Part shown: piece after piece, positions 1 through 64,000 of the stretch | Position numbering within the stretch: position 1 is the stretch's first letter | Layout of the letters: each line of letters starts with the position of its first letter | From: a phage | DNA length: 64,000 nt | Direction: 5' to 3' (one strand) | Assembly: GCA_037574385.1 (NCBI GenBank) | Contig: GCA_037574385.1_4529.1 | Notes under the pieces: generated by a model | The model's database searches: none | Told to the model about the DNA's origin: nothing | Seen by the model: the letters and a program-made list of their open reading frames with translations, nothing else | Made by a program: the position numbers and the translations under genes

Positions 1-1
1 A

Positions 2-2215
2 GAAAACTATGCTTTGGCCACTGTTGTTACTTACCATGATAATAACGCATACGGCGACGGTCAAACTCTTTTAGGTTATTACCAAGGTGGTAATTATCAT
101 CATTATTTCCGCGGTAAGGGTACTACAAACATTAATACTCACGGCGGTTTGTTGGTTACTCCTGGTAATATTGACGTTATTGGCGGTTCTGTTAATATAG
201 ATGGTAGAAATAATTCTTCTACACTAATGTTTAGAGGCAACACAACAGGATACAGCTCGGTTGATAATATGGATATTAAAGTTTGGGGTAATACGTTTGT
301 TGATCCAAGCGGAGGTACCCGTAAAAACATTATGGAAATTTCTGATGCAACTAGCTGGATGAGCTATATTCAAAGACTTACTACTGGCGAAGTAGAAATG
401 AACGTTAATGGTTCATTTGAATCATCTGGTGTTACTGCTGGAGATAGAGGAGTTCACACAACAGGTGAAATTTCATCTGGAGCAGTGAATGCTCTTCGTA
501 TTTGGAACGCAGATTATGGAGCCATTTTTAGACGTTCAGAAGGCAGTCTTCATATTATTCCAACTGCTTATGGTGAAGGTAAACACGGTGATATCGGTCC
601 ACTTCGCCCGTTTAGTATGGCTTTAGATACTGGTAAAGTTACTATTCCAGATTTACAATCAAGTTACAATACGTTTGCTGCGAATGGCTATATTAAATTT
701 GTTGGTCATGGAGCAGGCGCTGGTGGTTATGATATTCAATATGTTCAAGCAGCTCCTATTTTCCAGGAAATTGACGATGATGCTATAAACAAATATTATC
801 CTATTGTTAAACAGAAGTTTTTAAACAGTAAAGCTGTTTGGTCTTTAGGTACTGAAATTAATTCGGGTACATTTGTTTTACACCATATCAAAGAAGATGG
901 TTCACAAGGCCATACATCAAGATTTAACGCTGACGGTACAGTTAACTTCCCGGATAACGTTCAAGTCGGTGGCGGTGAAGCTACTATTGCTCGCAATGGT
1001 AATATCTGGTCTGATATCTGGAAAACGTTTACTTCTGCCGGTGATACTACAAATATTCGCGATGCTATTGCGACTCGTGTTTCGAAAGAAGGCGACACGA
1101 TGACCGGCAAATTGACTTTATCTGCAGGTAACGATGCCCTTGTTTTAACTGCAGGTGCTGGTGCTTCATCACATATCCGTAGTGATGTAGGTGGTACAGG
1201 TAATTGGTATATAGGCAAAGGCGGTGCCGACAATGGTCTAGGTTTTTACAGTTACATTACACAAGGCGGTGTATACATAACAAATACCGGTGAAATATCG
1301 CTTTCTCCTCAAGGACAAGGAACATTTAATTTTAATAGAGACCGCCTTTATATAAATGCTAGTCAATGGGTTGCACATAAATCTGGCGCTTGGGGCGACC
1401 AATGGGGCTTAGAAGCTCCTGTATTTGTGGATTTTGGCTACGTCGGTAATGATAGTTATTATCCTATTATCAAAGGAAAATCAGTTATTACTAATGAAGG
1501 ATTTGTATCAGGCGTTGATTTTGGTATGCGCCGTACCCCTAATATGTGGGCACAAGGTATTATCCGTGTAGGCAACCAGGAAAACGGTTCAGACCCACAA
1601 GCCATCTATGAATTCCACAGTAACGGTACTTTTTATGCCCCTAGCCTACTTAAGAGCAATAGAGTATCAGCAGGTGGCGGTGACCCCGTATGGGCCGGGC
1701 CATGTATTGTTCTTGGCGATAATGACACAGGTCTAGTTTGGGAAGCAGATGGTATTTTCAACGCATACGCAAACGGACAAGGCGTGTTTAGTTTTAGAGC
1801 TGGTCTCGCACAAACATTTGGTAACGTATCTTTAAACGTTAACGCAGGTATGTATGTTCGTGATAACATTGATGTTAACGACGTTTATATCCGTTCTGAT
1901 ATTCGCTGTAAGTCAGAAATTAAGCTTATTAAGAACGCTCAAGAGAAATCTAAACTCTTAGGCGGCTATACTTATCTGCTTAAAAACTCTGTTACAGACG
2001 AAGTTAAACCATCTGCAGGTTTAATTGCTCAGGAAGTTCAAGAAGTATTGCCTGAACTTGTTTCTGAAGATAAAGAGACCGGACTGCTTCGTTTGAACTA
2101 TAACGGTATTATTGGTTTAAATACTGCCACTATCAACGAGCATACTGACGAAATCAAGGAATTGAAATCTGAAATTGCTGAGTTGAAAGCATTAATTAAA
2201 TCATTGATAAAATAA
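2..2215 (+). CDS. 37: long tail fibre distal subunit gp37, C-terminal part (5' truncated at window edge), with C-terminal intramolecular-chaperone/autocleavage domain
   Basis: Frame is open to position 2 (track start at 14 is a TTG). Gly/Asn/Thr-rich fibre-like sequence; last ~120 aa (DVYIRSDIRCKSEIKLI...GLIAQEVQEVLPELV...) resemble the S74-type intramolecular chaperone of fibre/endosialidase proteins; followed by gene 38. Confidence 0.8.
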   Translation, partial: ENYALATVVTYHDNNAYGDGQTLLGYYQGGNYHHYFRGKGTTNINTHGGLLVTPGNIDVIGGSVNIDGRNNSSTLMFRGNTTGYSSVDNMDIKVWGNTFVDPSGGTRKNIMEISDATSWMSYIQRLTTGEVEMNVNGSFESSGVTAGDRGVHTTGEISSGAVNALRIWNADYGAIFRRSEGSLHIIPTAYGEGKHGDIGPLRPFSMALDTGKVTIPDLQSSYNTFAANGYIKFVGHGAGAGGYDIQYVQAAPIFQEIDDDAINKYYPIVKQKFLNSKAVWSLGTEINSGTFVLHHIKEDGSQGHTSRFNADGTVNFPDNVQVGGGEATIARNGNIWSDIWKTFTSAGDTTNIRDAIATRVSKEGDTMTGKLTLSAGNDALVLTAGAGASSHIRSDVGGTGNWYIGKGGADNGLGFYSYITQGGVYITNTGEISLSPQGQGTFNFNRDRLYINASQWVAHKSGAWGDQWGLEAPVFVDFGYVGNDSYYPIIKGKSVITNEGFVSGVDFGMRRTPNMWAQGIIRVGNQENGSDPQAIYEFHSNGTFYAPSLLKSNRVSAGGGDPVWAGPCIVLGDNDTGLVWEADGIFNAYANGQGVFSFRAGLAQTFGNVSLNVNAGMYVRDNIDVNDVYIRSDIRCKSEIKLIKNAQEKSKLLGGYTYLLKNSVTDEVKPSAGLIAQEVQEVLPELVSEDKETGLLRLNYNGIIGLNTATINEHTDEIKELKSEIAELKALIKSLIK

Positions 2216-2220
2216 TAAAA

Positions 2221-2234
2221 GGGCCTTCGGGCCC
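2221..2234 (+). promoter_or_regulatory. intercistronic RNA hairpin GGGCC-UUCG-GGCCC between 37 and 38
   Basis: Perfect 5-bp GC stem with UUCG tetraloop, then U5 and GGAGG-N5-ATG of gene 38. Confidence 0.5.
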
Positions 2235-2245
2235 TGGAGGTTTTT

Positions 2246-3025
2246 ATGGCAGTAGTAGGAATACCTGGTTGGATTGGAACATCAGCAGTGGCTGAAACAG
2301 GTCAACGTTGGATGTCAGCAGCTTCTAGAGAATTACGTCTAGGGAACCCATCTTGGATGTCACAATTCGCTGGACGTTCAAGAGAAATTATTCACACTCT
2401 TGGAGCAGACCATAACTTTAATGGTCAATGGTTCCGTGACCGCTGTTTTGAAGCCGGTGGCGCTCCTATAGTGTTTAATATCACAGGCAACTTAGTATCA
2501 TATTCTAAAGACGTTCCTTTATTCTTCATGTATGGTGATACTCCTAACGAATATGTTACTTTGAATATTCATGGTGGTGTTCATATGTGGGGCCGAGGTG
2601 GTAATGGTAGCGTAAATGGAAGCCCAGGCACTAATGGCGGCGACGTAATCCAAAATGATATTGGTGGACGACTTCGCATTTGGAACTATGGCGTTATTGC
2701 ATCAGGTGGCGGTGGCGGGGGTGCAGTGTCGTTAAAGAATAGCTGGGATGCGTATGCTACAGCTGGTGGTGGCGGTGGCAGGCCATTTGGTCTTGGCGGC
2801 GGCGGTGTTAATTGGCCTGGTGGCAATGCTAGTTATGACGGTCCAGGTGGTGGCGGTAATACAAGTCAATTTGGTGGCGGCAATGGCGGTGATGCTGGGG
2901 GTGCTGGTGGTGACGGATGGGGCAGTCACTTATCTAGATCTGGGGGTGGTGCTCCTGGTAGAGCAGTATTCGGAAGTTCACCTTCATGGGGTGCTACAGG
3001 CACAATCTACGGCTCCTGGATTTAA
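2246..3025 (+). CDS. 38: tail fibre adhesin gp38 (T2-type receptor-recognising protein with glycine-rich motifs)
   Basis: 259 aa; conserved N-terminus MAVVG.PGWIG...QRWMS...[14 protein letters not shown]; C-terminal half has polyglycine runs (GGGGGG) separating short variable segments, as in T2/T6 gp38. Confidence 0.9.
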
Positions 3026-3043
3026 ACGATAATACCTCTCAAT

Positions 3044-3051
3044 TATAAATA
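3044..3051 (+). promoter_or_regulatory. late promoter TATAAATA upstream of t
   Basis: Exact TATAAATA ~20 nt upstream of the holin ATG; consensus of T4 gp55-dependent late promoters. Confidence 0.6.
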
Positions 3052-3070
3052 TTGATAAATGGGAGGTAAT

Positions 3071-3730
3071 ATGGCAGCACCAAAAGTATCATTTTCGCCT
3101 AGTGATATTTTATTTGGGTTGCTAGACCGCATTTTCAAAGATAACGCCTCTGGAAATATTCTTATTTCCAGAGTTGCTGTTGTAGTTCTTTTGTTCCTAA
3201 TGGCACTAATATGGTACAAAGGGAGTATTTTTATGGATTATTACGTGAGGTCGAAATATGATACTTACACAGAAGTAATTCAAAAAGAAAGAAATACACG
3301 ATTTGAATCTGCGGCTTTAGAACAACTACAAATAGTCCACGTCACATCAAGGGCGGATTTTAGTTCGGTGTATTCTTTCAGACCTAAAAATCTAAATTAT
3401 TTCGTCGACCTTATTGCGTATGAAGGTAAGTTACCTAGCACAGTAACTGAAAAATCTATGGGAGGATTTCCTGTCGATAAAACTACAGCAGAATATTCGG
3501 TCCATTTAAGTGGACTTCACTTTACTTCTAAAACAGATTTTGCTTTCTTACCTACCAAATCAAAAACTCCGGAACTGGCATATATGTATAGTTGTCCTTA
3601 CTTCAATTTGGATAACATATATGCTGGAACTGTTTCTATGTATTGGTATAAGGGGTCGGATGTGTTAAATGAAGAACGCTTGGCAGCAATATGCAACCAA
3701 GCAGCAAGGATATTAGGGCGGGCTAAATAA
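3071..3730 (+). CDS. t: holin T (lysis timing)
   Basis: Starts MAAPKVSFSPSDILFGLLDRIFKDNA, one TM segment, ends ...CNQAARILGRAK; high identity to T4 holin as I recall it. GGGAGG 5 nt upstream of ATG 3071 (track ORF begins at 3059). Confidence 0.9.
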   Translation: MAAPKVSFSPSDILFGLLDRIFKDNASGNILISRVAVVVLLFLMALIWYKGSIFMDYYVRSKYDTYTEVIQKERNTRFESAALEQLQIVHVTSRADFSSVYSFRPKNLNYFVDLIAYEGKLPSTVTEKSMGGFPVDKTTAEYSVHLSGLHFTSKTDFAFLPTKSKTPELAYMYSCPYFNLDNIYAGTVSMYWYKGSDVLNEERLAAICNQAARILGRAK

Positions 3731-4003
3731 TTAGTTGTTAGAATACATCGTCAAATGGCGATAAATATTTTCAAAACCTTCATTGAATTCACTAATCAGT
3801 GTTTTCTTTTCTTCGGCAGTTAAATTTGTAATTAGTTTTCTGAACGAATTCTGATTTAGCTGCCGACCATCTTTTTTAATTCCAATCTCATTCAAGAATC
3901 CGATGAAATTTGCTCGGTCTTCAACAATATCTTCCCTAGAGAATTTAATCAAAATAGAAGCAATAGTAATAATTTCACGTACGATTTCAATGTCTTTATT
4001 CAT
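3731..4003 (-). CDS. asiA: anti-sigma70 factor AsiA
   Basis: 90 aa, MNK.I..VREIIT.ASILIKFSREDIVE.RANFI.FLNEIG...NQNSFRK...EFNEGFE matches T4 AsiA. Confidence 0.9.
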   Translation of the reverse strand: MNKDIEIVREIITIASILIKFSREDIVEDRANFIGFLNEIGIKKDGRQLNQNSFRKLITNLTAEEKKTLISEFNEGFENIYRHLTMYSNN

Positions 4004-4049
4004 AACGTTTTATTCATTCCATTTGGTTGATACGAGTATAGTACCATTA

Positions 4050-4250
4050 TCAGTGTTGATTGTAAACAGCTTTTTCTACACTTTTAACGTAATCAATGTA
4101 GTCTTCCTGTTCATACGAGTGTAAGGCCAAGAACGTGGCTAATAGTTCATTATAGACTAAAGCCTCACGCTCACGTTCTGCCTCTACTACGTTCTGAAGA
4201 TTATGGCTCATATCATTCCTTATAACTATCAATGTAGTCCTGTATGTCAA
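4050..4250 (-). CDS. hypothetical early protein (66 aa)
   Basis: ORF in early-gene orientation between asiA and motA; 3' overlap with next ORF. Confidence 0.4.
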   Translation of the reverse strand: MTYRTTLIVIRNDMSHNLQNVVEAEREREALVYNELLATFLALHSYEQEDYIDYVKSVEKAVYNQH

Positions 4251-4500
4251 AGAATGACATTTCGTATTCTAGGACATTAAGAGCCCGTTCTTCAGTATAG
4301 TCAGAACCAAAGACGATAGTGATTTCACCAGGCTTCATATGATTGAAATCGACACTAAAAGGAATACGAGAACATACTTCGTCTGCCATATCTGCAACAA
4401 CACTACGATATACTTCTCGGTTAACCTGATAAAGCTCTGCAAGTTCTTCACAACGAATAACAAGTTCAGTGGCAGGATTTTCTTTGATTTTAGTAAGCAT
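4213..4500 (-). CDS. hypothetical early protein (95 aa); positional candidate for Arn-like anti-restriction protein
   Basis: Acidic 95-aa ORF at the position where T4 has arn; no sequence match verified. Confidence 0.45.
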   Translation of the reverse strand: MLTKIKENPATELVIRCEELAELYQVNREVYRSVVADMADEVCSRIPFSVDFNHMKPGEITIVFGSDYTEERALNVLEYEMSFFDIQDYIDSYKE

Positions 4501-4574
4501 AGTCTTTACCCTTATGTTTTTGTTTGCGTTTAGATTGAAGTTCTGATTTCTTCTTGTCCTTATGGACAGAAGCC

Positions 4575-4802
4575 TTATTGAAATCGTGTTTTGCTACAAG
4601 ATTGTTCATAATGATTTATAACCTCATTTAAACATTTATCGGTAAAAGAAAACTTTTTAGCCACAGAACATTCGATAATGTGCTCTTTCAAATCTTTAGG
4701 GTCGGTATAACCCATCTCAGTAATAAAGTGGCGAATTAAAGCTTTATTCTTATCATTAACAGAATTAAAATAATCTGCTTTAGAATCAATTATTCTCATC
4801 AT
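4575..4802 (-). CDS. hypothetical early protein (75 aa)
   Basis: ORF in operon orientation, tightly packed. Confidence 0.45.
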   Translation of the reverse strand: MMRIIDSKADYFNSVNDKNKALIRHFITEMGYTDPKDLKEHIIECSVAKKFSFTDKCLNEVINHYEQSCSKTRFQ

Positions 4803-5067
4803 CTAATTTCCTTAATTGATATTGCAGCGAGCTAATAATTTCTTCGTTCATTTTAATATACATGTCACGCAAGAAAGGTTTTAACCCTTCACGAATAATT
4901 GCTAATGTGTCACCTTTACATAGATTGACCAAATAAGGGTGATCTAAAGCGTCCCAACCAGGCTGATTAGCATACATGCCATAGTTTTCTTCCATCATAT
5001 GATTAAGACGTTTGATATCTTGGATACGTGATTCAATAGCATCTTTCTGGAGTTGTTTAATATTCAT
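4786..5067 (-). CDS. hypothetical early protein (93 aa)
   Basis: ORF in operon orientation. Confidence 0.45.
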   Translation of the reverse strand: MNIKQLQKDAIESRIQDIKRLNHMMEENYGMYANQPGWDALDHPYLVNLCKGDTLAIIREGLKPFLRDMYIKMNEEIISSLQYQLRKLDDENN

Positions 5068-5528
5068 TAATAAAGGTCCTCTGAATAAAGTTCTTTCTCA
5101 CTTCCACCACGTTCAATACGTACCTGTCCAGCATACGTTGCAATAATCATTGCTTCTTCACGAGTCCAGTAATTAGAGTATTGGTCAATAAAGCCTTGGT
5201 CGTCGCCACAAACTTGTTGCGAGACTAATTGAGGACCAACTATATCAAGTACTTCAGCCATATCTTTAGAGTAATGACGAACTCCAGGAATAACCAGAGT
5301 TCCACCACTCTTCAATTTAAACCTATTAGCTGCACATACTATAACACGTTGAACTTTTTGGTCATTGTTCCAATAGCACGTTTGCCAACAGATTTCAGGA
5401 ACTTCATTCATTATATCATCAGCAGAATAATTATAACCGTAGGACTGGAATTTTTCTGCTAGACTTTCAGGAGTCTCACGAGACAAGGCTAAATCTAATA
5501 GCTCTAAGCGTTCTTTAAATGATTTCAT
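5067..5528 (-). CDS. hypothetical early protein (153 aa)
   Basis: ORF in operon orientation; stop/start coupling with neighbours. Confidence 0.5.
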
Positions 5529-5854
5529 TTAAACCATTCCTTAATACGTTGCCAAATAGATTTTTGTGCTTGTTTATTTACACCAATCGAACGAATAACC
5601 GGTTGTGACTGCTGATATTCTTTATAATCTTCTTTATAGATTTCGTAAGCTGCATCAACAAATGAACTGATCGCTGCCATGTAGTTTTTACGAAGGCCAA
5701 ATGGCGCATCATTATTTTCACGAATAACCATATATTGGCCTGCTTTAATCTTTACAATTGTCCCTAAATAAGCCCCGTGGTACCAAATATCCCATCCTTC
5801 CTGAGTAGGTTCTGCACATTTACGAAGTTCGTTAATAATATTCAGCTTATTCAT
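5525..5854 (-). CDS. hypothetical early protein (109 aa)
   Basis: ORF in operon orientation; 4-nt overlap with upstream gene. Confidence 0.5.
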
Positions 5855-5864
5855 TATGTATTCC

Positions 5865-6497
5865 TCACAGTACGTTAGTTACAAGGGTAATGATTTCTTT
5901 GGACACATTAGGGAAGTCAATGTAAGTATATTTACCACCGATCTTAATCTTAACATCATTTTCAAGAGAAGTAAACAGCTTTGATTCAGCTTCTGACATG
6001 TTGTATGCAAAGATTCTAAGAGCGCCATCTCGTCGAATTTCAATTTGGCGAATACCTAGAACTCGTTTTGCAAATCGAACTTCCAAGTTACTACGGTTTT
6101 CACCAATTTCTTTAACTTCAACTTTATCTTTAATATTTTCAAAAACAAAGTTTGCTAATTCATGCATTTCAGGAGTAACTCCACGTGCTTTTCTAGTGTT
6201 ACGTTTCTGAAGAAGTTCTGGAGCATTTTCTTGAGCAAATAGGTCTGCAGCTTTTTGGATAATATCCATTGCTTCGCCGGTTGCCACAAGTCCATCACCG
6301 GATTTTTCGACTAAACCTTTCTTAATCAATACACCAATGTTAGAGTTAACAACTGATGCGTTGTATTCTGCTTCCAGAGCTTCACGGACATTGGCAGCAG
6401 TGGTGAAGTTGTTCTTAATGATATAAACCATTATTGCCGCAGTTTTTTCATTCAGAGCGTTTTCAGAAGCTTTGATGATGTAAGTAACTTTAGACAT
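5865..6497 (-). CDS. motA: middle-promoter transcriptional activator MotA
   Basis: 210 aa; MSKVTYIIKAS...NSNIGVLIKKGLVEKSGDGL...AQENAPELL matches T4 MotA. Confidence 0.9.
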   Translation of the reverse strand: MSKVTYIIKASENALNEKTAAIMVYIIKNNFTTAANVREALEAEYNASVVNSNIGVLIKKGLVEKSGDGLVATGEAMDIIQKAADLFAQENAPELLQKRNTRKARGVTPEMHELANFVFENIKDKVEVKEIGENRSNLEVRFAKRVLGIRQIEIRRDGALRIFAYNMSEAESKLFTSLENDVKIKIGGKYTYIDFPNVSKEIITLVTNVL

Positions 6498-6594
6498 TTT
6501 ATTTCTCCAATTTGGTTGTTTTGTTTTGATAGGTCTATAATATCACGTTTGAAGCACGTGTAAACTGTTTTATGAGAAAAAAAAATGCACAAAA

Positions 6595-6610
6595 GGGAGC
6601 TTCGGCTCCC
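6595..6610 (-). terminator. rho-independent terminator after gene 52
   Basis: GGGAGC/GCTCCC stem; on minus strand followed by UUUUGUGCAUUUUUUUUU. Confidence 0.6.
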
Positions 6611-6686
6611 TAATCGTGATTGTCCAACCAATACAGCCAAATCACTAGTGCAGCTATTGCACCGAGAAATCCTAAGGCTAAGGCAC

Positions 6687-8012
6687 TCAAAGTGCCTCCA
6701 AGTCTTTAGTGTACTCTGTCACAACATCGGTAGACTTCCAATACTCATTTTCTTCTTTCTTAGCTTTAGCTTCTTCTGCTAGTTTACGTGCTTCATCGGA
6801 AGTGATATGGAAGATGTTAAGACCTACCAGTTTATCAACATGTTCTTTATACATTTCGATTTGTGCTAGCTCTTCAGTCAAAGCTTTACGAGTCTTGCCC
6901 TGAATCACAATTTCACCACTGATAACTTTTTTGATGAAGTGTGCCTTAGCAAAAGCAAGTTTAAATGCTTTTTCAGATTCAAGGATTTTGTTGTCAATAC
7001 GTTTCTGAACGTAAGTCTTACGGACTTCAACAAAATCTTTGATTAAGTCTACTACATTATCGTAGACCGCTAATTTACCTTTTTCATTAATCACTGTGAT
7101 GTTTTGTGAACGACGTTCGATGAGACTAAAATCTTTCATGATTTTTTCATGACGTAGCTCTTCATCGTCTGGAAGCGAGTACTCTTTACGGAACTTCACC
7201 TTAAACCCAAATCCATGTTCACCACAATCATCTTCCCATGAGATTAGACCTTTATCTTCTAATGGGTCAAGAACCTTACTCACATACGTTTCACGGTCGA
7301 ATTTATATGGGATTTCAGTTATCTGCATTTGAGTACGAGATGTGAACTTATATGTTCCGTGAATCTCATAACGCCCATCAACTTCATGTACTTCACCACG
7401 GAATTCCGGGAATTCAACTTTTGGCTTAGTGACATTTTTACCTTGAAGAGCTTGTAATACAGCCTTTTTGACTGATTTAAAACTATGAGGCAGAATATTT
7501 GTTGCATAACCGGTTGCAATACCGGAGACACCATTCAAAAGAACTGTCGGAATAATAGGAAGATAGAATTTTGGTGGAATATGTTCTTTATCTTCATGAG
7601 TTGGAGCATATTCGGTATCTTTATAGACATTATAGAAATTTTTGCTTACACGAGCAAAAATATAACGAGATGCCGCAGCTTTTTGGACTGTTCTAGAACC
7701 AAAGTTGCCTTGGCCATCTAACAGTGGATAGTTGTTGTTCCATGTGTTAGCCATTAATGCACCTGCATCTTGTGCAGAAGATTCACCATGGTGATAACCT
7801 AAATCTGCAACACCACCCGCAATTGACGCAAGTTTATGAAATTTTTCTTTATTACCACGAGCCAAATCTAACGCACGATGGACCACAAAACGTTGAACCG
7901 GCTTAAATCCATCAATCATGTTTGGGATTGCACGGTTTTCAACGGTGTACATCGCATATGCTAAGGCTTCGTTATCAATAATACTTTTTAGATTACGAGA
8001 ATTCAATTGCAT
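6687..8012 (-). CDS. 52: DNA topoisomerase II medium subunit gp52 (GyrA-like)
   Basis: 441 aa with GyrA/ParC-like cleavage-core sequence; size and position match T4 gp52. Confidence 0.95.
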   Translation of the reverse strand: MQLNSRNLKSIIDNEALAYAMYTVENRAIPNMIDGFKPVQRFVVHRALDLARGNKEKFHKLASIAGGVADLGYHHGESSAQDAGALMANTWNNNYPLLDGQGNFGSRTVQKAAASRYIFARVSKNFYNVYKDTEYAPTHEDKEHIPPKFYLPIIPTVLLNGVSGIATGYATNILPHSFKSVKKAVLQALQGKNVTKPKVEFPEFRGEVHEVDGRYEIHGTYKFTSRTQMQITEIPYKFDRETYVSKVLDPLEDKGLISWEDDCGEHGFGFKVKFRKEYSLPDDEELRHEKIMKDFSLIERRSQNITVINEKGKLAVYDNVVDLIKDFVEVRKTYVQKRIDNKILESEKAFKLAFAKAHFIKKVISGEIVIQGKTRKALTEELAQIEMYKEHVDKLVGLNIFHITSDEARKLAEEAKAKKEENEYWKSTDVVTEYTKDLEAL

Positions 8013-8019
8013 ATTTTCA

Positions 8020-8157
8020 CCATATTAATGAACGAATAACCATTATAACATCTGAAATGAAAAGCACTACTTGGATTAGTCCAAACATCACACCGTAGTA
8101 CAGAACCGTAAGCAACAACAAGAGCCCGAAGGCTCCTGTTAAGATTTTCTTAATCAT
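8020..8157 (-). CDS. possible small hydrophobic protein (~46 aa), below ORF-track threshold
   Basis: Hand translation MIKKILTGAFGLLLLLTVLYYGVMFGLIQVVLFISDVIMVIRSLIW; ATG overlaps upstream stop (TAATG). A GAGCC-UUCG-GGCUC hairpin lies inside it, so it may be spurious. Confidence 0.3.
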
Positions 8158-8159
8158 TA

Positions 8160-8303
8160 CTCGCCTTTTAATACGTTAAGAAGAGCTAAGACTGCTAAGG
8201 TACCTTGTGATACGGCCTGTTGAAATACTGTTGTTTCGCCCGTAACTAAAGTGTTAACGAATAAAAACGACCAACACAGCAATGCAATAATCCATGCTAC
8301 CAT
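8160..8303 (-). CDS. possible small membrane protein (~48 aa); candidate ac-like peptide
   Basis: Hand translation MVAWIIALLCWSFLFVNTLVTGETTVFQQAVSQGTLAVLALLNVLKGE; sits where T4 has ac/stp between 52 and ndd. Confidence 0.35.
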
Positions 8304-8355
8304 TTTAATTACCTCAAAAATAAATTAAAGGCCTAACTTAATAGGTCCGTATAAA

Positions 8356-8802
8356 TTAGTAACTCTGCAGAATGAATTTGAAATTATCAGCCAGAAGACG
8401 GTTCATTTCAGTGAGTGTTTGATATTCTGACGTATGGTTGCGAGTGAATGCCAGAGCCAATTGACCTTTACCATAACCAGTGGTCAGTGGTTTCATGTTC
8501 TTAGCTGCAACAAAGATTACATCATATTCAATATTGTTAGTGCCCATGGTACGGGCTAGTTGCGAACGGCCTTGACGAATGTGAGAAAGAATTGCATCCA
8601 ACCCTTGTTTAGAACGTTGACGTCCTACAAAGAATCGTGCTGCTACTTGACGCCAATCAGATGAACCTTTAACAAAGAAGTAAAAACCTTCACGAGAACG
8701 AAACTCTTTAGAAACTTCAGAACCATATTCACCATTACGAACTACTGCAACAACTTCACCGCCAACTGCCAGAAGGTCTTTACGAGTTAAATATTTGGTC
8801 AT
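8356..8802 (-). CDS. ndd: nucleoid disruption protein Ndd
   Basis: 148 aa; ...[29 protein letters not shown]...[41 protein letters not shown] matches T4 Ndd. Confidence 0.85.
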
Positions 8803-8840
8803 GCTAATTTCCTCAATTGATTAATGTTTTTGTAATCCAT

Positions 8841-8876
8841 GAGAGCATTATACTCTGCTCTCAAGAGTTTGTACAA
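8841..8876 (-). promoter_or_regulatory. early promoter with -10 inside a hairpin loop (copy 1 of a 36-nt repeat)
   Basis: Minus strand TGTACAAACTCTTGAGAGCAGAGTATAATGCTCTC: -35-like, 17-nt spacer, TATAAT; GAGAGCA/TGCTCTC stem flanks the -10. Near-identical copy at 53237-53272. Confidence 0.5.
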
Positions 8877-8878
8877 TT

Positions 8879-9139
8879 TTATTCGGTCATATCAGAACGT
8901 TCAAAAAGCTCTTCAACAGTTAAACATTCGGTGTCATCCTCAATAAAGAATCGGGTCCAACACGTTGGGGCGATGCAGTTATGAGTTTGTCCAGCTATAG
9001 AAGCTACACGAATAAGCTGCTGACCATTATTCAGGACAAATTTTTCACCAATTTCAACATCTTTAAAAAGCTTAGCCATTTTGTATTCCTCATGTTTAAG
9101 TAGGACTACTATACCATAATCATACCGTGATGTAAACAA
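8879..9139 (-). CDS. hypothetical early protein (86 aa)
   Basis: ORF directly downstream of the promoter-hairpin; MAKLFKDVEIGEKF... Confidence 0.55.
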   Translation of the reverse strand: MFTSRYDYGIVVLLKHEEYKMAKLFKDVEIGEKFVLNNGQQLIRVASIAGQTHNCIAPTCWTRFFIEDDTECLTVEELFERSDMTE

Positions 9140-9329
9140 TTAAATTACATTAAAATATGTTAAAGCCAACCATGTTCCAGTGAACGAACATGCAATGTAA
9201 AAAACCGTATCACAAATTGTTTTTAGTACAATAAGAAGTGCATTTTTCATAAGTACCTCAATGCAATTGAAAATATTATACAAATCATAGGGATACTAAG
9301 CAACCATATTCCGATCCACATTTTAGAGC

Positions 9330-9593
9330 TCATATCTCAACTTCCGCGAGTTCCATATATCCTTTGCTGATAACCTCTTTAAGGTCTTTAGAAAGAATAA
9401 CATCAAAATGGTCGTTCATATGTCCATTAACCAGACGAGTTATTTCGGCTTCAGATGACATATAAGGCACGTCTGAGTCCCAATGAGATAGACCTAAATG
9501 GGTATAAATCATCCCTTCGTCGTCTGCGGTGTTGTACATTGAAACAAACTCACCTGTCACTTTATGTTTTGCGTAGAAAAATTTAAATTTCAT
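9330..9593 (-). CDS. hypothetical early protein (87 aa)
   Basis: ORF in operon orientation, preceded by a GGACTA...TAGTCC hairpin with embedded -10-like sequence (~9601-9640). Confidence 0.5.
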   Translation of the reverse strand: MKFKFFYAKHKVTGEFVSMYNTADDEGMIYTHLGLSHWDSDVPYMSSEAEITRLVNGHMNDHFDVILSKDLKEVISKGYMELAEVEI

Positions 9594-9661
9594 GATGTTA
9601 TCCTCTTTTAGATAGGACTACTGTATCATAGTCCTACTTAGTTGTAAACACTTTTATGAAA

Positions 9662-10282
9662 TTAAAGTTGAAGATACCACCCGTTGTAGTTGCTCTTGCG
9701 GACGATTTTCTTTAGGTCTTCATGGTCTCCCACGAACTTTATAGAATAAGAGAAGACGTCAGGTGAGGTTTCTTTGACATTCAATATAATAATACAGTCT
9801 GCAACTCGATGATTCAGGAATGGCCCTATGTTGATTCCGTTGCCACCCGGATAATCACCACTGTATCCTGTGGTAACAGAAATCCATTTAGAATCCATCT
9901 GATGTGTCTTGACTTCTACACGAATTCCACAATATTTAGGATGGGCTAACACGTCCCATGCATATGTGTACGGGTCTTCTACGTCTTCATTACCTTTATT
10001 AACATATCCGTCTAGCCAATTTGCTACTACATACTCTGCAAAGACTGCAACCTTACAACGTCGAACTACATCTTCTTTGTTTTGGTCTGGATTTTGGCTC
10101 AATGAATATCGAGCAGTGTCAGCAATCTTCACCTTCATTTCACTAGTCAAAAACTCATTCGACAGGATAAATGTCGGAAGATTCTTCAGTCTCAATAGTC
10201 CCAAGTTCGTCTTTACCATAGATACCTCTGATGTGTAGTTCGCCAAAATAAATGCGGTCTCCTTCTTCAAGATAGTTAGCAT
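9662..10282 (-). CDS. denB: endonuclease IV (DenB)-like protein; true start probably an internal Met giving ~185 aa
   Basis: Position between ndd region and rIIB as in T4; internal Met (MVKTNLGLLRLKN...) gives the T4 DenB length. Identity asserted from synteny and size, not verified. Confidence 0.55.
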   Translation of the reverse strand: MLTILKKETAFILANYTSEVSMVKTNLGLLRLKNLPTFILSNEFLTSEMKVKIADTARYSLSQNPDQNKEDVVRRCKVAVFAEYVVANWLDGYVNKGNEDVEDPYTYAWDVLAHPKYCGIRVEVKTHQMDSKWISVTTGYSGDYPGGNGINIGPFLNHRVADCIIILNVKETSPDVFSYSIKFVGDHEDLKKIVRKSNYNGWYLQL

Positions 10283-10493
10283 CTACCGGCGGGATTTCAA
10301 TAACAACTTCGTCGCATTCTAACCAGCCGTAGTGTGCATCACCAGGATGTTTTACCAATTTAGCACAATAAACTGATTTACACTTATGATGACCACGAAG
10401 ATTAGCAATTTTGGATTCTGATACGTCAAATGGATGAATCATAATTACCCCTAAAGAAAAAGGGGACCGAAGTCCCCAATTATTATTCTGCAA
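10155..10493 (-). CDS. hypothetical protein downstream of rIIB (start probably internal Met near 10442)
   Basis: ORF between rIIB and denB; track start overlaps rIIB; Cys/His-containing small protein. Confidence 0.4.
   Translation of the reverse strand: MQNNNWGLRSPFSLGVIMIHPFDVSESKIANLRGHHKCKSVYCAKLVKHPGDAHYGWLECDEVVIEIPPVDANYLEEGDRIYFGELHIRGIYGKDELGTIETEESSDIYPVE
10462..10477 (-). terminator. UUCG-tetraloop hairpin / terminator after rIIB
   Basis: Minus-strand RNA GGGGAC-UUCG-GUCCCC followed by UUUUUCUUU. Confidence 0.55.
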
Positions 10494-11418
10494 ACAATTC
10501 AGTAACGTCTGAAATTACTTCATAACGACAAGTACGCATCTTAGCATCACCATAGTCAACTGGGATGGATACAACATCACGTGGATGAACTTTAACCTTA
10601 ACAACTTTATCTGAGCTTGAACCAAAGTGGCGAATATAAGATTTAGCACAAACGTGGAGACCACGAGAACAGGTTTGAGTATCATCGTCGTTAACTCGAG
10701 TACGAGGCATTGAAACAACTTTACCTGGGGAGTTATCAAATGTACCACTATAGCAGTCTAAATAGTCCTTACGAACTACTTTCCACGCGTAGAAATGCCC
10801 ATCTTCAGTGATTTCAATATCATTTGCAACCAAGAAGTCGAATAAACGTTGTACAGCTTTTTCGCTCGGGTTTTCTAACAGGTTTTCAAGGAACGGCAGA
10901 TAGAATTTAAAGTCTTCGCCTTTTTCCATGGAATCAATAATACGATTAACCAGACCTGAACGAATTTCTATACCTTGATAAAATAAACTACCACCTTCAA
11001 TAGTAACATTACCGTCAACAAACTTAGTAATAGCTTTCTTGACGTTAATAAGTTCAACAGCTTTACTAAGGTTTCCTGCGACCAGATTAGCTTTAATTTC
11101 TTCAAAATTTGCATGACTTGATGGGGTCGCATTGTATGCTACGCGTCCTTCAATGATTGAAATAAATTTAGATGACGCGTTCCATACGATTTCTGGACGA
11201 TGTCCGCCGATAATAGGTTCATCATTTTCTGGGATCTGTTCTTCGTCTTCAAATTCAGCTGCTTTCTCTTCAGCTTTAAAATTCTTAACAATCTTACGAA
11301 GAGTATCTGTTGAAATGTCGAAGTAATCGGCAATTTCTTTACGAGTCCATTTGCCCGATTCAACCAGGCCGTAAGCTTCTAACTGTTCTTCTTGGGACAA
11401 GCATTTAATATTGTACAT
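10483..11418 (-). CDS. rIIB: rIIB protein
   Basis: 311 aa; N-terminal MYNIKCLSQEEQLEAYGLVESGKWTRKEIADYF... and overall length match T4 rIIB; directly downstream of rIIA. Confidence 0.9.
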   Translation of the reverse strand: MYNIKCLSQEEQLEAYGLVESGKWTRKEIADYFDISTDTLRKIVKNFKAEEKAAEFEDEEQIPENDEPIIGGHRPEIVWNASSKFISIIEGRVAYNATPSSHANFEEIKANLVAGNLSKAVELINVKKAITKFVDGNVTIEGGSLFYQGIEIRSGLVNRIIDSMEKGEDFKFYLPFLENLLENPSEKAVQRLFDFLVANDIEITEDGHFYAWKVVRKDYLDCYSGTFDNSPGKVVSMPRTRVNDDDTQTCSRGLHVCAKSYIRHFGSSSDKVVKVKVHPRDVVSIPVDYGDAKMRTCRYEVISDVTELFAE

Positions 11419-11427
11419 AATGTTTCC

Positions 11428-13641
11428 TTATTTGGCCGCTTCCACGGCCTTCATGAATTTAACGATTTGAGCGACTTGTTCTTTAGAAAGAGTACCACGT
11501 CGTCCCATGTATTCTGACACAATATGATAATTGGTTTCGAATTCAATAACCATTTTATCATCATTATCGTAAGCATTATCTTTAAGCTTATCGAAAATTT
11601 TAGCACACAATTCTAACTTTTTATTCAGTTCTCTGTTAGTAGCACCTGAGAATCGATTCCATCCCCAACGATTATTTACCGTTGAGAGTTTTGCAAAATC
11701 TTTACTGATTTCTTTGTTTTTAGAGCTAAAATACTTACTAAGGAAGTTAAGCTCTTCGTTACGAGTAATATGATTCAAATAAGGCTGTGCTCTACGACTT
11801 GGTGATACATACTCATCATAATCCACTTTATCAATTAGCGTAATATAGTCATTAATTGATTTTTCGAACAAGCATTCTACTTCGCCAAGTTTACGAACTT
11901 TCTTAGCAATCTGTGGACGAACTACAGTGAACTCTTTAATACCTGACAAATCAGCAATACGGGTCAAGAAATTGGAGTCATAGTTCAACCAACCTTTATC
12001 TGCGTCAAGACATTCAGCATTAGAACGATTACGAACTATAGCATAACCTTGGATTTCATCTGCTTCACTTGCTGGAATAAAGAGGTCTTCTGATACCCAA
12101 ACATCGTTTTCATTCTTAAAGAATCGATGAGCACTTGGCGATTTAGGACGAGGCTCATTAGTCCGTTTCCTGACTTCAATCCATGGCTTAACGATTTGTA
12201 AAAGCTCTGAAGTCTTGTACATGTTAATGTTGTCGCCGTCAAAGATAACTTTAAGGCGTTCCAGAAGTTTCATTGCATCTTCGTCTGTAGGGTCAACGAA
12301 TAGTACGCTTTTACCAAAACCGCGTGGAACTTTACCGGTTAATTTAACCTCGTCTTTAGACATTTCAATTGAATTAAGAGCTCGCATTAATGGAACGCGT
12401 CCCTTAACGTCGTCAATAACAATTTCAACGTTTTTAATGTTAATGCCAATCAGGCTGTTAATTGAAATAGTTGATGATGAGCTACCACTTTCACGAATAC
12501 GACGAAGACGAGGGGATTCAACGATATCGTATACGACGCCAAGATTACACCACTCAGGCCCCATTTTAAAACGTTTATACAACTCAGAATAAGTTAGTTG
12601 TTCTTTAGAGTATTTCAGTGATTCAATATTAGACCCAGCCTTTTCCATGTATTTACGAGCGGTATAGCCAAGAGAATCAATTTCACGGAACACATGACGT
12701 GGGTATTTACAATCAATCCATTTCTTAGAATCTTCAGCGAACAATTTAGCATCGATTTCTGCAACGCGTTTATGGATATTTGCTACTGTACGTTTATCAA
12801 ACGACAATGCTTCACGAGACGGAGCTACATCTAGTTCACCCATAGGGAATTTAATATAAGCTGTAGTGCATCGTGTCATCATCCATGTTTGTTCTTTAAT
12901 AACACTTCCGATTGGATAAACAATACCACCATAAACAGCCATGATATTACCACGTTCACCCCGTGGAGCTTCCTTGGCCAAATATACATCGTCAAATTCT
13001 GGGAAGTATTTAATATCTTTAACACCACGAACTTCTGCTATATCACCTAAAGGACGCATAACATATGCAATTTCAGATGCGAACTTTTCAAAATCTTCTG
13101 GGTTAACCGGTACGACTACTTCTACACCCGTACGGTCATCAGGACCCATCTTATCTACAAAGGTTGGCTTAATTTGAGGACCCGTGTCATCTTGGTAGAT
13201 TACGTAACCACGAACTTCACCGTTGTGATAAGACGTAAGGTTAAACGTATCGGTATATGCTAGCGGAGCTTTAGAGCCGAGCCCGAATCCACCAATGAAA
13301 TCGTTGCTCGATGTTTTAGTTGAAGCAAAATATGAGTTATAGATTCCTGGCTCTTCGTCATTACCTCGAATAGTGAAATCACTCATACCAGGACCAAAGT
13401 CTCGAACTACAAAACGTGGGTCTAAACGACCTGGAGCCTGAACAATAAACTTATCAGTGCAACCGTTAAGAATTTGTCCATCAATACAGTTTGTGATTAA
13501 TTCACGTACACAAGCCAATTCTTTGTTTGTATAAAGGTCATTAGACAAAATCTTATAAACTTTGCTATTGCCTTGAATAGTGAATGCTGTACTCTTACCG
13601 CCTGAACCAATAATCGTTTCTTTAGCCGTTTCAATAATCAT
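11428..13641 (-). CDS. rIIA: rIIA protein
   Basis: 737 aa, N-terminal GHKL-ATPase-like region; size and position match T4 rIIA. Confidence 0.95.
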   Translation of the reverse strand: MIIETAKETIIGSGGKSTAFTIQGNSKVYKILSNDLYTNKELACVRELITNCIDGQILNGCTDKFIVQAPGRLDPRFVVRDFGPGMSDFTIRGNDEEPGIYNSYFASTKTSSNDFIGGFGLGSKAPLAYTDTFNLTSYHNGEVRGYVIYQDDTGPQIKPTFVDKMGPDDRTGVEVVVPVNPEDFEKFASEIAYVMRPLGDIAEVRGVKDIKYFPEFDDVYLAKEAPRGERGNIMAVYGGIVYPIGSVIKEQTWMMTRCTTAYIKFPMGELDVAPSREALSFDKRTVANIHKRVAEIDAKLFAEDSKKWIDCKYPRHVFREIDSLGYTARKYMEKAGSNIESLKYSKEQLTYSELYKRFKMGPEWCNLGVVYDIVESPRLRRIRESGSSSSTISINSLIGINIKNVEIVIDDVKGRVPLMRALNSIEMSKDEVKLTGKVPRGFGKSVLFVDPTDEDAMKLLERLKVIFDGDNINMYKTSELLQIVKPWIEVRKRTNEPRPKSPSAHRFFKNENDVWVSEDLFIPASEADEIQGYAIVRNRSNAECLDADKGWLNYDSNFLTRIADLSGIKEFTVVRPQIAKKVRKLGEVECLFEKSINDYITLIDKVDYDEYVSPSRRAQPYLNHITRNEELNFLSKYFSSKNKEISKDFAKLSTVNNRWGWNRFSGATNRELNKKLELCAKIFDKLKDNAYDNDDKMVIEFETNYHIVSEYMGRRGTLSKEQVAQIVKFMKAVEAAK

Positions 13642-13653
13642 ATTTTTCTCTCA

Positions 13654-13854
13654 TCACAAGTTACGTTTAAAAATTTCTGCTACTTCAAGAAGTTCTTCTT
13701 TAGTAGCTGTATCGGTTTGTATTTTATATCGAATTTCTTTAAAGCGTTCTTTAAAGGACTCTGCTGACTCGATATCAAAAAATCTTTGGATAAGCCGGAA
13801 TTCCCGGAGCACTGCTTTATCAAAAAGTTCCAAGTCCACGTTATATGTTCTCAT
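13654..13854 (-). CDS. rIIA.1-like small protein (66 aa)
   Basis: Short ORF immediately upstream of rIIA as in T4. Confidence 0.6.
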   Translation of the reverse strand: MRTYNVDLELFDKAVLREFRLIQRFFDIESAESFKERFKEIRYKIQTDTATKEELLEVAEIFKRNL

Positions 13855-13879
13855 AATATTCTCTTCAGTAGATTCCTAG

Positions 13880-13930
13880 GGCACTATTACTAAAGACCAT
13901 ATAATCTATCATCTTATGTGTAATAGTGCC
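13880..13930 (-). promoter_or_regulatory. 11-bp stem-loop with -10-like element in the loop, between glycosyltransferase gene and rIIA.1
   Basis: GGCACTATTAC ... GTAATAGTGCC perfect inverted repeat; loop contains GATTATAT. Confidence 0.45.
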
Positions 13931-13946
13931 TCAGGCGATTCAGGAT

Positions 13947-15047
13947 TTACGCTGTGAAGATTTTATCCCACATTGCAACAACTGCATCTCGGTTATACTT
14001 CTTCCATACTGCTTCAGCACGTTTAACTCGAGCTTCGTATGTGTCAGTGAATTCTAATACAGCTTTTGTGTAAAGCGCAACTACTTCTTTCTTAGGAGTA
14101 GAGGAATCAATTTCTACACGCACAGTATCTGGGTCATATTCGAATGTCGCATGCGGATAATCCTTAAAAACTAACTGAATTACAGGGACACCTTTAGAAA
14201 TGGCTTCAATAGAACTATTCTCTACCGTACCTGTGTCAGGACACGTATTAATAAGTGCTTTAGCTGTTTTAAGACGTTCCATAATTTCACTGTGTGGAGC
14301 ATCAATAATAACAGGATACTTAGCCGGTGGTGCCCATTTACTAGGACAGTATCCTGCGCCATTTTCGCCTAGTGCTTTAATCGCTTCAAGAGCAACATCA
14401 GTACGACGCATTTTAGTGTCATAACGTTGTGCACTAATAATCAGATCAGTCGCCGGAAGAACTTCAGGTTTCTCATTCAAACAAATAACCGGATAATCTT
14501 CGGCTTCAAACAACGGATTTGCTCGCCAATAATCATAATCAATTTTGTCAGTCAGACCTGAAGTCATATAACAATATTTGCGTTCAAATTCACGGAAGGC
14601 TTTAGTAGGAGCATAACTCTTACCACCGTTCTTATGAATTTGAATAGTCTGGTCCCAAATTTGAACAATGCCACGAGATACCGGCTCAAACGGTGTTGCC
14701 ATAAAATTCTTATGAACTTTAGAGAGACCTGCGTCTTTAATTGCCTGAACGGTTAGTTTAGTCGGTTCCATTGTAACAACGAAATCGTACTCATTAATGC
14801 CGGCTAGTTCAACAATCTTACGAGCCATAGTATAACTCATACCTAGACTGAATTTAGTCAGATGACCAACAGGATGATGATTAACCTTCCAATCACCAAA
14901 CGTGTCATTATCAAAGCCGATATAATCAATATCAGCACCGATGGACACAAGATATTTCAACACATTTAAATGTACTGCTTCAAGACCACCTTGTACACGT
15001 TCTGGGTTAAACGGGACTGCGCGAGATGGGATAAACATAACTTTCAT
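13947..15047 (-). CDS. GT-B fold glycosyltransferase (candidate DNA sugar transferase)
   Basis: 366 aa; N-terminal Rossmann segment and C-terminal ENSSIEAISKGVPVIQ resembling the GT4 E-x7-E donor-binding motif; occupies the rIIA-39 gap. Confidence 0.55.
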   Translation of the reverse strand: MKVMFIPSRAVPFNPERVQGGLEAVHLNVLKYLVSIGADIDYIGFDNDTFGDWKVNHHPVGHLTKFSLGMSYTMARKIVELAGINEYDFVVTMEPTKLTVQAIKDAGLSKVHKNFMATPFEPVSRGIVQIWDQTIQIHKNGGKSYAPTKAFREFERKYCYMTSGLTDKIDYDYWRANPLFEAEDYPVICLNEKPEVLPATDLIISAQRYDTKMRRTDVALEAIKALGENGAGYCPSKWAPPAKYPVIIDAPHSEIMERLKTAKALINTCPDTGTVENSSIEAISKGVPVIQLVFKDYPHATFEYDPDTVRVEIDSSTPKKEVVALYTKAVLEFTDTYEARVKRAEAVWKKYNRDAVVAMWDKIFTA

Positions 15048-15073
15048 AATTAAGCCTTATTAAAATTAAAATG

Positions 15074-15091
15074 AAGCTCCCGAAGGAGCTT
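15074..15091 (-). terminator. UUCG-tetraloop hairpin / terminator after gene 39
   Basis: Minus-strand RNA AAGCUCC-UUCG-GGAGCUU followed by U-rich tract. Confidence 0.5.
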
Positions 15092-16907
15092 AGGACATCC
15101 ATTCTTTACGAAGTTCTGAATCATCACCCAACAACATTTCAAAGAGTTCTTTCCAATTTTCAGGAAGTTTAACTACGTCGTACACAGGGTTTTGAATCAT
15201 TTCACGATATTCTGACTTTTCAAGGGAGCCCAATCCCTTGATGTATCGAATACTATGCTTAGGCAGTGTATCTTTAGCTTCTTCATACTCAGCTACAGTA
15301 TAAAACCATTTTTGAGTTTTGCCGATTTGTGCAATAATTACAGGTGTTTTAACAAAGCGAATACGTCCTTGTTCAAACAATTCAGGCCAATTACTAAAGA
15401 AAGCAAGCAAAGCCGGATAGATACTTCCAAGACCGTCATGATCGGCATCGGTCATAATTGCAATATTACGATAGTTCGTATTCTCTGCCTTTTCACCAAG
15501 AATAAGACCTGTGATAGCACAGATATCAAAGAGCTCTTTGTTCTTCATCATATCGGCATATGACATACCCCAGCTATTCATCACCTTACCACGTAATGGG
15601 AATCCGCCGTGTAGTTCACGGTCACGAACATCAATGAGATATCCAATTGCCGAATCACCTTCTGTTAAAAACAATGTCGTATCTGCATCTTTACCGCATT
15701 GGTTAGCTTTAATATGCTTATGAACCTTAGCTTTAGTTGCCTTTTTAGCTGCTTTAGTTTCTGCAGCCTTTTCTGCTGCCAATTTACGAGCTAATGCTGC
15801 TTCAACAATAGGCATAATCAAGGCTTCGTTTTTAAGAAGTGCCTGAGCAATTTTCTTAGCATCTAATTGGATATGATTACGAATATCACCATACGTTGAC
15901 GTTAAACGTTCTTTAGTCTGAGAATCAAAACGCATGTTGCTCATGTCTCTAATAAACATCAACATTGTGAGACATTCTTTAACACGAGCTTTAGTGACTT
16001 CAATACCCTTATATTTCTTTTTAATACCCGGCAAAAGATGTTCGCAAATATCATCCATTACACATTCAACATGATGACCACCATTTTTAGTATGGATGTT
16101 ATTCACATAAGTTAAATGACGGAAGCCATCCGGTGATGTTGTGAATGCTATAGAGACTTTATCATTTTCTTGAATGATGTTATCTTCACCAAATTGTTTA
16201 GCAAATCGTTTAAAATTGCCATCAACCTTTTTACCATTAAATGTGAACTTGATATCAGGATAAACGACTGCCAATGTTTGAAGTCGGTCTAAAGTAATAT
16301 CTAAATAAATTTGAGATAAATTATGCTCTTCAAATGAAGTGAAATCAGGAGTGAAGATTACTTTAGTGCCTTTACCTTTAGATTTCTTAGAAGACCATGA
16401 TTTGTTTTCCATTCCGTTTGAACAGTTAACAGTGATTTCATTTTCGCCATCTGACGTGATGCCTGTAAACAACGTAGAGAAGATATTAGTTAAACTACTC
16501 CCGACGCCGTTCATACCACCTGTCTTGCGTTCAGAGTCGTCACCAAAGTTACCACCGGCCTTTGGAATAGTCCAGGCTGCTACAGGCCCAGGAATTTGTT
16601 CACCCGTTTGGTCGGTAACTAAACCTTGAGGAATACCACGTCCGTTATCTTCCACTGAAACTTGATTATTTTTAATTTGCACATCAATTTTATTTGCAAA
16701 CTTAAATGATGTACGAATAGCTTCATCAACCGAGTTGTCAATAATCTCATCGATTAATTTAACCAGACCAGGAACATATTCAACTTGTTGATATTTACCA
16801 AACAAAAAACGCTCATGTGCTTCTTTAGCTGAAGAACCAATATACATACCACTACGTTTCTTAATATGTTCTACATCTGACAGTACCTTAATTTCATTTT
16901 TAATCAT
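15090..16907 (-). CDS. 39: DNA topoisomerase II large subunit (GyrB-like), gp39 and gp60 as one uninterrupted ORF
   Basis: 605 aa: GHKL ATPase N-domain plus Toprim region; length equals T4 gp39 + gp60. Confidence 0.95.
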   Translation of the reverse strand: MIKNEIKVLSDVEHIKKRSGMYIGSSAKEAHERFLFGKYQQVEYVPGLVKLIDEIIDNSVDEAIRTSFKFANKIDVQIKNNQVSVEDNGRGIPQGLVTDQTGEQIPGPVAAWTIPKAGGNFGDDSERKTGGMNGVGSSLTNIFSTLFTGITSDGENEITVNCSNGMENKSWSSKKSKGKGTKVIFTPDFTSFEEHNLSQIYLDITLDRLQTLAVVYPDIKFTFNGKKVDGNFKRFAKQFGEDNIIQENDKVSIAFTTSPDGFRHLTYVNNIHTKNGGHHVECVMDDICEHLLPGIKKKYKGIEVTKARVKECLTMLMFIRDMSNMRFDSQTKERLTSTYGDIRNHIQLDAKKIAQALLKNEALIMPIVEAALARKLAAEKAAETKAAKKATKAKVHKHIKANQCGKDADTTLFLTEGDSAIGYLIDVRDRELHGGFPLRGKVMNSWGMSYADMMKNKELFDICAITGLILGEKAENTNYRNIAIMTDADHDGLGSIYPALLAFFSNWPELFEQGRIRFVKTPVIIAQIGKTQKWFYTVAEYEEAKDTLPKHSIRYIKGLGSLEKSEYREMIQNPVYDVVKLPENWKELFEMLLGDDSELRKEWMS

Positions 16908-16956
16908 GTTGTCTCCTCGTTATGAAGGTATTCTATCATCCGAAATCTAAAGCAAA

Positions 16957-16972
16957 AAGGGCCGAAGCCCTT
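16957..16972 (-). terminator. UUCG-tetraloop hairpin at 3' end of upstream gene
   Basis: Minus-strand RNA AAGGGC-UUCG-GCCCUU then U-rich. Confidence 0.45.
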
Positions 16973-17396
16973 ATTTAAATTTAATTTTCTGAAGTGCATC
17001 AATTGCAGCCAAACGCCCTTGTTCACTTTTAACTGTAATGACCACATCGCCTGATACGATCACCGAACCATCAACAAATTCTATAGAGTCTTTTTTGAAA
17101 TCGACAGCTGTATCTGGTTCCGGAACTTCTTCAAAGAATTTAAATTCTGCACCATAAATCAGAATATCACCTTGCATACTATGAATAGTTCGGCCATAAT
17201 CGCCTACGGCTTCTACAGCAATCATTGAAACACCGTAACCAATCATCTCTTCCACAATAAAATCTTTAGACAATAAAGTAGTATGCAGATTAGTATTAAG
17301 ACGTTTACCAGTCGTATTAAGAATTCTCAAGAAATTATCTTCCTGTCCTTTGATAATACGGTATTTCTTGCCAATTTCAAAACCTTTAAAAGCCAT
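16971..17396 (-). CDS. hypothetical early protein (141 aa)
   Basis: ORF in operon orientation. Confidence 0.55.
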   Translation of the reverse strand: MAFKGFEIGKKYRIIKGQEDNFLRILNTTGKRLNTNLHTTLLSKDFIVEEMIGYGVSMIAVEAVGDYGRTIHSMQGDILIYGAEFKFFEEVPEPDTAVDFKKDSIEFVDGSVIVSGDVVITVKSEQGRLAAIDALQKIKFK

Positions 17397-17398
17397 AA

Positions 17399-17578
17399 TT
17401 ATCCCTTCTTAAGTAAGTCGTAAAAACCACCGTTCACATGTTTAGGAGCAGAAACCCGACGAGTAGACAGACGATGACATTCAGGGCAAACATCGTTTTC
17501 TCGTTCAGAAATCCTTTTAATTTTTTCATATTCATGACCACAATCTTCAGATTGACATTTATAGTCGTATAACGGCAT
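17399..17578 (-). CDS. FmdB-like zinc-ribbon protein (59 aa, below ORF-track threshold)
   Basis: Hand translation MPLYDYKCQSEDCGHEYEKIKRISERENDVCPECHRLSTRRVSAPKHVNGGFYDLLKKG; MP.Y.Y.C..CGH.FE...CP.C pattern typical of FmdB zinc ribbons; stop abuts next gene start. Confidence 0.5.
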   Translation of the reverse strand: MPLYDYKCQSEDCGHEYEKIKRISERENDVCPECHRLSTRRVSAPKHVNGGFYDLLKKG

Positions 17579-17580
17579 TA

Positions 17581-18009
17581 TTATTCCTTAAAATGTGTTT
17601 TCAACATTTGATACAAAGACCATGCCTGGTCGTTATTTTCGATAGTAATCGTCATCACCGGAAATTCGGTCAATTCATCAAGTTCTTCAGAGTCTTGCTC
17701 TTCAGACGCTTGATATGGATTTCCAACTTCATCAAAAAACTCTGCTTCACTAGTAGAGAGCCAGATAAAGTTTTCATCAAGAATATCACCACCAGTTGCG
17801 TATCCAACCATGCCAGTAGATGTCACAATTTTAGTAGGTCGACCAAGATGGTCAACATCTAATACTTTAAATGGTTCCATGCCAAGACGTCGTGCATAAA
17901 TCCCATTATCAGTGTGGTTTTTAATAAACTCTTCTTGGACACGTTTATCTTTAAATTGGTACCATGAGTTAACGCGGAATTTATTAGCCATTAGTAAGTT
18001 TCCTTCCAA
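17581..18009 (-). CDS. hypothetical early protein (142 aa)
   Basis: ORF in operon orientation. Confidence 0.5.
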
Positions 18010-18263
18010 TAAGTTGTACCATTTTCAGTGATTTCACGGAAGATACCATAGATAGGCATTTCATCACCGAGTTTTTCGTAAACGTAAACCACTTCAGTGT
18101 AGCATAAAAATTCAGTCCAGTTTTTCTGTACAACAACTAAATCAGGATTAAACAGAACATCTTCAAACTCATCGATGTTTGAATCAGTAGTTACGTTTTT
18201 AATGATTTGACGTTTCATAATATTCTCCTCTTGTTTTGATAGGTCTATAGTATCATAGACCAT
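17991..18263 (-). CDS. hypothetical early protein (90 aa)
   Basis: ORF in operon orientation. Confidence 0.5.
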
Positions 18264-18275
18264 AGTTGTTGTACA

Positions 18276-18800
18276 TCATTTTAGCAAAATAAAATCAACT
18301 TGTTCTGCCAATGAACGTCTGAACATTAATTGACAACTTCCGAGGATGAAATCAGGTGCTTCATAGACCGCGATGTAGTATCCTTTAGCTTTCAAGAGTT
18401 CAACATCTACCTGGTCATCAAACCATGCATAAACCGCGTCAACACTTTCAAATCCAAAATAGAACCCTTGAGCCCAATCTTCACTCAATTCAAATGTGTG
18501 CTCAATTCTATAGTATCTTAAGATATTTTGTTCAAGGAGTTTATCTTCATTTACTGTAGGACGATTAGGGACATTATAGTTGTCGCCGTGATGGTAGAAA
18601 TTACCTGAGAGTATTCCATGTTTATCAAGGAACTCCCATGTTTCTTCAGAGTTGTCGGTGCCCGACCAACCGTAAGGTGAGCGAGGTTCTTTATTCCAAG
18701 AGGTTTCCCAAATTCTGACGGCTTTACCGTCTTCGATGGCAATTCCTGGTAATGATTCACGTTGAGTACAAAAACTACGTTCTACGCGGTAAACTAACAT
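18276..18800 (-). CDS. hypothetical early protein (174 aa)
   Basis: ORF preceded by RBS-sequestering hairpin/promoter element. Confidence 0.55.
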   Translation of the reverse strand: MLVYRVERSFCTQRESLPGIAIEDGKAVRIWETSWNKEPRSPYGWSGTDNSEETWEFLDKHGILSGNFYHHGDNYNVPNRPTVNEDKLLEQNILRYYRIEHTFELSEDWAQGFYFGFESVDAVYAWFDDQVDVELLKAKGYYIAVYEAPDFILGSCQLMFRRSLAEQVDFILLK

Positions 18801-18806
18801 ATTATT

Positions 18807-18847
18807 CTCCTCTGGTTGATACGGTTATAATATCAAAACCAGAGGAG
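18807..18847 (-). promoter_or_regulatory. 11-bp stem-loop with -10-like element in loop and Shine-Dalgarno in 3' arm
   Basis: CTCCTCTGGTT ... AACCAGAGGAG perfect inverted repeat; minus-strand 3' arm CAACCAGAGGAG is followed by AATAATATG. Confidence 0.5.
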
Positions 18848-18859
18848 AAGTAAACAACT

Positions 18860-19279
18860 TTATGCGAAAGCAGCCGGGCTATATTTTTTAATTTGGAATT
18901 CAGGAACTACCATGAACTGACCAGCGAAAACGATGTTATAAAGCTTAACACCATCTTCTACCCAACGGTCGCTAATAAATCCGGCGATTTGCTTAGTTTT
19001 CCATGGCGTTCCATCGGTTGCCGCAGCAATAGTGAATTCGTGGTCTTTTTCAACAGAAACTGATCTGCATAGTCCCCATTTGAACGCTTTTTCTTCTGGT
19101 TCAATGAATTGGCTTGAGACGTAGCCAATGTTGCCATCAGCATCACGAACTTTAACTTGATGTGGACTAAAGAGTCCACAACTTACAGAAAGAACTTCAA
19201 CCAACTTCCCAGCAACTTTAGAGCGAGAAGCAACAGATACATATACGTAATCACCAATAGAGAGATTTGCAATATTCAT
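18860..19279 (-). CDS. hypothetical protein, member of a 3-gene tandem paralog family
   Basis: C-terminal region shares ...GFISD.WVEDG.KLYNIVF.G.F.VV... with the next two genes. Confidence 0.6.
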   Translation of the reverse strand: MNIANLSIGDYVYVSVASRSKVAGKLVEVLSVSCGLFSPHQVKVRDADGNIGYVSSQFIEPEEKAFKWGLCRSVSVEKDHEFTIAAATDGTPWKTKQIAGFISDRWVEDGVKLYNIVFAGQFMVVPEFQIKKYSPAAFA

Positions 19280-19288
19280 AATAATTCC

Positions 19289-19774
19289 TTAAGCTTTACG
19301 AGGAGACACATAACGAGTGATTTCGGATTCTTTAACAACTCTGAAGTCACCTAAGAATACGATATTGTATAACTTTTCACCATCTTCAACCCATTGGTCA
19401 CTAATGAAGCCACACATAGTATCAGTTTTGCTTGGATAACCGTATTCATCGATGAAGTCAAATTCTTTATCAGTCTGGAATTCAACGCCTTTGCAAAGGG
19501 CCCATTTGAACTGTACATTATGCTCTGTGGATTCAACTTTTTCTCTTGAAGCAAAAGCACTACTCACAGGCGTTTCCAAGAACTTTGCACGAACATAAGC
19601 AAATTTGGTTTCCTGTGTCCCAAAACTAGGAATAATACGAACCTTTACCTCAGAATCTTCATCTTTAACGCCTTCTTTAAGTTGAATACTTACAACTTCG
19701 ACCAATTTTCCTGCGGCTTTAGAACGAGATTTGTTAGATACGCGAACGATTTCACCAATAATACCAAGATTCAT
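19289..19774 (-). CDS. hypothetical protein, tandem paralog 2 (start moved to MNLGIIGEIV)
   Basis: Track N-terminus (MLYIQGWMEYNEF) is the translated promoter repeat; internal Met is the likely start. Shares the C-terminal motif. Confidence 0.6.
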   Translation of the reverse strand: MNLGIIGEIVRVSNKSRSKAAGKLVEVVSIQLKEGVKDEDSEVKVRIIPSFGTQETKFAYVRAKFLETPVSSAFASREKVESTEHNVQFKWALCKGVEFQTDKEFDFIDEYGYPSKTDTMCGFISDQWVEDGEKLYNIVFLGDFRVVKESEITRYVSPRKA

Positions 19775-19804
19775 AATTTCTCTCTCTTTGTTTAAATTGA
19801 ATTC

Positions 19805-19833
19805 ATTATACTCCATCCATCCTTGGATGTACA
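19805..19833 (-). promoter_or_regulatory. early promoter-hairpin repeat, copy with compensatory stem variant
   Basis: Minus strand TGTACA-[CATCC AAGGAT GGATG]-GAG-TATAAT; stem CATCC/GGATG where the other copies have CAACC/GGTTG. Confidence 0.55.
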
Positions 19834-19836
19834 ACA

Positions 19837-20331
19837 TTAATTAAGGATATTAACCACAGCACTACGTGGAACTACACTAAAATCACCTGCATGAACAACG
19901 TTCAGAAGTTCAACACCGTCTTCAATCCACTGGTCAGTTACCCATCCATTTACTGGACCTGCGAAAGGACGTCGAATTGAAACATATTTACACAGCAAAT
20001 CAGTAGGCTCAATAGGCTTAATCAGAGTACCGTACATACAAGCGATATCCATATCAATACAGATGTCTTTAACGGGTTCTACTTCTTCAATCAACAGTTC
20101 AAAGTCTGTGCTTGGAAGGGCGGTAGTGGAAATTGTACCATATGAATTTTTAATTTCTAAGAATAACCAAGGGCCTTCAGCTTGTTTGATGAAGTTAACA
20201 ATAGTGAAACTATTGCCTTGAGTGGCACCTAAAATTTCACAAAACTTTTCGTAAGCTCGCACTGAAGCACTGTACCAGTTGATTTGTTTTTCGTCTTTCA
20301 GGATGTAAGTAGCCGTAGTATTGATATTCAT
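19837..20331 (-). CDS. hypothetical protein, tandem paralog 3 (164 aa); positional candidate for MotB-like protein
   Basis: Shares C-terminal ...GWVTDQWIEDGVELLNVVHAGDFSVV... motif; T4 has motB in this neighbourhood; not verified. Confidence 0.55.
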   Translation of the reverse strand: MNINTTATYILKDEKQINWYSASVRAYEKFCEILGATQGNSFTIVNFIKQAEGPWLFLEIKNSYGTISTTALPSTDFELLIEEVEPVKDICIDMDIACMYGTLIKPIEPTDLLCKYVSIRRPFAGPVNGWVTDQWIEDGVELLNVVHAGDFSVVPRSAVVNILN

Positions 20332-20362
20332 AATGTTTTTCCTGTTTGGTTAAGATAGAAAG

Positions 20363-20392
20363 ATTATACTCCAACCATCCTTGGTTGTAAAC
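20363..20392 (-). promoter_or_regulatory. early promoter-hairpin repeat (TTATACTCCAACCATCCTTGGTTGTAAACTG)
   Basis: Minus strand has GTTTACA, ~17-18-nt spacer containing CAACC..GGTTG stem, TATAAT; ~30 nt upstream of the gene start. Confidence 0.55.
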
Positions 20393-20397
20393 TGATT

Positions 20398-21075
20398 TTA
20401 TCGCTGTTTTACACTTAACGGGTCAGGATTCTCAGGGACATCTTCAAGGCCAAGCGCATAACGCTGAGCATATTTTAACATCAAAATATCTTTAGCACAA
20501 TCATGAATACTATCATGGGCAATGAATCCTTTTAGCGTACCCATAGGTAATGGACACATACTTAATCCTCGCGTCAACGAGTAAGCTTCGATTGCCGTAC
20601 GAATATCGCGTTGAGCCCAGAATTTAACCGGTTCTAATTTATCAGTATCAATATCTGGTTCAAGAACACCTTCATCACGATAGAGGTCACGAATCAAATC
20701 GACCAAGATCGGGAAGTCAAAGCTCATACCACGGCACCACATCTGTGATTTCCATTGGTCAACTTTATTAGCTCGACAATAATCTAAAAAGATTTTAATG
20801 CCTTCAAGCGTAGTGACATCGTCTTCAGACGGAGCCAGGTTTTTACGTGCTTCTGCTGATTGTTCTTTCCACCATTTCATAGTGGATTTAGCGAAAACTC
20901 GCTTCCCTTTTTGAGAAGCTAAATTAAATTTAATTCGCTTACCTCGTTGAACAAGTTCTTCAAATGTTTCAACAACTTCAGGGTCCGAATTATATGCAAT
21001 AACCGCAAGGTCAATAACAGCCGCTTTTGATGTATTGCCGAATGTTTCAAAATCTATAATAACATCAGTGCTCAT
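20398..21075 (-). CDS. dexA: exonuclease A (DexA), DnaQ-like 3'-5' exonuclease
   Basis: 225 aa; N-terminal IIDFETFG exonuclease motif; size and position upstream of dda as in T4. Confidence 0.85.
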   Translation of the reverse strand: MSTDVIIDFETFGNTSKAAVIDLAVIAYNSDPEVVETFEELVQRGKRIKFNLASQKGKRVFAKSTMKWWKEQSAEARKNLAPSEDDVTTLEGIKIFLDYCRANKVDQWKSQMWCRGMSFDFPILVDLIRDLYRDEGVLEPDIDTDKLEPVKFWAQRDIRTAIEAYSLTRGLSMCPLPMGTLKGFIAHDSIHDCAKDILMLKYAQRYALGLEDVPENPDPLSVKQR

Positions 21076-21084
21076 AATTTTCTC

Positions 21085-22398
21085 TCAAATAAAATGGACG
21101 TCAAAACGACCACGAGTCGTGCCGACATACAATAACTGTTTAGCTAATTCTGAATCGGCATAATGGATACAAGGTGTATAAACAAAGGCTGTGTCAACAG
21201 ACATACCCTGAGCCTTATGGAAGGTTGATACTGGTAGTGCCTTCACCTTAGTGAACATACGTTTAGCATCCCAGAATTCGCTCCATGGAGCTTTACCACC
21301 TTTATTCCAGAATTTGTATGTTTCTGCAGTCTTAGCCAAAAACAAATTGAATTTATAAAGCTCTTCTTCAGAAGAAATAACCTTTATATCTTCGCGGATG
21401 TATTCTTCATCATCCCCATATGTTTCTACTGTAAGATTCCAGTATCGTATCATATACTCGCCAGAAACACCACGTGCTTTAACGAATGTAGACGTTTCTA
21501 CAGCATCTCGAATACGAACGAATTGCCCGTTATTGAAAAGCATTTCGGTCATATTTTTGCCATCTAGCTTATATGTCTTAGTAAATGGCTCTTGTAGAAC
21601 AATGACCTCGTCTTTAATAAATGGCTTTTCTGTTTCAAGAAGTTTTCGGCGAATAATTGAATTCAACTTATCCACCGACTTATTTGTGAATGCCATCATT
21701 CGATTTTCGAAAAGGTCTTCAGGAGTTTTAACGACGTTAAAATAGTTCATCATATACGATTTAAGGTCTGTATATCCATGAACACCGTGCCCATCAACTA
21801 CTTTATCATAAATCCATTTGCCATTACGAATATCGGTCGCAACATCAATAATTGGTGCATTGCTACGTTTAACTTCTGTAAGGTTGCATTGCACGAAGTC
21901 TTTGTGAGTGAAGAAAGGACTTAGATACGCAGTTGATTCGCCGGGGTCCACTGGACGAATCTGACATCGGTCACCAATTCCAATTACTGTACACCATTTA
22001 GGGATACTAGCTAACATTATTTTAAACAGAGAACGGTCACACATTGACGCTTCATCAAATAACAGTACACGACACAAGGCTAAGTCGGGAACCTTTTTCT
22101 GTTCAAATAATACGTTTTCTTCGTATGTAGTTGGGTTGATTTTAAGAATGCTATGAATAGTCGATGCTTCTTGTCCAGCAAGTTTGCTTAGAACCTTTTT
22201 AGCAGCGTGTGTTGGTGCTGCTAAAATAATACCTGATTCTCCAGAAGAAATAAGGGCTTCAACGATGAATCTAGTAAGGGTTGTTTTACCTGTACCCGCA
22301 GGTCCATTAATAGTTACGTGATGTTTCTTTTCTTTAATAGCTTTCATAACAACGTTGAAGGCGTTTTTCTGGCCTTCAGTCAAGTCATCAAATGTCAT
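21085..22398 (-). CDS. dda: Dda DNA helicase (SF1)
   Basis: 437 aa; Walker A INGPAGTGKTT; matches T4 Dda in length and order. Confidence 0.9.
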   Translation of the reverse strand: MTFDDLTEGQKNAFNVVMKAIKEKKHHVTINGPAGTGKTTLTRFIVEALISSGESGIILAAPTHAAKKVLSKLAGQEASTIHSILKINPTTYEENVLFEQKKVPDLALCRVLLFDEASMCDRSLFKIMLASIPKWCTVIGIGDRCQIRPVDPGESTAYLSPFFTHKDFVQCNLTEVKRSNAPIIDVATDIRNGKWIYDKVVDGHGVHGYTDLKSYMMNYFNVVKTPEDLFENRMMAFTNKSVDKLNSIIRRKLLETEKPFIKDEVIVLQEPFTKTYKLDGKNMTEMLFNNGQFVRIRDAVETSTFVKARGVSGEYMIRYWNLTVETYGDDEEYIREDIKVISSEEELYKFNLFLAKTAETYKFWNKGGKAPWSEFWDAKRMFTKVKALPVSTFHKAQGMSVDTAFVYTPCIHYADSELAKQLLYVGTTRGRFDVHFI

Positions 22399-22706
22399 CG
22401 TAAAGTCCCTGCAATTGGAATACTAACAATACGGCCAGTATCTAGAATTCGTTGATACAATCTTTGCGTCTCTGCATCTAGTTTAACGTGTTTCATTTCA
22501 AGCTTATTAAACCAGAACTTACGCGGAGTTTCGACCATTCTTAGAACTCCCATTTTTAAATCTGTTTTATACTGTGTTTTCAAAGTATCGAAAACTTTAT
22601 CTGCAATATCCTTTCTAAAAAATACTGCAGGACGATATTCATCAAGAGGAACCGGGACAGTAAATCCTTCCATATCTCGATAAACTATTGCATATACATA
22701 AACCAT
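22395..22706 (-). CDS. dda.1-like small protein (103 aa)
   Basis: ORF overlapping the dda start by 4 nt. Confidence 0.55.
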   Translation of the reverse strand: MVYVYAIVYRDMEGFTVPVPLDEYRPAVFFRKDIADKVFDTLKTQYKTDLKMGVLRMVETPRKFWFNKLEMKHVKLDAETQRLYQRILDTGRIVSIPIAGTLR

Positions 22707-22708
22707 AA

Positions 22709-23455
22709 TTAACCTTTAACCAATTGGAATAATGATGCGCTAAGTGGTAAGCCACGTTTCAATTTTAATTTACCAATGAAACCAATCTTTTCAAAACGTT
22801 GCAAACCTTGGATAACTTTATCATATGTATCGAAAAGCGATTCAGCGTCAGTTAATTTAGTTTTAGTTTTCCAGTCAGAGCCTTTAAGAAGAACGTTGAG
22901 TTTAGTAAGTTCATGGCCTTCTGCTTGGTGTGAACCATTAATGCGTGCTTTCAAAGCAACAATTCTAAGTTTAGATTCGTTAGATAAAGGTTGATTTTTC
23001 ATCATGTTCGCCATATGCTTAACACGATTTTCACGTTTTGCTCGGATTTTTAAAATAGTACCATAAACCTTTTTAATTTGGGCCCATTTCTTCTCGTCGA
23101 GATTAAGTTTCTCTACTTTACGGACAGAAGGATTAGCGATACGTCTTGCAATGGCATCACGTTTCTCAATAAGTTCTTCTAATGTTAAATCAGAACGAGC
23201 CGTGTTATATTTTTTCTTAACTGGGATAACATTACCTTTAATGTAGCCGATATCGTTATCAAAACGTTCTAAGGATAATTTCTCACCTTCAACAGAGTTA
23301 TTGAAAGATTCACCTGAGTAAGCGCAGACCTTTTGATCAAGAATGTTTTTAAGGTAATTAAAGTCTAAGTTAAAATCCTTAGAGCGTCTCTTCGCAGAAG
23401 CTCTGGTGTGGTCAAGACGACGATTGATTTTGTTAATTTTATTATTTGATAACAT
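22709..23455 (-). CDS. srd: Srd-like protein (sigma-related, host transcription modulation)
   Basis: 248 aa basic protein at the T4 srd position (between mod genes and dda); size matches. Assignment by synteny. Confidence 0.5.
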   Translation of the reverse strand: MLSNNKINKINRRLDHTRASAKRRSKDFNLDFNYLKNILDQKVCAYSGESFNNSVEGEKLSLERFDNDIGYIKGNVIPVKKKYNTARSDLTLEELIEKRDAIARRIANPSVRKVEKLNLDEKKWAQIKKVYGTILKIRAKRENRVKHMANMMKNQPLSNESKLRIVALKARINGSHQAEGHELTKLNVLLKGSDWKTKTKLTDAESLFDTYDKVIQGLQRFEKIGFIGKLKLKRGLPLSASLFQLVKG

Positions 23456-23608
23456 AATATTTTCCTCTGTCTTACGGACGTTAGGTCATTTAGCTGATAA
23501 GCTTATAATATCATGCCCTCAGGTAGTGTACACTCTTTTTTTCGTAAAATGCTTTAATTTTTTATGTGTTATAATGGTTCTGAGTTCCATCCGGTTATTC
23601 CAATCCAG

Positions 23609-24217
23609 TCAGTAACTGACAATAGTCAGATTCCAGATTGTATAATTTCCATCTTGAATAATAGAATCTACACGCAGTGTAGTCCCTATAGGGAGCATAA
23701 ATTCACATTCGTCAGATATAAGTCTAGCATTAGACCGTCTTGTCGCTTCAGGGAAAGCTCCATTGAACTCACAAGACGGCGCAGCCAGAATCATATTAAG
23801 CATATGTTCACGGAAGTTGAAAGCAAATGGTGCATCTTTGATGCAGAACATATTAAATGTTCCATAAAAATTATATGAAGCAAAGTTACGTGCTACACCG
23901 AACACCGGGCTGAAGCTCATTACTCTGTCAAATTTAATAATACTACCAACGCCTTTATCATCAAGTGTGGCCATAGTTTTCTTAGAGATTCCACGATACA
24001 TTGTCTCAGGAACAGAAGACGACCAATTTCTACGAACAATTGCACTTAAATCTTGTTGGATGCTATCAGGCTTGTTTTCCATACACTGCCACAGTATACT
24101 TTGTTCAATGTCGCTGAATTGACTATCAATTTCGTACTGCAATACATCTTGATATTCGGGGTTTTGAGCACGACGAACCATTTCTTCAATTTCACACTCG
24201 TTATACGGCATAAACAT
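23609..24217 (-). CDS. ADP-ribosyltransferase, ModA/ModB family
   Basis: 202 aa; spaced R (YRGIS), S-x-S (MSFS) and E (ECEFMLP) elements; T4 ModA/ModB are ~200 aa at this locus. Confidence 0.6.
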   Translation of the reverse strand: MFMPYNECEIEEMVRRAQNPEYQDVLQYEIDSQFSDIEQSILWQCMENKPDSIQQDLSAIVRRNWSSSVPETMYRGISKKTMATLDDKGVGSIIKFDRVMSFSPVFGVARNFASYNFYGTFNMFCIKDAPFAFNFREHMLNMILAAPSCEFNGAFPEATRRSNARLISDECEFMLPIGTTLRVDSIIQDGNYTIWNLTIVSY

Positions 24218-24274
24218 TTAGGTTTCTCCTGTGGTTGATAAAGGTATAGTATCATCGTCGGTAGAGTTTGTACA

Positions 24275-24409
24275 CTAAAAATTCAACATTTTCAAATGAA
24301 TGATTTTGTATAATCGAGATAAAGGGTCATATTCTAAGTCTTCAATTTCCACAATCTCAAATCTAGAGATACTTGAGACCATGTACTCTTGTTCAGATTG
24401 ACATGTCAT
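24275..24409 (-). CDS. possible small protein (~44 aa, below threshold)
   Basis: GGAGG 6 nt upstream of ATG; hand translation MTCQSEQEYMVSSISRFEIVEIEDLEYDPLSRLYKIIHLKMLNF. Confidence 0.35.
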   Translation of the reverse strand: MTCQSEQEYMVSSISRFEIVEIEDLEYDPLSRLYKIIHLKMLNF

Positions 24410-24806
24410 GATAGACCTCCATTTAAAGATAAGCCTATCATAACACGAGAGGAGGGAATGTAAACTACTTTTTAAGCTTTCCGACTAAAGGTCCATCAGG
24501 GCCAGGTTGTTCTAACATGAATGGTGATGCTTTAAGAAGCAATGCCAACCCTTTCACCATTCGATACCATATCTCAAAGTCCTTTTTCTTGGTTTCCACT
24601 AAGAATTGCTCTTTCAAATGCTCTTTCATTTCCAAGGACTCCACGGTGGTGGGTCGTCATAATAAGAGGCAAGGTCTTTCAGGGCTTCAACAGGTAAACT
24701 AAAGCCATGTCGTTGTATAATACTATCTAGTTCATCAACAAGTTCACTACGATGCACTTTAGGAGCCTCAACTTCAGGCTCATCAAACATACTCATCAAG
24801 TCCATA

Positions 24807-25271
24807 TTATTCACCAAGATAAAAACTAGCCGGTTCAGAGAATGTTTCTAGTGCTACACCTTTTGTCTTAAAAAATTTCCAAATAGCTCGTTGCAAATGG
24901 GTTAAATCTGCTAATGATGTAATAAAGTATTTTTTGGCAAAATACTTATGGTCTCGCTTTTCAAACAGGTCTAAACGCTTTTCAGGATTCACATAAACGG
25001 CATTTTCTGTAGATTCATACCCTAAATCCTTTATGCCTTCTTCAAGACTAAACGGAGAATTTTTAGAATGAGTAATAGCTCCAACTCGCTCTACACGAAT
25101 TTTGTAACCTTTAGGAATCTGCAATTTGCAGAATTCTTCTACGATATATTGCGGATTATTTAGACTTTTGTTAATGAGAATAGCTATTTCTAGCGGAGTC
25201 TTATCTTCTACTGGTATATGTTTAAACGACTTGGCTTCAAGCAAATACATTTTAAATAGCATAGCATCCAT
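24807..25271 (-). CDS. hypothetical early protein (154 aa)
   Basis: ORF in operon orientation between mod and soc. Confidence 0.55.
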   Translation of the reverse strand: MDAMLFKMYLLEAKSFKHIPVEDKTPLEIAILINKSLNNPQYIVEEFCKLQIPKGYKIRVERVGAITHSKNSPFSLEEGIKDLGYESTENAVYVNPEKRLDLFEKRDHKYFAKKYFITSLADLTHLQRAIWKFFKTKGVALETFSEPASFYLGE

Positions 25272-25477
25272 TATAATTTCCTCAATGGTTCACCCATATA
25301 AAGTTTTACAATACGTTCGCCTTCATCTTCGACGAGCTTTTCTTCATGTTTCTGGAATTCTTTAGCCATATTCTCTTCAAGAACATCCAGCCAATCTTCT
25401 GGACCGACTCCATCATTCAAGCTTTTAAACCATTTTACTATTCTGTTCATTCGCAGCTCCCTGAGCTTGAACCACAA
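25271..25477 (-). CDS. hypothetical early protein (68 aa)
   Basis: ORF with start/stop coupling to neighbour. Confidence 0.5.
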   Translation of the reverse strand: MWFKLRELRMNRIVKWFKSLNDGVGPEDWLDVLEENMAKEFQKHEEKLVEDEGERIVKLYMGEPLRKL

Positions 25478-25770
25478 TCAGAATAACTTGACCCAGAATC
25501 ACCAGGCCAAGACGATACGTATGAATGATTATAACTTGAAGAGCTTGAAGCATTAACCTGTTTTGTTTTTGGACGAATAACTTCTTCCATCATTCCGTCA
25601 CCGATATATTCCCAACTTTTTTCGTGTGTATCAGGAATAGGCATCATACCTTCGCCTGGTTTAACAGCAAATAACTTCTTCAGTATCGTAAGCATTAATT
25701 GTTCCTCGAACAAAACGAACACCACCATCATCCCAACGGATTTCGGCATTAAATTTGACGTCTTCACCAT
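25447..25770 (-). CDS. hypothetical protein with Ser-rich C-terminal tail (start probably internal Met near 25647)
   Basis: C-terminus ...NASSSSSYNHSYVSSWPGDSGSSYSDCGSSSGSCE; track start overlaps upstream ORF. Confidence 0.4.
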   Translation of the reverse strand: MVKTSNLMPKSVGMMVVFVLFEEQLMLTILKKLFAVKPGEGMMPIPDTHEKSWEYIGDGMMEEVIRPKTKQVNASSSSSYNHSYVSSWPGDSGSSYSDCGSSSGSCE

Positions 25771-25888
25771 CCATCATGAATGAGTGTACGACTACATCAT
25801 CGTAATATCCAAGACCGTATTTCAACGAAACTTCTTGAGCAATCAAAGCACCTAATGTGTTATTAGGTTTAATCCAACGATTTAACAT
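25661..25888 (-). CDS. hypothetical early protein (75 aa)
   Basis: ORF in operon orientation upstream of Ser-rich ORF. Confidence 0.5.
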   Translation of the reverse strand: MLNRWIKPNNTLGALIAQEVSLKYGLGYYDDVVVHSFMMDGEDVKFNAEIRWDDGGVRFVRGTINAYDTEEVICC

Positions 25889-25964
25889 ATTGTTCTCCTC
25901 TTGAGTAGGTAAGAATATCTTAACACAGTTTTTAGTGGTTGTAAACTCTAGAAACGAAAAAAAA

Positions 25965-25986
25965 AAGGAATCCCGAAGGATTCCTT
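25965..25986 (-). terminator. rho-independent terminator after soc
   Basis: Minus-strand RNA AAGGAAUCC-UUCG-GGAUUCCUU followed by U9. Confidence 0.7.
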
Positions 25987-25993
25987 AAATTAT

Positions 25994-26230
25994 TTAACCG
26001 CTTACTGGTGTAGGGGTAAACATTGCGGCGTTCTTAGTTTTCCAAGTTGCTGCATCAGAAACGACATCAGAATAAGCTGCCTTTTCTGATGGAAAGATTT
26101 GGTAATGAGAATCTGCAATCCGATGTTCGTTTGAATAAATCTCAAACGGAACAGAAACTTCCATACCTTTAACTTCTTTACCTTCACCAGCTGGATGCGT
26201 GAAGGTTTTGATATTAACGAAACCACCCAT
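25994..26230 (-). CDS. soc: small outer capsid protein Soc
   Basis: 78 aa; ...VNIKTF......KEV.GMEVSVPF.IYS..H.I...HYQIFPSEKAAYS.V... matches T4 Soc. Confidence 0.9.
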   Translation of the reverse strand: MGGFVNIKTFTHPAGEGKEVKGMEVSVPFEIYSNEHRIADSHYQIFPSEKAAYSDVVSDAATWKTKNAAMFTPTPVSG

Positions 26231-26261
26231 AATAAACTCCTTTGTTGTTTAATTACAGGTG

Positions 26262-26269
26262 TATTTATA
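26262..26269 (-). promoter_or_regulatory. late promoter TATAAATA upstream of soc
   Basis: Plus-strand TATTTATA = minus-strand TATAAATA ~32 nt upstream of soc ATG. Confidence 0.6.
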
Positions 26270-26271
26270 AC

Positions 26272-26553
26272 TTACAATTTAGCAGCTTGGACTGCTTTAT
26301 TGGCTTCAGTCATTTTAGCTAGATTTTCAGCAGTAGGATTAGCAATGTATTCGGCTGTAGCTTGAGCAAAAACATTATGAGTTTCGATTACATTTTTAGC
26401 ATTTTCAGTATTCATATCAATTTCTTGTTTAGATAAATTTTTTAGTTGATTGGCTAAGAGTTCTACAAAGATTTCAACATTAGCGTTTTCAATTATAGCA
26501 TTAATATGCTTCTTACGAGCTTTCTTAAGCTGACGTTTATTTAAACGAGACAT
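26272..26553 (-). CDS. hypothetical protein (93 aa)
   Basis: ORF between 56 and soc. Confidence 0.5.
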   Translation of the reverse strand: MSRLNKRQLKKARKKHINAIIENANVEIFVELLANQLKNLSKQEIDMNTENAKNVIETHNVFAQATAEYIANPTAENLAKMTEANKAVQAAKL

Positions 26554-27089
26554 TAATAACCTCGGTCCTGACGAGCAAAGTTCTCGGCGTTTTTCAGGTA
26601 ATACAGTTTAAAGATTTCTTCTGCAGTCAGTCCAAGGCCATGGAACATATTCAGAACAAAGTGGAGGATATCAATCATTTCGAATTTAATTTCGAGCTGG
26701 TCTTCAGGAGACAACTCATCAATACGACGATTACGGAATTCAGCATGTTGTACTTTCCAAGGCTTCCATACACTGCTGGCAGCTTTTTCACCATTGCTCA
26801 TACCACCAAGTGAAGTCAGCAGTTCACGGAATTCATCATCAATATAATCTTTCTGATTACGCAGCCAATCAACAACATCGCCAGCAGTGGCCAATTCATC
26901 AGGATGTTTGTTATGTTCAGGCTTGTCATTTGCCAGACGAACCTGTAAAGATTTCTGCATATCAAGCATAACTTGCAGTGGGTCTTTATCTTCGTGAATC
27001 AGAGCATTAAAATAAGCTTCTTCTGCTTTATCAACACCAGAAATAAGTTGTGAACATTCGTTAAAGTGTGCCATTATTTTTCCTTTCAA
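26553..27089 (-). CDS. 56: dCTPase/dUTPase gp56 (MazG-like); probable start at MAHFNEC (~27074)
   Basis: ...MAHFNEC..LI.GVDKA......DPLQVMLDMQ..LQ.RLAN......DVV.W.R.QKD.IDDEFRELLTSLG...EIFKLYYLKN.ENFARQDRGY matches T4 gp56. Confidence 0.85.
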   Translation of the reverse strand: MKGKIMAHFNECSQLISGVDKAEEAYFNALIHEDKDPLQVMLDMQKSLQVRLANDKPEHNKHPDELATAGDVVDWLRNQKDYIDDEFRELLTSLGGMSNGEKAASSVWKPWKVQHAEFRNRRIDELSPEDQLEIKFEMIDILHFVLNMFHGLGLTAEEIFKLYYLKNAENFARQDRGY

Positions 27090-27163
27090 TTCAGTAATAA
27101 GTGAGTTAATTCTAACATTAATTTTATAAAGCGTAATAAATAATAGGTAACTAAGGAGATATT

Positions 27164-27361
27164 ATGTTTAAACTTCCATCGTTAATCAACGCTATTAAAG
27201 GCAATAAAAAGAAAACTGCTATCGCTGCAATAGTTGTAGGCGGCATTATTTCATGGAACTTCGGGATTGCACCATTGTTAGTTGCCCATGGTGTTATAGT
27301 TCCTTCTGTTCCATTGGATACTGTAGTTGATTTGGCCTTTGCTATTATAGGGCTTGTTTAA
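27164..27361 (+). CDS. small membrane protein (65 aa), lone plus-strand gene between 56 and 61
   Basis: AGGAG 6 nt upstream of ATG; KKK then hydrophobic TM stretch; only plus-strand ORF with a good RBS in this early region. Confidence 0.45.
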   Translation: MFKLPSLINAIKGNKKKTAIAAIVVGGIISWNFGIAPLLVAHGVIVPSVPLDTVVDLAFAIIGLV

Positions 27362-28380
27362 ATCTTCGAATAACGAGATAATCTCATTTTAGCATGCAAC
27401 CCACTTGAAATATTCTGTTTCATATATTCTAAAATTTCTTGTGGTGTTGCATTTTCTTTCATTACCATATCATTCACATCCTTTGATCTCCATGGAGCTC
27501 TATCCCAGAACATAACACGTTCGCCTGCATCTACTAATCGCTTCATACGAGCTATAGTATCCGGATGCCTAGGTTCATTATCCATTACCCATACCCGACG
27601 TTCTTTAAATGGTACCACATCTAAATCTATTGAGCCGCCTGTAATAGCGATTGCATTGGGTATGAATAAACTATCAATAGGGCCTTCCATTACCCAGACG
27701 TCTCCTTCCTTAACACGTTCAACACCATAAATTTTTGTTGCAGACTCAAACGCTTTAATAGTGATATATTTCTGAGGAGCATCTTTACGAAGTGCACGTC
27801 CTTGGAATGACTCGGCCTTCCCGTCTTTATTAAAAATAGGAATCACTAAACGTGGTTCAGGAATCTCTTTCTTATACGTACCAGGTTGAATTTTGTTAAC
27901 CAATTTAGGCCATTCTAATGTGAACCATAATCTGTTCCACGATTCTTTAGGAATACACCGAGACTTAACATATTTCACAATAGGATGCTCTTCAGGCAGC
28001 TTGTCCAGACGAGAACAAGACGGCAAAGAATTTATAGTCTTTTTCTCCGGTTCTGGTTTATGTTCAGGAACCTTTTCAATCTTTGGTTCCATTCTAGCTT
28101 TTTCTTTACGAACTTCCATTAGATATTCACGATAAAGATCTTCGTCATACTCTTTTAAGTATCCGGAAATTGTATTATGATATTGACAGTTATAGCAATG
28201 CACATTACCTGGAGTACCGCCATAATACCATCCGCGAGCTTTCATTGCATCTGTCTGAGAGTCGCCACAAACTGGACAACGAAACGTTAATTTAAATGTG
28301 CTTGAATTATTGATTTGTCTAAAACGAGGTAGGTGAGAAAACGCACGATAAGCAAATTCATTATCTATCCATTCAGCCAT
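27358..28380 (-). CDS. 61: DNA primase gp61
   Basis: 340 aa; N-terminal zinc ribbon CPVCGDS...CYNC and Toprim region; matches T4 gp61. Confidence 0.9.
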   Translation of the reverse strand: MAEWIDNEFAYRAFSHLPRFRQINNSSTFKLTFRCPVCGDSQTDAMKARGWYYGGTPGNVHCYNCQYHNTISGYLKEYDEDLYREYLMEVRKEKARMEPKIEKVPEHKPEPEKKTINSLPSCSRLDKLPEEHPIVKYVKSRCIPKESWNRLWFTLEWPKLVNKIQPGTYKKEIPEPRLVIPIFNKDGKAESFQGRALRKDAPQKYITIKAFESATKIYGVERVKEGDVWVMEGPIDSLFIPNAIAITGGSIDLDVVPFKERRVWVMDNEPRHPDTIARMKRLVDAGERVMFWDRAPWRSKDVNDMVMKENATPQEILEYMKQNISSGLHAKMRLSRYSKI

Positions 28381-28419
28381 AGTATTCTCCAGAGGCCTTA
28401 AATTAATAAGGCCATCATA

Positions 28420-28914
28420 TCACAACTTATTGATATTTACTTTAATTCGCTTTCTTTTCTTGGAAGGAATTTGTTCTGGACCTTTATTTACGACTGCACC
28501 TGTAGTTGTTCCTGATGCAATAGCTTGAGGACTGCCACCTGAATCACCAGCCACCATATCCTCAAATAAAGGGAGTTCTTTAAATATTTCTTTCTGCTGT
28601 TCTTCTGTAATGTTATAGCGGGATGCTACAGCACTCCAGGCAGACATCATTGAGGCCATTCCATTAAGACCCGGAACAGTGCTCATCATTCGCTTCATTG
28701 AACGAACTGAAGCATGAAAAGGTGTATAAGCCGCTTTCTCTTCAGGAGTGGAAGGACGTTTAAGAACACTTCCACGTTCGTCGATGATTTTGGCTTCATA
28801 CGCTTTCCATTCGGTAAAAGGTTTTTGCATTAGACGAATAAACTTATATGCATAAACTGAATCTATTGCAGTGTTAATAATACCCATAGGTACCTCCTGA
28901 GTATATTTAATCAA
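28420..28914 (-). CDS. 61.1-like hypothetical protein (164 aa)
   Basis: ORF immediately upstream of 61. Confidence 0.55.
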   Translation of the reverse strand: MIKYTQEVPMGIINTAIDSVYAYKFIRLMQKPFTEWKAYEAKIIDERGSVLKRPSTPEEKAAYTPFHASVRSMKRMMSTVPGLNGMASMMSAWSAVASRYNITEEQQKEIFKELPLFEDMVAGDSGGSPQAIASGTTTGAVVNKGPEQIPSKKRKRIKVNINKL

Positions 28915-29104
28915 TCACAAAGATCGCTTTATCACCGTTCGCATCTGTGACTTCATATGTAGTGTCTTCATAGTGTGGAATATTCCAAATTACACCGTCA
29001 TTAGCTTTTACGCTAATATGACATTGGTGTTTTGAAACAACTTCATAATCTTCAAAACTTGTAAAAACACTAATTTTAGAACCAGTGCAAATTGCAGTAG
29101 TCAT
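28907..29104 (-). CDS. hypothetical protein (65 aa)
   Basis: ORF in operon orientation. Confidence 0.45.
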   Translation of the reverse strand: MTTAICTGSKISVFTSFEDYEVVSKHQCHISVKANDGVIWNIPHYEDTTYEVTDANGDKAIFVID

Positions 29105-29105
29105 T

Positions 29106-29765
29106 TTAACCTCGATTCATAAATGCATTAAATATTTGGTCATCAACAGAAATTTCTAATTCGACTTCAATTGCTTCAGCCTTTTCTTCAGGTGGTAATT
29201 CGTATCCACACACTACAATTTTTTCATCGATATCAAAATATACAGAAGCAATATGATTAATGTTATTTTCAGTTAAGTCTAAATCAACATCAACATCTTT
29301 TTGACCTACACTTAAAGGATAACTAATACGGGTTATTTTATTATCTTTAACAAAGAGTCCACCAACATACTCTGTACTACGTTTGAAGTTTACACGTTTC
29401 CGAATTGAAAGATATGATGCATCTTTACCGTGAGCTCGGCTCATAGGACATAATGAATAACTAGAATAAGAGATATCAAATCCTACGCCTTCAACATGTG
29501 CCAGAGTATCATGAGTAAACCAATTATAGTCGTATGCCAAATCCATTAAATTATAATATGTGAACGGAACTGGATTAACGTCATACGTTGTACCTTTAAA
29601 ATCTGCCCAGGCAACGATTTCGTTATCTTTAACAATTACAAAAATTACACCAATATGGTATCCGTTATTATTTTCATTCGGCGTTATATTATAACATTGT
29701 GCATTAGGAAATTTACCATATTTAAATGGCGCGTTTTTGTGCATATAATAAATCATATTATTCAC
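29106..29765 (-). CDS. hypothetical protein (219 aa)
   Basis: ORF in operon orientation. Confidence 0.55.
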   Translation of the reverse strand: MNNMIYYMHKNAPFKYGKFPNAQCYNITPNENNNGYHIGVIFVIVKDNEIVAWADFKGTTYDVNPVPFTYYNLMDLAYDYNWFTHDTLAHVEGVGFDISYSSYSLCPMSRAHGKDASYLSIRKRVNFKRSTEYVGGLFVKDNKITRISYPLSVGQKDVDVDLDLTENNINHIASVYFDIDEKIVVCGYELPPEEKAEAIEVELEISVDDQIFNAFMNRG

Positions 29766-30051
29766 CTGTGATTTCGGTTACGATATCTTTGTTATCGAAA
29801 TTAGGGTCACAATACAAAACATAGTTGTACTGCATGATACCGCCAGACTTAAGTTGTTCAACAACTTTATTAACCATATTAGGACGGTCTCGTTTAGTGA
29901 TGTTCATGATATCAGAGAAGATTTGTTGTTCAACATCTTCTTGATTTGCAGTCATTGACCACTCACAGAGGTCTTTATCATAACCTGCTGTAACTGGAGC
30001 TGGTGCACATGATACTGCAAGTAAGATTGCTGCCAATGATAACTTTTTCAT
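29758..30051 (-). CDS. sp: Spackle (Sp) periplasmic protein
   Basis: 97 aa; signal peptide MKKLSLAAILLAVSCA..., GYDKDLCEWSMTA...MQYNYVLYCD.NF.NK.I..E..GE matches T4 Sp. Confidence 0.85.
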   Translation of the reverse strand: MKKLSLAAILLAVSCAPAPVTAGYDKDLCEWSMTANQEDVEQQIFSDIMNITKRDRPNMVNKVVEQLKSGGIMQYNYVLYCDPNFDNKDIVTEITGE

Positions 30052-30114
30052 TTTAACTCCTTAGTTGATTTGATAGGACTACTATACTATAGTCCATCTA
30101 TAATGTAAACAAGT

Positions 30115-30363
30115 TTATTCTTTTTCGCGAATAATAATTACTTGTTGAGGCTGCTGAGCAGATTTCTTTTCGGCAACGATAGACCAAATTAAAGTTCCAA
30201 TCCAACCAACCATCGTCCAGTTAAAGAGCAAAGATACAAAGAAGATTGCTGTTGTGCTTTTTGTGCCACGAATAAGTGCGATTACCCAAGGCAACATGTA
30301 AATGATGATTGAACCAATACCTGCGATTAAAACTGCTACTGAACTAGCTACGAATAATTCCAT
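30115..30363 (-). CDS. small membrane protein (82 aa, two TM segments)
   Basis: Hydrophobic ORF in operon orientation. Confidence 0.5.
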   Translation of the reverse strand: MELFVASSVAVLIAGIGSIIIYMLPWVIALIRGTKSTTAIFFVSLLFNWTMVGWIGTLIWSIVAEKKSAQQPQQVIIIREKE

Positions 30364-30424
30364 GTTAATTTCCTCTTGATTTGTTATGTTTATAGTATCT
30401 TGTTTTAACTTTGGCGTAAACCAA

Positions 30425-30793
30425 TTAATTAAATTTGTTTAAACGTTCAATACACTGGACGTAGTTATTCGCGATTTGTTTCTGGGTAGGCTCTTTACCA
30501 GTTGTTTCAATATAGCGAATGAATGCGATTTCAGTAGCCTGTAAGCAATGTTCTTTAACGCGTTGTTCTTTTGTCAATGCTACAGTATCAGAATCACGAT
30601 AACGTTGAGCATGGGCATCAGCTTGAATCATTCGATTACCTACAGTAACCGGGTCTTCCACTTCAACTTTAGGTTGGTTGTACTGTTTAACATTCGGGTT
30701 ATAAATCAATTGGCCAACATTATTAGGGATAAAGCCGTGAGCACCACATCCAGTTAATCCGAATACCATTGCTAAAGCGATTAATTTTTTCAT
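30425..30793 (-). CDS. putative lipoprotein (122 aa)
   Basis: Signal peptide plus lipobox MKKLIALAMVFGLTGC. Confidence 0.55.
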   Translation of the reverse strand: MKKLIALAMVFGLTGCGAHGFIPNNVGQLIYNPNVKQYNQPKVEVEDPVTVGNRMIQADAHAQRYRDSDTVALTKEQRVKEHCLQATEIAFIRYIETTGKEPTQKQIANNYVQCIERLNKFN

Positions 30794-30864
30794 TTCAATT
30801 TCCTCTGTAGTTGATAAAAAGATAGTAACACAGTATGTGGTGCTTGTAAACAGTTATTTTAAAA

Positions 30865-31074
30865 TTATCGAAAATCAGCTTCAAAAACTTTCTCGTCATT
30901 AATAAATGCTTTAACAAGTGCACTGTTCACTTCGGCGAGTTGTACCGCAACCCACTCGATTTCTTCACGATCACCTGATAACATGATATCTTTAGTGAAC
31001 ATCTCACCACTTTTAAACCAGCCAATAAAAGTAATTTTAGTTAATTTGCTCATATTTCCTCGCAAAATGCCCAT
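30865..31074 (-). CDS. hypothetical protein (69 aa)
   Basis: ORF in operon orientation. Confidence 0.45.
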   Translation of the reverse strand: MGILRGNMSKLTKITFIGWFKSGEMFTKDIMLSGDREEIEWVAVQLAEVNSALVKAFINDEKVFEADFR

Positions 31075-31367
31075 TCAGCGTGATAAACTGTAGCACCTTT
31101 AGTATCGTTCATTTGAACTACGTCTACCGGAGAAATTACTCGATAGAGACGTGGTTCACCTCCATAAGAGCGTGCTGCTCGTCCTGCATAAATCTTTGCT
31201 AAACCGATATCTTCAGTAAAGAATACACGATTCAAGTTTTTCTTACGTCCAGTTTCAGACAGAACTCCTGTTTCTTCAGGAGGACAAAGCATGTTTTCGA
31301 TGTTAGCTGAACTACTTGAACCGTGATAAAAAATCTTAAATTCTGCTTTACAATCGATGGTTTTCAT
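31050..31367 (-). CDS. hypothetical protein (105 aa)
   Basis: ORF preceded by promoter-hairpin element. Confidence 0.5.
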   Translation of the reverse strand: MKTIDCKAEFKIFYHGSSSSANIENMLCPPEETGVLSETGRKKNLNRVFFTEDIGLAKIYAGRAARSYGGEPRLYRVISPVDVVQMNDTKGATVYHAEWAFCEEI

Positions 31368-31373
31368 TTTGTT

Positions 31374-31414
31374 CTCCAGTAGTTGATAGGTCTATAATAA
31401 CACAACTACTGGAG
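31374..31414 (-). promoter_or_regulatory. 12-bp stem-loop with -10-like element in loop and Shine-Dalgarno in 3' arm
   Basis: CTCCAGTAGTTG ... CAACTACTGGAG perfect inverted repeat; minus strand GTTTAC-17 nt-TATTAT; 3' arm ...CTGGAGAACAAAATG. Confidence 0.5.
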
Positions 31415-31422
31415 AAGTAAAC

Positions 31423-31797
31423 TTAAAAACGTAATTTAGATATATCTGCGTTGATTTCGTTTTGGTTTGCGTCGTATGCAATTAAACGAACCGCTTTAGA
31501 TGGGTCATTCAATGCATAGAAATGATGGAACATTGCTCGAACGATATCACCATTTACGAGTTCTACCTGGATAGGAGAACCTTTTTCTAGTTGGAAATGT
31601 TCATAAGCTTTGATGGTTCGCAGATAATCAAGTTTTTGATTTCCGGCTCCAACAATTTGTACGATACGTTTGCCCATGTTTTCCATACGAGATACAATAG
31701 TTTTAGGAGCAAGAATAACGTAGGTTGCCAACGGAGAAACTACTTCAACAGTTGTGTTTTCGGTGATTGCAGTAAAAATTGCTTGAGACATATTCAT
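31423..31797 (-). CDS. hypothetical protein (124 aa)
   Basis: First ORF downstream of 41. Confidence 0.5.
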   Translation of the reverse strand: MNMSQAIFTAITENTTVEVVSPLATYVILAPKTIVSRMENMGKRIVQIVGAGNQKLDYLRTIKAYEHFQLEKGSPIQVELVNGDIVRAMFHHFYALNDPSKAVRLIAYDANQNEINADISKLRF

Positions 31798-31863
31798 AAT
31801 GTTTTCCTCTTGGTTGGTGTAAGTACATCATATCATGCCTAGAGGAAGATGTAAACCCCGAAA

Positions 31864-31879
31864 GGAGACCGAAGTCTCC
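31864..31879 (-). terminator. UUCG-tetraloop hairpin after gene 41
   Basis: Minus-strand RNA GGAGAC-UUCG-GUCUCC; U-rich flank mainly on the plus strand. Confidence 0.45.
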
Positions 31880-31885
31880 TTTTTA

Positions 31886-33328
31886 TTAAAATTTTAACTC
31901 ATTGGCTAAGCTATCTAGGTCAGCACGTGTTGCTTTGGCTTTACCTACGCGTTCCGTACGATTCACCTCTGCCTGACGCATCTGAGCACCTGCGTTTTCA
32001 TTTACTGTGTTAGGTGTGTTCATGCCTTCTTGCTCAATCTCAACCCATTTCTGATTGCCTTTACGTACACCCATCAAGAACTTGTTCCACTTATTCTTAT
32101 CACCATATCGTGATTTGATTTGTTTGATAAGTTGTTGTTCAGCTTGTGCAAGTTCTTCAGTTTCAATTACGGCCAACATGAAATCTGCCGTTGCTGGTAA
32201 ACCTGCTGATTCTGCAATATCACTCATGTTCATGTCTGAAGCATCCCATGCTGCACGTCCTACTTGAGCTGCAGTCCATAGAACTGTTTCAGATTCTACT
32301 GCTAATGCACGAAGTTCTTCTGCAATAGCTTTAACTAATGTGTAACTATTTTCAGTGTAAACTCTGATACGACAAGACCCACAAATACCTAAGTAATCGA
32401 CTATAATTACAGACGGCACAAAGTTCTTCTTAAGTTTCAATTCATTAAGCAATGCACGGAATGTATTAGCATTAGCTCCACCAGTAGGATACTGTTTGAC
32501 TACTAAACGTCCTAATGTTGATTTTGAACGCCATTTTTCCATCTTGGCTTTATATTCAGCATAAGATACGTTACCATCATCGATATCATCGAGTGATACG
32601 TCAAGCATGTTTGCATCTATACGCTTAGCACAAACTTCTTCAGCCATTTCCATGGAAATATAAAGAACATTATGTCCTGTTTGAAGATAATCTGCAGCAA
32701 GTGAACAAAGGCCTAAAGATTTACCAACGTTAACACCAGCCATTAAAACGTTCAGTGTACCTGTTTCTGCGCCACCTTTGGTGATTTTATTAAGAATGTT
32801 TAATTTGAACGGGACCTTACGTGCTTTATTTAGATAAGAAAGCCAGCGTGCTTCATAGTCTTCCATCCAGTCATGTCCAACATAACTATCGAACGAAATT
32901 GAAAGTGCTTGACGCATAATATCAGGAATAGCTCCTACGTCAGGCATTTTCTTGTTACGTTGTTCTGGAGGTAGTTCAGCATTAGACTGAATCTCAATGA
33001 TTTTGGATGTAGCATTATACATCGCTTTTTGCTGGACATATTTCTCAGTTTCTTTAACCAACCATTCGTGGTCTTCAGGAGTATCAGCCAATTTTTCAAT
33101 TAGGTCTGAAGTTCCTTTATATTCGGCTTCAGTTAAAGAACTGTTATCTAAAGCCACCTTTAATGCATTGATGGATGGCATTGCATTATATTCGTTAACG
33201 TGGCTCTTTATAATTTTAAAGACATTTTTTGCCGGTCCACGCTCAAAATACTCAGAATCCATATAAGGCCAGACCTTAGAAAAATAAGCCTGGTCGTATA
33301 CGAGATGAGACAAAATAATTTCTACCAC
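31886..33328 (-). CDS. 41: replicative DNA helicase gp41 (DnaB-like)
   Basis: 480 aa; Walker A GVNVGKSLG; DnaB-family architecture; matches T4 gp41. Confidence 0.95.
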   Translation of the reverse strand: MVEIILSHLVYDQAYFSKVWPYMDSEYFERGPAKNVFKIIKSHVNEYNAMPSINALKVALDNSSLTEAEYKGTSDLIEKLADTPEDHEWLVKETEKYVQQKAMYNATSKIIEIQSNAELPPEQRNKKMPDVGAIPDIMRQALSISFDSYVGHDWMEDYEARWLSYLNKARKVPFKLNILNKITKGGAETGTLNVLMAGVNVGKSLGLCSLAADYLQTGHNVLYISMEMAEEVCAKRIDANMLDVSLDDIDDGNVSYAEYKAKMEKWRSKSTLGRLVVKQYPTGGANANTFRALLNELKLKKNFVPSVIIVDYLGICGSCRIRVYTENSYTLVKAIAEELRALAVESETVLWTAAQVGRAAWDASDMNMSDIAESAGLPATADFMLAVIETEELAQAEQQLIKQIKSRYGDKNKWNKFLMGVRKGNQKWVEIEQEGMNTPNTVNENAGAQMRQAEVNRTERVGKAKATRADLDSLANELKF

Positions 33329-33337
33329 GATAACTCC

Positions 33338-33700
33338 TTAAAAGAATTTAAATTTTTTCTTGGTTCGTTCATTAAAAGCTTGTTGTACCTGCATTGTAAC
33401 ACATTTTTCAACATGCGGCGCAAGTTCTGCTTTTCTGTCCTGGTCAAGAACTGCAAAGTCCATTACGATTTTACCATCAACCCAATCTAGTTTTGTAATA
33501 TAGACTATATGATGGGAGCCGTCTTCAAGTGTAATCAGAATCTCTTGAATGACATTTTCCATTGCTGAACGGATAATTTTAAGAGATTCATTAAACACTC
33601 GTTCTTTGCGAATGTCTTCCCCTTCCGAAGAAGGGGATTCATCAACGATTTCTAGATTCAAATCATCGAGATTATTCATCGAAATCTTCCATTTCGTCAA
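33338..33700 (-). CDS. 40: gp40-like protein
   Basis: 120-aa ORF between uvsX and 41 as in T4. Confidence 0.6.
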   Translation of the reverse strand: MTKWKISMNNLDDLNLEIVDESPSSEGEDIRKERVFNESLKIIRSAMENVIQEILITLEDGSHHIVYITKLDWVDGKIVMDFAVLDQDRKAELAPHVEKCVTMQVQQAFNERTKKKFKFF

Positions 33701-34844
33701 GGTCGTTTTCTATATCTGCTGCAGATGGAGCATCAGAAGCTTTAACCGGAACTTTAGTTGTTGCTTTGCAATTAATAAGGTCGTTAACAGCGTCATCAAC
33801 TTCTTTAATAGAAGAGATAGCACCTAGTTTATATTTAGTTTCAATTGCATCTCGGAAAGGTTTGTGTTTAAACAACGGTCCCCAGAATTCTACACAATCA
33901 GTAGCTTTAGCACGCCATGATTTCTCTTCACGAATCATTTCGCCTGTTTCTTCGTCAAGGAATTCGCGAGCATACCACCCAGCTTTAGGCTTAACTACAA
34001 AACCAATTTCGGTTGCCATTTCTAGCAAGCCACTGAATGGGTCGATACCGCCATCAAAATTAACCGTGATCGGGAAAGTAGATTTCTCTTTAACTGTACG
34101 AGATTTTTCTGCTTTCAACGTGAAGTCATAACCGGTCAATTCTGTACCTTCTTTAACCTGACGTTTAGAGATAAAGAATACAGTGTTAGCAGAGTAAAGA
34201 ATACCTGTACCACCGCCCATAATCTCTTTAGGATATAGTCCGCCGATTTCCATTGCGGTATGGTTGATTGCAACACACGGAATATCTTTAATAGTCAGAT
34301 AAGGAGTCACAATGCGGAAAAGAGATTTAAGTGCCTTAGCACGAGACATATCACCTACGACTTTCTCGTTCAATGCATCTTCGGTTTCTTTCTTAGATGC
34401 AGTATTACCGATTGAATCGATAAAGATAATAACTTTATCACCGCGTTCAATTGCATCAAGCTGATTAGTCATATCAACTTTAAGTTGTTCGACAGACTGA
34501 ATTGGTGTATGAACTACACGGTCTAAATCAACACCCATTGAACGAAAATAAGATTCTGAAGCACCAAATTCCGAGTCATAAAACAAACAGATTGCATCTT
34601 TATATTTCTTCATATACGCTGCAACCATAGTCAGCCCAAACAATGTTTTAAAATGTTTAGAAGGTGCAGCAAAAATAGTCAAGCCTGATTGCAATCCTGC
34701 ATTCAGAGCACCACCTAGTGCAATATTCAACATCGGAATACGAGTAGGGACTTCATCACGATTATTAAACAGCTTAGACTTAGTCAAGTCTGCAGTCATT
34801 TTAGAAGTAGAAGCTTTAATCAGACGAGATTTTAAATCAGACAT
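33672..34844 (-). CDS. uvsX: UvsX recombinase (RecA-like)
   Basis: 390 aa RecA-fold ATPase with acidic C-terminal tail; matches T4 UvsX. Confidence 0.95.
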   Translation of the reverse strand: MSDLKSRLIKASTSKMTADLTKSKLFNNRDEVPTRIPMLNIALGGALNAGLQSGLTIFAAPSKHFKTLFGLTMVAAYMKKYKDAICLFYDSEFGASESYFRSMGVDLDRVVHTPIQSVEQLKVDMTNQLDAIERGDKVIIFIDSIGNTASKKETEDALNEKVVGDMSRAKALKSLFRIVTPYLTIKDIPCVAINHTAMEIGGLYPKEIMGGGTGILYSANTVFFISKRQVKEGTELTGYDFTLKAEKSRTVKEKSTFPITVNFDGGIDPFSGLLEMATEIGFVVKPKAGWYAREFLDEETGEMIREEKSWRAKATDCVEFWGPLFKHKPFRDAIETKYKLGAISSIKEVDDAVNDLINCKATTKVPVKASDAPSAADIENDLDEMEDFDE

Positions 34845-34943
34845 TGTATTTTTCCATAGGCATCATTATATTTTACTCATGTTTAAAAGATAAGATGATT
34901 ATATACTAAGAGTTATACAGCATTTAAAACTTTAAACAGGCTC

Positions 34944-35492
34944 TTAACGAGCCCATTTGATAATTTCTGTAATCAAATTATTACGTTCGCTTGCATTAAA
35001 TCCTATAACTTTGTTAGCACCATCATGATTAAGTAATTGATACGTTTGGATTTTGTTATGAATTGCAAACTCTTCAAAATGTGAAATGACTGTATTAAAA
35101 CCGAATGAAGACAAAGTAATAAGGTCGTCTTCAAAACTTTCAGTCATTTCGTTACGTGTTAAAATAATTGTGAACACATCATGGTTTTGGCAAAGACGAA
35201 TATAATCCTGTTCATAAACGTCAAGAACCGAGTCCGCATCTTGTCGAATACGTCCATAAACCCAGTTACTAATATATCCACGGTCTAATAGATAAATCTT
35301 AGTAGGGTCTAAATAATTCAACATCGTTTCGAAACAGCCAACTTCATTTCGAGACTTAACATCGAAACGCCCATCAACTGTTCGTTTAGGGAAATCAATC
35401 TTTACATATCTTTCACTAATTTCCATTATGTCATTAATGAAAGTTGTTTTACCAGCATTATCCGGTCCGTCTACTAAAATAATTTTAGCCAT
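34944..35492 (-). CDS. P-loop kinase (NMP-kinase/gluconokinase-like fold), substrate unknown
   Basis: 182 aa; Walker A LVDGPDNAGKTT at residues 5-16 and a later hhhhD Walker B-like segment. Confidence 0.55.
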   Translation of the reverse strand: MAKIILVDGPDNAGKTTFINDIMEISERYVKIDFPKRTVDGRFDVKSRNEVGCFETMLNYLDPTKIYLLDRGYISNWVYGRIRQDADSVLDVYEQDYIRLCQNHDVFTIILTRNEMTESFEDDLITLSSFGFNTVISHFEEFAIHNKIQTYQLLNHDGANKVIGFNASERNNLITEIIKWAR

Positions 35493-35493
35493 T

Positions 35494-36393
35494 TTATTCC
35501 TCGATTACGACATCTTCGTATTTAGGTATATTATACGGTGAAGAAATTAAAGCATTAAAGTAGATGAACTCACCAAGACCTGGATGGAATACTTCTTCAG
35601 GATTTTCGAAATATTGAATCTTCGGACGTCCTTTAAGAATTTGATAGTACTCAGTTTTAGTTGGTTTAAAAATTCGAATCAGCGCTTCTTCAGGGTACTT
35701 ATTTCTGTCGAAGCTAATATTTGGATCTGTTATATAAAGCGGTTGGCCTAATTGAATTGCACATTCAACCACTTGTTCAAAACGATAGCACGGGTCACTA
35801 ATTCGAAATGGATGAAAAATACCATCTAGATGAATAGGAGCCAAATCACCTACAAGACGCTGCATGATGGAAGGACGTATAACTTTCTGCGTTACGATAA
35901 TCTTATTACCATCTGCACCTGCGTTAACCAGCACTTCCTTTTGACGTTCATTCAACACAGTAGTTTGAAGTGAACGATTAACCGACAACATATCGGTTTT
36001 TAAGAATTCATCAATATAAAAGCGTGGTTTATTAGGGTCTGTAGTGATATTGAAATTGAATTCCACATCAAAAGCGCCATCATATCCAGTGATATCTGTG
36101 ATTAGAAAATCACAATCATAATAAGCAATTAATGAATCAACCACAAATTCATTTTCAGACCAGAAATATTTACGAGTGTTATACGCGTTATCTTTATACC
36201 ATAATGGAACAAACTTAAATTCCGGGAAAAGACGTTCACATTCTTTAATATCAGATGCATTACGTGGATATGTAATCACATCACCCGGATTAGCACGGTG
36301 CAAATGAAGTTGGAAGTTGCCATCCTTAAGGATAGCATACTGTCCAGTTTCATAAGACCGCATACTCAAGATTGGTACGCGGAAAATAGCCAT
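35494..36393 (-). CDS. hypothetical protein (299 aa) at the position of T4 beta-gt; candidate transferase
   Basis: No motif recognised; placed between uvsX and the hydroxymethylase where T4 encodes beta-glucosyltransferase. Confidence 0.5.
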   Translation of the reverse strand: MAIFRVPILSMRSYETGQYAILKDGNFQLHLHRANPGDVITYPRNASDIKECERLFPEFKFVPLWYKDNAYNTRKYFWSENEFVVDSLIAYYDCDFLITDITGYDGAFDVEFNFNITTDPNKPRFYIDEFLKTDMLSVNRSLQTTVLNERQKEVLVNAGADGNKIIVTQKVIRPSIMQRLVGDLAPIHLDGIFHPFRISDPCYRFEQVVECAIQLGQPLYITDPNISFDRNKYPEEALIRIFKPTKTEYYQILKGRPKIQYFENPEEVFHPGLGEFIYFNALISSPYNIPKYEDVVIEE

Positions 36394-37109
36394 TAGTCAA
36401 GGAATCCTTTAACATAATCAAAATCACGTTCAAACACATGGGCACTTACCATGGTATGAGTATAATCACCAACTTCTACACCGCATTCGTTAGCGATATA
36501 ATGAAGTAATTTTCCTTGGAGATAAAAATCCAACTGCATAACAACAGCACAGTTCTGAGAACGCATATGGCAGTGCGTATAAAGCTTACCATCACGAATA
36601 TAATAAGTAACTGAGTCAGTACATGGATATTCAAGCGTTTCGTCTGAATCAAGCAAAGCCTGATCAGAACTTTCTAGAATTTGGAACACAACTCTTCGGG
36701 AGTTAGGCTTCTCTTTAAGTTCTTTTAGAAGAGCTGGTAATTGGGCCGCAATGCGAGGACCATAGAAAGTGTTGAAGTTCGCCGGCAAAACATCTGATTT
36801 TGGTTTAGAAATAAATTTAGCGACATTAGGATATGCCTTAAACGCTTCTTCTGCGTTGGTACCACCAGAAATCATAAACTTCCAGAAGTCTTCGGCATAT
36901 TCATAAGAGATGCGGTTAATACGTGGGTCGGTCATTTTGAATGATGATGGAGTGTCAACAACTACTGTCATAGACCCAATTTCATTACAACGTCCAATAC
37001 GAGAATCAGTTACGAATTCCGGGTTTTCTAAAATTTCACGATTGACTGCTTTAAATGCGGTTTGAAAATCTGCGGCTTTGATATATTTCATTGTGTTATG
37101 TTTTCCCAT
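36393..37109 (-). CDS. thymidylate-synthase-family pyrimidine nucleotide hydroxymethylase (divergent gp42-like)
   Basis: 238 aa; SRRVVFQILES, EYPCTDSVTYYIRDGKL and VSAHVFERDF align with TS / dCMP-hydroxymethylase motifs (catalytic Cys in PCT). Confidence 0.6.
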   Translation of the reverse strand: MGKHNTMKYIKAADFQTAFKAVNREILENPEFVTDSRIGRCNEIGSMTVVVDTPSSFKMTDPRINRISYEYAEDFWKFMISGGTNAEEAFKAYPNVAKFISKPKSDVLPANFNTFYGPRIAAQLPALLKELKEKPNSRRVVFQILESSDQALLDSDETLEYPCTDSVTYYIRDGKLYTHCHMRSQNCAVVMQLDFYLQGKLLHYIANECGVEVGDYTHTMVSAHVFERDFDYVKGFLD

Positions 37110-37151
37110 GTTTACCTCAATACAATTTATTATATACTCAATTCGTAAAGC

Positions 37152-37391
37152 TTATTTGAATTTCTTGACAATGTTGATATAACGTAAAGCTTCAGCATCG
37201 ATACTTCCAAGGACACTATGAAGAAATGCATCAGCGTAGTATTCCAATTGAATAGGTTCTTTAATCACTTTAGCCGCTTTGGTTTCAAACAGGCCCATCA
37301 GGGCCTTTTTAAGAATTTGTTCGTTGCTGTTAATTTTCGTAGTCAAAATCTCTTCATTAAGTTGGTGGTTAAAAGTTTTTCTAGAAATCAT
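37152..37391 (-). CDS. hypothetical protein (79 aa)
   Basis: ORF within the cassette. Confidence 0.45.
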   Translation of the reverse strand: MISRKTFNHQLNEEILTTKINSNEQILKKALMGLFETKAAKVIKEPIQLEYYADAFLHSVLGSIDAEALRYINIVKKFK

Positions 37392-38563
37392 TCCGGGTAC
37401 CTCAAAGCGTCATCAGAGTTAGTTATATCAATAATAGATATAGAGTTTTCTGCTAACCCATTTTTAGATAATTGACGTTTATAATATCTTTCACAATATG
37501 TACACGTTGACCCACAGATTTCATTAGCACAATCAAAATCAGGATGTCTGAACCACCTTTTTTCTAAAAAGCCATCTAACAAAGAGGTTTCAATATTTAC
37601 TGTATGTGAAAACTCAGTCTCATTTTCAAGAGTGAAAATAGTCTCTAAAGGCTTCCACAGTTCTAACAAATTACCTTCAAACTTTTCAGAAGCGTATGCT
37701 TCAAGAACTTTCAAAATGTAGTCTGTGCTACCTGTACGTCCTGAAACTTTGAATTGAGTGATACCAATATCATTATAAAGTTTCAAATCTTGAGGACGAA
37801 CAAAACGAGTTCTCAACCAGTTAAATGGGTCTGTATCACGAGCTTTAATACAGTGCTGCATTGGATATCCATTTAAGGATTTAGCATCATCAGCTGTAAC
37901 ATCAGTACTATGGAAAATATAGCAAGAGTCACGATAGCTACAATGTGTTGTATACCCTTTACCAGCATTAGAACAGAACTCATTTACAAGAACTTCAAAT
38001 ATTATATTGTTCTTATTGCAAAACTCTGCTGCACGCTTCAGGAAAGAAACTGAACGGTTCTTATGAATTCCACAGCAGACCTTTTTGATATTATATTGGT
38101 CATGCAAGTATTTGATTTGAGTTACGGCATCGACATGTAGAATTGTTGAAACTTCAATCTCAATATCTTTATTGACTTCACGAACAATTTCCATAACAAC
38201 AGGGTTAGCGATAGTAATACGCCATACGCCTATTGACCAAAGATACTGAACATAATCCTGAATAGCTTTCTTCTTCCACTCAACTAGTTCTCTTTTTGAA
38301 CCAGGATTTATCGTGTTGAGTGTATAGTTAAAGCAAATACCTAATTCGTTACAACGTTTAACGTAGTCTTCTAACATCTTTTTGTCAACGTCAGGAAGCC
38401 TAAAATCAGGTCTGGCTGCTACAAAAGCCATTTCTCTTGTAGAGCCATATACTTCGTTTATCAAGCTATTAGGATAGGTTTTATTGAGCTCTACGATTTT
38501 ATCAAGAAGAGCTAAATCAAAATTCGTTCCGATTTTAAAAGTATTCATTTTTTTGCATCTCAC
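37388..38563 (-). CDS. Cys-rich hypothetical protein (391 aa), possibly metal/Fe-S binding
   Basis: Several conserved-looking Cys; C-terminal C-x4-C-x3-C-x2-C (CANEICGSTCTYC). No family assignable by eye. Confidence 0.5.
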   Translation of the reverse strand: MRCKKMNTFKIGTNFDLALLDKIVELNKTYPNSLINEVYGSTREMAFVAARPDFRLPDVDKKMLEDYVKRCNELGICFNYTLNTINPGSKRELVEWKKKAIQDYVQYLWSIGVWRITIANPVVMEIVREVNKDIEIEVSTILHVDAVTQIKYLHDQYNIKKVCCGIHKNRSVSFLKRAAEFCNKNNIIFEVLVNEFCSNAGKGYTTHCSYRDSCYIFHSTDVTADDAKSLNGYPMQHCIKARDTDPFNWLRTRFVRPQDLKLYNDIGITQFKVSGRTGSTDYILKVLEAYASEKFEGNLLELWKPLETIFTLENETEFSHTVNIETSLLDGFLEKRWFRHPDFDCANEICGSTCTYCERYYKRQLSKNGLAENSISIIDITNSDDALRYPE

Positions 38564-38604
38564 GTTAATTGATGCGATGGTTTTTGCAGGTCTTACTTAA
38601 ATTA

Positions 38605-39006
38605 TTATAGATTCGGTTTATATGATTTAAATGTTTCGAATTCGCCTTTATTCATAAGAGCTTTGAATTCGTCAGGACGCATAGCTTTGTCGTCGATAAT
38701 CCAATCATATACTGGTTTATGTGTTAGCAAATTATGGTACTTCAAGCCAATGTTTGCCAAGTTCTGAATCAGACTTGGGAGAATGTCAATTGCTATACGT
38801 CCAGGACCTACTGACTTCATACCACGAGCAGTGTAAAGCGTTATGGTATGCCCTGCATCATACAGGGCATTAATGGCAGACACCATTTCGACGTCTGGTT
38901 TGAAGTTCACGTAATCGCGATTGTTATTCCATTCTGTGATGCAATCATCGACATCAAAACAAAGATTAAGCATGTTTTCTACACGGTGCATTAGATTTGT
39001 TCCCAT
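38605..39006 (-). CDS. small HAD-superfamily phosphatase
   Basis: 133 aa; motif I FDVDDCIT near N-terminus; later T/S and K/D motifs consistent with a capless HAD phosphatase. Confidence 0.55.
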   Translation of the reverse strand: MGTNLMHRVENMLNLCFDVDDCITEWNNNRDYVNFKPDVEMVSAINALYDAGHTITLYTARGMKSVGPGRIAIDILPSLIQNLANIGLKYHNLLTHKPVYDWIIDDKAMRPDEFKALMNKGEFETFKSYKPNL

Positions 39007-40676
39007 TGATGAGTGATATCGCCACCGATTGGACGATAAGAAACACCAGTTTCTTTATCAGTTAGTACCCATTTACCAGGATTTTTTGTAATCAGAGTAG
39101 CCGTTACAGGTTCTGCTACGTCATAACTAATAGAGCCGTCTTGAAGTACACGGCCCATGTTACGTAATTGCTTAGTTAGAAGTTCCATACCTTTATAATA
39201 TGCGGCTACCGCTTTAAGTGGATTATTCTTGAAATAACCACCTAATGCAATCCAGATAATTGCCACTGCCAAATGATGATACTCGTTAAACGAACTCATC
39301 TTTCCATATTTGTAAACTAATGGATTGATGTTAATAGTCACATTACAAGTTGTTTCATCAATAATAAACTGGCCCCAGGTCGGATTAGCGTTGAATTCAT
39401 CATAACCTGAAACAGCATAAAGCACTTTAGCTTCATCATACAATTTTGGCCCGTAAATCTTGGTTTCACCAAAATATCCACGAGGGTCGATAAACTTGAC
39501 TTCGCCGTTATCAGTAATCATAGTATTACTGAAGTTCGGGTCACCGTGAATAACAGAGTACTGTCCCTGAGAACGGTTATGATAACGAATAAGGTGTTCT
39601 AAAGCTTGTTTCAGCATTGGCTTCAGACGTCCAATCTTAGTGTAGTTCACGTGTGTGATTTTACCAAATGAATCAATCAATGGCTGAATGCTTTCACAAC
39701 GATCAATAACTTTCGTATAGAACTCTTTAGTGAAATCACGACGAACAGTTTCAGGACTTACAAAATAAATGTCTGTGTTAAATTTCAGTGCATCTAAAAT
39801 TGCATCAATAATTTGTGGACGAGCAAGACTTGATTTGGATTTAATATATTCAAATGCTGGCTTACCTTTAATGCGTTCCATTTCAAAGTTATTTTCATTA
39901 ACAGAAACTAACTGAGGAACTGAATCTGATTTCACTTTCAAATACCATGAAATCTCATCTTTTTGAAGAGCTCGACCTTGTTCAGTTAATGCGAATTTAG
40001 TTACAGTTTCTTCACCAATTTCAACCGCATTAAAACTACGATTAAGTTCACGAACTTCATGAGCTTTTTCAAGTTTAGGCATATCACCAAGGTCGATGAT
40101 ATTCATAAGCTCTGATTTATTGAATGCGCCGCTGTAAAGGAATTCTACAAAATCACGTCCTTTGCAGTATTCGTGAATTTCCTCATCAGTAGAACCCATG
40201 TAGAATTCCCAGTCTTTGAACTGATAAATTCCTACAACATTACCGCCTGTTGCACCTACATTAGTGATATTTTCACCATCGAAATTATATCGACATTCAT
40301 CACCTTTAACATAGATTGCGTTAACATTCCAAGACCATGAACCAAAATCAGGAATAATATCACACCAGTTAACAACTACGTTATGGCCGTCTAAATCTTT
40401 GTGTAATTTAGCAAGAGCATAAGCAGAACCATACGCTTCATCAACTGTACGAATAGTCACATTGAACCCTTCTTGCTCACAATAAGCTCGAACAGTTTCA
40501 GCAAATTTTGAATGAACTACTACAATAATTTCATCTGCGCCAAGGTCAGAATAAATTGTATACAAATTGCTCAGAATAGTGTCTTGTTTATAGTTCACAA
40601 GAACTTTTGGAATATGGTGAGTAATTGGATATAAACGAGTTGCCAATCCAGCACCAAGAATAACAGCTTTTTTCAT
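38991..40676 (-). CDS. bifunctional sugar-1-phosphate nucleotidyltransferase / APH-type anomeric sugar kinase
   Basis: 561 aa; N-terminal ILGAGLATRLYP (G-x-G-x-R nucleotidyltransferase signature); C-terminal HGDPNFSNTMI...KFIDPRG matching the APH/choline-kinase catalytic loop. Confidence 0.65.
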   Translation of the reverse strand: MKKAVILGAGLATRLYPITHHIPKVLVNYKQDTILSNLYTIYSDLGADEIIVVVHSKFAETVRAYCEQEGFNVTIRTVDEAYGSAYALAKLHKDLDGHNVVVNWCDIIPDFGSWSWNVNAIYVKGDECRYNFDGENITNVGATGGNVVGIYQFKDWEFYMGSTDEEIHEYCKGRDFVEFLYSGAFNKSELMNIIDLGDMPKLEKAHEVRELNRSFNAVEIGEETVTKFALTEQGRALQKDEISWYLKVKSDSVPQLVSVNENNFEMERIKGKPAFEYIKSKSSLARPQIIDAILDALKFNTDIYFVSPETVRRDFTKEFYTKVIDRCESIQPLIDSFGKITHVNYTKIGRLKPMLKQALEHLIRYHNRSQGQYSVIHGDPNFSNTMITDNGEVKFIDPRGYFGETKIYGPKLYDEAKVLYAVSGYDEFNANPTWGQFIIDETTCNVTININPLVYKYGKMSSFNEYHHLAVAIIWIALGGYFKNNPLKAVAAYYKGMELLTKQLRNMGRVLQDGSISYDVAEPVTATLITKNPGKWVLTDKETGVSYRPIGGDITHQWEQI

Positions 40677-40713
40677 GTTGAAGTCCTCATTGGTAAGTAG
40701 GTGTATTGTACAC

Positions 40714-40860
40714 TATTCTAGTTAAAGCATTCATACTTTGCCTGTAGACCAATCATAATCCATCCAATTACAAGTGTTGGAATCATTACTGGAGCCGTTA
40801 AGCTCCAGTAGATAGTCATGACAAGCATCAATAGTAAAAGTCCTATTGTTATTGCTTTCA
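40714..40860 (-). CDS. possible small membrane protein (~48 aa, below threshold); positional candidate for Imm-like protein
   Basis: Hand translation MKAITIGLLLLMLVMTIYWSLTAPVMIPTLVIGWIMIGLQAKYECFN; ATG overlaps the upstream stop (ATGA). Confidence 0.35.
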
Positions 40861-41493
40861 TTGTTCGCCTCGTAACATGGCACCTAGTGCACCGCCAGGG
40901 TGGAACTTAAGGAAATCATTAGAGGTAAATCCGCGTTCAGACGAAAGGTTGATAGCGAACGTATCGATAAGCGCTAACAACAATGTAGTGGACATAGTCG
41001 GAGCTAAAGAGTTCTCGTCAACTTCTACCGCGATACCGGTACAGAATGTATAATCAAAAAGAGCTTCGTATTCTTGTGGAATGTCAGGGTTACAATGTAA
41101 CAGAATCTGTTTAACCTGAGGACGAATCATACGAAGATGTTTAGCAACACCTATCATTTCTTCAGTCTTACCAGAACGACTGATGTGAACTAATACATCA
41201 TTAGGTGCAATGAATCCTGCATCACCGTGAGAATAATGCCCAGTGTTCAAATACATGCTAGGAATACCTAGTGAAGCAAAAGTCTCGGAAGCTTTAGTTG
41301 CGATATTAGCGTTCTTACCAACACCTGTAATAATTACACGACTTTCATAATTACTCAGTCCTGGGCGTCGAAGAGTTTCTAGAATAGCATTATAACGAGC
41401 AGGGTTTTGACTAATTACTTTGGCCATAGCGGCCAAAGAAGAAGCTTGTTTTATGATTGCGTCAATAGCGATAGTGATTGGTGTAGTTTTCAT
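40858..41493 (-). CDS. SIS-domain sugar-phosphate isomerase, D-arabinose-5-phosphate isomerase (KdsD/GutQ)-like
   Basis: 211 aa; ITGVGKNANIATKASETFASLGIPS matches the SIS phosphosugar-binding motif; single SIS domain without CBS domains. Confidence 0.65.
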   Translation of the reverse strand: MKTTPITIAIDAIIKQASSLAAMAKVISQNPARYNAILETLRRPGLSNYESRVIITGVGKNANIATKASETFASLGIPSMYLNTGHYSHGDAGFIAPNDVLVHISRSGKTEEMIGVAKHLRMIRPQVKQILLHCNPDIPQEYEALFDYTFCTGIAVEVDENSLAPTMSTTLLLALIDTFAINLSSERGFTSNDFLKFHPGGALGAMLRGEQ

Positions 41494-41533
41494 ATTTCTC
41501 TCATTTAATTAGTTTACCGTCCTTGGCATTATA

Positions 41534-44245
41534 TCAAAAATCGAACATATCGAACAGAGATGCTTTCTTCTCGTAATCGAGTTTCGCTGCTGATGTGAAT
41601 CCTTCAAGTGGTTTAATAAATGTCTTCTCAAGGAGAACCGTGTAGTCCATCCAATGAAGTACGTCGTCTTTAATTAAATCTGTGATTTCAGTACCAGAAG
41701 GCCATGCGATACATTTATCACCGAATGGGTTTCCTTCACGTAAAGGCAGAACATATACTTTTTCACCTTCTACAACTTGTGGTGCATCAATATTACCTTT
41801 GATAGCCCGGTTATACGTTAGAATTCCACGAATATGGAACGGGCATTTGGGACCCGGGAATCCACCTACATCATATTTAGCAATGTTATTCGCAGAAGAT
41901 ACCGACGCGATGCTAATATAATTCAATTGACGGAATTCTTTTTCAAACTCTTTAAAATACTCTTGTAATGATTCTTCACCTTCCTGAAGCATACGACGAA
42001 TACATTCCTTAAGAGCTTTCTGTACCGCTTTAGGAGTTGAAGATTTCTGTGTTTCGAGACCCATGATTTTGAGTTTAGGCTTAGCGTAACGAGTACCTTC
42101 CATATCCCACACGTTTAATGCATAACGTTTCTTACCAGTCCAAAATCCGCCAATACCTTTAGAACCGAGCGGAGGACCAGCGATAGCTTCTCGGTCCATG
42201 AACATCAAATGTTGCTTATTATTCATGTATTCGCACATTTCACGGAAACCTCTATCAATAGCAGGTTCCATACGTTCACGAGCGAACTTATCTAAGAAGT
42301 CTACCCAATGGTTGGTATCACGGAATTTAGATTCACCAACCTTATCAATAATTTTATCTGCAGATACATAAATGGAGTCTGTATCACCGTATAGAACGAA
42401 AGCTTCACCTTCTGTACCACAAACTTCGTTCAGATATTCATTAACTTTACGTTCAATCCACTGTAAAGCCATTTGCCCGAATGTTGTGATTGCAGTAGCA
42501 TTACGCAAATCATAATAACGGAACCAAACGTTGCCAAGTGCACCATAAAGTGAGTTGATAAGCAATTTACGGTTAATCTGTGCAGTCATACCTGCAACTT
42601 CAGTACGTTGAGCTCTAAACAACATTTCATTAAGAGATTTAGCAGACAACTTTTTAATCTTTTCTTTAATCTCGTCAGTGAAGTCGAAACGATAATCAAC
42701 ATCTAATGGTTCGTCAACAGAAAGATTAGGATTATGCAATGCCTCTTTAATTATTTCACCATTACGTTGAGCTGCAAGCATGTAACCTTTATGTTCTTTA
42801 CGCTGATTAAAGACCTTAGTGATTTCAGTTGGAACTACACCATCACGGTCTTTATAATACATCATGCCATTAGGAGAGCAACTGTACACATCTGAAGGAC
42901 GTTCAGCAACAGCGTTAATATAATCATGTAATGGAGCTACTTTAAACGTTCCTGCTATTGTTTCTGGGCTAATATTCACTTGGCGAATAATACTTGGATA
43001 CAGAGATGTAAGGTCGAAACTCATTACATATTTGTATCGATTTGGAATAGGTTCCTTAACAAAAGCGCCTGGGTAAGGTTGAACCGGGTGAGAACGACCT
43101 TGTGGAATCACCTTGTTCTGCTCTTTAAGGCTATTAAAAATAATAGCATCCCATGTTTTAATTGGGCTAAACACAGATTGAATCTGTATCTTAGCATAAT
43201 AACCCATGTCCAAACTCAAGTTGATGAACTGACGCTTAGCATCAATTTGCAATACACGATACACGTCGATAATGTTATAAGAAATATATCGTTGGTGATT
43301 GCTTTCACGAAGCTTAGAAATAGGGCCGTCATATTTCAGTTTACCAACGTTCAATTCAAATTCTGAAATGTAATCCAGAGAATACGACGGTTGATTGGTA
43401 AAAGAGAATTTTTTGTAAAGGTCAATGTAATCAAGAACAGAGATACCGAACAATGTAATGATTTCACGAGAACCATACATGTTTTCGATAACTTTAACAT
43501 GAGTTTTACGATGTGGTGATAAACGTTTCGCAGTAGATTCGCCAAAAATATTCTTGATTCGGTTATACACATATGGAATATCAAATGACTCAACGTTCCA
43601 TCCGGTTAAAATGACAGGAGTTTTCTGTTGCCAGAAGTTGAGATATTCCATCAACAATTCTTTTTCGTTATCGAACGGCATATAAATGATTTTATCAATA
43701 ATTTCGGATGGAACTTCATCACCACCTTGTTCTTGAAGCTTAGCAGCGATTTCAATAGACCATTCTTCTACATTACCATATGGAGAATTCAATAGATCAA
43801 ATACGTAAAACCTGTCGTCAATTGAGTCATAATGAGTGATAGCATCAATCGGATGTTTTGCTTGTGACGGCTCAGGGAACCCATCCGGAGATGTTACTTC
43901 GATGTCGAAGTTAGCCACACGAATTTTTGTATGGTCGTATTTGATTTCATAGTTATAAGTGTCAGACAAATACGCCAATTTGAAATCGTCCATGCCAAGT
44001 GCTTCAAGTCCGATATCTTCCATGCGTTTAATCCATTGGGAGGCATCACGCATATTAGCGAACAACTTACGAGTACACGACTTACCGTAGATATCGAAAT
44101 ATTTCGTAGCCTGACTTTCTGGACAATGAGCAAACAGTGATGGTTTATATTCTACTTCACGAGTACGTTCACGGCCATTAGAATCGATGTAACGTTCAAA
44201 AATTGAATCACCGATCTGTTCAACCGTTAAGTAAAATTCTTTCAT
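41534..44245 (-). CDS. 43: DNA polymerase gp43 (family B)
   Basis: 903 aa; exonuclease motifs, YGDTDS polymerase motif; N-terminus MKEFYLTVEQIGDSIFERYIDSNGRERTREVEYKPSLFAH... matches my memory of RB69 gp43. Confidence 0.97.
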   Translation of the reverse strand: MKEFYLTVEQIGDSIFERYIDSNGRERTREVEYKPSLFAHCPESQATKYFDIYGKSCTRKLFANMRDASQWIKRMEDIGLEALGMDDFKLAYLSDTYNYEIKYDHTKIRVANFDIEVTSPDGFPEPSQAKHPIDAITHYDSIDDRFYVFDLLNSPYGNVEEWSIEIAAKLQEQGGDEVPSEIIDKIIYMPFDNEKELLMEYLNFWQQKTPVILTGWNVESFDIPYVYNRIKNIFGESTAKRLSPHRKTHVKVIENMYGSREIITLFGISVLDYIDLYKKFSFTNQPSYSLDYISEFELNVGKLKYDGPISKLRESNHQRYISYNIIDVYRVLQIDAKRQFINLSLDMGYYAKIQIQSVFSPIKTWDAIIFNSLKEQNKVIPQGRSHPVQPYPGAFVKEPIPNRYKYVMSFDLTSLYPSIIRQVNISPETIAGTFKVAPLHDYINAVAERPSDVYSCSPNGMMYYKDRDGVVPTEITKVFNQRKEHKGYMLAAQRNGEIIKEALHNPNLSVDEPLDVDYRFDFTDEIKEKIKKLSAKSLNEMLFRAQRTEVAGMTAQINRKLLINSLYGALGNVWFRYYDLRNATAITTFGQMALQWIERKVNEYLNEVCGTEGEAFVLYGDTDSIYVSADKIIDKVGESKFRDTNHWVDFLDKFARERMEPAIDRGFREMCEYMNNKQHLMFMDREAIAGPPLGSKGIGGFWTGKKRYALNVWDMEGTRYAKPKLKIMGLETQKSSTPKAVQKALKECIRRMLQEGEESLQEYFKEFEKEFRQLNYISIASVSSANNIAKYDVGGFPGPKCPFHIRGILTYNRAIKGNIDAPQVVEGEKVYVLPLREGNPFGDKCIAWPSGTEITDLIKDDVLHWMDYTVLLEKTFIKPLEGFTSAAKLDYEKKASLFDMFDF

Positions 44246-44291
44246 TTAATTTCCTTTAGACGAGTTATTGTCTTTTGTTTGTTGATGAACT

Positions 44292-44323
44292 TATTATACT
44301 CCAAATGGGACCGAAGTCCCATT
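44292..44323 (-). promoter_or_regulatory. UUCG hairpin immediately followed by -10 TATAAT between regA and 43
   Basis: Minus strand CAAUGGGAC-UUCG-GUCCCAUU then TGGAGTATAAT. Confidence 0.5.
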
Positions 44324-44326
44324 GCT

Positions 44327-44704
44327 TTAATTACCAATTGTATATTTTGCTTTCAAAGTCCAGTCATCTTTCTGTTTAAAAGAGATAACTCGGAAGTTAT
44401 TAGTCAGGCTAAATAGATCTTCACGAGCAGAGTCTTCAATAACAATCAATCCCCAGTCTTCAAGCAACTGAGCAATCGAATCACGTCGCTGATAGTCTTC
44501 GCCGTCAATATCAACCTGGCGTCCATCCATACGCAACATTTCTTTAAAGTGGACAATATAGTACTTACCTTGCTTTTGGAGGATATGACAAGACTGGTAA
44601 AGGACTTTATCTTTGTTATTAGCGATGCCCATACGGGTCAAAGTCTCTTTGACTTTCAGAAAATCTTCAGGGTTCTTCAATTTAATTTCAATCATTTTTA
44701 CCAT
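44327..44704 (-). CDS. regA: translational repressor RegA
   Basis: 125 aa; ...[51 protein letters not shown]...[12 protein letters not shown]...KYTIGN matches T4 RegA. Confidence 0.95.
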
Positions 44705-45261
44705 TCCAATGCTAATTTTTTAAATTGTTTTTGTTCTTTCACGTTTTTGGTAACTTCTTTGAGAAATTCATCAGTGACCATGGCCTTCAGTTCTTTAAGG
44801 ACTATTGGCAACTTGTTATTTTTTTCAAGGAGCCGCTTATACTCGGTAGCATCATTCATGTTGATTGTGTAATGTTTCATCAACAGTTTGATAACTAGTA
44901 ACTCTGAAGTGTCTTCGACTAGTTTAGCCCATTTAGAGAATCGACGACCACGCGGAATTGCCGCCATCATATAGTTGAAGTGCGCTTCATCACTTAATTC
45001 AGAACCGACTAAGTTCATCATGTAAACGGCTGGCATACATTCTGGGAACTGGGATAATGAGTTCTCAACCATAAATTTTGAGTAGTCGACCTGAGCAATT
45101 GACATAGATTTCTTTTCGTTAATAGCATTAATGATTTTAAAGAATTCATTCTCAGGTTTTTCTTTAAACATATCAGCACATTTTTGAATCGCATCAGCGT
45201 CATTAGACTTCCATGCAATTTGGTGCTCGTTAAGCTGGACGTCATCATCGAATAAGTTCAT
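44698..45261 (-). CDS. 62: clamp loader small subunit gp62
   Basis: 187 aa; ...QLNEHQ.AW.S.D...FKEK.ENEFF.II.AIN.K...[25 protein letters not shown]... matches T4 gp62. Confidence 0.9.
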
Positions 45262-45262
45262 A

Positions 45263-46225
45263 TTATTTCCAAGTCAGTTCGCAGGTCAGCTGAAGAAGCA
45301 TATACATAACATGTAATTCAATATTACTTGCTAGTCCATGAAACTTATTATTTTCGCCTGCAATTTCGTAAAGCGAAATAATACTTTTACCAGGTGCAAC
45401 TTGGTCATAACATTCTGAAACTAATTTATCGATGAACCACGAATAATCTGCAGCATATTTTGGAGCTAATGCACGAAGCTGTTTGATATCTTTGTTCTTC
45501 ATTGCTTCGATAACATCAGAGACTGTGCCACGGTCATTAGTTACGATAGACAGAATACCTGCATCAAGAACACCTTTAGACGAGTACTGGTCTAATTGGC
45601 CGATTGTGCGACGAAAGTCTGGGAAGTTCTTTTTAACCAGAGCTGCAACAACTTTCATATCAGCGATTTCGATATTTTCGTTCTTACAGATTTCAACCAT
45701 ACGATGAATCATTTTCTTCATCATCGAGATTTTATCTTCTTCGGTTGGACGACCGAATTCGATAACTCGACAACGGCTACGTAATGGTTCAATAATTCCG
45801 TCAATATTGTTAGCAGTGATAATAATAGAGCAGTTACTAGAGAATTCTTCCATAAACGTACGAAGGTGACGTTGTGATTCGGCGAGGCCACTACGGTCAA
45901 ATTCATCAATAACAATAACTTTAGGCTTGCCTTCCATTGAGACTGAACGAGCGAATGCAGTTAACGGACCACGAACAAAATCAATCTTACAATCAGAACC
46001 GTTGACGAACATCATTTCGGCATTGATATCGTTACATAATGCTTTTGCTACAGTTGTTTTACCTGTACCAGGAGAAGGAGAGTGCAAAATAATATGAGGA
46101 AGTTTTCCTTTAGATACTAAAGACTTGAATGTTTCATGGTCATACGCAGGCAGAATACATTCGTCAATGGAAGAAGGACGATATTTCTGTTCTAGAATGT
46201 GTTCTTTAGAATTGATAGTAATCAT
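45263..46225 (-). CDS. 44: clamp loader ATPase gp44
   Basis: 320 aa AAA+; Walker [11 protein letters not shown]; matches T4 gp44. Confidence 0.95.
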
Positions 46226-46300
46226 GTAATTTTCCTCATTATCATTAAACTGGAGGATTTCTCCTCCATAATCGTATCACATTAAACTTAAAGCTTTGAC

Positions 46301-46987
46301 TTAGAAGTCGTGAGTAGAATCGGCTTCCATTGCAATAACATAACTTACTTGAGAGCTTTCAAACTTGGCTGCAACTTTATCACCAGCTCCCCACAACATT
46401 ACTTTATAGTTACCTGGCTGGATTTTCATATTAGCCATATTGATTACGAAGTTAAAGTTATTAGAACCATCATAATCGGTAAGAGTCAAAGAATACTTAG
46501 GACGAGTTAGTCCAGAATCTTCAACTTTATTATAACCGTTGATAACAATTTTACCATCTTTATTTGTAATAGCAATTGTATCAATCTGAAGACCACGTGA
46601 AACTCGAAGCAATTGTTGAAGGTCCTCAGCTTTAATTTCAGTAATCACCGAAGCCACCGGGAATTGAATTGGCTTATTAGGAAAAACAATGGTGCTCTTG
46701 TCGGCAGCAGGCCAATAAACTGTGGAACGTGTATCTGCAATTTTAATATTGCCATCGGTGTGCATTGAAATTTCAGCATCATCAGACACTAGACTCAAAA
46801 TGCTTAAGAAGCTATTCAAATCATAAAGTGCTACGTCAAAATCAATTTCATCAGAGATATTTGCTTCCGCATAAGTGGTGCCATTAACTGCACGAGTCAT
46901 AATAAATTTACCTTGACTCAGCAGAATGCCTGAGTTAATAGAGGCAAAGTTTTTCAGAATAGCGATAGTATCTTTAGACAGTTTCAT
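46301..46987 (-). CDS. 45: sliding clamp gp45 (start at MKLSKDT)
   Basis: Track ORF starts 15 nt upstream (to 47002); MKLSKDT..LKNFA.INSGI...FIMTRAVNGTTYAEANISD... matches T4 gp45. Confidence 0.9.
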   Translation of the reverse strand: MKLSKDTIAILKNFASINSGILLSQGKFIMTRAVNGTTYAEANISDEIDFDVALYDLNSFLSILSLVSDDAEISMHTDGNIKIADTRSTVYWPAADKSTIVFPNKPIQFPVASVITEIKAEDLQQLLRVSRGLQIDTIAITNKDGKIVINGYNKVEDSGLTRPKYSLTLTDYDGSNNFNFVINMANMKIQPGNYKVMLWGAGDKVAAKFESSQVSYVIAMEADSTHDF

Positions 46988-47027
46988 TTTATTTCCTTTC
47001 AAGACAATTCAAAGTTTAACAAATTTA

Positions 47028-47444
47028 TTATGCAGCAACCATTTGCTTTTTAATAGCTTCAGGCAGTGATTCAATATATTCTGGAATTTTAGAAGCAACA
47101 ATTTCGCCGGCTGCAATTAGTTGTTCGTCGGCATCAACACAATAGAAATCTTCCAGGCGCTCAGAACCATCTTTATCAAGAACGATTTTTCCACCAGCTT
47201 CAATAGAATCTTTATAGTGCTTACGCATCAGATGAATCCACATATCAGATACATCGTTATCAATAAAACCATAAATCATAAAACGAGTTTCTTGTGGCAA
47301 AGATTGAAGCTTTTTAGCACTTGCGTCATCACAATGCAGGACCCATGCTTTACGAACACGATTATGGTTATGCGGGTTAGCGTCAGTACGGATAGAAGTA
47401 ACTTTCAGATCAGCAGCAGTGAAACCTTTAGCAGTAGTAAACAT
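47028..47444 (-). CDS. rpbA: RNA polymerase binding protein RpbA
   Basis: 138-aa ORF directly downstream of 45 as in T4. Confidence 0.65.
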   Translation of the reverse strand: MFTTAKGFTAADLKVTSIRTDANPHNHNRVRKAWVLHCDDASAKKLQSLPQETRFMIYGFIDNDVSDMWIHLMRKHYKDSIEAGGKIVLDKDGSERLEDFYCVDADEQLIAAGEIVASKIPEYIESLPEAIKKQMVAA

Positions 47445-47456
47445 ATTATTTCTCTC

Positions 47457-47657
47457 TTATTCGTAGAAGTCGGTAACTGTCCATGCGGAATTGCGATTAG
47501 ACATTATTTTATTATACTCATCTTTAAAAGCAGATTTGAGCATTTGTTCAGTAACAATATGTTCTTCACCTGAAAACGTATTGGTCAAAACATATTTTTT
47601 AATTTCAGGGACAACGAGAAGATGATGTCCGGTTGAATACTCCATGTTGTTCTCCAT
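47457..47657 (-). CDS. 45.2-like small protein (66 aa)
   Basis: Short ORF between 46 and rpbA as in T4. Confidence 0.55.
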   Translation of the reverse strand: MENNMEYSTGHHLLVVPEIKKYVLTNTFSGEEHIVTEQMLKSAFKDEYNKIMSNRNSAWTVTDFYE

Positions 47658-47699
47658 TTAATTTGATGTGGTCATTATAACCACATCGTGTTAAAGCGT

Positions 47700-49388
47700 T
47701 TATGAAACAGTCATTACAGTAAATCGTCCAACTTTGCTCATCTGAAGATGTTGTCCATAAGCTTGTGGGTCATGGTCTCTGTGACTAATTATAAACACGT
47801 TTGCATCGGTTAGAGAGTTAAGAATCGTTGAAATAGCTTTAATACCTTCAGAATCAGTCGCGGAATCCATGACTTCGTCCATAATTAATGTATTGATTCT
47901 AACACCAGAGACCTTTTCAGCAATATCTCGCCATGTAAACAACAACGCGATATCAATGCGTGCTTTTTCACCTTGACTAAATGAAGCATAACTAAAATCT
48001 TCACGGCCGCGTGATTTTATAGATTCATTGAATTCTTCGTCAATAGAAAACACATAATCAGCTTCCATGATTTTAAGATAATGGTTAATCTGCTTGTTGA
48101 ACAGAGGCACATATTTTTTAATGATAGCACCTTTAATACCAGAATCTTTTAACATATCTGTGATAATACCACGATGGTATTTTTCAAGAACGATATCCGA
48201 TTTTGTTTTAATGATTTTATCAAGTTCTTTTTGAAGCAAAGCTATCTCATCGGCATGGTCGATAAATTCCGCCGAGGCTTGTTCTATTGCAGCTTTAACT
48301 TTCTTAGCTTTATCAATAGTAGCAATCATTGCTTGTTTCTTTGTACGAATATCGGATGCAAGGTCCTGTTTAGTCTTAACATTAGCTCTATATTCGTCCA
48401 CTAGGACACTCAGATTATCTCTGTGACAGGTAAGTTGCTCGAATGAGTGATTACATTCATGAAGCTTATCGGTAATCTTAGAGACAATAGGATCGCCCTG
48501 GTGCAACTGTGATGCACAAGTAGGACATGTACCGCCATCGTGATACATCTTAATAACTTTGTTATATGAGTCAATTTTAGATTTAATCAAGAATGCTTCT
48601 TGTCCTATCTTGTTGAATGCCTCAGTAGGGTCTTCATCAAGAACGATATTAAGTAGTCGCTCATTAGCTTCTTCGATTTCTGCTTTTAATGAACGAGCTT
48701 CTTTGGCTAGGTCGTCATACATATTCTGTAGACGTGCTACATTATCGCCAGATAATTTCTTTTGGCGTTCGATATTCTCGTTATAAATCTTAATTTGTTG
48801 GATAATACCATCTTTCTTGGCATCGAGAACTTGTCCCTGGGAATTAAGTTCTCGAACTTGAGACTTATTGATTTTATCCATTTCAGCGAGTGTGCCGACT
48901 TCTAAAAGGTCTTCGACAAGTTTTCTACGAGCAGGGGTGCTAAGAGCCATGAAAGGGGTATACCCTGCCGTCCCAAGCACAACGATCTGTTTAAAAGACG
49001 CGTATGACATTCCGATGCTACGTTCAAATTCTTCTTGGAAGTCGCGACTGCTGGCAGATTCATCAAGACGAACACCGTTAACGGAGATTTCGAAAATATT
49101 GGGCTTTTGGCCACGTTTAATGAAGTATTTTTTATCATCGAATTCCATCCAAAGCTCAACTAAGAGCTCTTTCTTGTTCGTGCTATTAATGATTTGTCCT
49201 TTCTTAACATCACGAAATGGTTTACCGAAAAGTCCGAAAGTAATGGCTTCTAACATCGTAGATTTACCACCGCCATTTTTACCAGTGATTAATGTCTTTT
49301 GGACTTTATCTAATTGGATATCAATAGGATTCCCACCTACCGACATGATGTTTTGATAACGAACACGATTTAATTTAAATGATTTCAT
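47700..49388 (-). CDS. 46: recombination endonuclease subunit gp46 (Rad50/SbcC-like)
   Basis: 562 aa; Walker A GKNGGGKSTMLEA, central coiled coil with CPTC zinc hook, C-terminal ABC signature/Walker B. Confidence 0.95.
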   Translation of the reverse strand: MKSFKLNRVRYQNIMSVGGNPIDIQLDKVQKTLITGKNGGGKSTMLEAITFGLFGKPFRDVKKGQIINSTNKKELLVELWMEFDDKKYFIKRGQKPNIFEISVNGVRLDESASSRDFQEEFERSIGMSYASFKQIVVLGTAGYTPFMALSTPARRKLVEDLLEVGTLAEMDKINKSQVRELNSQGQVLDAKKDGIIQQIKIYNENIERQKKLSGDNVARLQNMYDDLAKEARSLKAEIEEANERLLNIVLDEDPTEAFNKIGQEAFLIKSKIDSYNKVIKMYHDGGTCPTCASQLHQGDPIVSKITDKLHECNHSFEQLTCHRDNLSVLVDEYRANVKTKQDLASDIRTKKQAMIATIDKAKKVKAAIEQASAEFIDHADEIALLQKELDKIIKTKSDIVLEKYHRGIITDMLKDSGIKGAIIKKYVPLFNKQINHYLKIMEADYVFSIDEEFNESIKSRGREDFSYASFSQGEKARIDIALLFTWRDIAEKVSGVRINTLIMDEVMDSATDSEGIKAISTILNSLTDANVFIISHRDHDPQAYGQHLQMSKVGRFTVMTVS

Positions 49389-49633
49389 ATGTATTCTCTT
49401 CGAATGAAGTCCTCTACATATTTTAACATGTCATCCCTATCAGCAAAATATTCATCTAGTTCTGCATACATAACAACACCCGGTGCGTACTCACAGGTAA
49501 CATACATTGTTCCAAAGAAACGAGGAGTTGATTCCTCGCAATTCTCAGTCCATTCAACGATACCAATATAACCGTCACCAATACTAAATTCATGACGATG
49601 GATTTCATAATCAGTCTTCGTCATTATACGCAT
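49385..49633 (-). CDS. 46.1-like small protein (82 aa)
   Basis: ORF between 47 and 46. Confidence 0.5.
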   Translation of the reverse strand: MRIMTKTDYEIHRHEFSIGDGYIGIVEWTENCEESTPRFFGTMYVTCEYAPGVVMYAELDEYFADRDDMLKYVEDFIRREYI

Positions 49634-49868
49634 CCTCGATACATGCTTCAGCCATTTTAAGAATAGAGCCAGGAGTATCGTTGTCCATTATATTAAAGCT
49701 AAATTCAATAGCCCAGTCGGTGCAGACATGAACTGCTTTAACTTCATTGCCTTCAACGCGTAATGGCTCAATCCAATACTTGATGGTGTTCTCGAATCCA
49801 TCATCATCTTTAACGTCTATTTCAACTTCAAGCCCGAGCCCAGCATTGTTAAATTCATCTAAAGTCAT
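49611..49868 (-). CDS. 46.2-like small protein (85 aa)
   Basis: ORF between 47 and 46. Confidence 0.5.
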   Translation of the reverse strand: MTLDEFNNAGLGLEVEIDVKDDDGFENTIKYWIEPLRVEGNEVKAVHVCTDWAIEFSFNIMDNDTPGSILKMAEACIEDAYNDED

Positions 49869-50884
49869 TGTGTTGCCTCAATATAAAGTTCGTTGGAATA
49901 TTTGACCAGCGCTTCTCTGTCTTCGTCTGAGATATCTGGAATCGCGTCAATATATTCTTTAATGATATCTTGAAGTGATTTAATCTCGATTTCCTGGTCG
50001 TCATCAGATTCAACACTGTTATCAACTTTAGAAACCATACGAAGAGAGTGAACTACTTTTTCAAGTTCAGATTCAAACTTAGTCAACTCTGAATCAATTT
50101 CTGATACTATAACACGTACGGCTAGATTAGTATAATCAGAATAATTGATTTTGCCTTTAAACGGATAAGTGATTCGTCGATGCCATGTCGTTTCATTGGG
50201 AATAAATTCCATACGTTCAACGTCGGTGTCAAATACCCAGAATCCGCGAGGATCATTCTCGTCACCTGCAGTAAGGGTCCATGGTGTCCCAATATATTTG
50301 ACGTTAGCAGCTTCAGAGATTGTGTGGAAGTGGCCGGACCAGACTTGTTTATAGGTCTTTAAGAAATCAGGTTCAAGCCCATGAGACTTCATTCCTTTAT
50401 AGAAATAAAAGCCGTTCAGTTCCCAGTGCCCAACACAATACGCAGCAGAAGAAGTCTTGATATGCTCTAAGATTTCACCTGTATTTTCTTCACACATCCA
50501 TGGAACGATATCAATCAGACATCCGTCAAAATCTACAGTAGTTGGATGTTCATAAATAGTAAAGTTTTCAAATTGAGTTAACAATTCAGAAACAGTGTTA
50601 GGTGTTATTGTATTCTTAAACGCCATGTCATGGTTTCCTATCGTGACATGAACGTGAATGCCTGCCTTAGAAATCATATCAACTATTTCACGATTGAATT
50701 CCATCGTACGATGTGTAATTGCTTTACGGACGTCGAACCAATCACCGTACTGAATCCAAGTTTTAATCCCGTGTTTCTTAGAGTATTCAATTGCTTGACG
50801 AATACCATCACGTTGAATATCTTGGACCCATGGGTCGTCCTGTTTAACGCCGATATGGAAGTCACCTAAATGTAAAATTTTCAT
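49865..50884 (-). CDS. 47: recombination nuclease gp47 (Mre11/SbcD-like); start at MKILHLGDFH
   Basis: Calcineurin-like phosphoesterase motifs (LHLGDFHIG, GNHD, GHFH); track ORF extends 27 nt further upstream (to 50911). Confidence 0.9.
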   Translation of the reverse strand: MKILHLGDFHIGVKQDDPWVQDIQRDGIRQAIEYSKKHGIKTWIQYGDWFDVRKAITHRTMEFNREIVDMISKAGIHVHVTIGNHDMAFKNTITPNTVSELLTQFENFTIYEHPTTVDFDGCLIDIVPWMCEENTGEILEHIKTSSAAYCVGHWELNGFYFYKGMKSHGLEPDFLKTYKQVWSGHFHTISEAANVKYIGTPWTLTAGDENDPRGFWVFDTDVERMEFIPNETTWHRRITYPFKGKINYSDYTNLAVRVIVSEIDSELTKFESELEKVVHSLRMVSKVDNSVESDDDQEIEIKSLQDIIKEYIDAIPDISDEDREALVKYSNELYIEATQ

Positions 50885-51024
50885 AAGTCTAACGCCGTTA
50901 TCGCAATGCAAAATAAAACCACAGAAATTAATCCATCTGGGGTACTAAAGAAACCTATCCAACACGCCCTAGTGAATAGATAGAAGGCTAATATCAATAT
51001 AGTCACACCTAAAAATATAATCAT
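50881..51024 (-). CDS. possible small membrane protein (~47 aa, below threshold)
   Basis: Hand translation MIIFLGVTILILAFYLFTRACWIGFFSTPDGLISVVLFCIAITALDL; stop overlaps gp47 ATG (ATGA). Confidence 0.35.
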   Translation of the reverse strand: MIIFLGVTILILAFYLFTRACWIGFFSTPDGLISVVLFCIAITALDL

Positions 51025-51071
51025 ATGTTTTCCTCATTAGTTGGTTCATTTTATCATCCAGAATATAAAGC

Positions 51072-51100
51072 AAAAAAAAAGGAAGCACTAGGCTTCCTTT
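51072..51100 (-). terminator. rho-independent terminator at the alpha-gt locus
   Basis: GGAAGC/GCTTCC stem with 5-nt loop; minus strand followed by U9. Confidence 0.65.
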
Positions 51101-51260
51101 CCAATTAACACACCGTACAGAGGTTCGCGATTAGACGTGAACTTGATAGGCTTATACGTAATAGTACCTTCATTTTCTGCTTTAATACGAGCGGCTTCAA
51201 ATTGAAGTATCATCTCATTTTTGTCAGATTTAATCTTATCAAAATCCATCGAATTCGTCA
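51087..51260 (-). CDS. possible small protein (~57 aa, below threshold) ending inside the terminator loop
   Basis: GAGG 8 nt upstream of ATG; hand translation MTNSMDFDKIKSDKNEMILQFEAARIKAENEGTITYKPIKFTSNREPLYGVLIGKEA. Confidence 0.35.
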
Positions 51261-51410
51261 TTCATAAAACCTCTTAAACTTTTTCGTATTCGTAATTCAT
51301 AAGCTTAAAAATCTGGGTGTTCGTCTTTCATTAGCCACCTGTCCACGTTATCATCGTTTCCACCATTTCTTAACTTGAAATGAATCAACCCTGCGTTCAG
51401 CTTCAGACGT

Positions 51411-51734
51411 TTAAACTTTGTTTGAACTAGCGCCATTAATGATGTCCTCAATAGCCTGACGAGTAGTAACCCACTGGATTTTAATTAACTTGTCATTATA
51501 CGGTTGTCGTAGAATATCCCGAGATTTCTTAATAGCATATTCATAAGCTTCGAAGTTGTTTTGAATTGCTGCTTCTTGAGCATGAGCATAAAGTCGATTT
51601 AGTTCGAAACGATTCTTTTTAAGAATCTTTTCGGATTTTTTACGTGCTTCAGCTTCATTTTTCTTTTGTATTTCTTGTAGCATTTTAGCTACTGCATCTT
51701 CTGCTTCTTTATTTTCAATAATCTCGGTAGTCAT
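51411..51734 (-). CDS. hypothetical protein (107 aa), 55-downstream
   Basis: Charged, helical ORF in operon orientation. Confidence 0.5.
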   Translation of the reverse strand: MTTEIIENKEAEDAVAKMLQEIQKKNEAEARKKSEKILKKNRFELNRLYAHAQEAAIQNNFEAYEYAIKKSRDILRQPYNDKLIKIQWVTTRQAIEDIINGASSNKV

Positions 51735-51735
51735 A

Positions 51736-51945
51736 TTATCTCATTAAATTAAAATAAAAACGTCCGTCCTCTTCAATACAGAACTCGTACTCAACTGGAG
51801 TCCCATTTATTGAAAATGACACGTCATGTGGGTTCAAAGGGTCGATGTCAAAATTAATTTTAAATTCTCGACCCAACAGTTTTACCAAATAAGGGATTGC
51901 TTCGTCAAAAGGTTCTTCTAAGTAGTTAGAGATGTCAATTGTCAT
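51736..51945 (-). CDS. hypothetical small protein downstream of 55 (start at internal Met)
   Basis: Track ORF overlaps the 55 coding end; internal [17 protein letters not shown]... start removes the overlap. Confidence 0.45.
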
Positions 51946-52510
51946 CCTCATATAAAAAATCCAAACTAGGCGAATCGCTAACAACTTCCTTCTTTTCAGC
52001 CCCAGGAGCTTTATAAGCGGATTCTTCATAATGCGTCATTTTATCGTAGATGTCTTGAATAAACGTTTCATCTACCAACGCTACCATATCATCGTCATGA
52101 CTGTCGTAGACATTATGAACGAAGTAACTATATTTCTTTGCAACTTCCTTACGTTCTTTTTTGATACGTTGGACAAAAGCATTAAAACAAGCTCGAGTTA
52201 TGTATGCATGTGGGTTATTGTACTTAGTTTCGTCGAAATTATGAAGTCCCTTAATAGAGGCTTCAATCCCATCTGCAATCATCTCCTGCTTCCAAGACTG
52301 GGTATACCCTGAAAAGTTGAAACGTTTGGACAGGCCTTCGGCGATAAGCATAATTGCTAAACCGATGGTATCATTCTGACGAATAATTTTGTTTGGGTCT
52401 TTATTATTTAAGAGCTCCTTTTTCCACTCGATTATAGCAGCGAGAAGCTCTTTATTATTCACATAGTTATTTTTAGGTTTTTGTTCAGTCATAAGTACCT
52501 CTTGGCTCAA
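51935..52510 (-). CDS. 55: late-transcription sigma factor gp55
   Basis: ...[148 protein letters not shown] matches T4 gp55. Confidence 0.95.
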
Positions 52511-52647
52511 TTCATAGGTCTATTATATCATAATATTTAGAGACCTATCTTAAAGCACGAGATACTATCAAAGATACGTAACTTTCATAAAGTTGACGAC
52601 TTAAAATTCACCAAACTTTTCTTCGGTTATAGCAATTCTAGATAGTT

Positions 52648-52875
52648 TCATTCTAATTCCTTCGCTGCAAATAAGGCAGCATCCAACGAATCAAATTGGT
52701 CAACGAAATCAATATTCAACGCATCGTCAACCGTAGCATATAACCACCATTGTTTGAATTCGTATTCTAGAATAAATCCAGGACCTTCAATCTGAGGAAG
52801 ACCTAGGCTATTTGTACCAACTTCGTAACCAGCTAGACGCAGGTCATTAATCAAAGTTTCTGTTAATACGCTCAT
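52648..52875 (-). CDS. hypothetical protein (75 aa)
   Basis: ORF in operon orientation between nrdG and 55. Confidence 0.5.
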   Translation of the reverse strand: MSVLTETLINDLRLAGYEVGTNSLGLPQIEGPGFILEYEFKQWWLYATVDDALNIDFVDQFDSLDAALFAAKELE

Positions 52876-53243
52876 TTTGCCGCCTTAACAATTTTCAGGT
52901 CAATGAATTTTTTCTTACGTTGATTTTTCATACGACGGATAGTCTTTTCAGAGATTTCATGTTTCTGATAAGCTTTAGATTCAACACCAAATGCAGCAAC
53001 GTCAAATTCAGAAAGAATATATTGTACTAGAATTTCACGAATAGAATTACGTCCAATTTTCTGGTCGTGTTTTTGCATGATTTCATAAAGACGGAATTCC
53101 CACGCGTCAAGAACTTGAGGAGTAACAATATTGCCGGATTCCAGAAGAGCAACAACTTTATCGAAAGCGAAAGAATTAACTACGTTTTTGATTTTAGTAG
53201 ACATATTATTTTCCTCGGTTATTTTATTATCCAACGAGAGCAT
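52872..53243 (-). CDS. hypothetical protein (123 aa)
   Basis: ORF immediately downstream of the promoter-hairpin repeat. Confidence 0.55.
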   Translation of the reverse strand: MLSLDNKITEENNMSTKIKNVVNSFAFDKVVALLESGNIVTPQVLDAWEFRLYEIMQKHDQKIGRNSIREILVQYILSEFDVAAFGVESKAYQKHEISEKTIRRMKNQRKKKFIDLKIVKAAK

Positions 53244-53272
53244 TATACTCTGCTCTCAAGAGTCTGTACACT
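53237..53272 (-). promoter_or_regulatory. early promoter with -10 inside a hairpin loop (copy 2 of the 36-nt repeat)
   Basis: GAGAGCATTATACTCTGCTCTCAAGAGTCTGTACA, one mismatch to copy at 8841-8876. Confidence 0.5.
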
Positions 53273-53510
53273 ATTTTTTAAGCATGAAAAGCAAGTAATT
53301 TGTATCACGTGGAGTAATATCAACACCCATATCAAAGATGCCTTTATAGATTGGGTATTTGTTTTCGGTTGTATCGAAGCTGAAACTATTTCCATCACAT
53401 CTAACAGTAATGGCATCTGTTAAAATGTCATACTCAATCCTAACAATTGAATCCCCAATTTTAACGTCGAGGTGTTTTTTGAATTTGATAAAATCTAATT
53501 CTTCGGCCAT
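53271..53510 (-). CDS. hypothetical protein (79 aa)
   Basis: ORF in operon orientation. Confidence 0.45.
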   Translation of the reverse strand: MAEELDFIKFKKHLDVKIGDSIVRIEYDILTDAITVRCDGNSFSFDTTENKYPIYKGIFDMGVDITPRDTNYLLFMLKK

Positions 53511-53570
53511 GATATTTTCCTCATTTTAAGACGATAGGAAGAAGTGTTATCTTCCTACTATCGTAAACTA

Positions 53571-53783
53571 TTAACCGAACTTTTTAGCACCTTTCCAGCC
53601 TTCGTACATAACTGCACAAGTCAATAGTACAGCATGTTGGCATTCTTTGTATTTGTAAACCCAGAACCAGCGTAAGAAGTCTTCATCCTCAACGCCGTTG
53701 AGTTTCATGTTGGCAAAGAATTCTGCACGTTCTTCACGAAGTTGCCATGACACAATATTTTCAGGATTCATTTTATATTCCAT
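53571..53783 (-). CDS. hypothetical protein (70 aa)
   Basis: ORF in operon orientation. Confidence 0.45.
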   Translation of the reverse strand: MEYKMNPENIVSWQLREERAEFFANMKLNGVEDEDFLRWFWVYKYKECQHAVLLTCAVMYEGWKGAKKFG

Positions 53784-53995
53784 GCCCCATTTTCATCGAT
53801 GAACTTAATCCAGTCATTTACAGACCATTTAGTTGTATCACCCTTTGGATTAACATTTAAAGTATATAATCCCTGCTTAAAAAGCATTCGTTTGATATTC
53901 ATAATTTCCTCAACTGTAACGATAACATTCGTTAGCTTTACGTTTGGCTTCAGTATGAGAAGTATTATAATCATAATCTTCTTTACTGTAAACAT
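53768..53995 (-). CDS. hypothetical protein (75 aa)
   Basis: ORF in operon orientation; overlaps the next ORF. Confidence 0.4.
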   Translation of the reverse strand: MFTVKKIMIIILLILKPNVKLTNVIVTVEEIMNIKRMLFKQGLYTLNVNPKGDTTKWSVNDWIKFIDENGAWNIK

Positions 53996-54230
53996 CCTTT
54001 TTCAACTTACGAACTTCTTTGCGGAGTTGTCGATTCATTTCGTTCTTGACTTCAGAATCAACACCTTTCGTACGTTTCCATTTATCTGAGCGGAAGATGT
54101 TTTCAACCATGTCTTTGTGGCTAACACCATCAGGAGCTTTACGCTTACCAAAATAGTCGTAATCGCGAACTTTCAAATCTTTACGACGATATGTTTTACC
54201 CATAAGTACCTCAGAGGTTGATTGATACAA
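53910..54230 (-). CDS. hypothetical basic protein (106 aa)
   Basis: ORF in operon orientation. Confidence 0.45.
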   Translation of the reverse strand: MYQSTSEVLMGKTYRRKDLKVRDYDYFGKRKAPDGVSHKDMVENIFRSDKWKRTKGVDSEVKNEMNRQLRKEVRKLKKDVYSKEDYDYNTSHTEAKRKANECYRYS

Positions 54231-54459
54231 TGCGTTTGATAAAATTCACTTCACTTACTGAAAGGTCTTTAAGGCCAATTGCTTCTAAACGCTGAGTAAG
54301 CGTCAACATCGGGATATAATCCCATTGAGTTTTATTTGCTTGATAAGTACGAACGCCATTAGCAATTTCAACATGCAAATCTGAAATGGTAACGAATACC
54401 GGTCGCTCATCATTAACTTTAAGGGTTAGAACAACTTTCTTTGAATCTAAACTAATCAT
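54211..54459 (-). CDS. hypothetical protein (82 aa)
   Basis: ORF in operon orientation. Confidence 0.45.
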   Translation of the reverse strand: MISLDSKKVVLTLKVNDERPVFVTISDLHVEIANGVRTYQANKTQWDYIPMLTLTQRLEAIGLKDLSVSEVNFIKRIVSINL

Positions 54460-54800
54460 AGTTTAATTTCCTTCGCGATTGAACAGAAGATACCACGGTC
54501 ACAAAGCATTTCACCGATTTCTGGATATTTGATTGAACGATACCAAACATCCAGGCTTGAAATTCTGGTTATCCGTACTGCATTACCATTGACAGAATAG
54601 TACTGGTCAACCTTAATTTCTTTATCTTCAATTGTCATTTTGTTTTCCTCTGTGGTAGATGGTGTTAATCTTAACATATCTATCGAGGATGTAAACTGGT
54701 TTATGAAAATATTTTCGATTTGAGAGGGGCACAAGGAGATAGCGAAGTGAAGATTCCAATGGATTATATTAGAAATGAGATAAAGAAGACCAGGCGGCAC
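54456..54800 (-). CDS. hypothetical protein (114 aa)
   Basis: ORF in operon orientation. Confidence 0.45.
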   Translation of the reverse strand: MPPGLLYLISNIIHWNLHFAISLCPSQIENIFINQFTSSIDMLRLTPSTTEENKMTIEDKEIKVDQYYSVNGNAVRITRISSLDVWYRSIKYPEIGEMLCDRGIFCSIAKEIKL

Positions 54801-54804
54801 CTGG

Positions 54805-55101
54805 TCAATCTTCTATGATATCAGAGTCGTATCCTAATGAAATCAAGGACTTTTTAAACTCTGCAATATTCTTTTGTTTCTTATCATTTAAAAATATGAC
54901 AGGATAACGAATATTAAGTGAAGTGAATCCTGCACGTTTAGCAAGAGATACGATTAAAGGACGGTCATATTCAATCTTACCATTATTAGTGAGGACTTTA
55001 TAAAATGTATAAGGAGCATTGAGCTCCTTTAAAAGTTTTGTAACGGTATAACATCCTGGACAACGTCCTACTTCTTCAGGGATGCCATAGATTTCAATCT
55101 T
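54805..55101 (-). CDS. glutaredoxin-like protein (NrdH-like); start codon uncertain
   Basis: KIEIYGIPEEVGRCPGCYTVTKLL...: glutaredoxin fold start with CPGC active site. Track ORF (to 55257) overlaps the upstream gene; no in-frame ATG directly before the domain. Confidence 0.5.
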   Translation of the reverse strand, partial: KIEIYGIPEEVGRCPGCYTVTKLLKELNAPYTFYKVLTNNGKIEYDRPLIVSLAKRAGFTSLNIRYPVIFLNDKKQKNIAEFKKSLISLGYDSDIIED

Positions 55102-55411
55102 ATTCTTTAAGTTCGAGTTTTGTTCCACGAGAAATAATTCCTTGATACGCCCAGTATGGCGGGTTAACAGAATCCTCACCAGAGTTTTCTTCAGGAAAAT
55201 AAACCTGGATAACGAAGCCGGATTCATCAAAGGTGAAATAAGTAGTAGGCAGTTCACCTAACAAATCGGCACGAGCGTTGATTTCTTCGAGGTCTTGTTC
55301 ACGTCCAGCCCAGAAGCTTGGGTTCAGACTACATTCATAGAAATAATAGTCATTACCGAACATATCAAACCCCTTCCAACTCTCTACCACGTACCGCTCA
55401 AAACTAATCAT
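55100..55411 (-). CDS. hypothetical acidic protein (103 aa)
   Basis: ORF in operon orientation upstream of glutaredoxin-like ORF. Confidence 0.5.
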   Translation of the reverse strand: MISFERYVVESWKGFDMFGNDYYFYECSLNPSFWAGREQDLEEINARADLLGELPTTYFTFDESGFVIQVYFPEENSGEDSVNPPYWAYQGIISRGTKLELKE

Positions 55412-55413
55412 AA

Positions 55414-55629
55414 TTAAGCCTTTTTATCAAGAACAGAATTCAGTTTATTAGTAATTTTGTCCAAACGTTCATTGAATTCGCTGGAGGATAAACCCTTTTC
55501 CGGAGAAATTAAACTAATCACGAAAAATACACCAGTAAAAGGAATAAGAAAAATAGCTCCAACTGCCATAAACAGAAAGAATGTTACAGTTGTAAGAAAA
55601 TCAGCTAAACCTTTACGAAATTTATACAT
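55414..55629 (-). CDS. small membrane protein (71 aa)
   Basis: Two hydrophobic segments; operon orientation. Confidence 0.45.
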   Translation of the reverse strand: MYKFRKGLADFLTTVTFFLFMAVGAIFLIPFTGVFFVISLISPEKGLSSSEFNERLDKITNKLNSVLDKKA

Positions 55630-55743
55630 ATTTACCCTTAATTAATTAACCAAGCATTGATAAGCACTAAACTATATTGCGAATAAAATTCTGGACCAAA
55701 ATGAAAAATCATATCATTTATAGTATCCATAATATAATTCAAT

Positions 55744-56214
55744 TTAATCATGTTTCCACACCCCATCGGTATTTGACCAAAGTCGCTGATTATCTGATCC
55801 TCGCCACAGCTTTTTAGTCGGAAGATTTTTCTCATACTTCCCATCAATAATAACATCAACATATTTAAGCATTTCTAGCTGTTTAATATCTTCAAACTTA
55901 TATCCTGTCCACAACCAAATGCTTTTATTGGGATAAAGATTTTTAATAGTTTGAACCACAGAGTGAATAACATCTCGGTTATCAGGATAGAGAGGGTCGC
56001 CTCCAGTTATAGTCAATCCTTCTATATAATCATTATTCAAACATTGAATTAATTGTTCTAGTGTTTCACCAGTGAATGGAGCACCATTTCTAGCATTCCA
56101 TGTTGATTTATTATAACACCCTTCGCATTTATGCAAACAACCTGTAACGAAAAGAACGACCCTACAACCAGGGCCATTAACAAAATCGCAAGGATAAAAT
56201 CTATCATAATTCAT
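55744..56214 (-). CDS. nrdG: anaerobic ribonucleotide reductase activating protein NrdG (radical SAM)
   Basis: 156 aa; C-x3-C-x2-C (CLHKCEGC) near N-terminus; directly downstream of nrdD. Confidence 0.9.
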   Translation of the reverse strand: MNYDRFYPCDFVNGPGCRVVLFVTGCLHKCEGCYNKSTWNARNGAPFTGETLEQLIQCLNNDYIEGLTITGGDPLYPDNRDVIHSVVQTIKNLYPNKSIWLWTGYKFEDIKQLEMLKYVDVIIDGKYEKNLPTKKLWRGSDNQRLWSNTDGVWKHD

Positions 56215-58028
56215 TGGTGTTTAACCCTATGCATGATTTCTTTATTTTTACCGAGATTAAATCCGCGTTCGTTCGGATTTCCCAAATAACCGCACGTTCT
56301 TCTTATTGTGTTCATCTTTTTAGGATCAGTTTCTCCGCAAACTGAACAAACAAATCCGTTTTCAGTAGGAGTCATTTCATGGGTACTTCCGCATGTAAAA
56401 CATTTATCCACTGGCATATTAACACCAAAATAATCTAAATGTTGTGCAGCATAATCCCAGACGGCCTCAAGTCCTTTTAAGTTATTTTTCATATCAGGAA
56501 GTTCAACATAAGAAATGTGACCACCTGTCGCAATGAAATGATATGGCGCTTCACGAGAAATCTTTTCAAACGGAGTAATATTTTCTTCTACTGAAACGTG
56601 GAAACTATTAGTGTACCAGCCTTTATCGGTAACATCTTTTACACTTCCGTATTTTTCTGTATCAAGTTTACAGAAGCGATAACAAAGGTTTTCAGCAGGA
56701 GTCGAATATAAACTAAAAGCAAATCCAGTTCTTTCAGTCCACTGTTTAAGATGAGCATTCATTTTAGTTAAAATTTCTTGCCCAATATCACGACCGACAA
56801 GAATATTCAATTCGTGAATACCAATGTATCCCAAAGACACTGAACTTCTACCGTTTTTAAATAACTCAATTATGTCGTCATCAGGTTTAAGACGAACACC
56901 GAATGCACCTTCTTGGTAAAGAATAGGAGCAACAGTCGCTTTAACTCCTTTTAAGGAACTAATTCTACACATCAAGGCTTCAAAACACAGATCCATTCGT
57001 TCATTGAATAATTCAACAAATTTCTGTTCATTGAACTGTGTTCCAATATAAGAATCTAATGCGATACGAGGAAGATTCAGCGTTACAACACCTAGATTAT
57101 TACGCCCATCAAGAATTTCATTACCGGTTGAATCTTTCCACACACTCAAGAAACTACGGCAACCCATTGGAGAAACTGGAACTGAAGAACCGGTAATAAC
57201 TTTGTTATTCTTAACCGAAATGATGTCAGGATACATTCTTTTGCTTGCACATTCTAAAGCAAGCTGCTTAATATCATAGTTCGGGTCGTCTTTATAAAGA
57301 TTAACACCTTCTTCAATGAACATAACAAGTTTAGGGAAAATAGGAGTTATCCCATCACGTCCAAGACCTTTAATCCGATTTTTCAGAATTGCTTTCTGAA
57401 TCATTCGTTCAGTCCAATCGGTTCCCATGCCAAATGTAATTGTTACAAAAGGCGTTTGTCCATTTGAACTAAAGAGAGTATTTACTTCATATTCATAAGC
57501 TTGGAATGCATCGTATACGTCTTTTTCTGTTTTAGATTGAGCATAATTCAACGCATCAGCGATTTGCCATTTTTCTGCATCTTCAACATGTTTAGCGTAT
57601 GTGCGTTTAACATAAGGAGAAAGAACTTTATCGACATTCGCAAATGTAGTTCCGCCATACTGATGTGAAGCAACTTGTGCGGTAATTTGTGCCATAATTG
57701 CAGTAGCAACACCAATTGATTTAGGCGTTTCAATTTGAGCATTGCCTAATTTAAATCCATTCTCAAGCATCCCCTTTAAATCGACTAAACAGCAATTAGT
57801 AAATGGAAGAGCAGGAGAATAATCAATATCATGCATGTGGATAATTCCACTTTCATGCGCATTCATAATAAAAGACGGGACCATATTTTTGGCAATGTGC
57901 TTAGACACAATACCAGCCATAAGGTCCCGTTGAGTTGGAAAAACACGAGAATCTTTATTAGCATTCTCGTTCAAAAGATCTTTATTAGTTTTATGAATTA
58001 ATCCTTCAATTTCTTTTTCAATTTTCAT
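56211..58028 (-). CDS. nrdD: anaerobic ribonucleoside-triphosphate reductase NrdD
   Basis: 605 aa; C-terminal zinc site (C..C...C..C) and glycyl-radical motif RTCGYLG; uninterrupted (no intron). Confidence 0.95.
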   Translation of the reverse strand: MKIEKEIEGLIHKTNKDLLNENANKDSRVFPTQRDLMAGIVSKHIAKNMVPSFIMNAHESGIIHMHDIDYSPALPFTNCCLVDLKGMLENGFKLGNAQIETPKSIGVATAIMAQITAQVASHQYGGTTFANVDKVLSPYVKRTYAKHVEDAEKWQIADALNYAQSKTEKDVYDAFQAYEYEVNTLFSSNGQTPFVTITFGMGTDWTERMIQKAILKNRIKGLGRDGITPIFPKLVMFIEEGVNLYKDDPNYDIKQLALECASKRMYPDIISVKNNKVITGSSVPVSPMGCRSFLSVWKDSTGNEILDGRNNLGVVTLNLPRIALDSYIGTQFNEQKFVELFNERMDLCFEALMCRISSLKGVKATVAPILYQEGAFGVRLKPDDDIIELFKNGRSSVSLGYIGIHELNILVGRDIGQEILTKMNAHLKQWTERTGFAFSLYSTPAENLCYRFCKLDTEKYGSVKDVTDKGWYTNSFHVSVEENITPFEKISREAPYHFIATGGHISYVELPDMKNNLKGLEAVWDYAAQHLDYFGVNMPVDKCFTCGSTHEMTPTENGFVCSVCGETDPKKMNTIRRTCGYLGNPNERGFNLGKNKEIMHRVKHQ

Positions 58029-58498
58029 TTTAAACTCTTTCTAAGCTGCTTTTTGAATGAAGATATTAATTGTGTTTTAGTATCAGATTCATTATATTCA
58101 AATCCTCTTTGAAGCATCTCAGCCATCATTTCCTCTTTACCTAGTCTTGAGAACTCTTTAGTTTTGTCTGGAACAAAATTAGGATGGATATTATTATCAG
58201 AATAATCTTGTTTCAAATAAGCAAGAAGAGCTTCAAGCCATTCGAGGTAATCAACGTTTTGACCTTTCAAACCGGAACGGTTGAACTTATGCTTCATTTG
58301 ACCTTCTGCTGCGTTGCACAGATTACAGAGTAATCCACGAACTCTACCGGCTTTTGGCCCGTTTAATTCATGGTCGTGGTCAAGATGGTTACCTTGAACA
58401 TCAGAGTCTAATTCACGGCGGCAAATAGGACACTTACCGTTCTGTGCATCATAAAATTTTTGTTTTTCTTCTTTATATTTTGCGCCTGATAATAACAT
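58025..58498 (-). CDS. 49: endonuclease VII (gp49), Holliday-junction resolvase
   Basis: 157 aa; ...KEEKQKFYDAQNGKC.IC.REL..DVQ.NHLDHDHELNGPKAG.VRGLLCNLCNAAEGQMKHKFNRSGLKGQ.VDYLEWLE matches T4 EndoVII. Confidence 0.95.
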   Translation of the reverse strand: MLLSGAKYKEEKQKFYDAQNGKCPICRRELDSDVQGNHLDHDHELNGPKAGRVRGLLCNLCNAAEGQMKHKFNRSGLKGQNVDYLEWLEALLAYLKQDYSDNNIHPNFVPDKTKEFSRLGKEEMMAEMLQRGFEYNESDTKTQLISSFKKQLRKSLK

Positions 58499-58503
58499 GA
58501 TAA

Positions 58504-58535
58504 ACCCTTACCTTAAATAGATAAGGGTATTTATA
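58504..58535 (-). promoter_or_regulatory. late promoter TATAAATA overlapping an RBS-sequestering hairpin upstream of gene 49
   Basis: Minus strand TATAAATA (plus 58528-58535) followed by ACCCTTA...TAAGGGT stem, ~30 nt upstream of ATG. Confidence 0.55.
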
Positions 58536-58537
58536 AT

Positions 58538-58735
58538 TTAGTAAACTTTATAAAAGTTACGATGAGAACGTTTAGCTTTGCGAAGCTGACGTTTAGTAGG
58601 ACGAACTGTAAATGGTTGTCCAGAGAAAAAATTCGGATCGGTTTTAATAAGCAAATACCAATCATGCTTGCCATTTTTTAATAAACGGTACAATAATTTA
58701 ACTTGCATAATAATCTCTTCCCATTTCCATATCAA
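58538..58735 (-). CDS. hypothetical basic protein (65 aa)
   Basis: ORF upstream of gene 49. Confidence 0.45.
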   Translation of the reverse strand: MIWKWEEIIMQVKLLYRLLKNGKHDWYLLIKTDPNFFSGQPFTVRPTKRQLRKAKRSHRNFYKVY

Positions 58736-58836
58736 TTAATTCATTTATTGAAGGTTCATCATAACATGGTTCTTCGTCGTTGTAAACTGTTTCGACGTCT
58801 GGCTCGACTGTCTCCCATCGAGCAGAATACCACGGT

Positions 58837-59046
58837 TTAACCCCGGAGTTTATTGAGCTCTTCATAATCAATCCAGGATTCTAGCCCAGATGGCAAATCA
58901 GATTCAATTTCCCAAAGAAGCTCTTCAATTTTCTGAAGACGATCTAATTCTTCAACAGGAATAGTAACCATTGATGGAGCTCTTGCTGCACTAATATCGT
59001 ATATCATATTTACCCCAGTTTGACCATACAATCGCCGTATTTCCAC
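58837..59046 (-). CDS. hypothetical protein (69 aa)
   Basis: ORF in operon orientation. Confidence 0.45.
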   Translation of the reverse strand: MEIRRLYGQTGVNMIYDISAARAPSMVTIPVEELDRLQKIEELLWEIESDLPSGLESWIDYEELNKLRG

Positions 59047-59225
59047 TTAGAAATAGACTTTTCGCCATTAGAATAATAAACTTCTAGTTTAGCACGATTA
59101 TTTTTAATTTGAATAATCTTTGCTGTCATCAAAGTTCCATACCCATAATAAACTGCAACTTCGTCACCTACATATACTGCGTTTCCACGGTAGTCATGGA
59201 TATAATCAGTTCCTTCAAGCATCAT
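59010..59225 (-). CDS. hypothetical protein (71 aa)
   Basis: ORF in operon orientation; overlaps neighbour. Confidence 0.45.
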   Translation of the reverse strand: MMLEGTDYIHDYRGNAVYVGDEVAVYYGYGTLMTAKIIQIKNNRAKLEVYYSNGEKSISKWKYGDCMVKLG

Positions 59226-59485
59226 TTAAAATATTCTCGCAGTTGGTCAAATCCACCAATGTGACTTCCGTCAGGAGCAAATACTTGAGGCATAGTCAAT
59301 CCAACTTGTGATTCACGTCCAAGCTTAACCAAAAGCTCAGTAATTTTCTCATCGTCGAACACACCTTTTTCCGGCATAACATTAATGAATTCGAACGGCT
59401 GTTTCTTAACAGTCAACAATCGTTTCGCATTATCACAATAAATGCATTTATGAATAGTAGAGTCATACCCGTACACTTTAAACAT
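59222..59485 (-). CDS. nrdC: glutaredoxin-like thioredoxin NrdC (start at MFKVYGY)
   Basis: MFKVYGYDS.IHKC.YCDNAKRLLTVKKQPFEFIN.MPEKGVFDDEKI.ELL.KLGR..Q.GLTMPQVFAPDGSHIGGFDQLREYFK matches T4 NrdC; track ORF begins 18 nt upstream (to 59503). Confidence 0.9.
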   Translation of the reverse strand: MFKVYGYDSTIHKCIYCDNAKRLLTVKKQPFEFINVMPEKGVFDDEKITELLVKLGRESQVGLTMPQVFAPDGSHIGGFDQLREYFK

Positions 59486-59891
59486 TATTTTTCCTTTCGT
59501 CAATTAAGCAATTAACACCCAATACAATACATGTAATAAAACCTGTGATACAGATAGAAACTAACAACACTGTACCAAAGAACCAAATCAGGTTATCTTT
59601 ACTATTTTGTTGAATATCCATCTCGCGAATTTCTATAGCTATCGTATCACCTTTATTCAGAAGCGTATAAAACGATGGTGATACATGCCTGTCAAAAACT
59701 CGTCCTTGCTCATCTTTATAGACTGCAATAAATTCTAATTTAGAATATTTTCCTGTAGATTGGCCTGAGATTAATTCCACTACCTCCACAGGAATTACTT
59801 TAGTTTCCATATAAGTATTCTGGCTGTTCCAAATGAATGGAATAATGGCAAAAACTAAAGCTGCAATAAAACAACGAAGACTATATCTCAT
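59478..59891 (-). CDS. membrane protein (137 aa, N- and C-terminal TM segments)
   Basis: Hydrophobic termini; operon orientation. Confidence 0.5.
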   Translation of the reverse strand: MRYSLRCFIAALVFAIIPFIWNSQNTYMETKVIPVEVVELISGQSTGKYSKLEFIAVYKDEQGRVFDRHVSPSFYTLLNKGDTIAIEIREMDIQQNSKDNLIWFFGTVLLVSICITGFITCIVLGVNCLIDERKNNV

Positions 59892-60196
59892 TATAATGTT
59901 CTCTCAAATTTGTGGAAGCATTTACGGCATTTCAATTTCAGGTTATCAGTGGTCCAGTTAACCAATTGAACCTGAATAGTTCCACATTCCGGACACGGAT
60001 GTTTTGCTGCCGATTTGGCAGCATTTTCACGTCGTTCAACCATTTTCATTATTTCGTTCCATGCCGGAGGAACGAACTCTTCTTTACCATGAATTTTATC
60101 TCGCTGAACAAATTCAATCTTTGAACTATCGTCAATAAACTTAACTAAGCTGTGATTAGTGTTCATATCAATATCCTCTAAAAGACGTAGTTTCAT
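59891..60196 (-). CDS. zinc-ribbon protein (101 aa)
   Basis: CPECG ... CRKC four-Cys pattern in C-terminal half. Confidence 0.5.
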   Translation of the reverse strand: MKLRLLEDIDMNTNHSLVKFIDDSSKIEFVQRDKIHGKEEFVPPAWNEIMKMVERRENAAKSAAKHPCPECGTIQVQLVNWTTDNLKLKCRKCFHKFERTL

Positions 60197-61146
60197 TATA
60201 ACACCTCAATGGCATTTCGTAAACCATCCGCTTTCGCATTCAGAGCTTTTAACGATTTAGTTTGTTCTTTAATCTGGGCTTCGACTTCTTTCAGACGAGA
60301 TTTGAGATATTCACGTTCTTCTCTTAAGTTATCAACTTTTTCTGCTTTAGGCTCTTTAATAGGCTTAGGCTTATACTCGTTAGGGTTCTTCAGTTTAATT
60401 TTAATTCGAGAACTGAATAACATTGAACCGTTATCTTCGGTTTCGTCGAACATTTCAACAACATCCATAGTCTGTAACATCATGCGAAGTTTATAAGACA
60501 GAGAACGAACGGTTTTATTGTGCTTCTTAATTTCTTCAGCTTTCATGGTACCGAGATTACGTGAGTAGTAATAAGGAACCTGGATATCAATTGATAACGA
60601 CGCGGTGCCATTACCAGTTGGTTTGAATACTGCAGTAACCCAATCTTTAACATGAACTTTATTTGTACGATCATCGCCGCCTGTGAATAATTTACATGAA
60701 TGTTTAAAAAGCATATTCACTTGGTTATTGAATTCACAAGCAAATTTATCAGCAAATTTAGTTTCAGGAATGGTAGATAACCAATCAGCCAAATGAGTCT
60801 TTTTAACATCATTAACAATAGTGAATTCAACCAAATCGGTTTTAGATGTCACAGATTTAATAAAGCTCGGCTTCATAAAGTTTTTAATGTTATCGCGAGC
60901 TACAGTAGAAGATAATAAACGAGAACGTTTGAACCATTGAAGCAGTGTCCCTAATGAATGAGAATACGCATTCTGAGTATCTTTACAGATATGATTTTCT
61001 TGGCCTGTGTATGTACCAAAATCGCGAAGAATACCACTTACTACATCTCGGTGTGGAACATCAAATCCTAGTGCACCAGTAGCGCGCTGAGCATGAACGT
61101 TAGCGATAAGACCGGCAAAGTATTCAATGTAATGTGAACGTGTCAT
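60196..61146 (-). CDS. hypothetical protein with C-terminal coiled coil (316 aa)
   Basis: Globular N-domain plus heptad-like C-terminus (LREEREYLKSRLKEVEAQIKEQTKSLKALNAKADGL); own promoter repeat upstream. Confidence 0.6.
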   Translation of the reverse strand: MTRSHYIEYFAGLIANVHAQRATGALGFDVPHRDVVSGILRDFGTYTGQENHICKDTQNAYSHSLGTLLQWFKRSRLLSSTVARDNIKNFMKPSFIKSVTSKTDLVEFTIVNDVKKTHLADWLSTIPETKFADKFACEFNNQVNMLFKHSCKLFTGGDDRTNKVHVKDWVTAVFKPTGNGTASLSIDIQVPYYYSRNLGTMKAEEIKKHNKTVRSLSYKLRMMLQTMDVVEMFDETEDNGSMLFSSRIKIKLKNPNEYKPKPIKEPKAEKVDNLREEREYLKSRLKEVEAQIKEQTKSLKALNAKADGLRNAIEVL

Positions 61147-61174
61147 AATATTTTCCTCTCGTTAAGATAGATTC

Positions 61175-61203
61175 ATTATACTCCAACCATCCTTGGTTGT
61201 AAA
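61175..61203 (-). promoter_or_regulatory. early promoter-hairpin repeat
   Basis: Identical to the 20363-20392 copy (ATTATACTCCAACCATCCTTGGTTGTAAA). Confidence 0.55.
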
Positions 61204-61208
61204 CTGAT

Positions 61209-62165
61209 TTATGATTTTAATGCATTCATTGCGTTAAAAAGTTTAGAGTACTGCAACTGGAGATTGGTCACCACCTGTTGAGCATCACGAAGCTTAGCTT
61301 GTGCCTTATCAAGTTCAACAGACAGTTGGTCTACAGTAGCCTTGATTTGATTGTAATGATAATCTTCAGCCGGAAGAAGGTCATTAGAAACATTTAGTTT
61401 TGCTGCCGACAGTTTGCACACATTTGGCAAACCTTTAAACATACCAGATTGTGCTGGAGAATATGCGCCTAGAACCTCTGCATTACCGACTGGTGTTGAT
61501 GTAATATTGCCTTCGAACGTTGCATTTTCCTTTTTAAGATTTTTATAATATTCAGAGTCTTTGTGCCACCATGGTGCAGGAACCTTTTTACCAATAGATA
61601 CACGAGCCTGGATAGCGATATGGCCCTTATTCTTGATAGGGTCGATAATATTAAGCTCACGAGAATAAATTGCTTTAATCTGGTGGATATTATCACCTAA
61701 AACTTCCAACGCTTGGTGGAATACACGAGCAACGTTATCATTCTTAGGTTTATACGTAAGAGTGAACTCGTTCTCACTGATAACCATGGTTTCTAACTTA
61801 TCGTAAGTATATTTCAAATGCTTCATGTTAATTGCTTGAGGACGAATACGAGAAGCAATGGCCATCAGATTGTTAAGGTTATTTCTGAACTGTTTAGCAA
61901 AATATTGTCCATAACCGCCAATACAAAAATTACGAAGTTTCTGTTTGGCCAGTAAACGACTGAACTCACCGTTTTTAATGAACTCTTTAACGGGTGTGTT
62001 AGTAACACATTCAAATTGAGTAAACTTACGAGAAGTAATCCCATAATATGAACAGATTTCCTCAATCTCTTCAGGAGTCTTTACAGGCATACGGATAGGA
62101 TTAGGTCCTGGAGTATATGCGTTCGAGGTAAATTCTTTGATAAGTTCTCTACGTGTAATAGCCAT
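61209..62165 (-). CDS. hypothetical protein with C-terminal coiled coil (start moved to MAITRREL)
   Basis: Track N-terminus (MMYNQGWLEYNNF) is translated promoter repeat; C-terminal LSVELDKAQAKLRDAQQVVTNLQLQYSKL coiled coil. Confidence 0.6.
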   Translation of the reverse strand: MAITRRELIKEFTSNAYTPGPNPIRMPVKTPEEIEEICSYYGITSRKFTQFECVTNTPVKEFIKNGEFSRLLAKQKLRNFCIGGYGQYFAKQFRNNLNNLMAIASRIRPQAINMKHLKYTYDKLETMVISENEFTLTYKPKNDNVARVFHQALEVLGDNIHQIKAIYSRELNIIDPIKNKGHIAIQARVSIGKKVPAPWWHKDSEYYKNLKKENATFEGNITSTPVGNAEVLGAYSPAQSGMFKGLPNVCKLSAAKLNVSNDLLPAEDYHYNQIKATVDQLSVELDKAQAKLRDAQQVVTNLQLQYSKLFNAMNALKS

Positions 62166-62192
62166 TTTATATTCCTCATGTTGAAAAAAATT

Positions 62193-62222
62193 ATTATACT
62201 CCAACCATCCTTGGTTGTACAT
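62193..62222 (-). promoter_or_regulatory. early promoter-hairpin repeat
   Basis: ATTATACTCCAACCATCCTTGGTTGTACA; same element with -35 variant. Confidence 0.55.
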
Positions 62223-63217
62223 CATTCCTTAAGAAGTTTTACTACCTGAATAAGATTAGCTCGTTCTGTTTTATTTTTACCGTTCAGTCCGGCCAATCGC
62301 GAGATTTCATCGTCAGTTTGTTGAATAGTTACATTAAGTTCATTAATCAAAGCTTCAAAGTATTTGATTTGCTCAGCATGTTTTGATTCAAATTTCTGAA
62401 CCGGAATAACGTCTTGGTTCAGTTCATCAATAAGGTCTTTAAGAGCATCTTCTTGGTTGATATCATATTCAACTTCTTTTATTTCTTCAACGAGCTCGTC
62501 TTTATATCTAACGTCTTTTAGTCCTGGTGCTGGTCCTGAAATCTCTTCTTTAAGAGTACAAACATATCCAATACGGTATCCAGTTCCGTCTCGCTTGATA
62601 TCAACTTCGTCGATAAATCCACAATGTTTAAGTCCAGAGCCGATTATGTCAAAATATCCTTGACGTCGTCCTTCAAACGTTACACGAACTACTAAGACAG
62701 TTTTGCCACCAACCTTTTGAAGCTCACATTTATAAAAGTCTGTTGAACCTGAATAACGTGGATGAGTTTTAAAGTTCATCTGACGATCTAAGCCCATTTG
62801 TAAACGTGCTGTTACGGCCATAAAACGTGTTTGGTTCTCGTTAAGATGAGCAACGATCCATTTCAAAGGCATTTTACACTGTTCACGTCCGAACAAATCA
62901 GTACGTCCTAGATTACGCAGGATGTTGTTAGAGTTAATCATCGACAGAACGTTAAGTTTATTCAGCGCGCTGAAGATTCCATCAGCCATTGATTTTCCAT
63001 AACCTTTACACGCTTTAATAAGTGCTCGCGGCAGATTAGCATAGATTTCGGACGGCATATGAAAATCAAATTTACTAGTCAGTAATTGATGAACTTGGAT
63101 AGCAATTTGCTCATAATTAAGTGCTCTGCGATCGTTATGGTCTTTAAACCACACTTTAATCTGTGAAGCACATAAACCGTTAATTTCATGTTTTACCGCA
63201 TCAGATGTAATGCTCAT
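62222..63217 (-). CDS. hypothetical protein with long C-terminal coiled coil (331 aa)
   Basis: C-terminal ~100 aa highly charged heptad-like; preceded by variant promoter-hairpin (ATTATAACCCGTCCTTGGGTAAA). Confidence 0.6.
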   Translation of the reverse strand: MSITSDAVKHEINGLCASQIKVWFKDHNDRRALNYEQIAIQVHQLLTSKFDFHMPSEIYANLPRALIKACKGYGKSMADGIFSALNKLNVLSMINSNNILRNLGRTDLFGREQCKMPLKWIVAHLNENQTRFMAVTARLQMGLDRQMNFKTHPRYSGSTDFYKCELQKVGGKTVLVVRVTFEGRRQGYFDIIGSGLKHCGFIDEVDIKRDGTGYRIGYVCTLKEEISGPAPGLKDVRYKDELVEEIKEVEYDINQEDALKDLIDELNQDVIPVQKFESKHAEQIKYFEALINELNVTIQQTDDEISRLAGLNGKNKTERANLIQVVKLLKE

Positions 63218-63279
63218 AACTATTTCCTCAGATTGAATTGGAACTCAAAACCATTATAACCCGTCCTTGGGTAAAGCGT

Positions 63280-63807
63280 TTATGCGTGAACCGTCTTTAA
63301 ACGTTCTTCAAATTTCCGAAGAGTACTAATACGTTCTGATTTCTGTTTTGTGTAGTTTGCAATACGTTCTGAAGTGAGAGCGTATCGTTCGTTTACTGTT
63401 TCTTTCATGAAGTCAGGGATTTCACGAGAAGCTTTAATTTCATCAAACTTATCGATTACTGCCTGGTCTTCAGCGATTAAATTTTCGTACATCTCGATAT
63501 CTTTCTTGATAAACTCGATATCTTCCTGGGTTACTTTGGATAAACGAGATGCTTTATCCTTTTTGTACTGCTCGTTAGTTTCACGAGACCAGAATAATGT
63601 ACGTTTTTTATTAGTGTTTTTGTAGACTTCCACAATTCCAACCGAATCGATGATAACAATCCAATTCCAGCGAGATTTGAAAATCTGACCTCCGTCCACG
63701 GTAATCTCGTTACCATAAGCAACGTCATTAAAGAACTTGCTTTGTGCTTCAGATTTAAATTTACCGTCGTTATAATTTACCAGGTTGAAAATATCTTTAG
63801 CGTTCAT
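63280..63807 (-). CDS. hypothetical coiled-coil protein (175 aa)
   Basis: Charged helical C-terminal half; preceded by promoter/hairpin region 63811-63850. Confidence 0.55.
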   Translation of the reverse strand: MNAKDIFNLVNYNDGKFKSEAQSKFFNDVAYGNEITVDGGQIFKSRWNWIVIIDSVGIVEVYKNTNKKRTLFWSRETNEQYKKDKASRLSKVTQEDIEFIKKDIEMYENLIAEDQAVIDKFDEIKASREIPDFMKETVNERYALTSERIANYTKQKSERISTLRKFEERLKTVHA

Positions 63808-64000
63808 GTTTTACCTCCAGTAGTTGATAGGTCTATAATAACATAACCATAGACCTTGTAAACAACTAAAAGAAACTTTTTTCGGTATTTTTTCCACTGA
63901 ACCAAACAGACTTCGGGATTTTTTGTAATTTTTCAGATTTAAGTTTCTCTTCCTGTTCTTTCTTATATACACCCTTGTCGTACTGGAGCATCTCTATGGC

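Follow-up and report, generated by a model that had tools for sequence, protein, structure and literature searches.

C(UUCG)G mRNA hairpins of the T4 'CUUCGG' class in a Mosigvirus genome: putative terminators and candidate mRNA-end elements

Introduction

What does a short, GC-rich stem capped by UUCG do directly behind a gene, and why does it recur so often in one phage genome? The question is raised by the hairpin at positions 25965-25986 of the window, that is, of the whole 64,000-nucleotide stretch of phage DNA analysed here (GenBank assembly GCA_037574385.1, contig GCA_037574385.1_4529.1). A preliminary description had placed this hairpin in a family of UUCG-loop hairpins marking gene and operon ends, some of them intrinsic terminators and the others RNA-stability or processing elements. 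The window phage is a Mosigvirus (RB69-like, T4-like), its best matches being Mosigvirus genomes. The C(UUCG)G hairpins of T4, a class of unusual thermal stability, are said to have been described for the first time by Tuerk et al. in 1988, in PNAS 85:1364. In the summary of Tuerk 1988 that PMC8948821 gives, CUUCGG hairpins are especially abundant in the intergenic regions of T4 and stop reverse transcriptase, and the class is defined by complementary flanks of 2-8 or more nt and a mostly intergenic location. Nine hairpins of the window carry the loop of this class, UUCG on the RNA strand; those at 6594 (CGAA) and 51078 (CUAGU) are relatives of the class, not members. Here we argue that the family very probably consists of C(UUCG)G mRNA hairpins of the T4 'CUUCGG' class, acting as terminators where a U-run follows the stem and as mRNA-end or attenuator elements where none does.

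Results

Number, strand and placement of the hairpins

All ten hairpins named in the preliminary description are present, each with the stem-loop given for it, and in a folding-energy check each folds as named (-11 to -16.5 kcal/mol). Its count of at least nine UUCG sites also stands, since nine carry the loop on the mRNA strand, although only eight had been listed and the one at 33618-33637 had been missed (Table 1). Counting perfect stems of at least 5 bp around a TTCG tetraloop, we found 10 C(UUCG)G hairpins in the window, against a mean of 0.75 and a maximum of 5 in 200 dinucleotide shuffles; when any of the 256 loop types was counted in one shuffle, the highest count was 8, so none reached 10. 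As a plain tetramer, TTCG shows no enrichment (530 observed vs 519 expected). The recurrence of the loop, which had been remarked upon from the letters, is borne out by the shuffles; it is a textbook T-even property and not something new. The perfect stems are 5-9 bp long, the closing pair is C-G (5' C, 3' G) in 10/10 hairpins, and UUCG lies on the sense (mRNA) strand in 9/10. In the Turner model, UUCG is only about 0.9 kcal/mol better than the inverted CGAA loop. Single-sequence dinucleotide-shuffle z-scores are weak for short GC clusters of this kind, only -1 to -1.4 for 2220 and 10462, and the relevant control for chance is the count-based shuffle test. Nowhere in the window did an Rfam family reach its gathering score.

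Non-coding DNA makes up 7% of the window and holds seven of the nine sense UUCG hairpins, which start 0-7 nt after a stop codon (n=7); at three hairpins the stop codon lies inside the stem. The earlier statement that the hairpins stand at gene ends therefore holds for these seven sites, directly after the stop, and fails for 8122-8135, in codons 8-12 of the gene 52.1 homologue. Two sites, in genes 52.1 and 40, are not strictly gene-end: there the hairpin falls within the opening codons of the following gene, whose 5' coding part overlaps the preceding stop.

Table 1. Hairpins of the window, with positions, strand, RNA sequence of stem-loop-stem, folding energy (kcal/mol) and adjoining features
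Site	Position	Strand	Stem-loop-stem	Energy	Adjoining features
After soc homologue (25965)	25965-25986; U8 tract 25957-25964	-	AAGGAAUCC-UUCG-GGAUUCCUU	-12.7	9-bp stem; U8
After rIIB (10462)	10453..10477	-	GGGGAC-UUCG-GUCCCC		then UUUUUCUUU; terminator-like
Putative terminator with non-UUCG loop (51078)	51069..51100 (hairpin 51078-51100)	-	AAAGGAAGC-CUAGU-GCUUCCUUU		then U6
Upstream of gene 39 (16957)	16948..16972	-	AAGGGC-UUCG-GCCCUU		stop codon UAA part of stem
Gene 52 (+ motA.1-like mini-ORF) / motA, CGAA loop (6594)	6577..6611	-	AGGGAGC-CGAA-GCUCCCU		then UUUGUGCAUUUUUUUUU; terminator-like
After gene 41 (31861)	31861..31882	-	AAAGGAGAC-UUCG-GUCUCCUUU		directly past stop TAATAA; tail CGGGGUUUAC, U-tract not usable
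regA / gene 43 (44304)	44304..44323	-	AAUGGGAC-UUCG-GUCCCAUU		then UGGAGUAUAAU; no U-tract
Gene 37 / gene 38 (2220)	2220..2235	+	AGGGCC-UUCG-GGCCCU		late transcript; no proximal U-tract
End of unsplit gene 39 (15074)	15074..15091	-	AAGCUCC-UUCG-GGAGCUU		stop codon inside stem; tail CAUUUUAAUUUU
5' coding end of gene 40 (33618)	33618..33637	-	UCCCCUUC-UUCG-GAAGGGGA	-16.1	no U-tract
Gene 52.1 homologue (8116)	8116..8141 (perfect core 8122-8135)	-	UAACAGGAGCC-UUCG-GGCUCUUGUUG	-15.9	codons 6-14; tail UUGUUGUU

Hairpins followed by a U-tract

All 11 hairpins have a G+C-rich stem and a loop of 3-8 nt on the transcribed strand downstream of a gene. About five or more U in eight, starting 0-2 nt from the stem, follow those at 25965, 10462, 51078 and 16957 (the last counted on UUUGCUUU); the hairpins at 6594 (UUUGUGCA, then U9), 8116 (U-rich tail) and 15074 (weak U-tract) are borderline, and those at 2220, 31861, 33618 and 44304 have no such tract. 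By this measure only the first four are classed as terminators. The 25965 hairpin starts 7 nt 3' of the stop of the soc homologue (ORF 25994-26230), with an early-type promoter beyond it (-35 GTTTAC at 25941-25946), and its orthologue was present in 23/23 loci checked, in four stem variants and with U5-10. After rIIB, the hairpin begins 5 nt past the stop (TAATAA). At the site described earlier as 51072-51100 there is indeed a hairpin with a loop other than UUCG, but the hairpin proper is 51078-51100 and the remainder is its U-tract (U6, plus 3 U in the stem); a MotA box, TGCTTTA (51066-51072), follows immediately as in a middle-promoter-like module, and the homologue in Mosigvirus PhAPEC2 has a different stem and a UUCG loop. 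The tail of 16957 (UUUGCUUUA) is at once a weak U-tract and a MotA box, with TAGAAT 12 nt further on.

The hairpin between gene 52 and motA had been set apart, correctly, as a relative with another loop (6595-6610): CGAA is on the mRNA strand and UUCG on the opposite one. An early-type promoter lies beyond it (-35 GTTTAC at 6560-6565). In the related loci L067, L096 and L070 this stem is capped by UUCG in sense orientation, and the CGAA form recurs in DCP548 and PhAPEC2, two other Mosigvirus genomes whose agreement rules out an assembly error. As this natural site works with either loop, UUCG identity appears to be preferred, not essential. Homologues of six window sites are annotated in PhAPEC2 as ARNold-predicted terminators, those of 25965, 51078, 16957, 6594, 15074 and 31861 among them.

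Hairpins without a usable U-tract

Four nucleotides past the 31861 stem starts the -35 element (GTTTAC, 31851-31856) of an early-type promoter. Orthologues of this hairpin show seven different stems with one loop, followed by strong U-tracts in L007-12 and L017-18 and a weak one in the window, and it is absent from T4. The hairpin between regA and gene 43 follows the regA stop by 3 nt and precedes the gene 43 start by 60 nt; across genera its stem comes in four variants, and it remains beside gene 43 where an extra ORF has been inserted after regA. At 37/38 the hairpin, 4 nt past the gene 37 stop (TAATAA), lies directly 5' of the gene 38 SD (GGAGG), a position conserved across genera with a spacing of 0-3 nt; the loops there are mostly UUCG, with UUAG, CUCG, UACG and UUUG as variants, and a U-run directly follows the stem in 1 of 14 distinct hairpin sequences. 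At 15074, where the SD of the next gene lies 17 nt downstream, UUCG is confined to the window phage, L068 and PhAPEC2; the hairpins that other genera have in this place are different ones. The tails of 33618 and 44304 are purine-rich.

Hairpins embedded in coding sequence

The gene 40 hairpin, 37 nt past the uvsX stop, encodes SPSSEGE. Its T4 counterpart, UCCCCCUC-UUCG-GAGGGGGA, differs from that of the window by compensating synonymous changes, and in every lineage the start of gene 40 holds a strong hairpin (among the best 0.3-5% of windows of 90 nt), with stems and loops that differ. RNAalifold predicted no structure from a MAFFT alignment of this gene 40 5' region, in which the hairpins had been put out of register by the divergence of the coding sequence; the region was assessed by per-locus hairpin ranking instead. 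Our literature searches found no usable description of the gene 40 hairpin. In the case of gene 52.1, the ATG of the homologue overlaps the stop of the preceding gene (ac), and the corresponding stretch of 52.1 folds into other hairpins in T4 and in further lineages. Codon or amino-acid constraints could contribute to both embedded hairpins, the 52.1 segment being a GC-rich Ala/Leu/Gly membrane segment.

Comparison across related phages

In 64 loci from enterobacterial T4-like phages, we counted 111 distinct UUCG hairpins in sense orientation and 24 on the other strand, some of the 24 being sense sites of late genes (37/38, for example). As anchors for related loci, gp52 and uvsX worked, and rIIA gave only 3 loci. 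All 111 of the sense hairpins close with a C-G pair, which is also invariant in two site alignments (A1 and A2; 17/17 and 25/25). The rIIB site, with a hairpin in 35/41 loci, has 14 distinct stems among 18 distinct hairpin sequences; double changes affect 5/6 stem pairs, while the loop is retained and the C-G pair that closes it never changes. Because a hairpin search selected the sequences for the covariation tables, their 98% pairing is partly by construction. The U-tract differs by lineage: behind the rIIB and gene 41 hairpins, some lineages have a strong U-run and others have none. An exact-pattern scan of IMG/VR with one 21-mer gave a sense vs opposite ratio of at least 120:18, which we use as a general orientation ratio only, since the patterns matched many unrelated contigs. 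The T4 genome has 20 C(UUCG)G hairpins, UUCG being the commonest T4 tetraloop, and two unrelated T4 loci (15303 and 130340) share an identical hairpin and U-tract sequence.

Indels occur beside some of the hairpins, namely the extra ORF after regA and, in L067, an HNH gene that follows gene 39. Among the 11 sites (+/-40 nt), the longest shared strings consist of the core, the U-run or the Mot box only; for comparison, strings shared by random 100-nt pairs average 6.8, with a maximum of 12. Downstream of 6594, 25965 and 31861 comes GTTTAC with a -10-like box at 16-17 nt spacing, a PeSL-type layout (TTTACW-N17-TAYWAT), and 16957 and 51078 are followed by TGCTTTA, 12 nt and TAGAAT or TAAAAT, a PmSL-type layout. 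The structures, their excess over chance, their placement by strand and stop codon, and their conservation with compensating stem changes are all read directly from the sequences.

Discussion

The proposal of two classes, terminators and other RNA elements, was already made in the preliminary description, and both the anatomy and the comparative data fit it. The hairpins at 25965, 10462, 51078, 16957 and 6594 look like intrinsic terminators and are putative ones, whereas those at 2220, 15074, 31861, 33618 and 44304 would be mRNA-end or attenuator hairpins, a split made by inspection of the U-tract alone. Since ARNold calls the homologues of 15074 and 31861 terminators, the class without a U-tract may include weak terminators. 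How efficiently the hairpins terminate and what they do to RNA stability we infer from these features; the literature searched yielded no Term-seq or 3'-end mapping of T4-like phages. That a hairpin persists while its U-tract comes and goes points to a role independent of termination.

How might such elements work? The UUCG loop with its C-G closing pair would allow a stem of 5-9 bp to fold fast and firmly in the short intergenic spaces of an AT-rich genome and, where there is no intergenic space, the hairpin lies among the opening codons of the gene that follows. A stem with an immediate U-run would be the structural half of a Rho-independent terminator, expected to stop or attenuate the host RNA polymerase, and with an early or MotA-dependent promoter within 30 nt, as at 4/5 of the putative terminators, the modules may insulate neighbouring transcription units. 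Hairpins without a U-run most likely exert their effect on RNA that is already complete: as barriers to 3'-to-5' exonucleases they could fix and stabilise the upstream message at its 3' end once read-through and endonucleolytic cutting have taken place, and they might also shield the 5' end of the downstream message as a protective stem, or serve as weak attenuators.

Other readings have to be weighed against this one. All the hairpins might be terminators or attenuators of graded strength, with no separate role in RNA stability. This is possible, if doubtful, and it gains from the ARNold-based annotation in PhAPEC2, which covers the homologues of 15074 and 31861, and from the U-rich tails at short distance at 2220 (GGAGGUUUUU), 15074 and 8122; even weak U-tracts can end some transcripts, the T4 mobE terminator stopping about 30% of them (PMC2988022). 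However, a hairpin conserved without its U-tract is not expected of a pure terminator: the 37/38 stem abuts the SD in nearly all lineages and hardly ever has a U-run directly after it, some lineages have CCUCCUAAUGAGG after the rIIB stem, and the tails of 33618 and 44304 are rich in purines. Selection on translation, by which the hairpins without a U-tract would shield the downstream RBS from structures further upstream or keep ribosomes from sliding and re-initiating between adjacent cistrons, is improbable. The 2220 hairpin does end exactly at the gene 38 SD, with its short spacing kept across genera, 10462 and 15074 lie within 9-17 nt of the next SD, and RNA structure at T4 translation initiation regions is a known layer of control (PMC3014915, PMC2988022); yet the downstream SD and start codon are outside the stems, 44304 is far from the start of gene 43, a promoter separates 25965, 31861, 6594, 16957 and 51078 from the next gene, and neither the U-tracts nor the coding-embedded hairpins would be explained.

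Less probable still is selection at the level of DNA, for PeSL-type linkers in recombination and module shuffling or for cruciform or protein-binding sites. Five hairpins are joined to early or MotA-type promoters as in PeSL/PmSL cassettes (PMC4122927), indels adjoin hairpins after regA and, in L067, after gene 39, the gene 41 hairpin has been lost in T4, and the T4 loci 15303 and 130340 are identical in hairpin and U-tract, all of which would suit this reading. A palindrome that acts as DNA, on the other hand, has no cause to favour either loop orientation, whereas the hairpins are strongly biased: 9:1 in the window, 111:24 in the related loci and at least 120:18 as the general ratio in IMG/VR; stems that differ among sites and flanks that are not shared leave little homology for recombination, and the PeSL papers themselves give the stem-loop a terminator role. 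We reject a DNA-only palindrome as the primary explanation on the orientation bias and the unshared flanks. There is next to no prospect that the family is an artefact of chance or composition, or a set of copies of one mobile, REP/MITE-like repeat. Short GC clusters in AT-rich DNA do fold well even when shuffled, which is reflected in the z-scores of 2220 and 10462, and some cores coincide (GGGACTTCGGTCCC at both 10462 and 44304), but the 10 hairpins where 0.75 are expected and no shuffle exceeds 5, the sense-strand bias, the stop-codon placement and the positions conserved with compensating changes all speak against it. A mobile repeat is rejected, its supposed copies sharing nothing beyond core, U-tract or Mot box, and chance is refuted, as far as sequence analysis can do so, by the shuffle counts and the rIIB covariation.

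Within the preferred reading, that of C(UUCG)G mRNA hairpins with two roles, one extension can be offered only tentatively: the hairpin, and not the terminator, may be the conserved unit, in a code of position-specific 'punctuation' that would govern segmental mRNA stability or attenuation and place constraints on coding sequence. If so, a strong stem-loop would be retained just past particular stops regardless of what comes next; overlapping genes would keep it within the first 10-20 codons downstream, as in gene 40 after uvsX and in 52.1 after ac; the embedded hairpins would be maintained across genera by compensating, partly synonymous substitutions; and the two loop orientations found at the gene 52-motA terminator, UUCG and CGAA, would serve as a natural experiment.

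It is to these phage hairpins that the UUCG tetraloop owes its place as a model for the study of RNA folding. As the hairpins are the classic T4 class known since 1988, the finding is correct but ordinary, and its main value is for annotation: with them, the boundaries of transcripts and cistrons can be marked in an RB69-like genome, as can the places where terminator-promoter modules would insulate early, middle and late units. The covarying hairpins embedded in genes 40 and 52.1 and the loop inversion at 6594 are small extensions of known biology, not a new kind of system.

The window hairpins resemble several known systems and differ from each of them. Like the REP elements of E. coli, those without a U-tract are stable and intercistronic and could block 3' exonucleases and set differential stability; by this analogy we propose a REP-like 3' stabiliser role for 2220, 15074, 31861 and 44304. 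However, REP elements are a conserved repeat family of 35-40 nt, whereas the phage hairpins are 14-22 nt long and have in common the loop and closing pair only, with no shared flanks. In PeSL and PmSL, as at five window sites, a stem-loop is followed by a promoter and then by SD and start codon, and such stem-loop and promoter cassettes act as terminators (PMC2839356, PMC4122927). What defines a PeSL is the entire cassette of about 100 bp together with its association with indels in hyperplastic regions (Arbiol et al. 2010, PMC2839356; Comeau et al. 2014, PMC4122927); in contrast, 2220, 10462, 15074, 44304, 33618 and 8116 stand among core genes without an attached promoter. Palindromes overlapping -10 boxes, another PeSL subclass, are also present in the window. 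The hairpins at 25965, 10462, 51078, 16957 and 6594 fit the intrinsic terminators of E. coli and T4, while about half of the window hairpins differ from these in having no U-tract. In T4, such terminators consist of a stem rich in GC, a loop of 4 nt and a poly(U) tail right behind it, and some are found in the 5' coding ends of genes (PMC2988022); the coding placement of two of them is known as well for the T4 mobE and segF terminators (PMC2988022).

The closest likeness is with the C(UUCG)G hairpins of T4, which have the same UUCG loop, C-G closing pair, short G+C stem, location on the transcribed strand and mostly intercistronic position. Four of these (after soc, in gene 40, at regA-43 and upstream of gene 39) are positional orthologues of window sites, with compensating stem changes. 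T4 differs in being a Tequatrovirus and not a Mosigvirus, in lacking, or having in degraded form, the UUCG hairpins that the window has after genes 41, 39, rIIB and 37, and in having hairpins that the window lacks, such as the gene 60 bypass hairpin and one in stp. Taken together, these likenesses and differences mean that the UUCG hairpins of the window are the class of Tuerk et al. 1988, already known and rediscovered here in an RB69-like phage.

Phage and gene order

The phage is a T4-like myovirus. Of the 801 phage records that a 12-kb piece matches, Shigella phage ESh27 (98%) is the best hit; it is a Mosigvirus, i.e. RB69-like, and so are DCP548 and PhAPEC2, which match the region of the window at 6.6 kb. 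The gene order is that of T4, the late genes being followed on the minus strand by the early/middle genes asiA, motA, 52, rIIB, rIIA, 39, dexA, dda, soc, 41, 40, uvsX, 43, regA, 62, 44, 45, 46, 47, 55, nrdG, nrdD and 49. Gene 39 of the window has neither the gene 60 split, nor mobA, nor the 50-nt translational bypass; the T4 bypass hairpin, GAUAGCC-UUCG-GGCUAUC (T4 2837-2854), is itself one of T4's UUCG hairpins. In the closest relative (L067/L096) an HNH-like ORF lies right after gene 39, where the window has a hairpin.

Genes, hairpins and hairpin-associated promoters in the window (hairpins by start; strand of the TTCG loop)
Feature	Position	Strand	Tail or detail
Late genes 37, 38, t	1-3730	+	
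TTCG hairpin	2220	+	no proximal U-run; GGAGGUUUUU
motA	5865-6497	-	
-35 GTTTAC after hairpin 6594	6560-6565		
TTCG hairpin	6594	+	less regular U-tract; UUUGUGCA, then U9
Gene 52	6687-8012	-	
Full 52.1 hairpin	8116-8141	-	codons 6-14, UUCG loop, small membrane protein
TTCG hairpin	8122	-	
TTCG hairpin	10462	-	strong or fair U-tract; UUUUUCUUU
rIIB	10483-11418	-	
TTCG hairpin	15074	-	no proximal U-run; CAUUUUAA
Gene 39	15090-16907	-	unsplit, single 605-codon ORF
TTCG hairpin	16957	-	strong or fair U-tract; UUUGCUUU
-35 GTTTAC after hairpin 25965	25941-25946		
TTCG hairpin	25965	-	strong or fair U-tract; U8
soc	25994-26230	-	
-35 GTTTAC after hairpin 31861	31851-31856		
TTCG hairpin	31861	-	no proximal U-run; CGGGGUUUAC
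Gene 41	31886-33328	-	
TTCG hairpin	33618	-	no proximal U-run; AGACAUUC
uvsX	33672-34844	-	
Gene 43	41534-44245	-	
TTCG hairpin	44304	-	no proximal U-run; UGGAGUAU
regA	44327-44704	-	
CUAGU hairpin	51078		strong or fair U-tract; U6, following three paired U

Excess and placement of the hairpins

A mechanical scan of the whole window, which required a perfect stem of 5 bp or more and a 4-nt loop, returned ten hairpins with the loop TTCG, all ten closed by a C-G pair; 200 dinucleotide-preserving shuffles gave a mean of 0.75 and a maximum of 5, and the highest count for any of the 256 loop sequences in one shuffle was 8. The TTCG tetramer itself is not enriched (530 observed vs 519 expected), so TTCG is in excess specifically as a hairpin loop. 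All eleven sites, 51078 included, fold into their stem-loops with energies of -11 to -16.5 kcal/mol. Because GC clusters this short yield modest single-sequence z-scores, the count-based shuffle test is the better control. Every hairpin named in the preliminary description was found where it had been placed; it spoke of at least nine but listed eight UUCG sites on the sense strand, overlooking the ninth, 33618-33637. Rfam holds no family for any of these hairpins.

UUCG lies on the locally transcribed strand in 9/10 TTCG hairpins. The intergenic ones start 0-7 nt past a stop codon, which falls inside the stem at 15074, 16957 and 6594, and tandem TAATAA stands just before the stem at 2220, 10462 and 31861. 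A crude ORF map makes ~93% of the window coding, yet the remaining 7% holds seven of the nine sense UUCG hairpins. Of the two exceptions, 8122 falls within the gene 52.1 homologue (MIKKILTGAFGLLLLL...), at its codons 8-12, and 33618 lies 37 nt into gene 40. At both places the downstream ATG overlaps the previous stop (as TAATG before 52.1 and as ATGAATAA between uvsX and gene 40), leaving no intergenic room for a hairpin.

Different hairpins, e.g. GGGCUA-UUCAU-UAGCCC, occupy the same place in 52.1 of T4 and other lineages; a membrane segment with codons rich in Ala, Leu and Gly may alone favour a hairpin here. In gene 40 a strong structure is kept in every lineage examined (loci L005-L027 and L064; T4 22329-22348), 34-61 nt past the uvsX stop and in the top 0.3-5% of each locus's 90-nt windows, while its stem varies by lineage and its loop is UUCG, UUUG, CUAGU, ACUAU, GAAG, GAAA or UAAG. 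A tentative and rather doubtful reading would make the hairpin a punctuation mark, specific to its position and kept even inside coding sequence.

Conservation across T4-like relatives

In T4, where no tetraloop is commoner than TTCG, 17 of the 20 perfect C(UUCG)G hairpins lie on the early-gene strand. Four T4 sites are orthologous in position to sites of the window but differ in stem (T4 stem first): AAGGACUCC and AAGGAAUCC after soc, AAGGGGC and AAUGGGAC between regA and 43, AAAGGCC and AAGGGC upstream of gene 39, and UCCCCCUC and UCCCCUUC in gene 40, where the changes are compensating and synonymous (Pro and Glu).

We compared 62 loci anchored on uvsX and 38 anchored on gp52. Downstream of gene 41, seven different stems carry one loop, with a U-tract that is weak in the window and strong in some lineages; T4 has no hairpin there, its promoter adjoining the stop codon directly. 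All 23 loci have a terminator hairpin after soc, with a UUCG loop in 22 and always with U5-10 behind it. The site downstream of rIIB has a hairpin in 35/41 loci, with 14 distinct stems among 18 distinct hairpin sequences, loops that are mainly UUCG and now and then UUUG, UCCG, GCAA or AUAU, and a U-tract whose presence varies by lineage. The gene 37/38 hairpin, immediately 5' of the Shine-Dalgarno, is kept across genera and very rarely followed by a U-tract. Both-sided changes affect five of six stem pairs in the rIIB set, the closing C-G being invariant, and the pooled 41, soc and 37 set agrees; as these sequences were picked by hairpin search, the large share of paired cells is in part a product of that choice, and the weight rests on the variety of stems at fixed positions.

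When enterobacterial T4-like loci are pooled, the early-gene sense strand has 507 distinct GC-containing tetraloop hairpins, of which 111, every one closed by C-G, have the loop UUCG; the opposite strand, which includes late-gene sense sites, has 24. Distant T4-like contigs, mostly environmental and 51-58% identical in uvsX, give 1/67, whence the habit belongs to the T-even group proper and not to every T4-like virus.

Several loci (L008-L010, L012, L018, L021, L024, L026) have an extra ORF between regA and 43, starting at the regA stop (TAATATG...), despite which the UUCG hairpin and the following UGGAGUAUAAU remain with gene 43. T4 carries an identical hairpin plus U-tract (AGGACTCC TTCG GGAGTCCT TTTTT) at two unrelated loci, 15303-15324 and 130340-130359, and the same pattern recurs within one genome at L014 17066 and 18661; such duplicates may reflect convergence or the copying of terminator cassettes.

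At 6594-6611 the mRNA strand reads AGGGAGC-CGAA-GCUCCCU in the window, DCP548 and PhAPEC2, whereas L067, L096 (phiE142-like) and L070, with a metagenomic contig among them, have the same stem but a UUCG loop. This is a natural loop-inversion polymorphism, of the kind that template switching inside a palindrome should produce. In IMG/VR (loci L110-L207) at least 120 contigs contain the exact 21-mer of this terminator with UUCG, TAGGGAGCTTCGGCTCCCTTT, and 18 its CGAA twin; among the matches listed, most contigs are unrelated to T4-like phages, which suggests that the same minimal terminator arose or spread widely.

Tails, promoters and the selected unit

An early-type promoter starts 4-28 nt past hairpins 6594, 25965 and 31861, and the U-tracts after 16957 and 51078 are overlapped by a MotA box (TGCTTTA), 12 nt beyond which stands a -10-like box. 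The PhAPEC2 record annotates the homologues of 6594, 15074, 16957, 25965, 31861 and 51078 as ARNold-predicted terminators.

The strand bias, the fixed closing pair, the placement at stop codons and the compensating stem changes together show that selection acts on an RNA hairpin and not on a DNA palindrome. Nor are the hairpins copies of one repeat, for the eleven sites have no common flanking sequence. The proposed division into U-tract terminators and hairpins of another kind fits the tails, both types being seen. Sites with a U-tract have, to judge from their sequence, the anatomy of an intrinsic terminator, and the persistence of the hairpin across lineages without a U-tract argues for a role independent of termination. 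Such hairpins, we infer in line with the customary view, would act as a barrier to 3' exonucleases, defining and stabilising message ends, and weak attenuation is possible in addition. The observation is thus confirmed, and its interpretation supported as far as sequence analysis reaches.

Other palindromes

Further stable non-coding palindromes lie at 8840-8863, 53235-53258, 47665-47687, 9612-9637, 53534-53558, 63829-63856 and 28394-28413. Two are near-identical copies (TGAGAGCAGAGTATAATGCTCTC), the loop at 47665 reads GCTTTA, 11 nt, TATAAT, and several are visibly centred on promoter -10 boxes, resembling the subclass of PeSL (promoter-early stem-loop) cassettes with a stem-loop over the -10 box (PMC2839356). 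At 44258-44273 (-), AGAC-AAUAACUC-GUCU closely precedes the gene 43 Shine-Dalgarno and lies 31 nt downstream from hairpin 44304; its 8-nt loop is that of the T4/RB69 DNA polymerase translational operator (PMC3014915). Between genes 45 and 44, a GNRA-loop hairpin at 46251-46268 (-), UGGAGGA-GAAA-UCCUCCA (-10.7 kcal/mol), holds a Shine-Dalgarno-like GGAGG in its 5' arm.

Comparison with known systems

The finding is already known: the window hairpins are the phenomenon of Tuerk et al. 1988, by whose account, as summarised in PMC8948821, T4 is especially rich in C(UUCG)G hairpins, which lie mainly between cistrons, have unusual stability and halt reverse transcriptase. T4 terminators are described as GC-rich stems with a 4-nt loop and poly(U); mobE and segF hold known examples within their 5' coding ends, with ~30% termination in mobE (PMC2988022). 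The layout of stem-loop plus promoter matches the PeSL and PmSL (promoter-middle) cassettes of T4-like phages, whose stem-loops terminated transcription in a reporter assay (PMC2839356; PMC4122927).

Follow-up and report, generated by a model that had tools for sequence, protein, structure and literature searches.

The window analysed here, a stretch of 64,000 nucleotides (64 kb) of phage DNA, comes from a Mosigvirus, an RB69-like T-even phage. Over the 2.1 kb around the locus of interest, Shigella phage ESh27 shares 98.3% identity with it, and Shf125875 and many Mosigviruses of E. coli share approximately 97%. Shf125875 is collinear with the whole window, which starts at gene 37 and passes rIIB/rIIA to reach the nrdC region. 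Between genes 56 and 61 lies a gap of 283 bp (27075..27357), which is filled by a 65-codon open reading frame (ORF) that runs against both of its neighbours (Table 1). The stop codons of the ORF and of the primase gene overlap in the 4-nt TTAA. In the first 80 kb of Shf125875, which hold approximately 155 genes, the homologue of this ORF is the sole plus-strand coding sequence (CDS).

A first-pass annotation had described the interval as approximately 270 bp long and occupied by a single ORF of 65 residues on the opposite strand, with a good ribosome-binding site and a membrane-protein product, as a lone plus-strand gene embedded in an early operon. The present analysis bears out this description, including the membrane assignment: a single transmembrane segment is predicted from hydropathy, by AlphaFold2 (residues 17–41) and in published work (residues 21–41).

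Table 1 Features of the 56–61 interval and its flanking genes, in window coordinates
Feature	Position	Strand	Basis
CDS, 65 amino acids, small membrane protein (predicted), homologue of RB69ORF029w, phrog_2024	27164..27361	+	ATG start; ORF list, profile match
Shine–Dalgarno sequence AAGGAG, 5 nt before ATG	27153..27158	+	Direct sequence reading
Late-promoter-like box AATAAATA, 21 nt upstream of ATG	27135..27142	+	T4 consensus TATAAATA with A at −13
Gene 56 middle-promoter-like site: MotA-box-like TTACGCTTTA, GCTT, 14-nt spacer, −10 TAGAAT	27109..27136	-	Consensus match only
Gene 56, dCTPase/dUTPase, divergent from the ORF	26553..27074	-	phrog_173, E = 1.6e-44; annotation of relatives
Gene 61, DNA primase, convergent with the ORF	27358..28380	-	phrog_47, E = 1e-101; annotation of relatives

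Elsewhere in the window, a minus-strand ORF of 93 amino acids (26272..26553) lies between soc and gene 56, where Shf125875 has soc.1/soc.2. By megablast, this segment (approximately 26270–26503) finds no counterpart in Shf125875, and of the annotated relatives inspected only ESh27 carries it; it has the look of a small swapped cassette. The region at approximately 36000–42000 corresponds to 24.7–30.7 kb of Shf125875, in which sugar-metabolism genes are annotated, including those for phosphoheptose isomerase and arabinose-5-phosphate isomerase. Such a cluster is consistent with the arabinosylated cytosine DNA that has been reported for Mosigvirus (PMC13390438).

Conservation across T-even phages and the relation to dam

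Length alone lends the ORF no significance, because spurious plus-strand ORFs of similar size (50–80 amino acids) abound in the ORF list of the window. The encoded protein is 94–100% identical to those of other Mosigvirus members. A tblastn search with it recovered 693 phage records, with at least 80% coverage in 686 of them, and a divergent second subtype (approximately 23% identical) occurs in 110 phage records; in total the family counts approximately 800 phage records, spread over eight or more lineages of the Tevenvirinae. In pairs with measurable dS, dN/dS is 0.10–0.21 (Nei–Gojobori). Between genera dS is saturated, yet the protein remains 45–55% identical and its length is kept. M1, W31, N32, P37 and G43 are invariant in an alignment of 37 sequences, and K15, P47, V49 and G63 are nearly so. 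The phrog_2024 profile matches residues 1–65 of the 65-residue window protein (E = 2.1e-27), and the versions from T4, JS98, VR26 and CGG4-1 also match over their full length (E from 1e-25 to 1e-31), so that the profile takes in all four subtypes. Because of this conservation and a dN/dS of 0.1–0.2, we judge with high confidence, from sequence comparison, that the 65-codon ORF is a real gene.

A HMMER profile search of 1.84 billion representative proteins returned two clusters only, and the family therefore appears to be confined to T-even phages. Searches with the protein against Pfam, NCBIfam, PADLOC and PDB sequences gave no informative match, and Foldseek comparisons with BFVD and PDB returned family members or noise only. 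The ORF is already known as a catalogued hypothetical gene: it has been in the databases since the RB69 genome, forms phrog_2024 and is annotated in close relatives as a hypothetical protein ‘similar to RB69ORF029w’ or as a ‘putative transmembrane protein’. We found no mention of RB69ORF029w or of the phrog_2024 gene in the published literature, and nothing that bears on the ORF in work on ribosome profiling or start-site mapping in T4. What is new here is modest: the conservation across T-even phages including T4, the conserved late-promoter-like box and the recognition of dam as a variable neighbour.

Several public names for members of the family are wrong or untested. CGG41_026 (L029 1301..1525) is called a ‘dCTP pyrophosphatase’, family members in several Klebsiella and E. 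coli phages (SAKp28, MY02 and UPEC01) carry the label ‘DNA packaging ATPase’, and UniProt applies the name ‘Holin’ to the family member of OE5505, which is of the T4 type.

In T4, the homologue is a protein of 66 amino acids with 55% identity to that of the window, encoded on the plus strand in the 309-bp gap between dam and gene 61, with the same TTAA overlap with the primase stop. It lies at 17738..17938 (+) of NC_000866.4 (L005 4739..4939) and has a strong ribosome-binding site. The dam–61 gap is unannotated in NC_000866.4 and AF158101.6, as it was in the original 1984 sequence entry, and annotation of the gene is also absent in JS98, JS10, IME08 and SP18.

The plus-strand placement of the gene between 61 and 56, tail to tail with the primase gene, is kept in all of the lineages examined (Mosigvirus, Tequatrovirus, Gaprivervirus, Dhakavirus, Mosugukvirus, Gelderlandvirus and T4-like Klebsiella phages). 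The junction between the ORF and the primase gene is constant, and the DNA that varies is the stretch from the region upstream of the ORF to gene 56. In that stretch T4 carries dam and fPS-2 carries a homing endonuclease, an insert splits gene 56 in a Klebsiella phage, and Mosigvirus, JS98 and many Tequatroviruses have no insert. T4-like Dam proteins (at least 90% identity) occur in approximately 182 phage records, compared with approximately 690 for the ORF, and many Tequatroviruses lack dam and keep the ORF, in line with the report that only some Tequatroviruses carry dam (PMC13390438).

The absence of a Dam methyltransferase from the interval, as claimed at first pass, was confirmed: tblastn with T4 Dam detected no homologue, either in the 64 kb of the window (best E = 0.64) or in the complete Shf125875 genome (best E = 0.12), and the annotation of Shf125875 contains no methyltransferase. 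The search of that whole collinear genome also ruled out a dam that had been relocated elsewhere. On this comparison of genomes, dam is an accessory, variable insertion and the ORF is the constant element. The first-pass annotation had also called an antisense membrane peptide in an early operon unusual for this genome. Because T4 and its relatives share the ORF and dam is variable, we consider that the ORF–61 arrangement goes back to the ancestor of the T-even phages and is no peculiarity of the window genome.

In Gaprivervirus the ORF has tandem paralogues, each with a separate ribosome-binding site. Those of VR26 (L006 2501..2698 and 2707..2907) are approximately 23% identical and 8 nt apart, and apparently share an operon under a single late-like box. 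In SP18 (L007 2501..2698 and 2715..2810) the 5′ half of the second copy has been lost, and the second copy is broken in VR20 and RZ. In Tequatrovirus a48 (L009 2440..2608) one base is missing from an A-run (AAGAAAC has become AAAAAC), and the ORF is cut to 41 amino acids; either the gene has truly been lost there or the homopolymer was misread in sequencing. Such occasional decay, in a48 and in the second copies of SP18, VR20 and RZ, indicates that the gene is dispensable, at least in the laboratory, and that the paralogues are redundant.

Signals for transcription and translation

All early and middle transcripts of T4 have one polarity, and late transcripts alone run either way (PMC2988020); a gene of opposite polarity within an early/middle block is therefore expected to be late. 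When the 60 nt that precede the ATG in eight lineages are aligned, a single block, TAAATA, is invariant. It sits, in all eight, in a NATAAATA box that ends 13–22 nt before the ATG, and all eight have a GGAG/AGGAGG ribosome-binding element at the equivalent place. The box reads AATAAATA in the window, JS98 and SA20RB, GATAAATA in T4 and PM2, CATAAATA in Gaprivervirus and ATTAAATA in CGG4-1, and that of the Klebsiella type is TATAAATA, exactly the T4 late-promoter consensus. This consensus occupies −13 to −6 and is perfect in 32 of the 50 listed T4 sites (PMC2988020). The window box matches it at seven of eight positions; A at −13 is the commonest natural variant (9 of 50 listed T4 late promoters; PMC2988020), and T/A variation at −13 is general among T4-like phages (PMC1524935).

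Boxes of this kind are scarce in the window. ATAAATA has six copies on both strands of the 64 kb, compared with approximately 17–21 expected per strand, and is depleted approximately threefold. Three copies in the window are exact TATAAATA, and they lie 19–32 nt ahead of the start codons (ATG) of t, soc and gene 49, all of them known late genes of T4. Besides those of t and the ORF, the remaining plus-strand ATAAATA boxes are GATAAATA at 3760..3767, antisense inside asiA, and CATAAATA at 50551..50558, antisense inside gene 47. Neither of these antisense boxes is followed by an ORF with a ribosome-binding site, and they are possible late antisense promoters, judged by their sequence and position. 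The 2006 scan of RB69 with a hidden Markov model of late promoters (Nolan et al.) lists 31 predicted sites, none of them at the ORF.

The late box abuts a minus-strand middle-promoter-like site of gene 56 (GCTT-N14-TAGAAT, 27132..27109), equivalents of which (GCTT-N13-15-TATAAT) have been annotated by the depositors of SA20RB and fPS-2. Part of the conservation of the box could serve gene 56, and the spacer of approximately 90 bp between gene 56 and the ORF looks, in its sequence, like a back-to-back promoter region. A scan of the locus for sigma-70 promoters and terminators found nothing above shuffled expectation, and neither in the window nor in T4 or JS98 is the ORF followed by a plus-strand hairpin that resembles a terminator. 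On the minus strand of T4 (L005 4754..4773), ATGGCATTAACAAGTGCCAT followed by TAATTTTT makes up a terminator-like hairpin downstream of gene 61 and inside codons 6–12 of the ORF. Neither the window nor JS98 has this hairpin, and a conserved terminator hairpin within the ORF was rejected, as the hairpin occurs only in T4-type sequences. With polarity and promoter-like box taken together, we have good confidence that the ORF is expressed late from a putative gp55-type promoter.

Predicted protein and possible role

All five lysine and arginine residues of the protein fall within residues 1–17. Residues 18–65, including the C-terminal 24, form a hydrophobic stretch in which D52 and D56 alone are charged. 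Trypsin would accordingly yield a single usable peptide (LPSLINAIK) and a hydrophobic fragment of 48 residues. For RB69ORF029w, one transmembrane segment (21–41) and no signal peptide have been predicted (Nolan et al., TMHMM-type prediction; PMC1524935 supplement). AlphaFold2, run with the 37-sequence alignment, gave a model with a mean pLDDT of 84.6 and a pTM of 0.66, in which helices span residues 4–12, 17–41 and 52–62; the last of these is too short to span a bilayer. These predictions give good support to a single-pass membrane protein. Because of the positive-inside rule, we infer that the best reading of the model is a single-pass topology with the N terminus in the cytoplasm and a periplasmic tail of 24 residues.

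An asparagine that has a tryptophan beside it within a membrane helix belongs to a type of residue that drives helix–helix association. We hypothesize that the product is a 62–66-residue inner-membrane protein of the Tevenvirinae, the late transcription of which is most likely driven by its own gp55-type promoter (NATAAATA, 13–22 nt before the ATG). A short, amphipathic and lysine-rich N terminus would remain in the cytoplasm, and a transmembrane helix at approximately residues 17–41 would carry the invariant Trp–Asn pair and the proline. An invariant G-x3-P-x-V turn would then lead into an 11-residue hydrophobic and acidic helix on the periplasmic side. The buried asparagine may mediate intramembrane helix–helix association, either of the protein with itself or with a phage or host membrane partner, and the association could affect an envelope process late in infection, for example the timing or inhibition of lysis or the integrity of the membrane. 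The DNA that separates the ORF promoter from gene 56 in some phages (dam in T4 and homing endonucleases in others) would be inserted there and would not be a counterpart of the ORF. Taken as a whole, this reading of a vertically conserved T-even gene for a late inner-membrane protein that associates within the membrane and acts on a late envelope process is one that we hold to be probable, with some reserve. Our confidence in any specific envelope process is low. A bolder version, in which the protein is a late envelope factor of all T-even phages (a modulator of T/RI lysis inhibition or a viroporin-like oligomer built on the Trp–Asn pair) and its polarity ensures strictly late expression, seems to us conceivable but rather unlikely.

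Other explanations of the interval deny the protein a central place. ORFs of similar length arise often by chance on the plus strand of an AT-rich genome, and the interval could have been kept for minus-strand signals, namely those of the gene 56 promoter and of the terminus of the gene 61 transcript; the middle-promoter-like site and the T4 hairpin do lie within or beside the ORF. But the hairpin is missing from the window and JS98, the frame, length and stop position have been kept despite saturated synonymous sites and with a dN/dS of 0.1–0.2, and the tandem paralogues of Gaprivervirus each have their own ribosome-binding site, all of which makes a chance ORF barely credible. That a lineage-specific ORF took the place of dam in the window phage is almost certainly wrong. 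The first-pass description of the gene as lying ‘where T4 carries dam’ stands as to position, in that dam is between 56 and 61 in T4, and the window interval holds the ORF alone; as a replacement it fails, because T4 carries both genes, and the ORF is found in approximately 180 other dam-carrying relatives and in phages with and without dam. A further possibility is that RNA is the main product, with a late convergent transcript that is antisense to 61 and contributes to shutting off primase and early read-through messages, the peptide being secondary. The overlapping stops of the convergent genes, the lack of a plus-strand terminator-like hairpin after the ORF and the existence in T4 of several sites transcribed on both strands at different times (PMC2988020) all fit this idea. 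An RNA-only role, however, needs neither the purifying selection on amino acids, with its invariant residues, nor the strong Shine–Dalgarno sequence that is kept in every lineage, and we regard it as quite improbable, although an antisense-RNA role could exist alongside that of the protein.

A pore former in the manner of holins or viroporins would accept the protein and narrow its function: late oligomerization through the buried asparagine would depolarize or permeabilize the inner membrane and serve as an auxiliary to lysis timing beside the holin T. The small size, the late-type promoter and the one transmembrane helix with its invariant polar asparagine and tryptophan are in keeping with this, as is the putative name ‘Holin’ on one T4-type database record. 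Among the features by which holins are recognized, small size and at least one transmembrane domain are predicted here (hydropathy; AlphaFold2, 17–41; published segment, 21–41), but a charged hydrophilic C-terminal domain and a location in a lysis cassette are not found. The C terminus is instead hydrophobic. The ORF is also far from t and the endolysin gene e, which in Shf125875 lie at 160.4 kb and 65.0 kb, respectively, and its neighbours are the genes for dCTPase and primase. Moreover, the lineage possesses all of the lysis genes known from T4 (t, e, rI, rIII and pseT.2/.3), and the protein shows no sequence or fold similarity to holin families. We consider a pore former unlikely.

The gene has several implications. 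T4 is among the most thoroughly annotated viruses, yet a 309-bp ‘intergenic’ gap in its curated records holds a gene under clear purifying selection. As the sole gene of late polarity inside the early block, it offers a clean test case for the use of late promoters in early regions, and an envelope role, if established, would add a component to the classic late membrane programme of T-even phages. In practical terms, the outcome is an annotation correction for T4, JS98, JS10 and SP18, with a warning about the wrong public labels ‘holin’, ‘dCTP pyrophosphatase’ and ‘DNA packaging ATPase’.

Several known systems invite comparison. Small holins and pinholins (class II, approximately 70 amino acids) are likewise small membrane proteins with a polar residue in the transmembrane helix, and the ORF product resembles them further in being probably late; it differs in having no charged C-terminal tail, no adjacent endolysin gene and no homology to them, and the canonical T is present in the lineage. 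Type I toxins of the Hok kind are also short hydrophobic proteins from genes overlapped by opposite-strand transcripts, here the read-through from gene 61, but the ORF appears to be a late gene of a lytic phage, without homology to these toxins, and of the type I arrangement it shows only the small hydrophobic ORF and general antisense read-through. Imm and Sp of T4, membrane or periplasmic proteins of superinfection exclusion, are small T-even envelope proteins encoded in the same neighbourhood, a few genes beyond 61. They are early/middle genes on the early strand, whereas the ORF has the opposite polarity, a late-type promoter and no sequence similarity to either. With RB69ORF029w and the phrog_2024 family, by contrast, the window ORF shares position, strand and the stop overlap with the primase gene, and there is no difference between them.

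Follow-up and report, generated by a model that had tools for sequence, protein, structure and literature searches.

A thymidylate-kinase-like protein and a compact GT-B glycosyltransferase encoded next to the 5-hydroxy-dCMP synthase homolog of an RB69-like phage

In phage T4, beta-gt (encoding beta-glucosyltransferase) and segA are located between gene 42 and uvsX, and the study describing this arrangement also reported arabinose in RB69 DNA and implicated the same gene module that is considered here (Thomas et al., 2018; PMC6024577). RB69 virion DNA was subsequently shown to carry mono- and di-arabinofuranosyl-5-hydroxycytosine, with the sugar in the alpha-D-arabinofuranosyl form, and no hydroxymethylcytosine derivative (Lee et al., NAR 2026; PMC13326640). 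[quoted passage not shown] The same authors list gp46:47 as predicted "arabinosyltransferase 1" and gp45 as "nucleotide kinase," the latter without a specific step (PMC13326640). A T4 gp1-type dNMP kinase of RB69, gp159, phosphorylates 5hodCMP in vitro, and gp159 together with gp48 is enough for incorporation of 5hodC in E. coli (PMC13326640). Single transferases of phage DLP3, including the homolog gp79, did not arabinosylate 5hoC-containing DNA ("data not shown"), and the authors state that they cannot distinguish transfer of the first sugar to the mononucleotide from transfer to DNA (PMC13326640). A second group found an identical gene layout in Mosigvirus NP (PMC13390438), and arabosylated 5-hydroxycytosine has now been demonstrated in the DNA of RB69, NP, Bas46/47, and HY126 (PMC13326640; PMC13390438).

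In RB69-like phages, arabinosylated 5-hydroxycytosine gives protection against restriction enzymes, DNA glycosylases and some CRISPR systems, and the pathway is relevant to phage therapy and to the enzymatic production of glycosylated DNA. The Afh proteins and gene cluster of HY126 were reportedly introduced by He and colleagues in 2026, and Mahler and colleagues are said to have dealt in 2025 with Aat, the arabinosyltransferase of Bas46. Within this otherwise published pathway, the kinase and the first transferase are the least characterised steps, and it is to the genes for these two proteins that our analysis of a 64,000-nt stretch of phage DNA (hereafter the window) is devoted. Both ORFs are present on the minus strand where a preliminary description, made from the DNA letters, had placed them (Table 1).

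The window comes from a Mosigvirus, an RB69-like relative of T4. A 2.4-kb stretch of it is 98-99% identical to more than 150 genomes of this genus, whose hosts are E. coli and Shigella. Relative to the RB69 GenBank record, the stretch encoding synthase, transferase and kinase has 98.0% nucleotide identity and one indel, of 1 nt: the record contains an additional T at about window position 35850, which splits the RB69 transferase gene into ORF047c and ORF046c; the ORF is intact in the window. At the protein level, the kinase shares 180 of 182 residues with RB69 ORF045c and the synthase 237 of 238 with gp48 (ORF048c), while the 299-aa protein is 98.7% identical both to RB69 ORF046c+047c and to HY126 XAN60474. 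The synthase is also near-identical to PDB entries 9iqc, 9ir2 and 9iqu. Its RSQN...D motif, read by eye in an ungapped register, corresponds to the published D169N signature plus N177D; this register keeps R166/S167 and a 31-residue Cys-to-Asp spacing, in agreement with the published D169N signature. An automatic pairwise alignment with E. coli ThyA placed RSQN two residues out of register and was rejected in favour of the ungapped one. The isomerase, the bifunctional kinase/uridylyltransferase, the HAD phosphatase and the second transferase accompany the synthase in the window (36393-41493; 13947-15047), and by orthology of both proteins the locus belongs to the RB69-type arabinosyl-5-hydroxycytosine cluster (RB69 gp45-gp55). 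Judged by their sequences, both genes have near-identical orthologs that are already published and annotated in RB69 and HY126, and they represent known biology; what was found in the window is a rediscovery of annotated biology.

Table 1. Positions of the three-gene unit, its neighbours and related genes in the window.
Feature	Position	Strand	Relatives and matches
uvsX	33672-34844
P-loop nucleotide kinase, thymidylate-kinase-like, 182 aa	34944-35492	-	ortholog of RB69 ORF045c and HY126 XAN60473
Compact GT-B glycosyltransferase, 299 aa, predicted first (base-proximal) arabinosyltransferase	35494-36393	-	ortholog of RB69 ORF046c+047c, HY126 XAN60474 and Thanatos TH1_063
Thymidylate-synthase homolog, 238 aa, 5-hydroxy-dCMP synthase, first gene of the trio	36393-37109	-	RB69 gp48 ortholog; Pfam Thymidylat_synt 2.3e-15
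U32-family protein	37388-38563	-	RB69 gp50 ortholog; Pfam Peptidase_U32 7.4e-11; weak NCBIfam match to UbiU
HAD-type phosphatase, UDP-arabinofuranose supply	38605-39006	-	RB69 gp51 / HY126 AfhF equivalent; PHROG 1238, 5.3e-43; role from PMC13326640
Bifunctional nucleotidyltransferase and kinase, 561 aa	38991-40676	-	RB69 gp52:53 / HY126 AfhE equivalent
Arabinose-5-phosphate isomerase, SIS domain	40858-41493	-	RB69 gp55 ortholog; Pfam SIS 9.6e-10; PHROG 5670 "arabinose 5-phosphate isomerase" 2.6e-116
Second GT-B arabinosyltransferase, 366 aa	13947-15047	-	RB69 ORF003c ortholog; separated from the cluster by about 20 kb

The genes run in the order synthase, 299-aa transferase, kinase, followed by uvsX, so that the 299-aa protein does occupy the beta-gt slot of T4, as had been noticed beforehand. 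The synthase stop codon overlaps the transferase start in the sequence TAATG, and the kinase ATG lies one base past the transferase stop, with a ribosome-binding sequence, GAGGAA, inside the end of the upstream gene. A promoter and terminator scan found no terminator-like site within the trio; the number of sites that it returned overall was not above that in shuffled sequence. Given the overlapping or abutting stop and start codons and the lack of an internal terminator-like site, the three genes probably form one tightly packed, co-translated unit. Among the remaining cluster genes, the 561-aa protein matches Pfam NTP_transferase at its N-terminus (8.1e-10) and has weak APH/fructosamine-kinase matches at its C-terminus. 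PDB 9iqz is a near-identical match to the 366-aa transferase, whose sequence shows no similarity to that of the 299-aa transferase.

The 182-aa protein begins MAKIILVDGPDNAGKTT (translation of 34944-35492, minus strand) and contains the textbook Walker A motif that had been pointed out earlier, GPDNAGKT. The small NMP-kinase-type fold also suggested at that stage is borne out by fold recognition, which returned the thymidylate-kinase fold with dTMP kinases as the best structural matches; a P-loop and a DR(Y/H) motif are present as well, and the closest structural or sequence relationship is not to T4 gp1 (PDB 1dek). The GxDxxGK(S/T)T and FPK(R) elements align with vaccinia and yeast TMPK (GLDKSGKTT...FPQRST), and the TMPK DRY motif has its aligned counterpart in the invariant D70-R71. 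Across the kinase family K36 is invariant, whereas the FPxR arginine is not. The score against TIGR00041 is 16.5 bits, to be compared with a cut-off of 83.25; there was no match to Pfam Thymidylate_kin (PF02223), other family searches gave only sub-threshold P-loop matches, and some distant members of the kinase family match PF02223 faintly. The protein is thus thymidylate-kinase-like in fold and motifs and, in view of the TIGR00041 score, not an ordinary dTMP kinase ortholog.

The 299-aa protein had been described as having no recognisable motif, and at the sequence level this is true: no Pfam or NCBIfam match was obtained at E values up to 0.1, Glycos_transf_1 and Glyco_trans_4 included, and a profile built from 52 members of the family found no glycosyltransferase among PDB sequences. 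Fold recognition gave a GT-B architecture, with two Rossmann-like domains superposable on known GT-B (GT4-like) enzymes. Structural matches were sucrose-phosphate synthase (6kih, 17.7), BshA (6n1x, 16.9), PimA (2gej, 16.0), the 366-aa transferase of phage HY126 (9iqz, 14.6) and T4 alpha-glucosyltransferase (1y6f, 13.2). T4 beta-glucosyltransferase was absent from the top 60, which argues against a relationship to that enzyme: although a transferase belonging to the same fold class in the broad sense, the occupant of the beta-gt slot is no relative of beta-GT, and neither its sequence nor close structural homology makes it a member of the beta-glucosyltransferase family. R197, K246 and H270-P271-G272 are invariant in the family and, by sequence position, fall within the C-terminal half of the protein. 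The preliminary description had named as fatal to it an ordinary thymidylate or dNMP kinase next to a structural or unrelated protein, and half of this picture fits: the kinase is thymidylate-kinase-like though not an ordinary ortholog, and the 299-aa protein is neither structural nor unrelated.

How the two genes are distributed among phages bears on their function. Matches to the transferase came from 349 phage records and at least 139 protein clusters; for the kinase there were 344 phage records, with a nearly identical genus breakdown. Both ORFs are therefore conserved genes and not chance ORFs. Profiles of the proteins encoded in the window were run against 57 viral-contig loci collected by way of the transferase family. 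Kinase and synthase homolog were both present in all 48 close-family loci whose flanking DNA sufficed for a decision, and the trio was contiguous within 3.3 kb in 39 of these. Synthase, transferase, kinase is the order in most loci; the order is kinase, synthase, transferase in Dhakavirus-type loci, and in Marfavirus and Proteus phage loci a U32 gene separates the kinase. Four further loci, reached from the most distant kinases, again showed synthase, transferase and kinase in that order, and Thanatos carries the trio as TH1_062/063/064. In 13 loci, all of them environmental contigs, the trio was found while the examined flanks, at most 10 kb on each side, showed neither an isomerase nor a uridylyltransferase nor a phosphatase; sugar genes could thus be elsewhere in those genomes. 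A flavodoxin-like reductase gene lies directly upstream of the synthase in two of these 13 loci. Retention of the trio where arabinose genes were not seen suggests that the kinase belongs with the modified base and the first transferase and not with arabinose supply. What is new here is that the genes for 5hodCMP synthase, transferase and kinase travel together, and this linkage suggests that the trio serves glycosyl-5-hydroxycytosine DNA generally, as its portable core. The options are thereby narrowed, and the question becomes sharper whether the nucleotide or the DNA receives the first sugar. On co-occurrence of the two genes with the sugar module, a check proposed in the preliminary description, the pair keeps company with the synthase in 48 of 48 loci, and the arabinose-supply genes are missing from the examined flanks of 13. 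More distantly, three loci (L051, L054 and L058) have weak kinase matches, obtained with a broader profile (E 5e-11 to 2e-4), abutting distant transferase-like genes; here a U32-family gene sits beside the distant GT1-like genes and there is no thymidylate-synthase homolog. In relatives of this kind, with the pair and a U32 gene, the U32 protein might conceivably supply the 5-hydroxyl.

The explanation that we prefer, with a probability of roughly 0.6, is that the kinase phosphorylates a modified dCMP and the 299-aa GT-B enzyme adds the first arabinose, both within an RB69-like arabinosyl-5-hydroxycytosine cluster; we infer the substrates. The thymidylate-synthase homolog would turn dCMP into 5-hydroxy-dCMP, as shown for the near-identical RB69 gp48. 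The 182-aa protein, a putative divergent deoxynucleoside-monophosphate kinase of the thymidylate-kinase type, would then use ATP to convert the modified dCMP (5-hydroxy-dCMP or a glycosylated form of it) to the diphosphate, and the product would enter the dNTP pool and be incorporated. The 299-aa protein, as a minimal GT-B enzyme, would take arabinofuranose from UDP-arabinofuranose and place it on the cytosine 5-hydroxyl as the first, base-proximal sugar, and the 366-aa transferase would then add the second arabinose. No phosphorylated adduct and no chemistry beyond glycosylation is implied. The idea of a cooperating kinase and transferase in the beta-gt slot, as put forward in the preliminary description, thereby survives as far as the transferase, the NMP-kinase-fold enzyme and a functional link between them are concerned, and finds no support where it considered phosphorylation beyond nucleotide activation. 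An extension of the pathway past glycosylation through a phosphorylated sugar, a nucleotide adduct or DNA hydroxymethyl groups does not agree with the reported virion products, which are mono- and di-arabosylated 5-hydroxycytosine, nor with the assignment of arabinose kinase activity to the 561-aa enzyme; and the hydroxymethylated base (hmC) assumed there gives way to 5-hydroxycytosine, the base of RB69-type phages (PMC13326640). Several observations count against our preferred explanation. A plain 5hodCMP kinase would look redundant, given that RB69 gp159 already phosphorylates 5hodCMP; DLP3 gp79 was inactive on 5hoC DNA (PMC13326640); a different activity was reported for Thanatos TH1_063 (Brandt et al.); and the kinase falls below every curated thymidylate-kinase threshold, with an FPxR arginine that varies within its family.

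A related scheme puts glycosylation before replication: the 299-aa enzyme would arabinosylate 5-hydroxy-dCMP itself, the kinase would be dedicated to the bulky arabinosyl-5-hydroxy-dCMP, which a general gp1-type kinase may not accept, and the glycosylated triphosphate would be polymerised. To our knowledge, all established phage DNA glycosylations, T4's among them, act on DNA after replication, and this weighs against the scheme. It would account for the fact that the tightest linkage of the kinase is to the transferase, with weak matches abutting even in the three loci that lack the synthase, although these distant kinase matches are weak in themselves; for the survival of the trio through rearrangements of gene order; and for the presence of a second kinase in a phage that already has a 5hodCMP kinase. 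The inactivity of the DLP3 homolog on 5hoC DNA, with nucleotide-level transfer left open by the authors, points the same way (PMC13326640), but the negative assay belongs to data that are not shown and could reflect technical failure. Moreover, unglycosylated 5hodC can be incorporated and later arabinoses are added on DNA (PMC13326640), and the phage polymerase would have to accept a 5-O-arabinosyl-dCTP. On balance we regard glycosylation of the mononucleotide as doubtful, with a chance that should nevertheless be taken seriously; if true, this pathway would be the first in which DNA glycosylation precedes replication, with kinase and transferase as an obligate pair.

Other roles for the two proteins were considered and rejected. 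Many GenBank records and PHROG 761 name the 182-aa protein dTMP kinase, which would make it a plain enzyme of dTTP supply unrelated to modification, and dTMP kinases are indeed its best structural matches, with faint PF02223 matches in some distant members. T4-type phages use gp1 for dTMP, however, and RB69 has a gp1-type enzyme in gp159; the kinase's distribution, moreover, mirrors that of the transferase (344 versus 349 records; 48 of 48 loci) and not that of T4-like phages generally. Together with the TIGR00041 score so far below its cut-off and the missing Pfam Thymidylate_kin match, this makes the plain dTMP kinase role improbable; where substrate specificity is concerned, the gene linkage speaks for a modified dCMP in place of dTMP. 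Action on a sugar (arabinose) or on a DNA-borne hydroxyl, in the manner of 5-hydroxymethyluracil DNA kinases, would have the kinase activate a group or add a phosphate-containing adduct. P-loop DNA kinases do occur in thymidine hypermodification pathways, and a P-loop kinase does adjoin the transferase here. Yet mono- and di-arabinosyl-5-hydroxydeoxycytidine are the sole derivatives described for the DNA of RB69, a result that speaks against both a phosphorylated adduct and a kinase acting on DNA hydroxyls; with a UDP-sugar as donor, the acceptor does not have to be activated; and the kinase's motifs correspond to those with which thymidylate kinases bind dNMPs. A sugar kinase is contradicted by the linkage of the gene to base and transferase, with kinase accompanying synthase and transferase where no arabinose genes were seen, and by the assignment of arabinose-5-phosphate phosphorylation to the 561-aa enzyme (PMC13326640). 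We give these sugar and DNA-hydroxyl roles hardly any credence. For the 299-aa protein, the purified Thanatos homolog TH1_063, 47.5% identical and in the same position, produced UDP-xylose from UTP and xylose-1-phosphate and transferred nothing to DNA, dCMP, dCTP or cytosine (Brandt et al.), and the protein of the window could correspondingly produce the sugar donor, as a UDP-pentose pyrophosphorylase, and not transfer it. Since those acceptors carried no 5-hydroxyl, failure to see transfer is what one would expect; the fold is GT-B and not that of a nucleotidyltransferase; a nucleotidyltransferase domain is already provided in the cluster by the 561-aa protein, which is credited in HY126 with UDP-arabinose pyrophosphorylase activity (PMC13326640); and the trio occurs in the 13 loci with no sugar-supply genes in the examined flanks. 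A pyrophosphorylase is accordingly a highly improbable identity for the 299-aa protein.

Among known systems, T4 beta- and alpha-glucosyltransferase have no detectable sequence similarity to the 299-aa protein, which has no Pfam matches; they are also larger (351 and 400 aa), and they attach glucose to a hydroxymethyl group, whereas the RB69-type sugar is arabinofuranose and its acceptor the ring 5-hydroxyl. T4 gp1 dNMP kinase offers an analogy in the job proposed for the 182-aa kinase, namely phosphorylation of a phage-specific modified dCMP before replication. The eukaryote/poxvirus-type TMPKs (vaccinia A48, yeast Cdc8, and human TMPK) share 14-19% identity with the kinase. It differs from type I TMPKs by an asparagine in the P-loop where they have arginine, and from TMPKs by a set of family-specific invariants (S75, N76, Y79, R113, F120, D122, D123, F132, and N133) and by its strict linkage to a cytosine-modification module. 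Closest are RB69 gp45 with gp46:47 and DLP3 gp78 with gp79, along with the Afh cluster of HY126 and Aat of Bas46; at the protein level there is essentially no difference from the window, whose transferase ORF is unsplit in contrast to the RB69 record.

The order of the modification module's genes varies by lineage. It is kinase-synthase-transferase in Dhakavirus-type loci (related viral loci L013-L017 and L022) and phosphatase-kinase-U32-synthase-transferase in Marfavirus and Proteus phage loci (L007-L009, L027, and L028), and clustering is kept in all of these loci despite the reordering. Two environmental contigs, L004 and L064, carry the synthase-transferase-kinase trio, with no arabinose genes seen in the DNA scanned, and have a Flavodoxin_2 gene directly upstream of the synthase homolog (see table). 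This placement fits the flavin dependence reported for 5-hydroxy-dCMP synthases.

The 'peptidase U32' protein of the window may take part in forming the 5-hydroxyl, either as a substitute pathway or in an auxiliary role. We take its family to be that of RlhA, TrhP, and UbiU/V. These are oxygen-independent hydroxylation factors, whose targets are the C5 of pyrimidines and ubiquinone. The window protein's match to UbiU in an NCBIfam profile search was weak, and the published label of RB69 gp50 is 'sugar or heterocycle reductase.' In several distant loci (among L051, L054, L056, L057, L058, and L060), a transferase-like gene has as its neighbor a gene that matches U32 strongly (E values from 1e-108 to 1e-127), and the flanking DNA scanned at these loci contains no thymidylate-synthase homolog.

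Coordinates of features discussed here (window positions unless a locus is named)
Feature	Position	Strand	Remark
Second arabinosyltransferase, 366 aa (RB69 ORF003c ortholog)	13947-15047	-	Near-identity to 9iqz/9ir0
'Peptidase U32' protein, 391 aa (RB69 gp50)	37388-38563	-	Member of the window's modification cluster
79-aa ORF (= RB69 ORF049c)	37152-37391	-	Between U32 gene and synthase
TH1_063, homolog of 299-aa protein	L002 (Shewanella phage Thanatos-1) 5995-6897		47.5% identical
Flavodoxin_2 gene (NAD(P)H-dependent FMN reductase-like)	L004 4739-5293		Directly upstream of synthase homolog
Flavodoxin_2 gene (NAD(P)H-dependent FMN reductase-like)	L064 3653-4252		Directly upstream of synthase homolog
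RB69 stretch with split transferase gene	L066 (RB69 AY303349.1) 1501-2401		Extra T at window ~35850

The second arabinosyltransferase, encoded between rIIA-sized and topoisomerase-sized genes, is near-identical (E 2.6e-248) to a solved structure that the fold-search listing gives as a phage HY126 glycosyltransferase. A GT-B fold is common to this protein and the 299-aa transferase, and comparison of the two found no sequence similarity. For TH1_063, UDP-xylose pyrophosphorylase activity in vitro has been reported (Brandt et al.), an activity difficult to square with the GT-B fold of this protein. The adjoining gene product, TH1_064, is a homolog of the kinase (44% identical) and goes unmentioned in that report.

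In the RB69 GenBank record, one extra T at window position ~35850 (GTAGTGTGA in RB69, GTAG-GTGA in the window) leaves the 299-aa gene in two pieces, ORF047c and ORF046c. The published view that this split is a sequencing error is supported by our comparison, because the ORF is unbroken both in the window and in the other Mosigvirus genomes among the matches listed. The gap that separates the U32 gene from the synthase holds an ORF of 79 aa in the window; in the HY126 record, a shorter ORF of 40 aa is annotated there, directly after the U32 gene.
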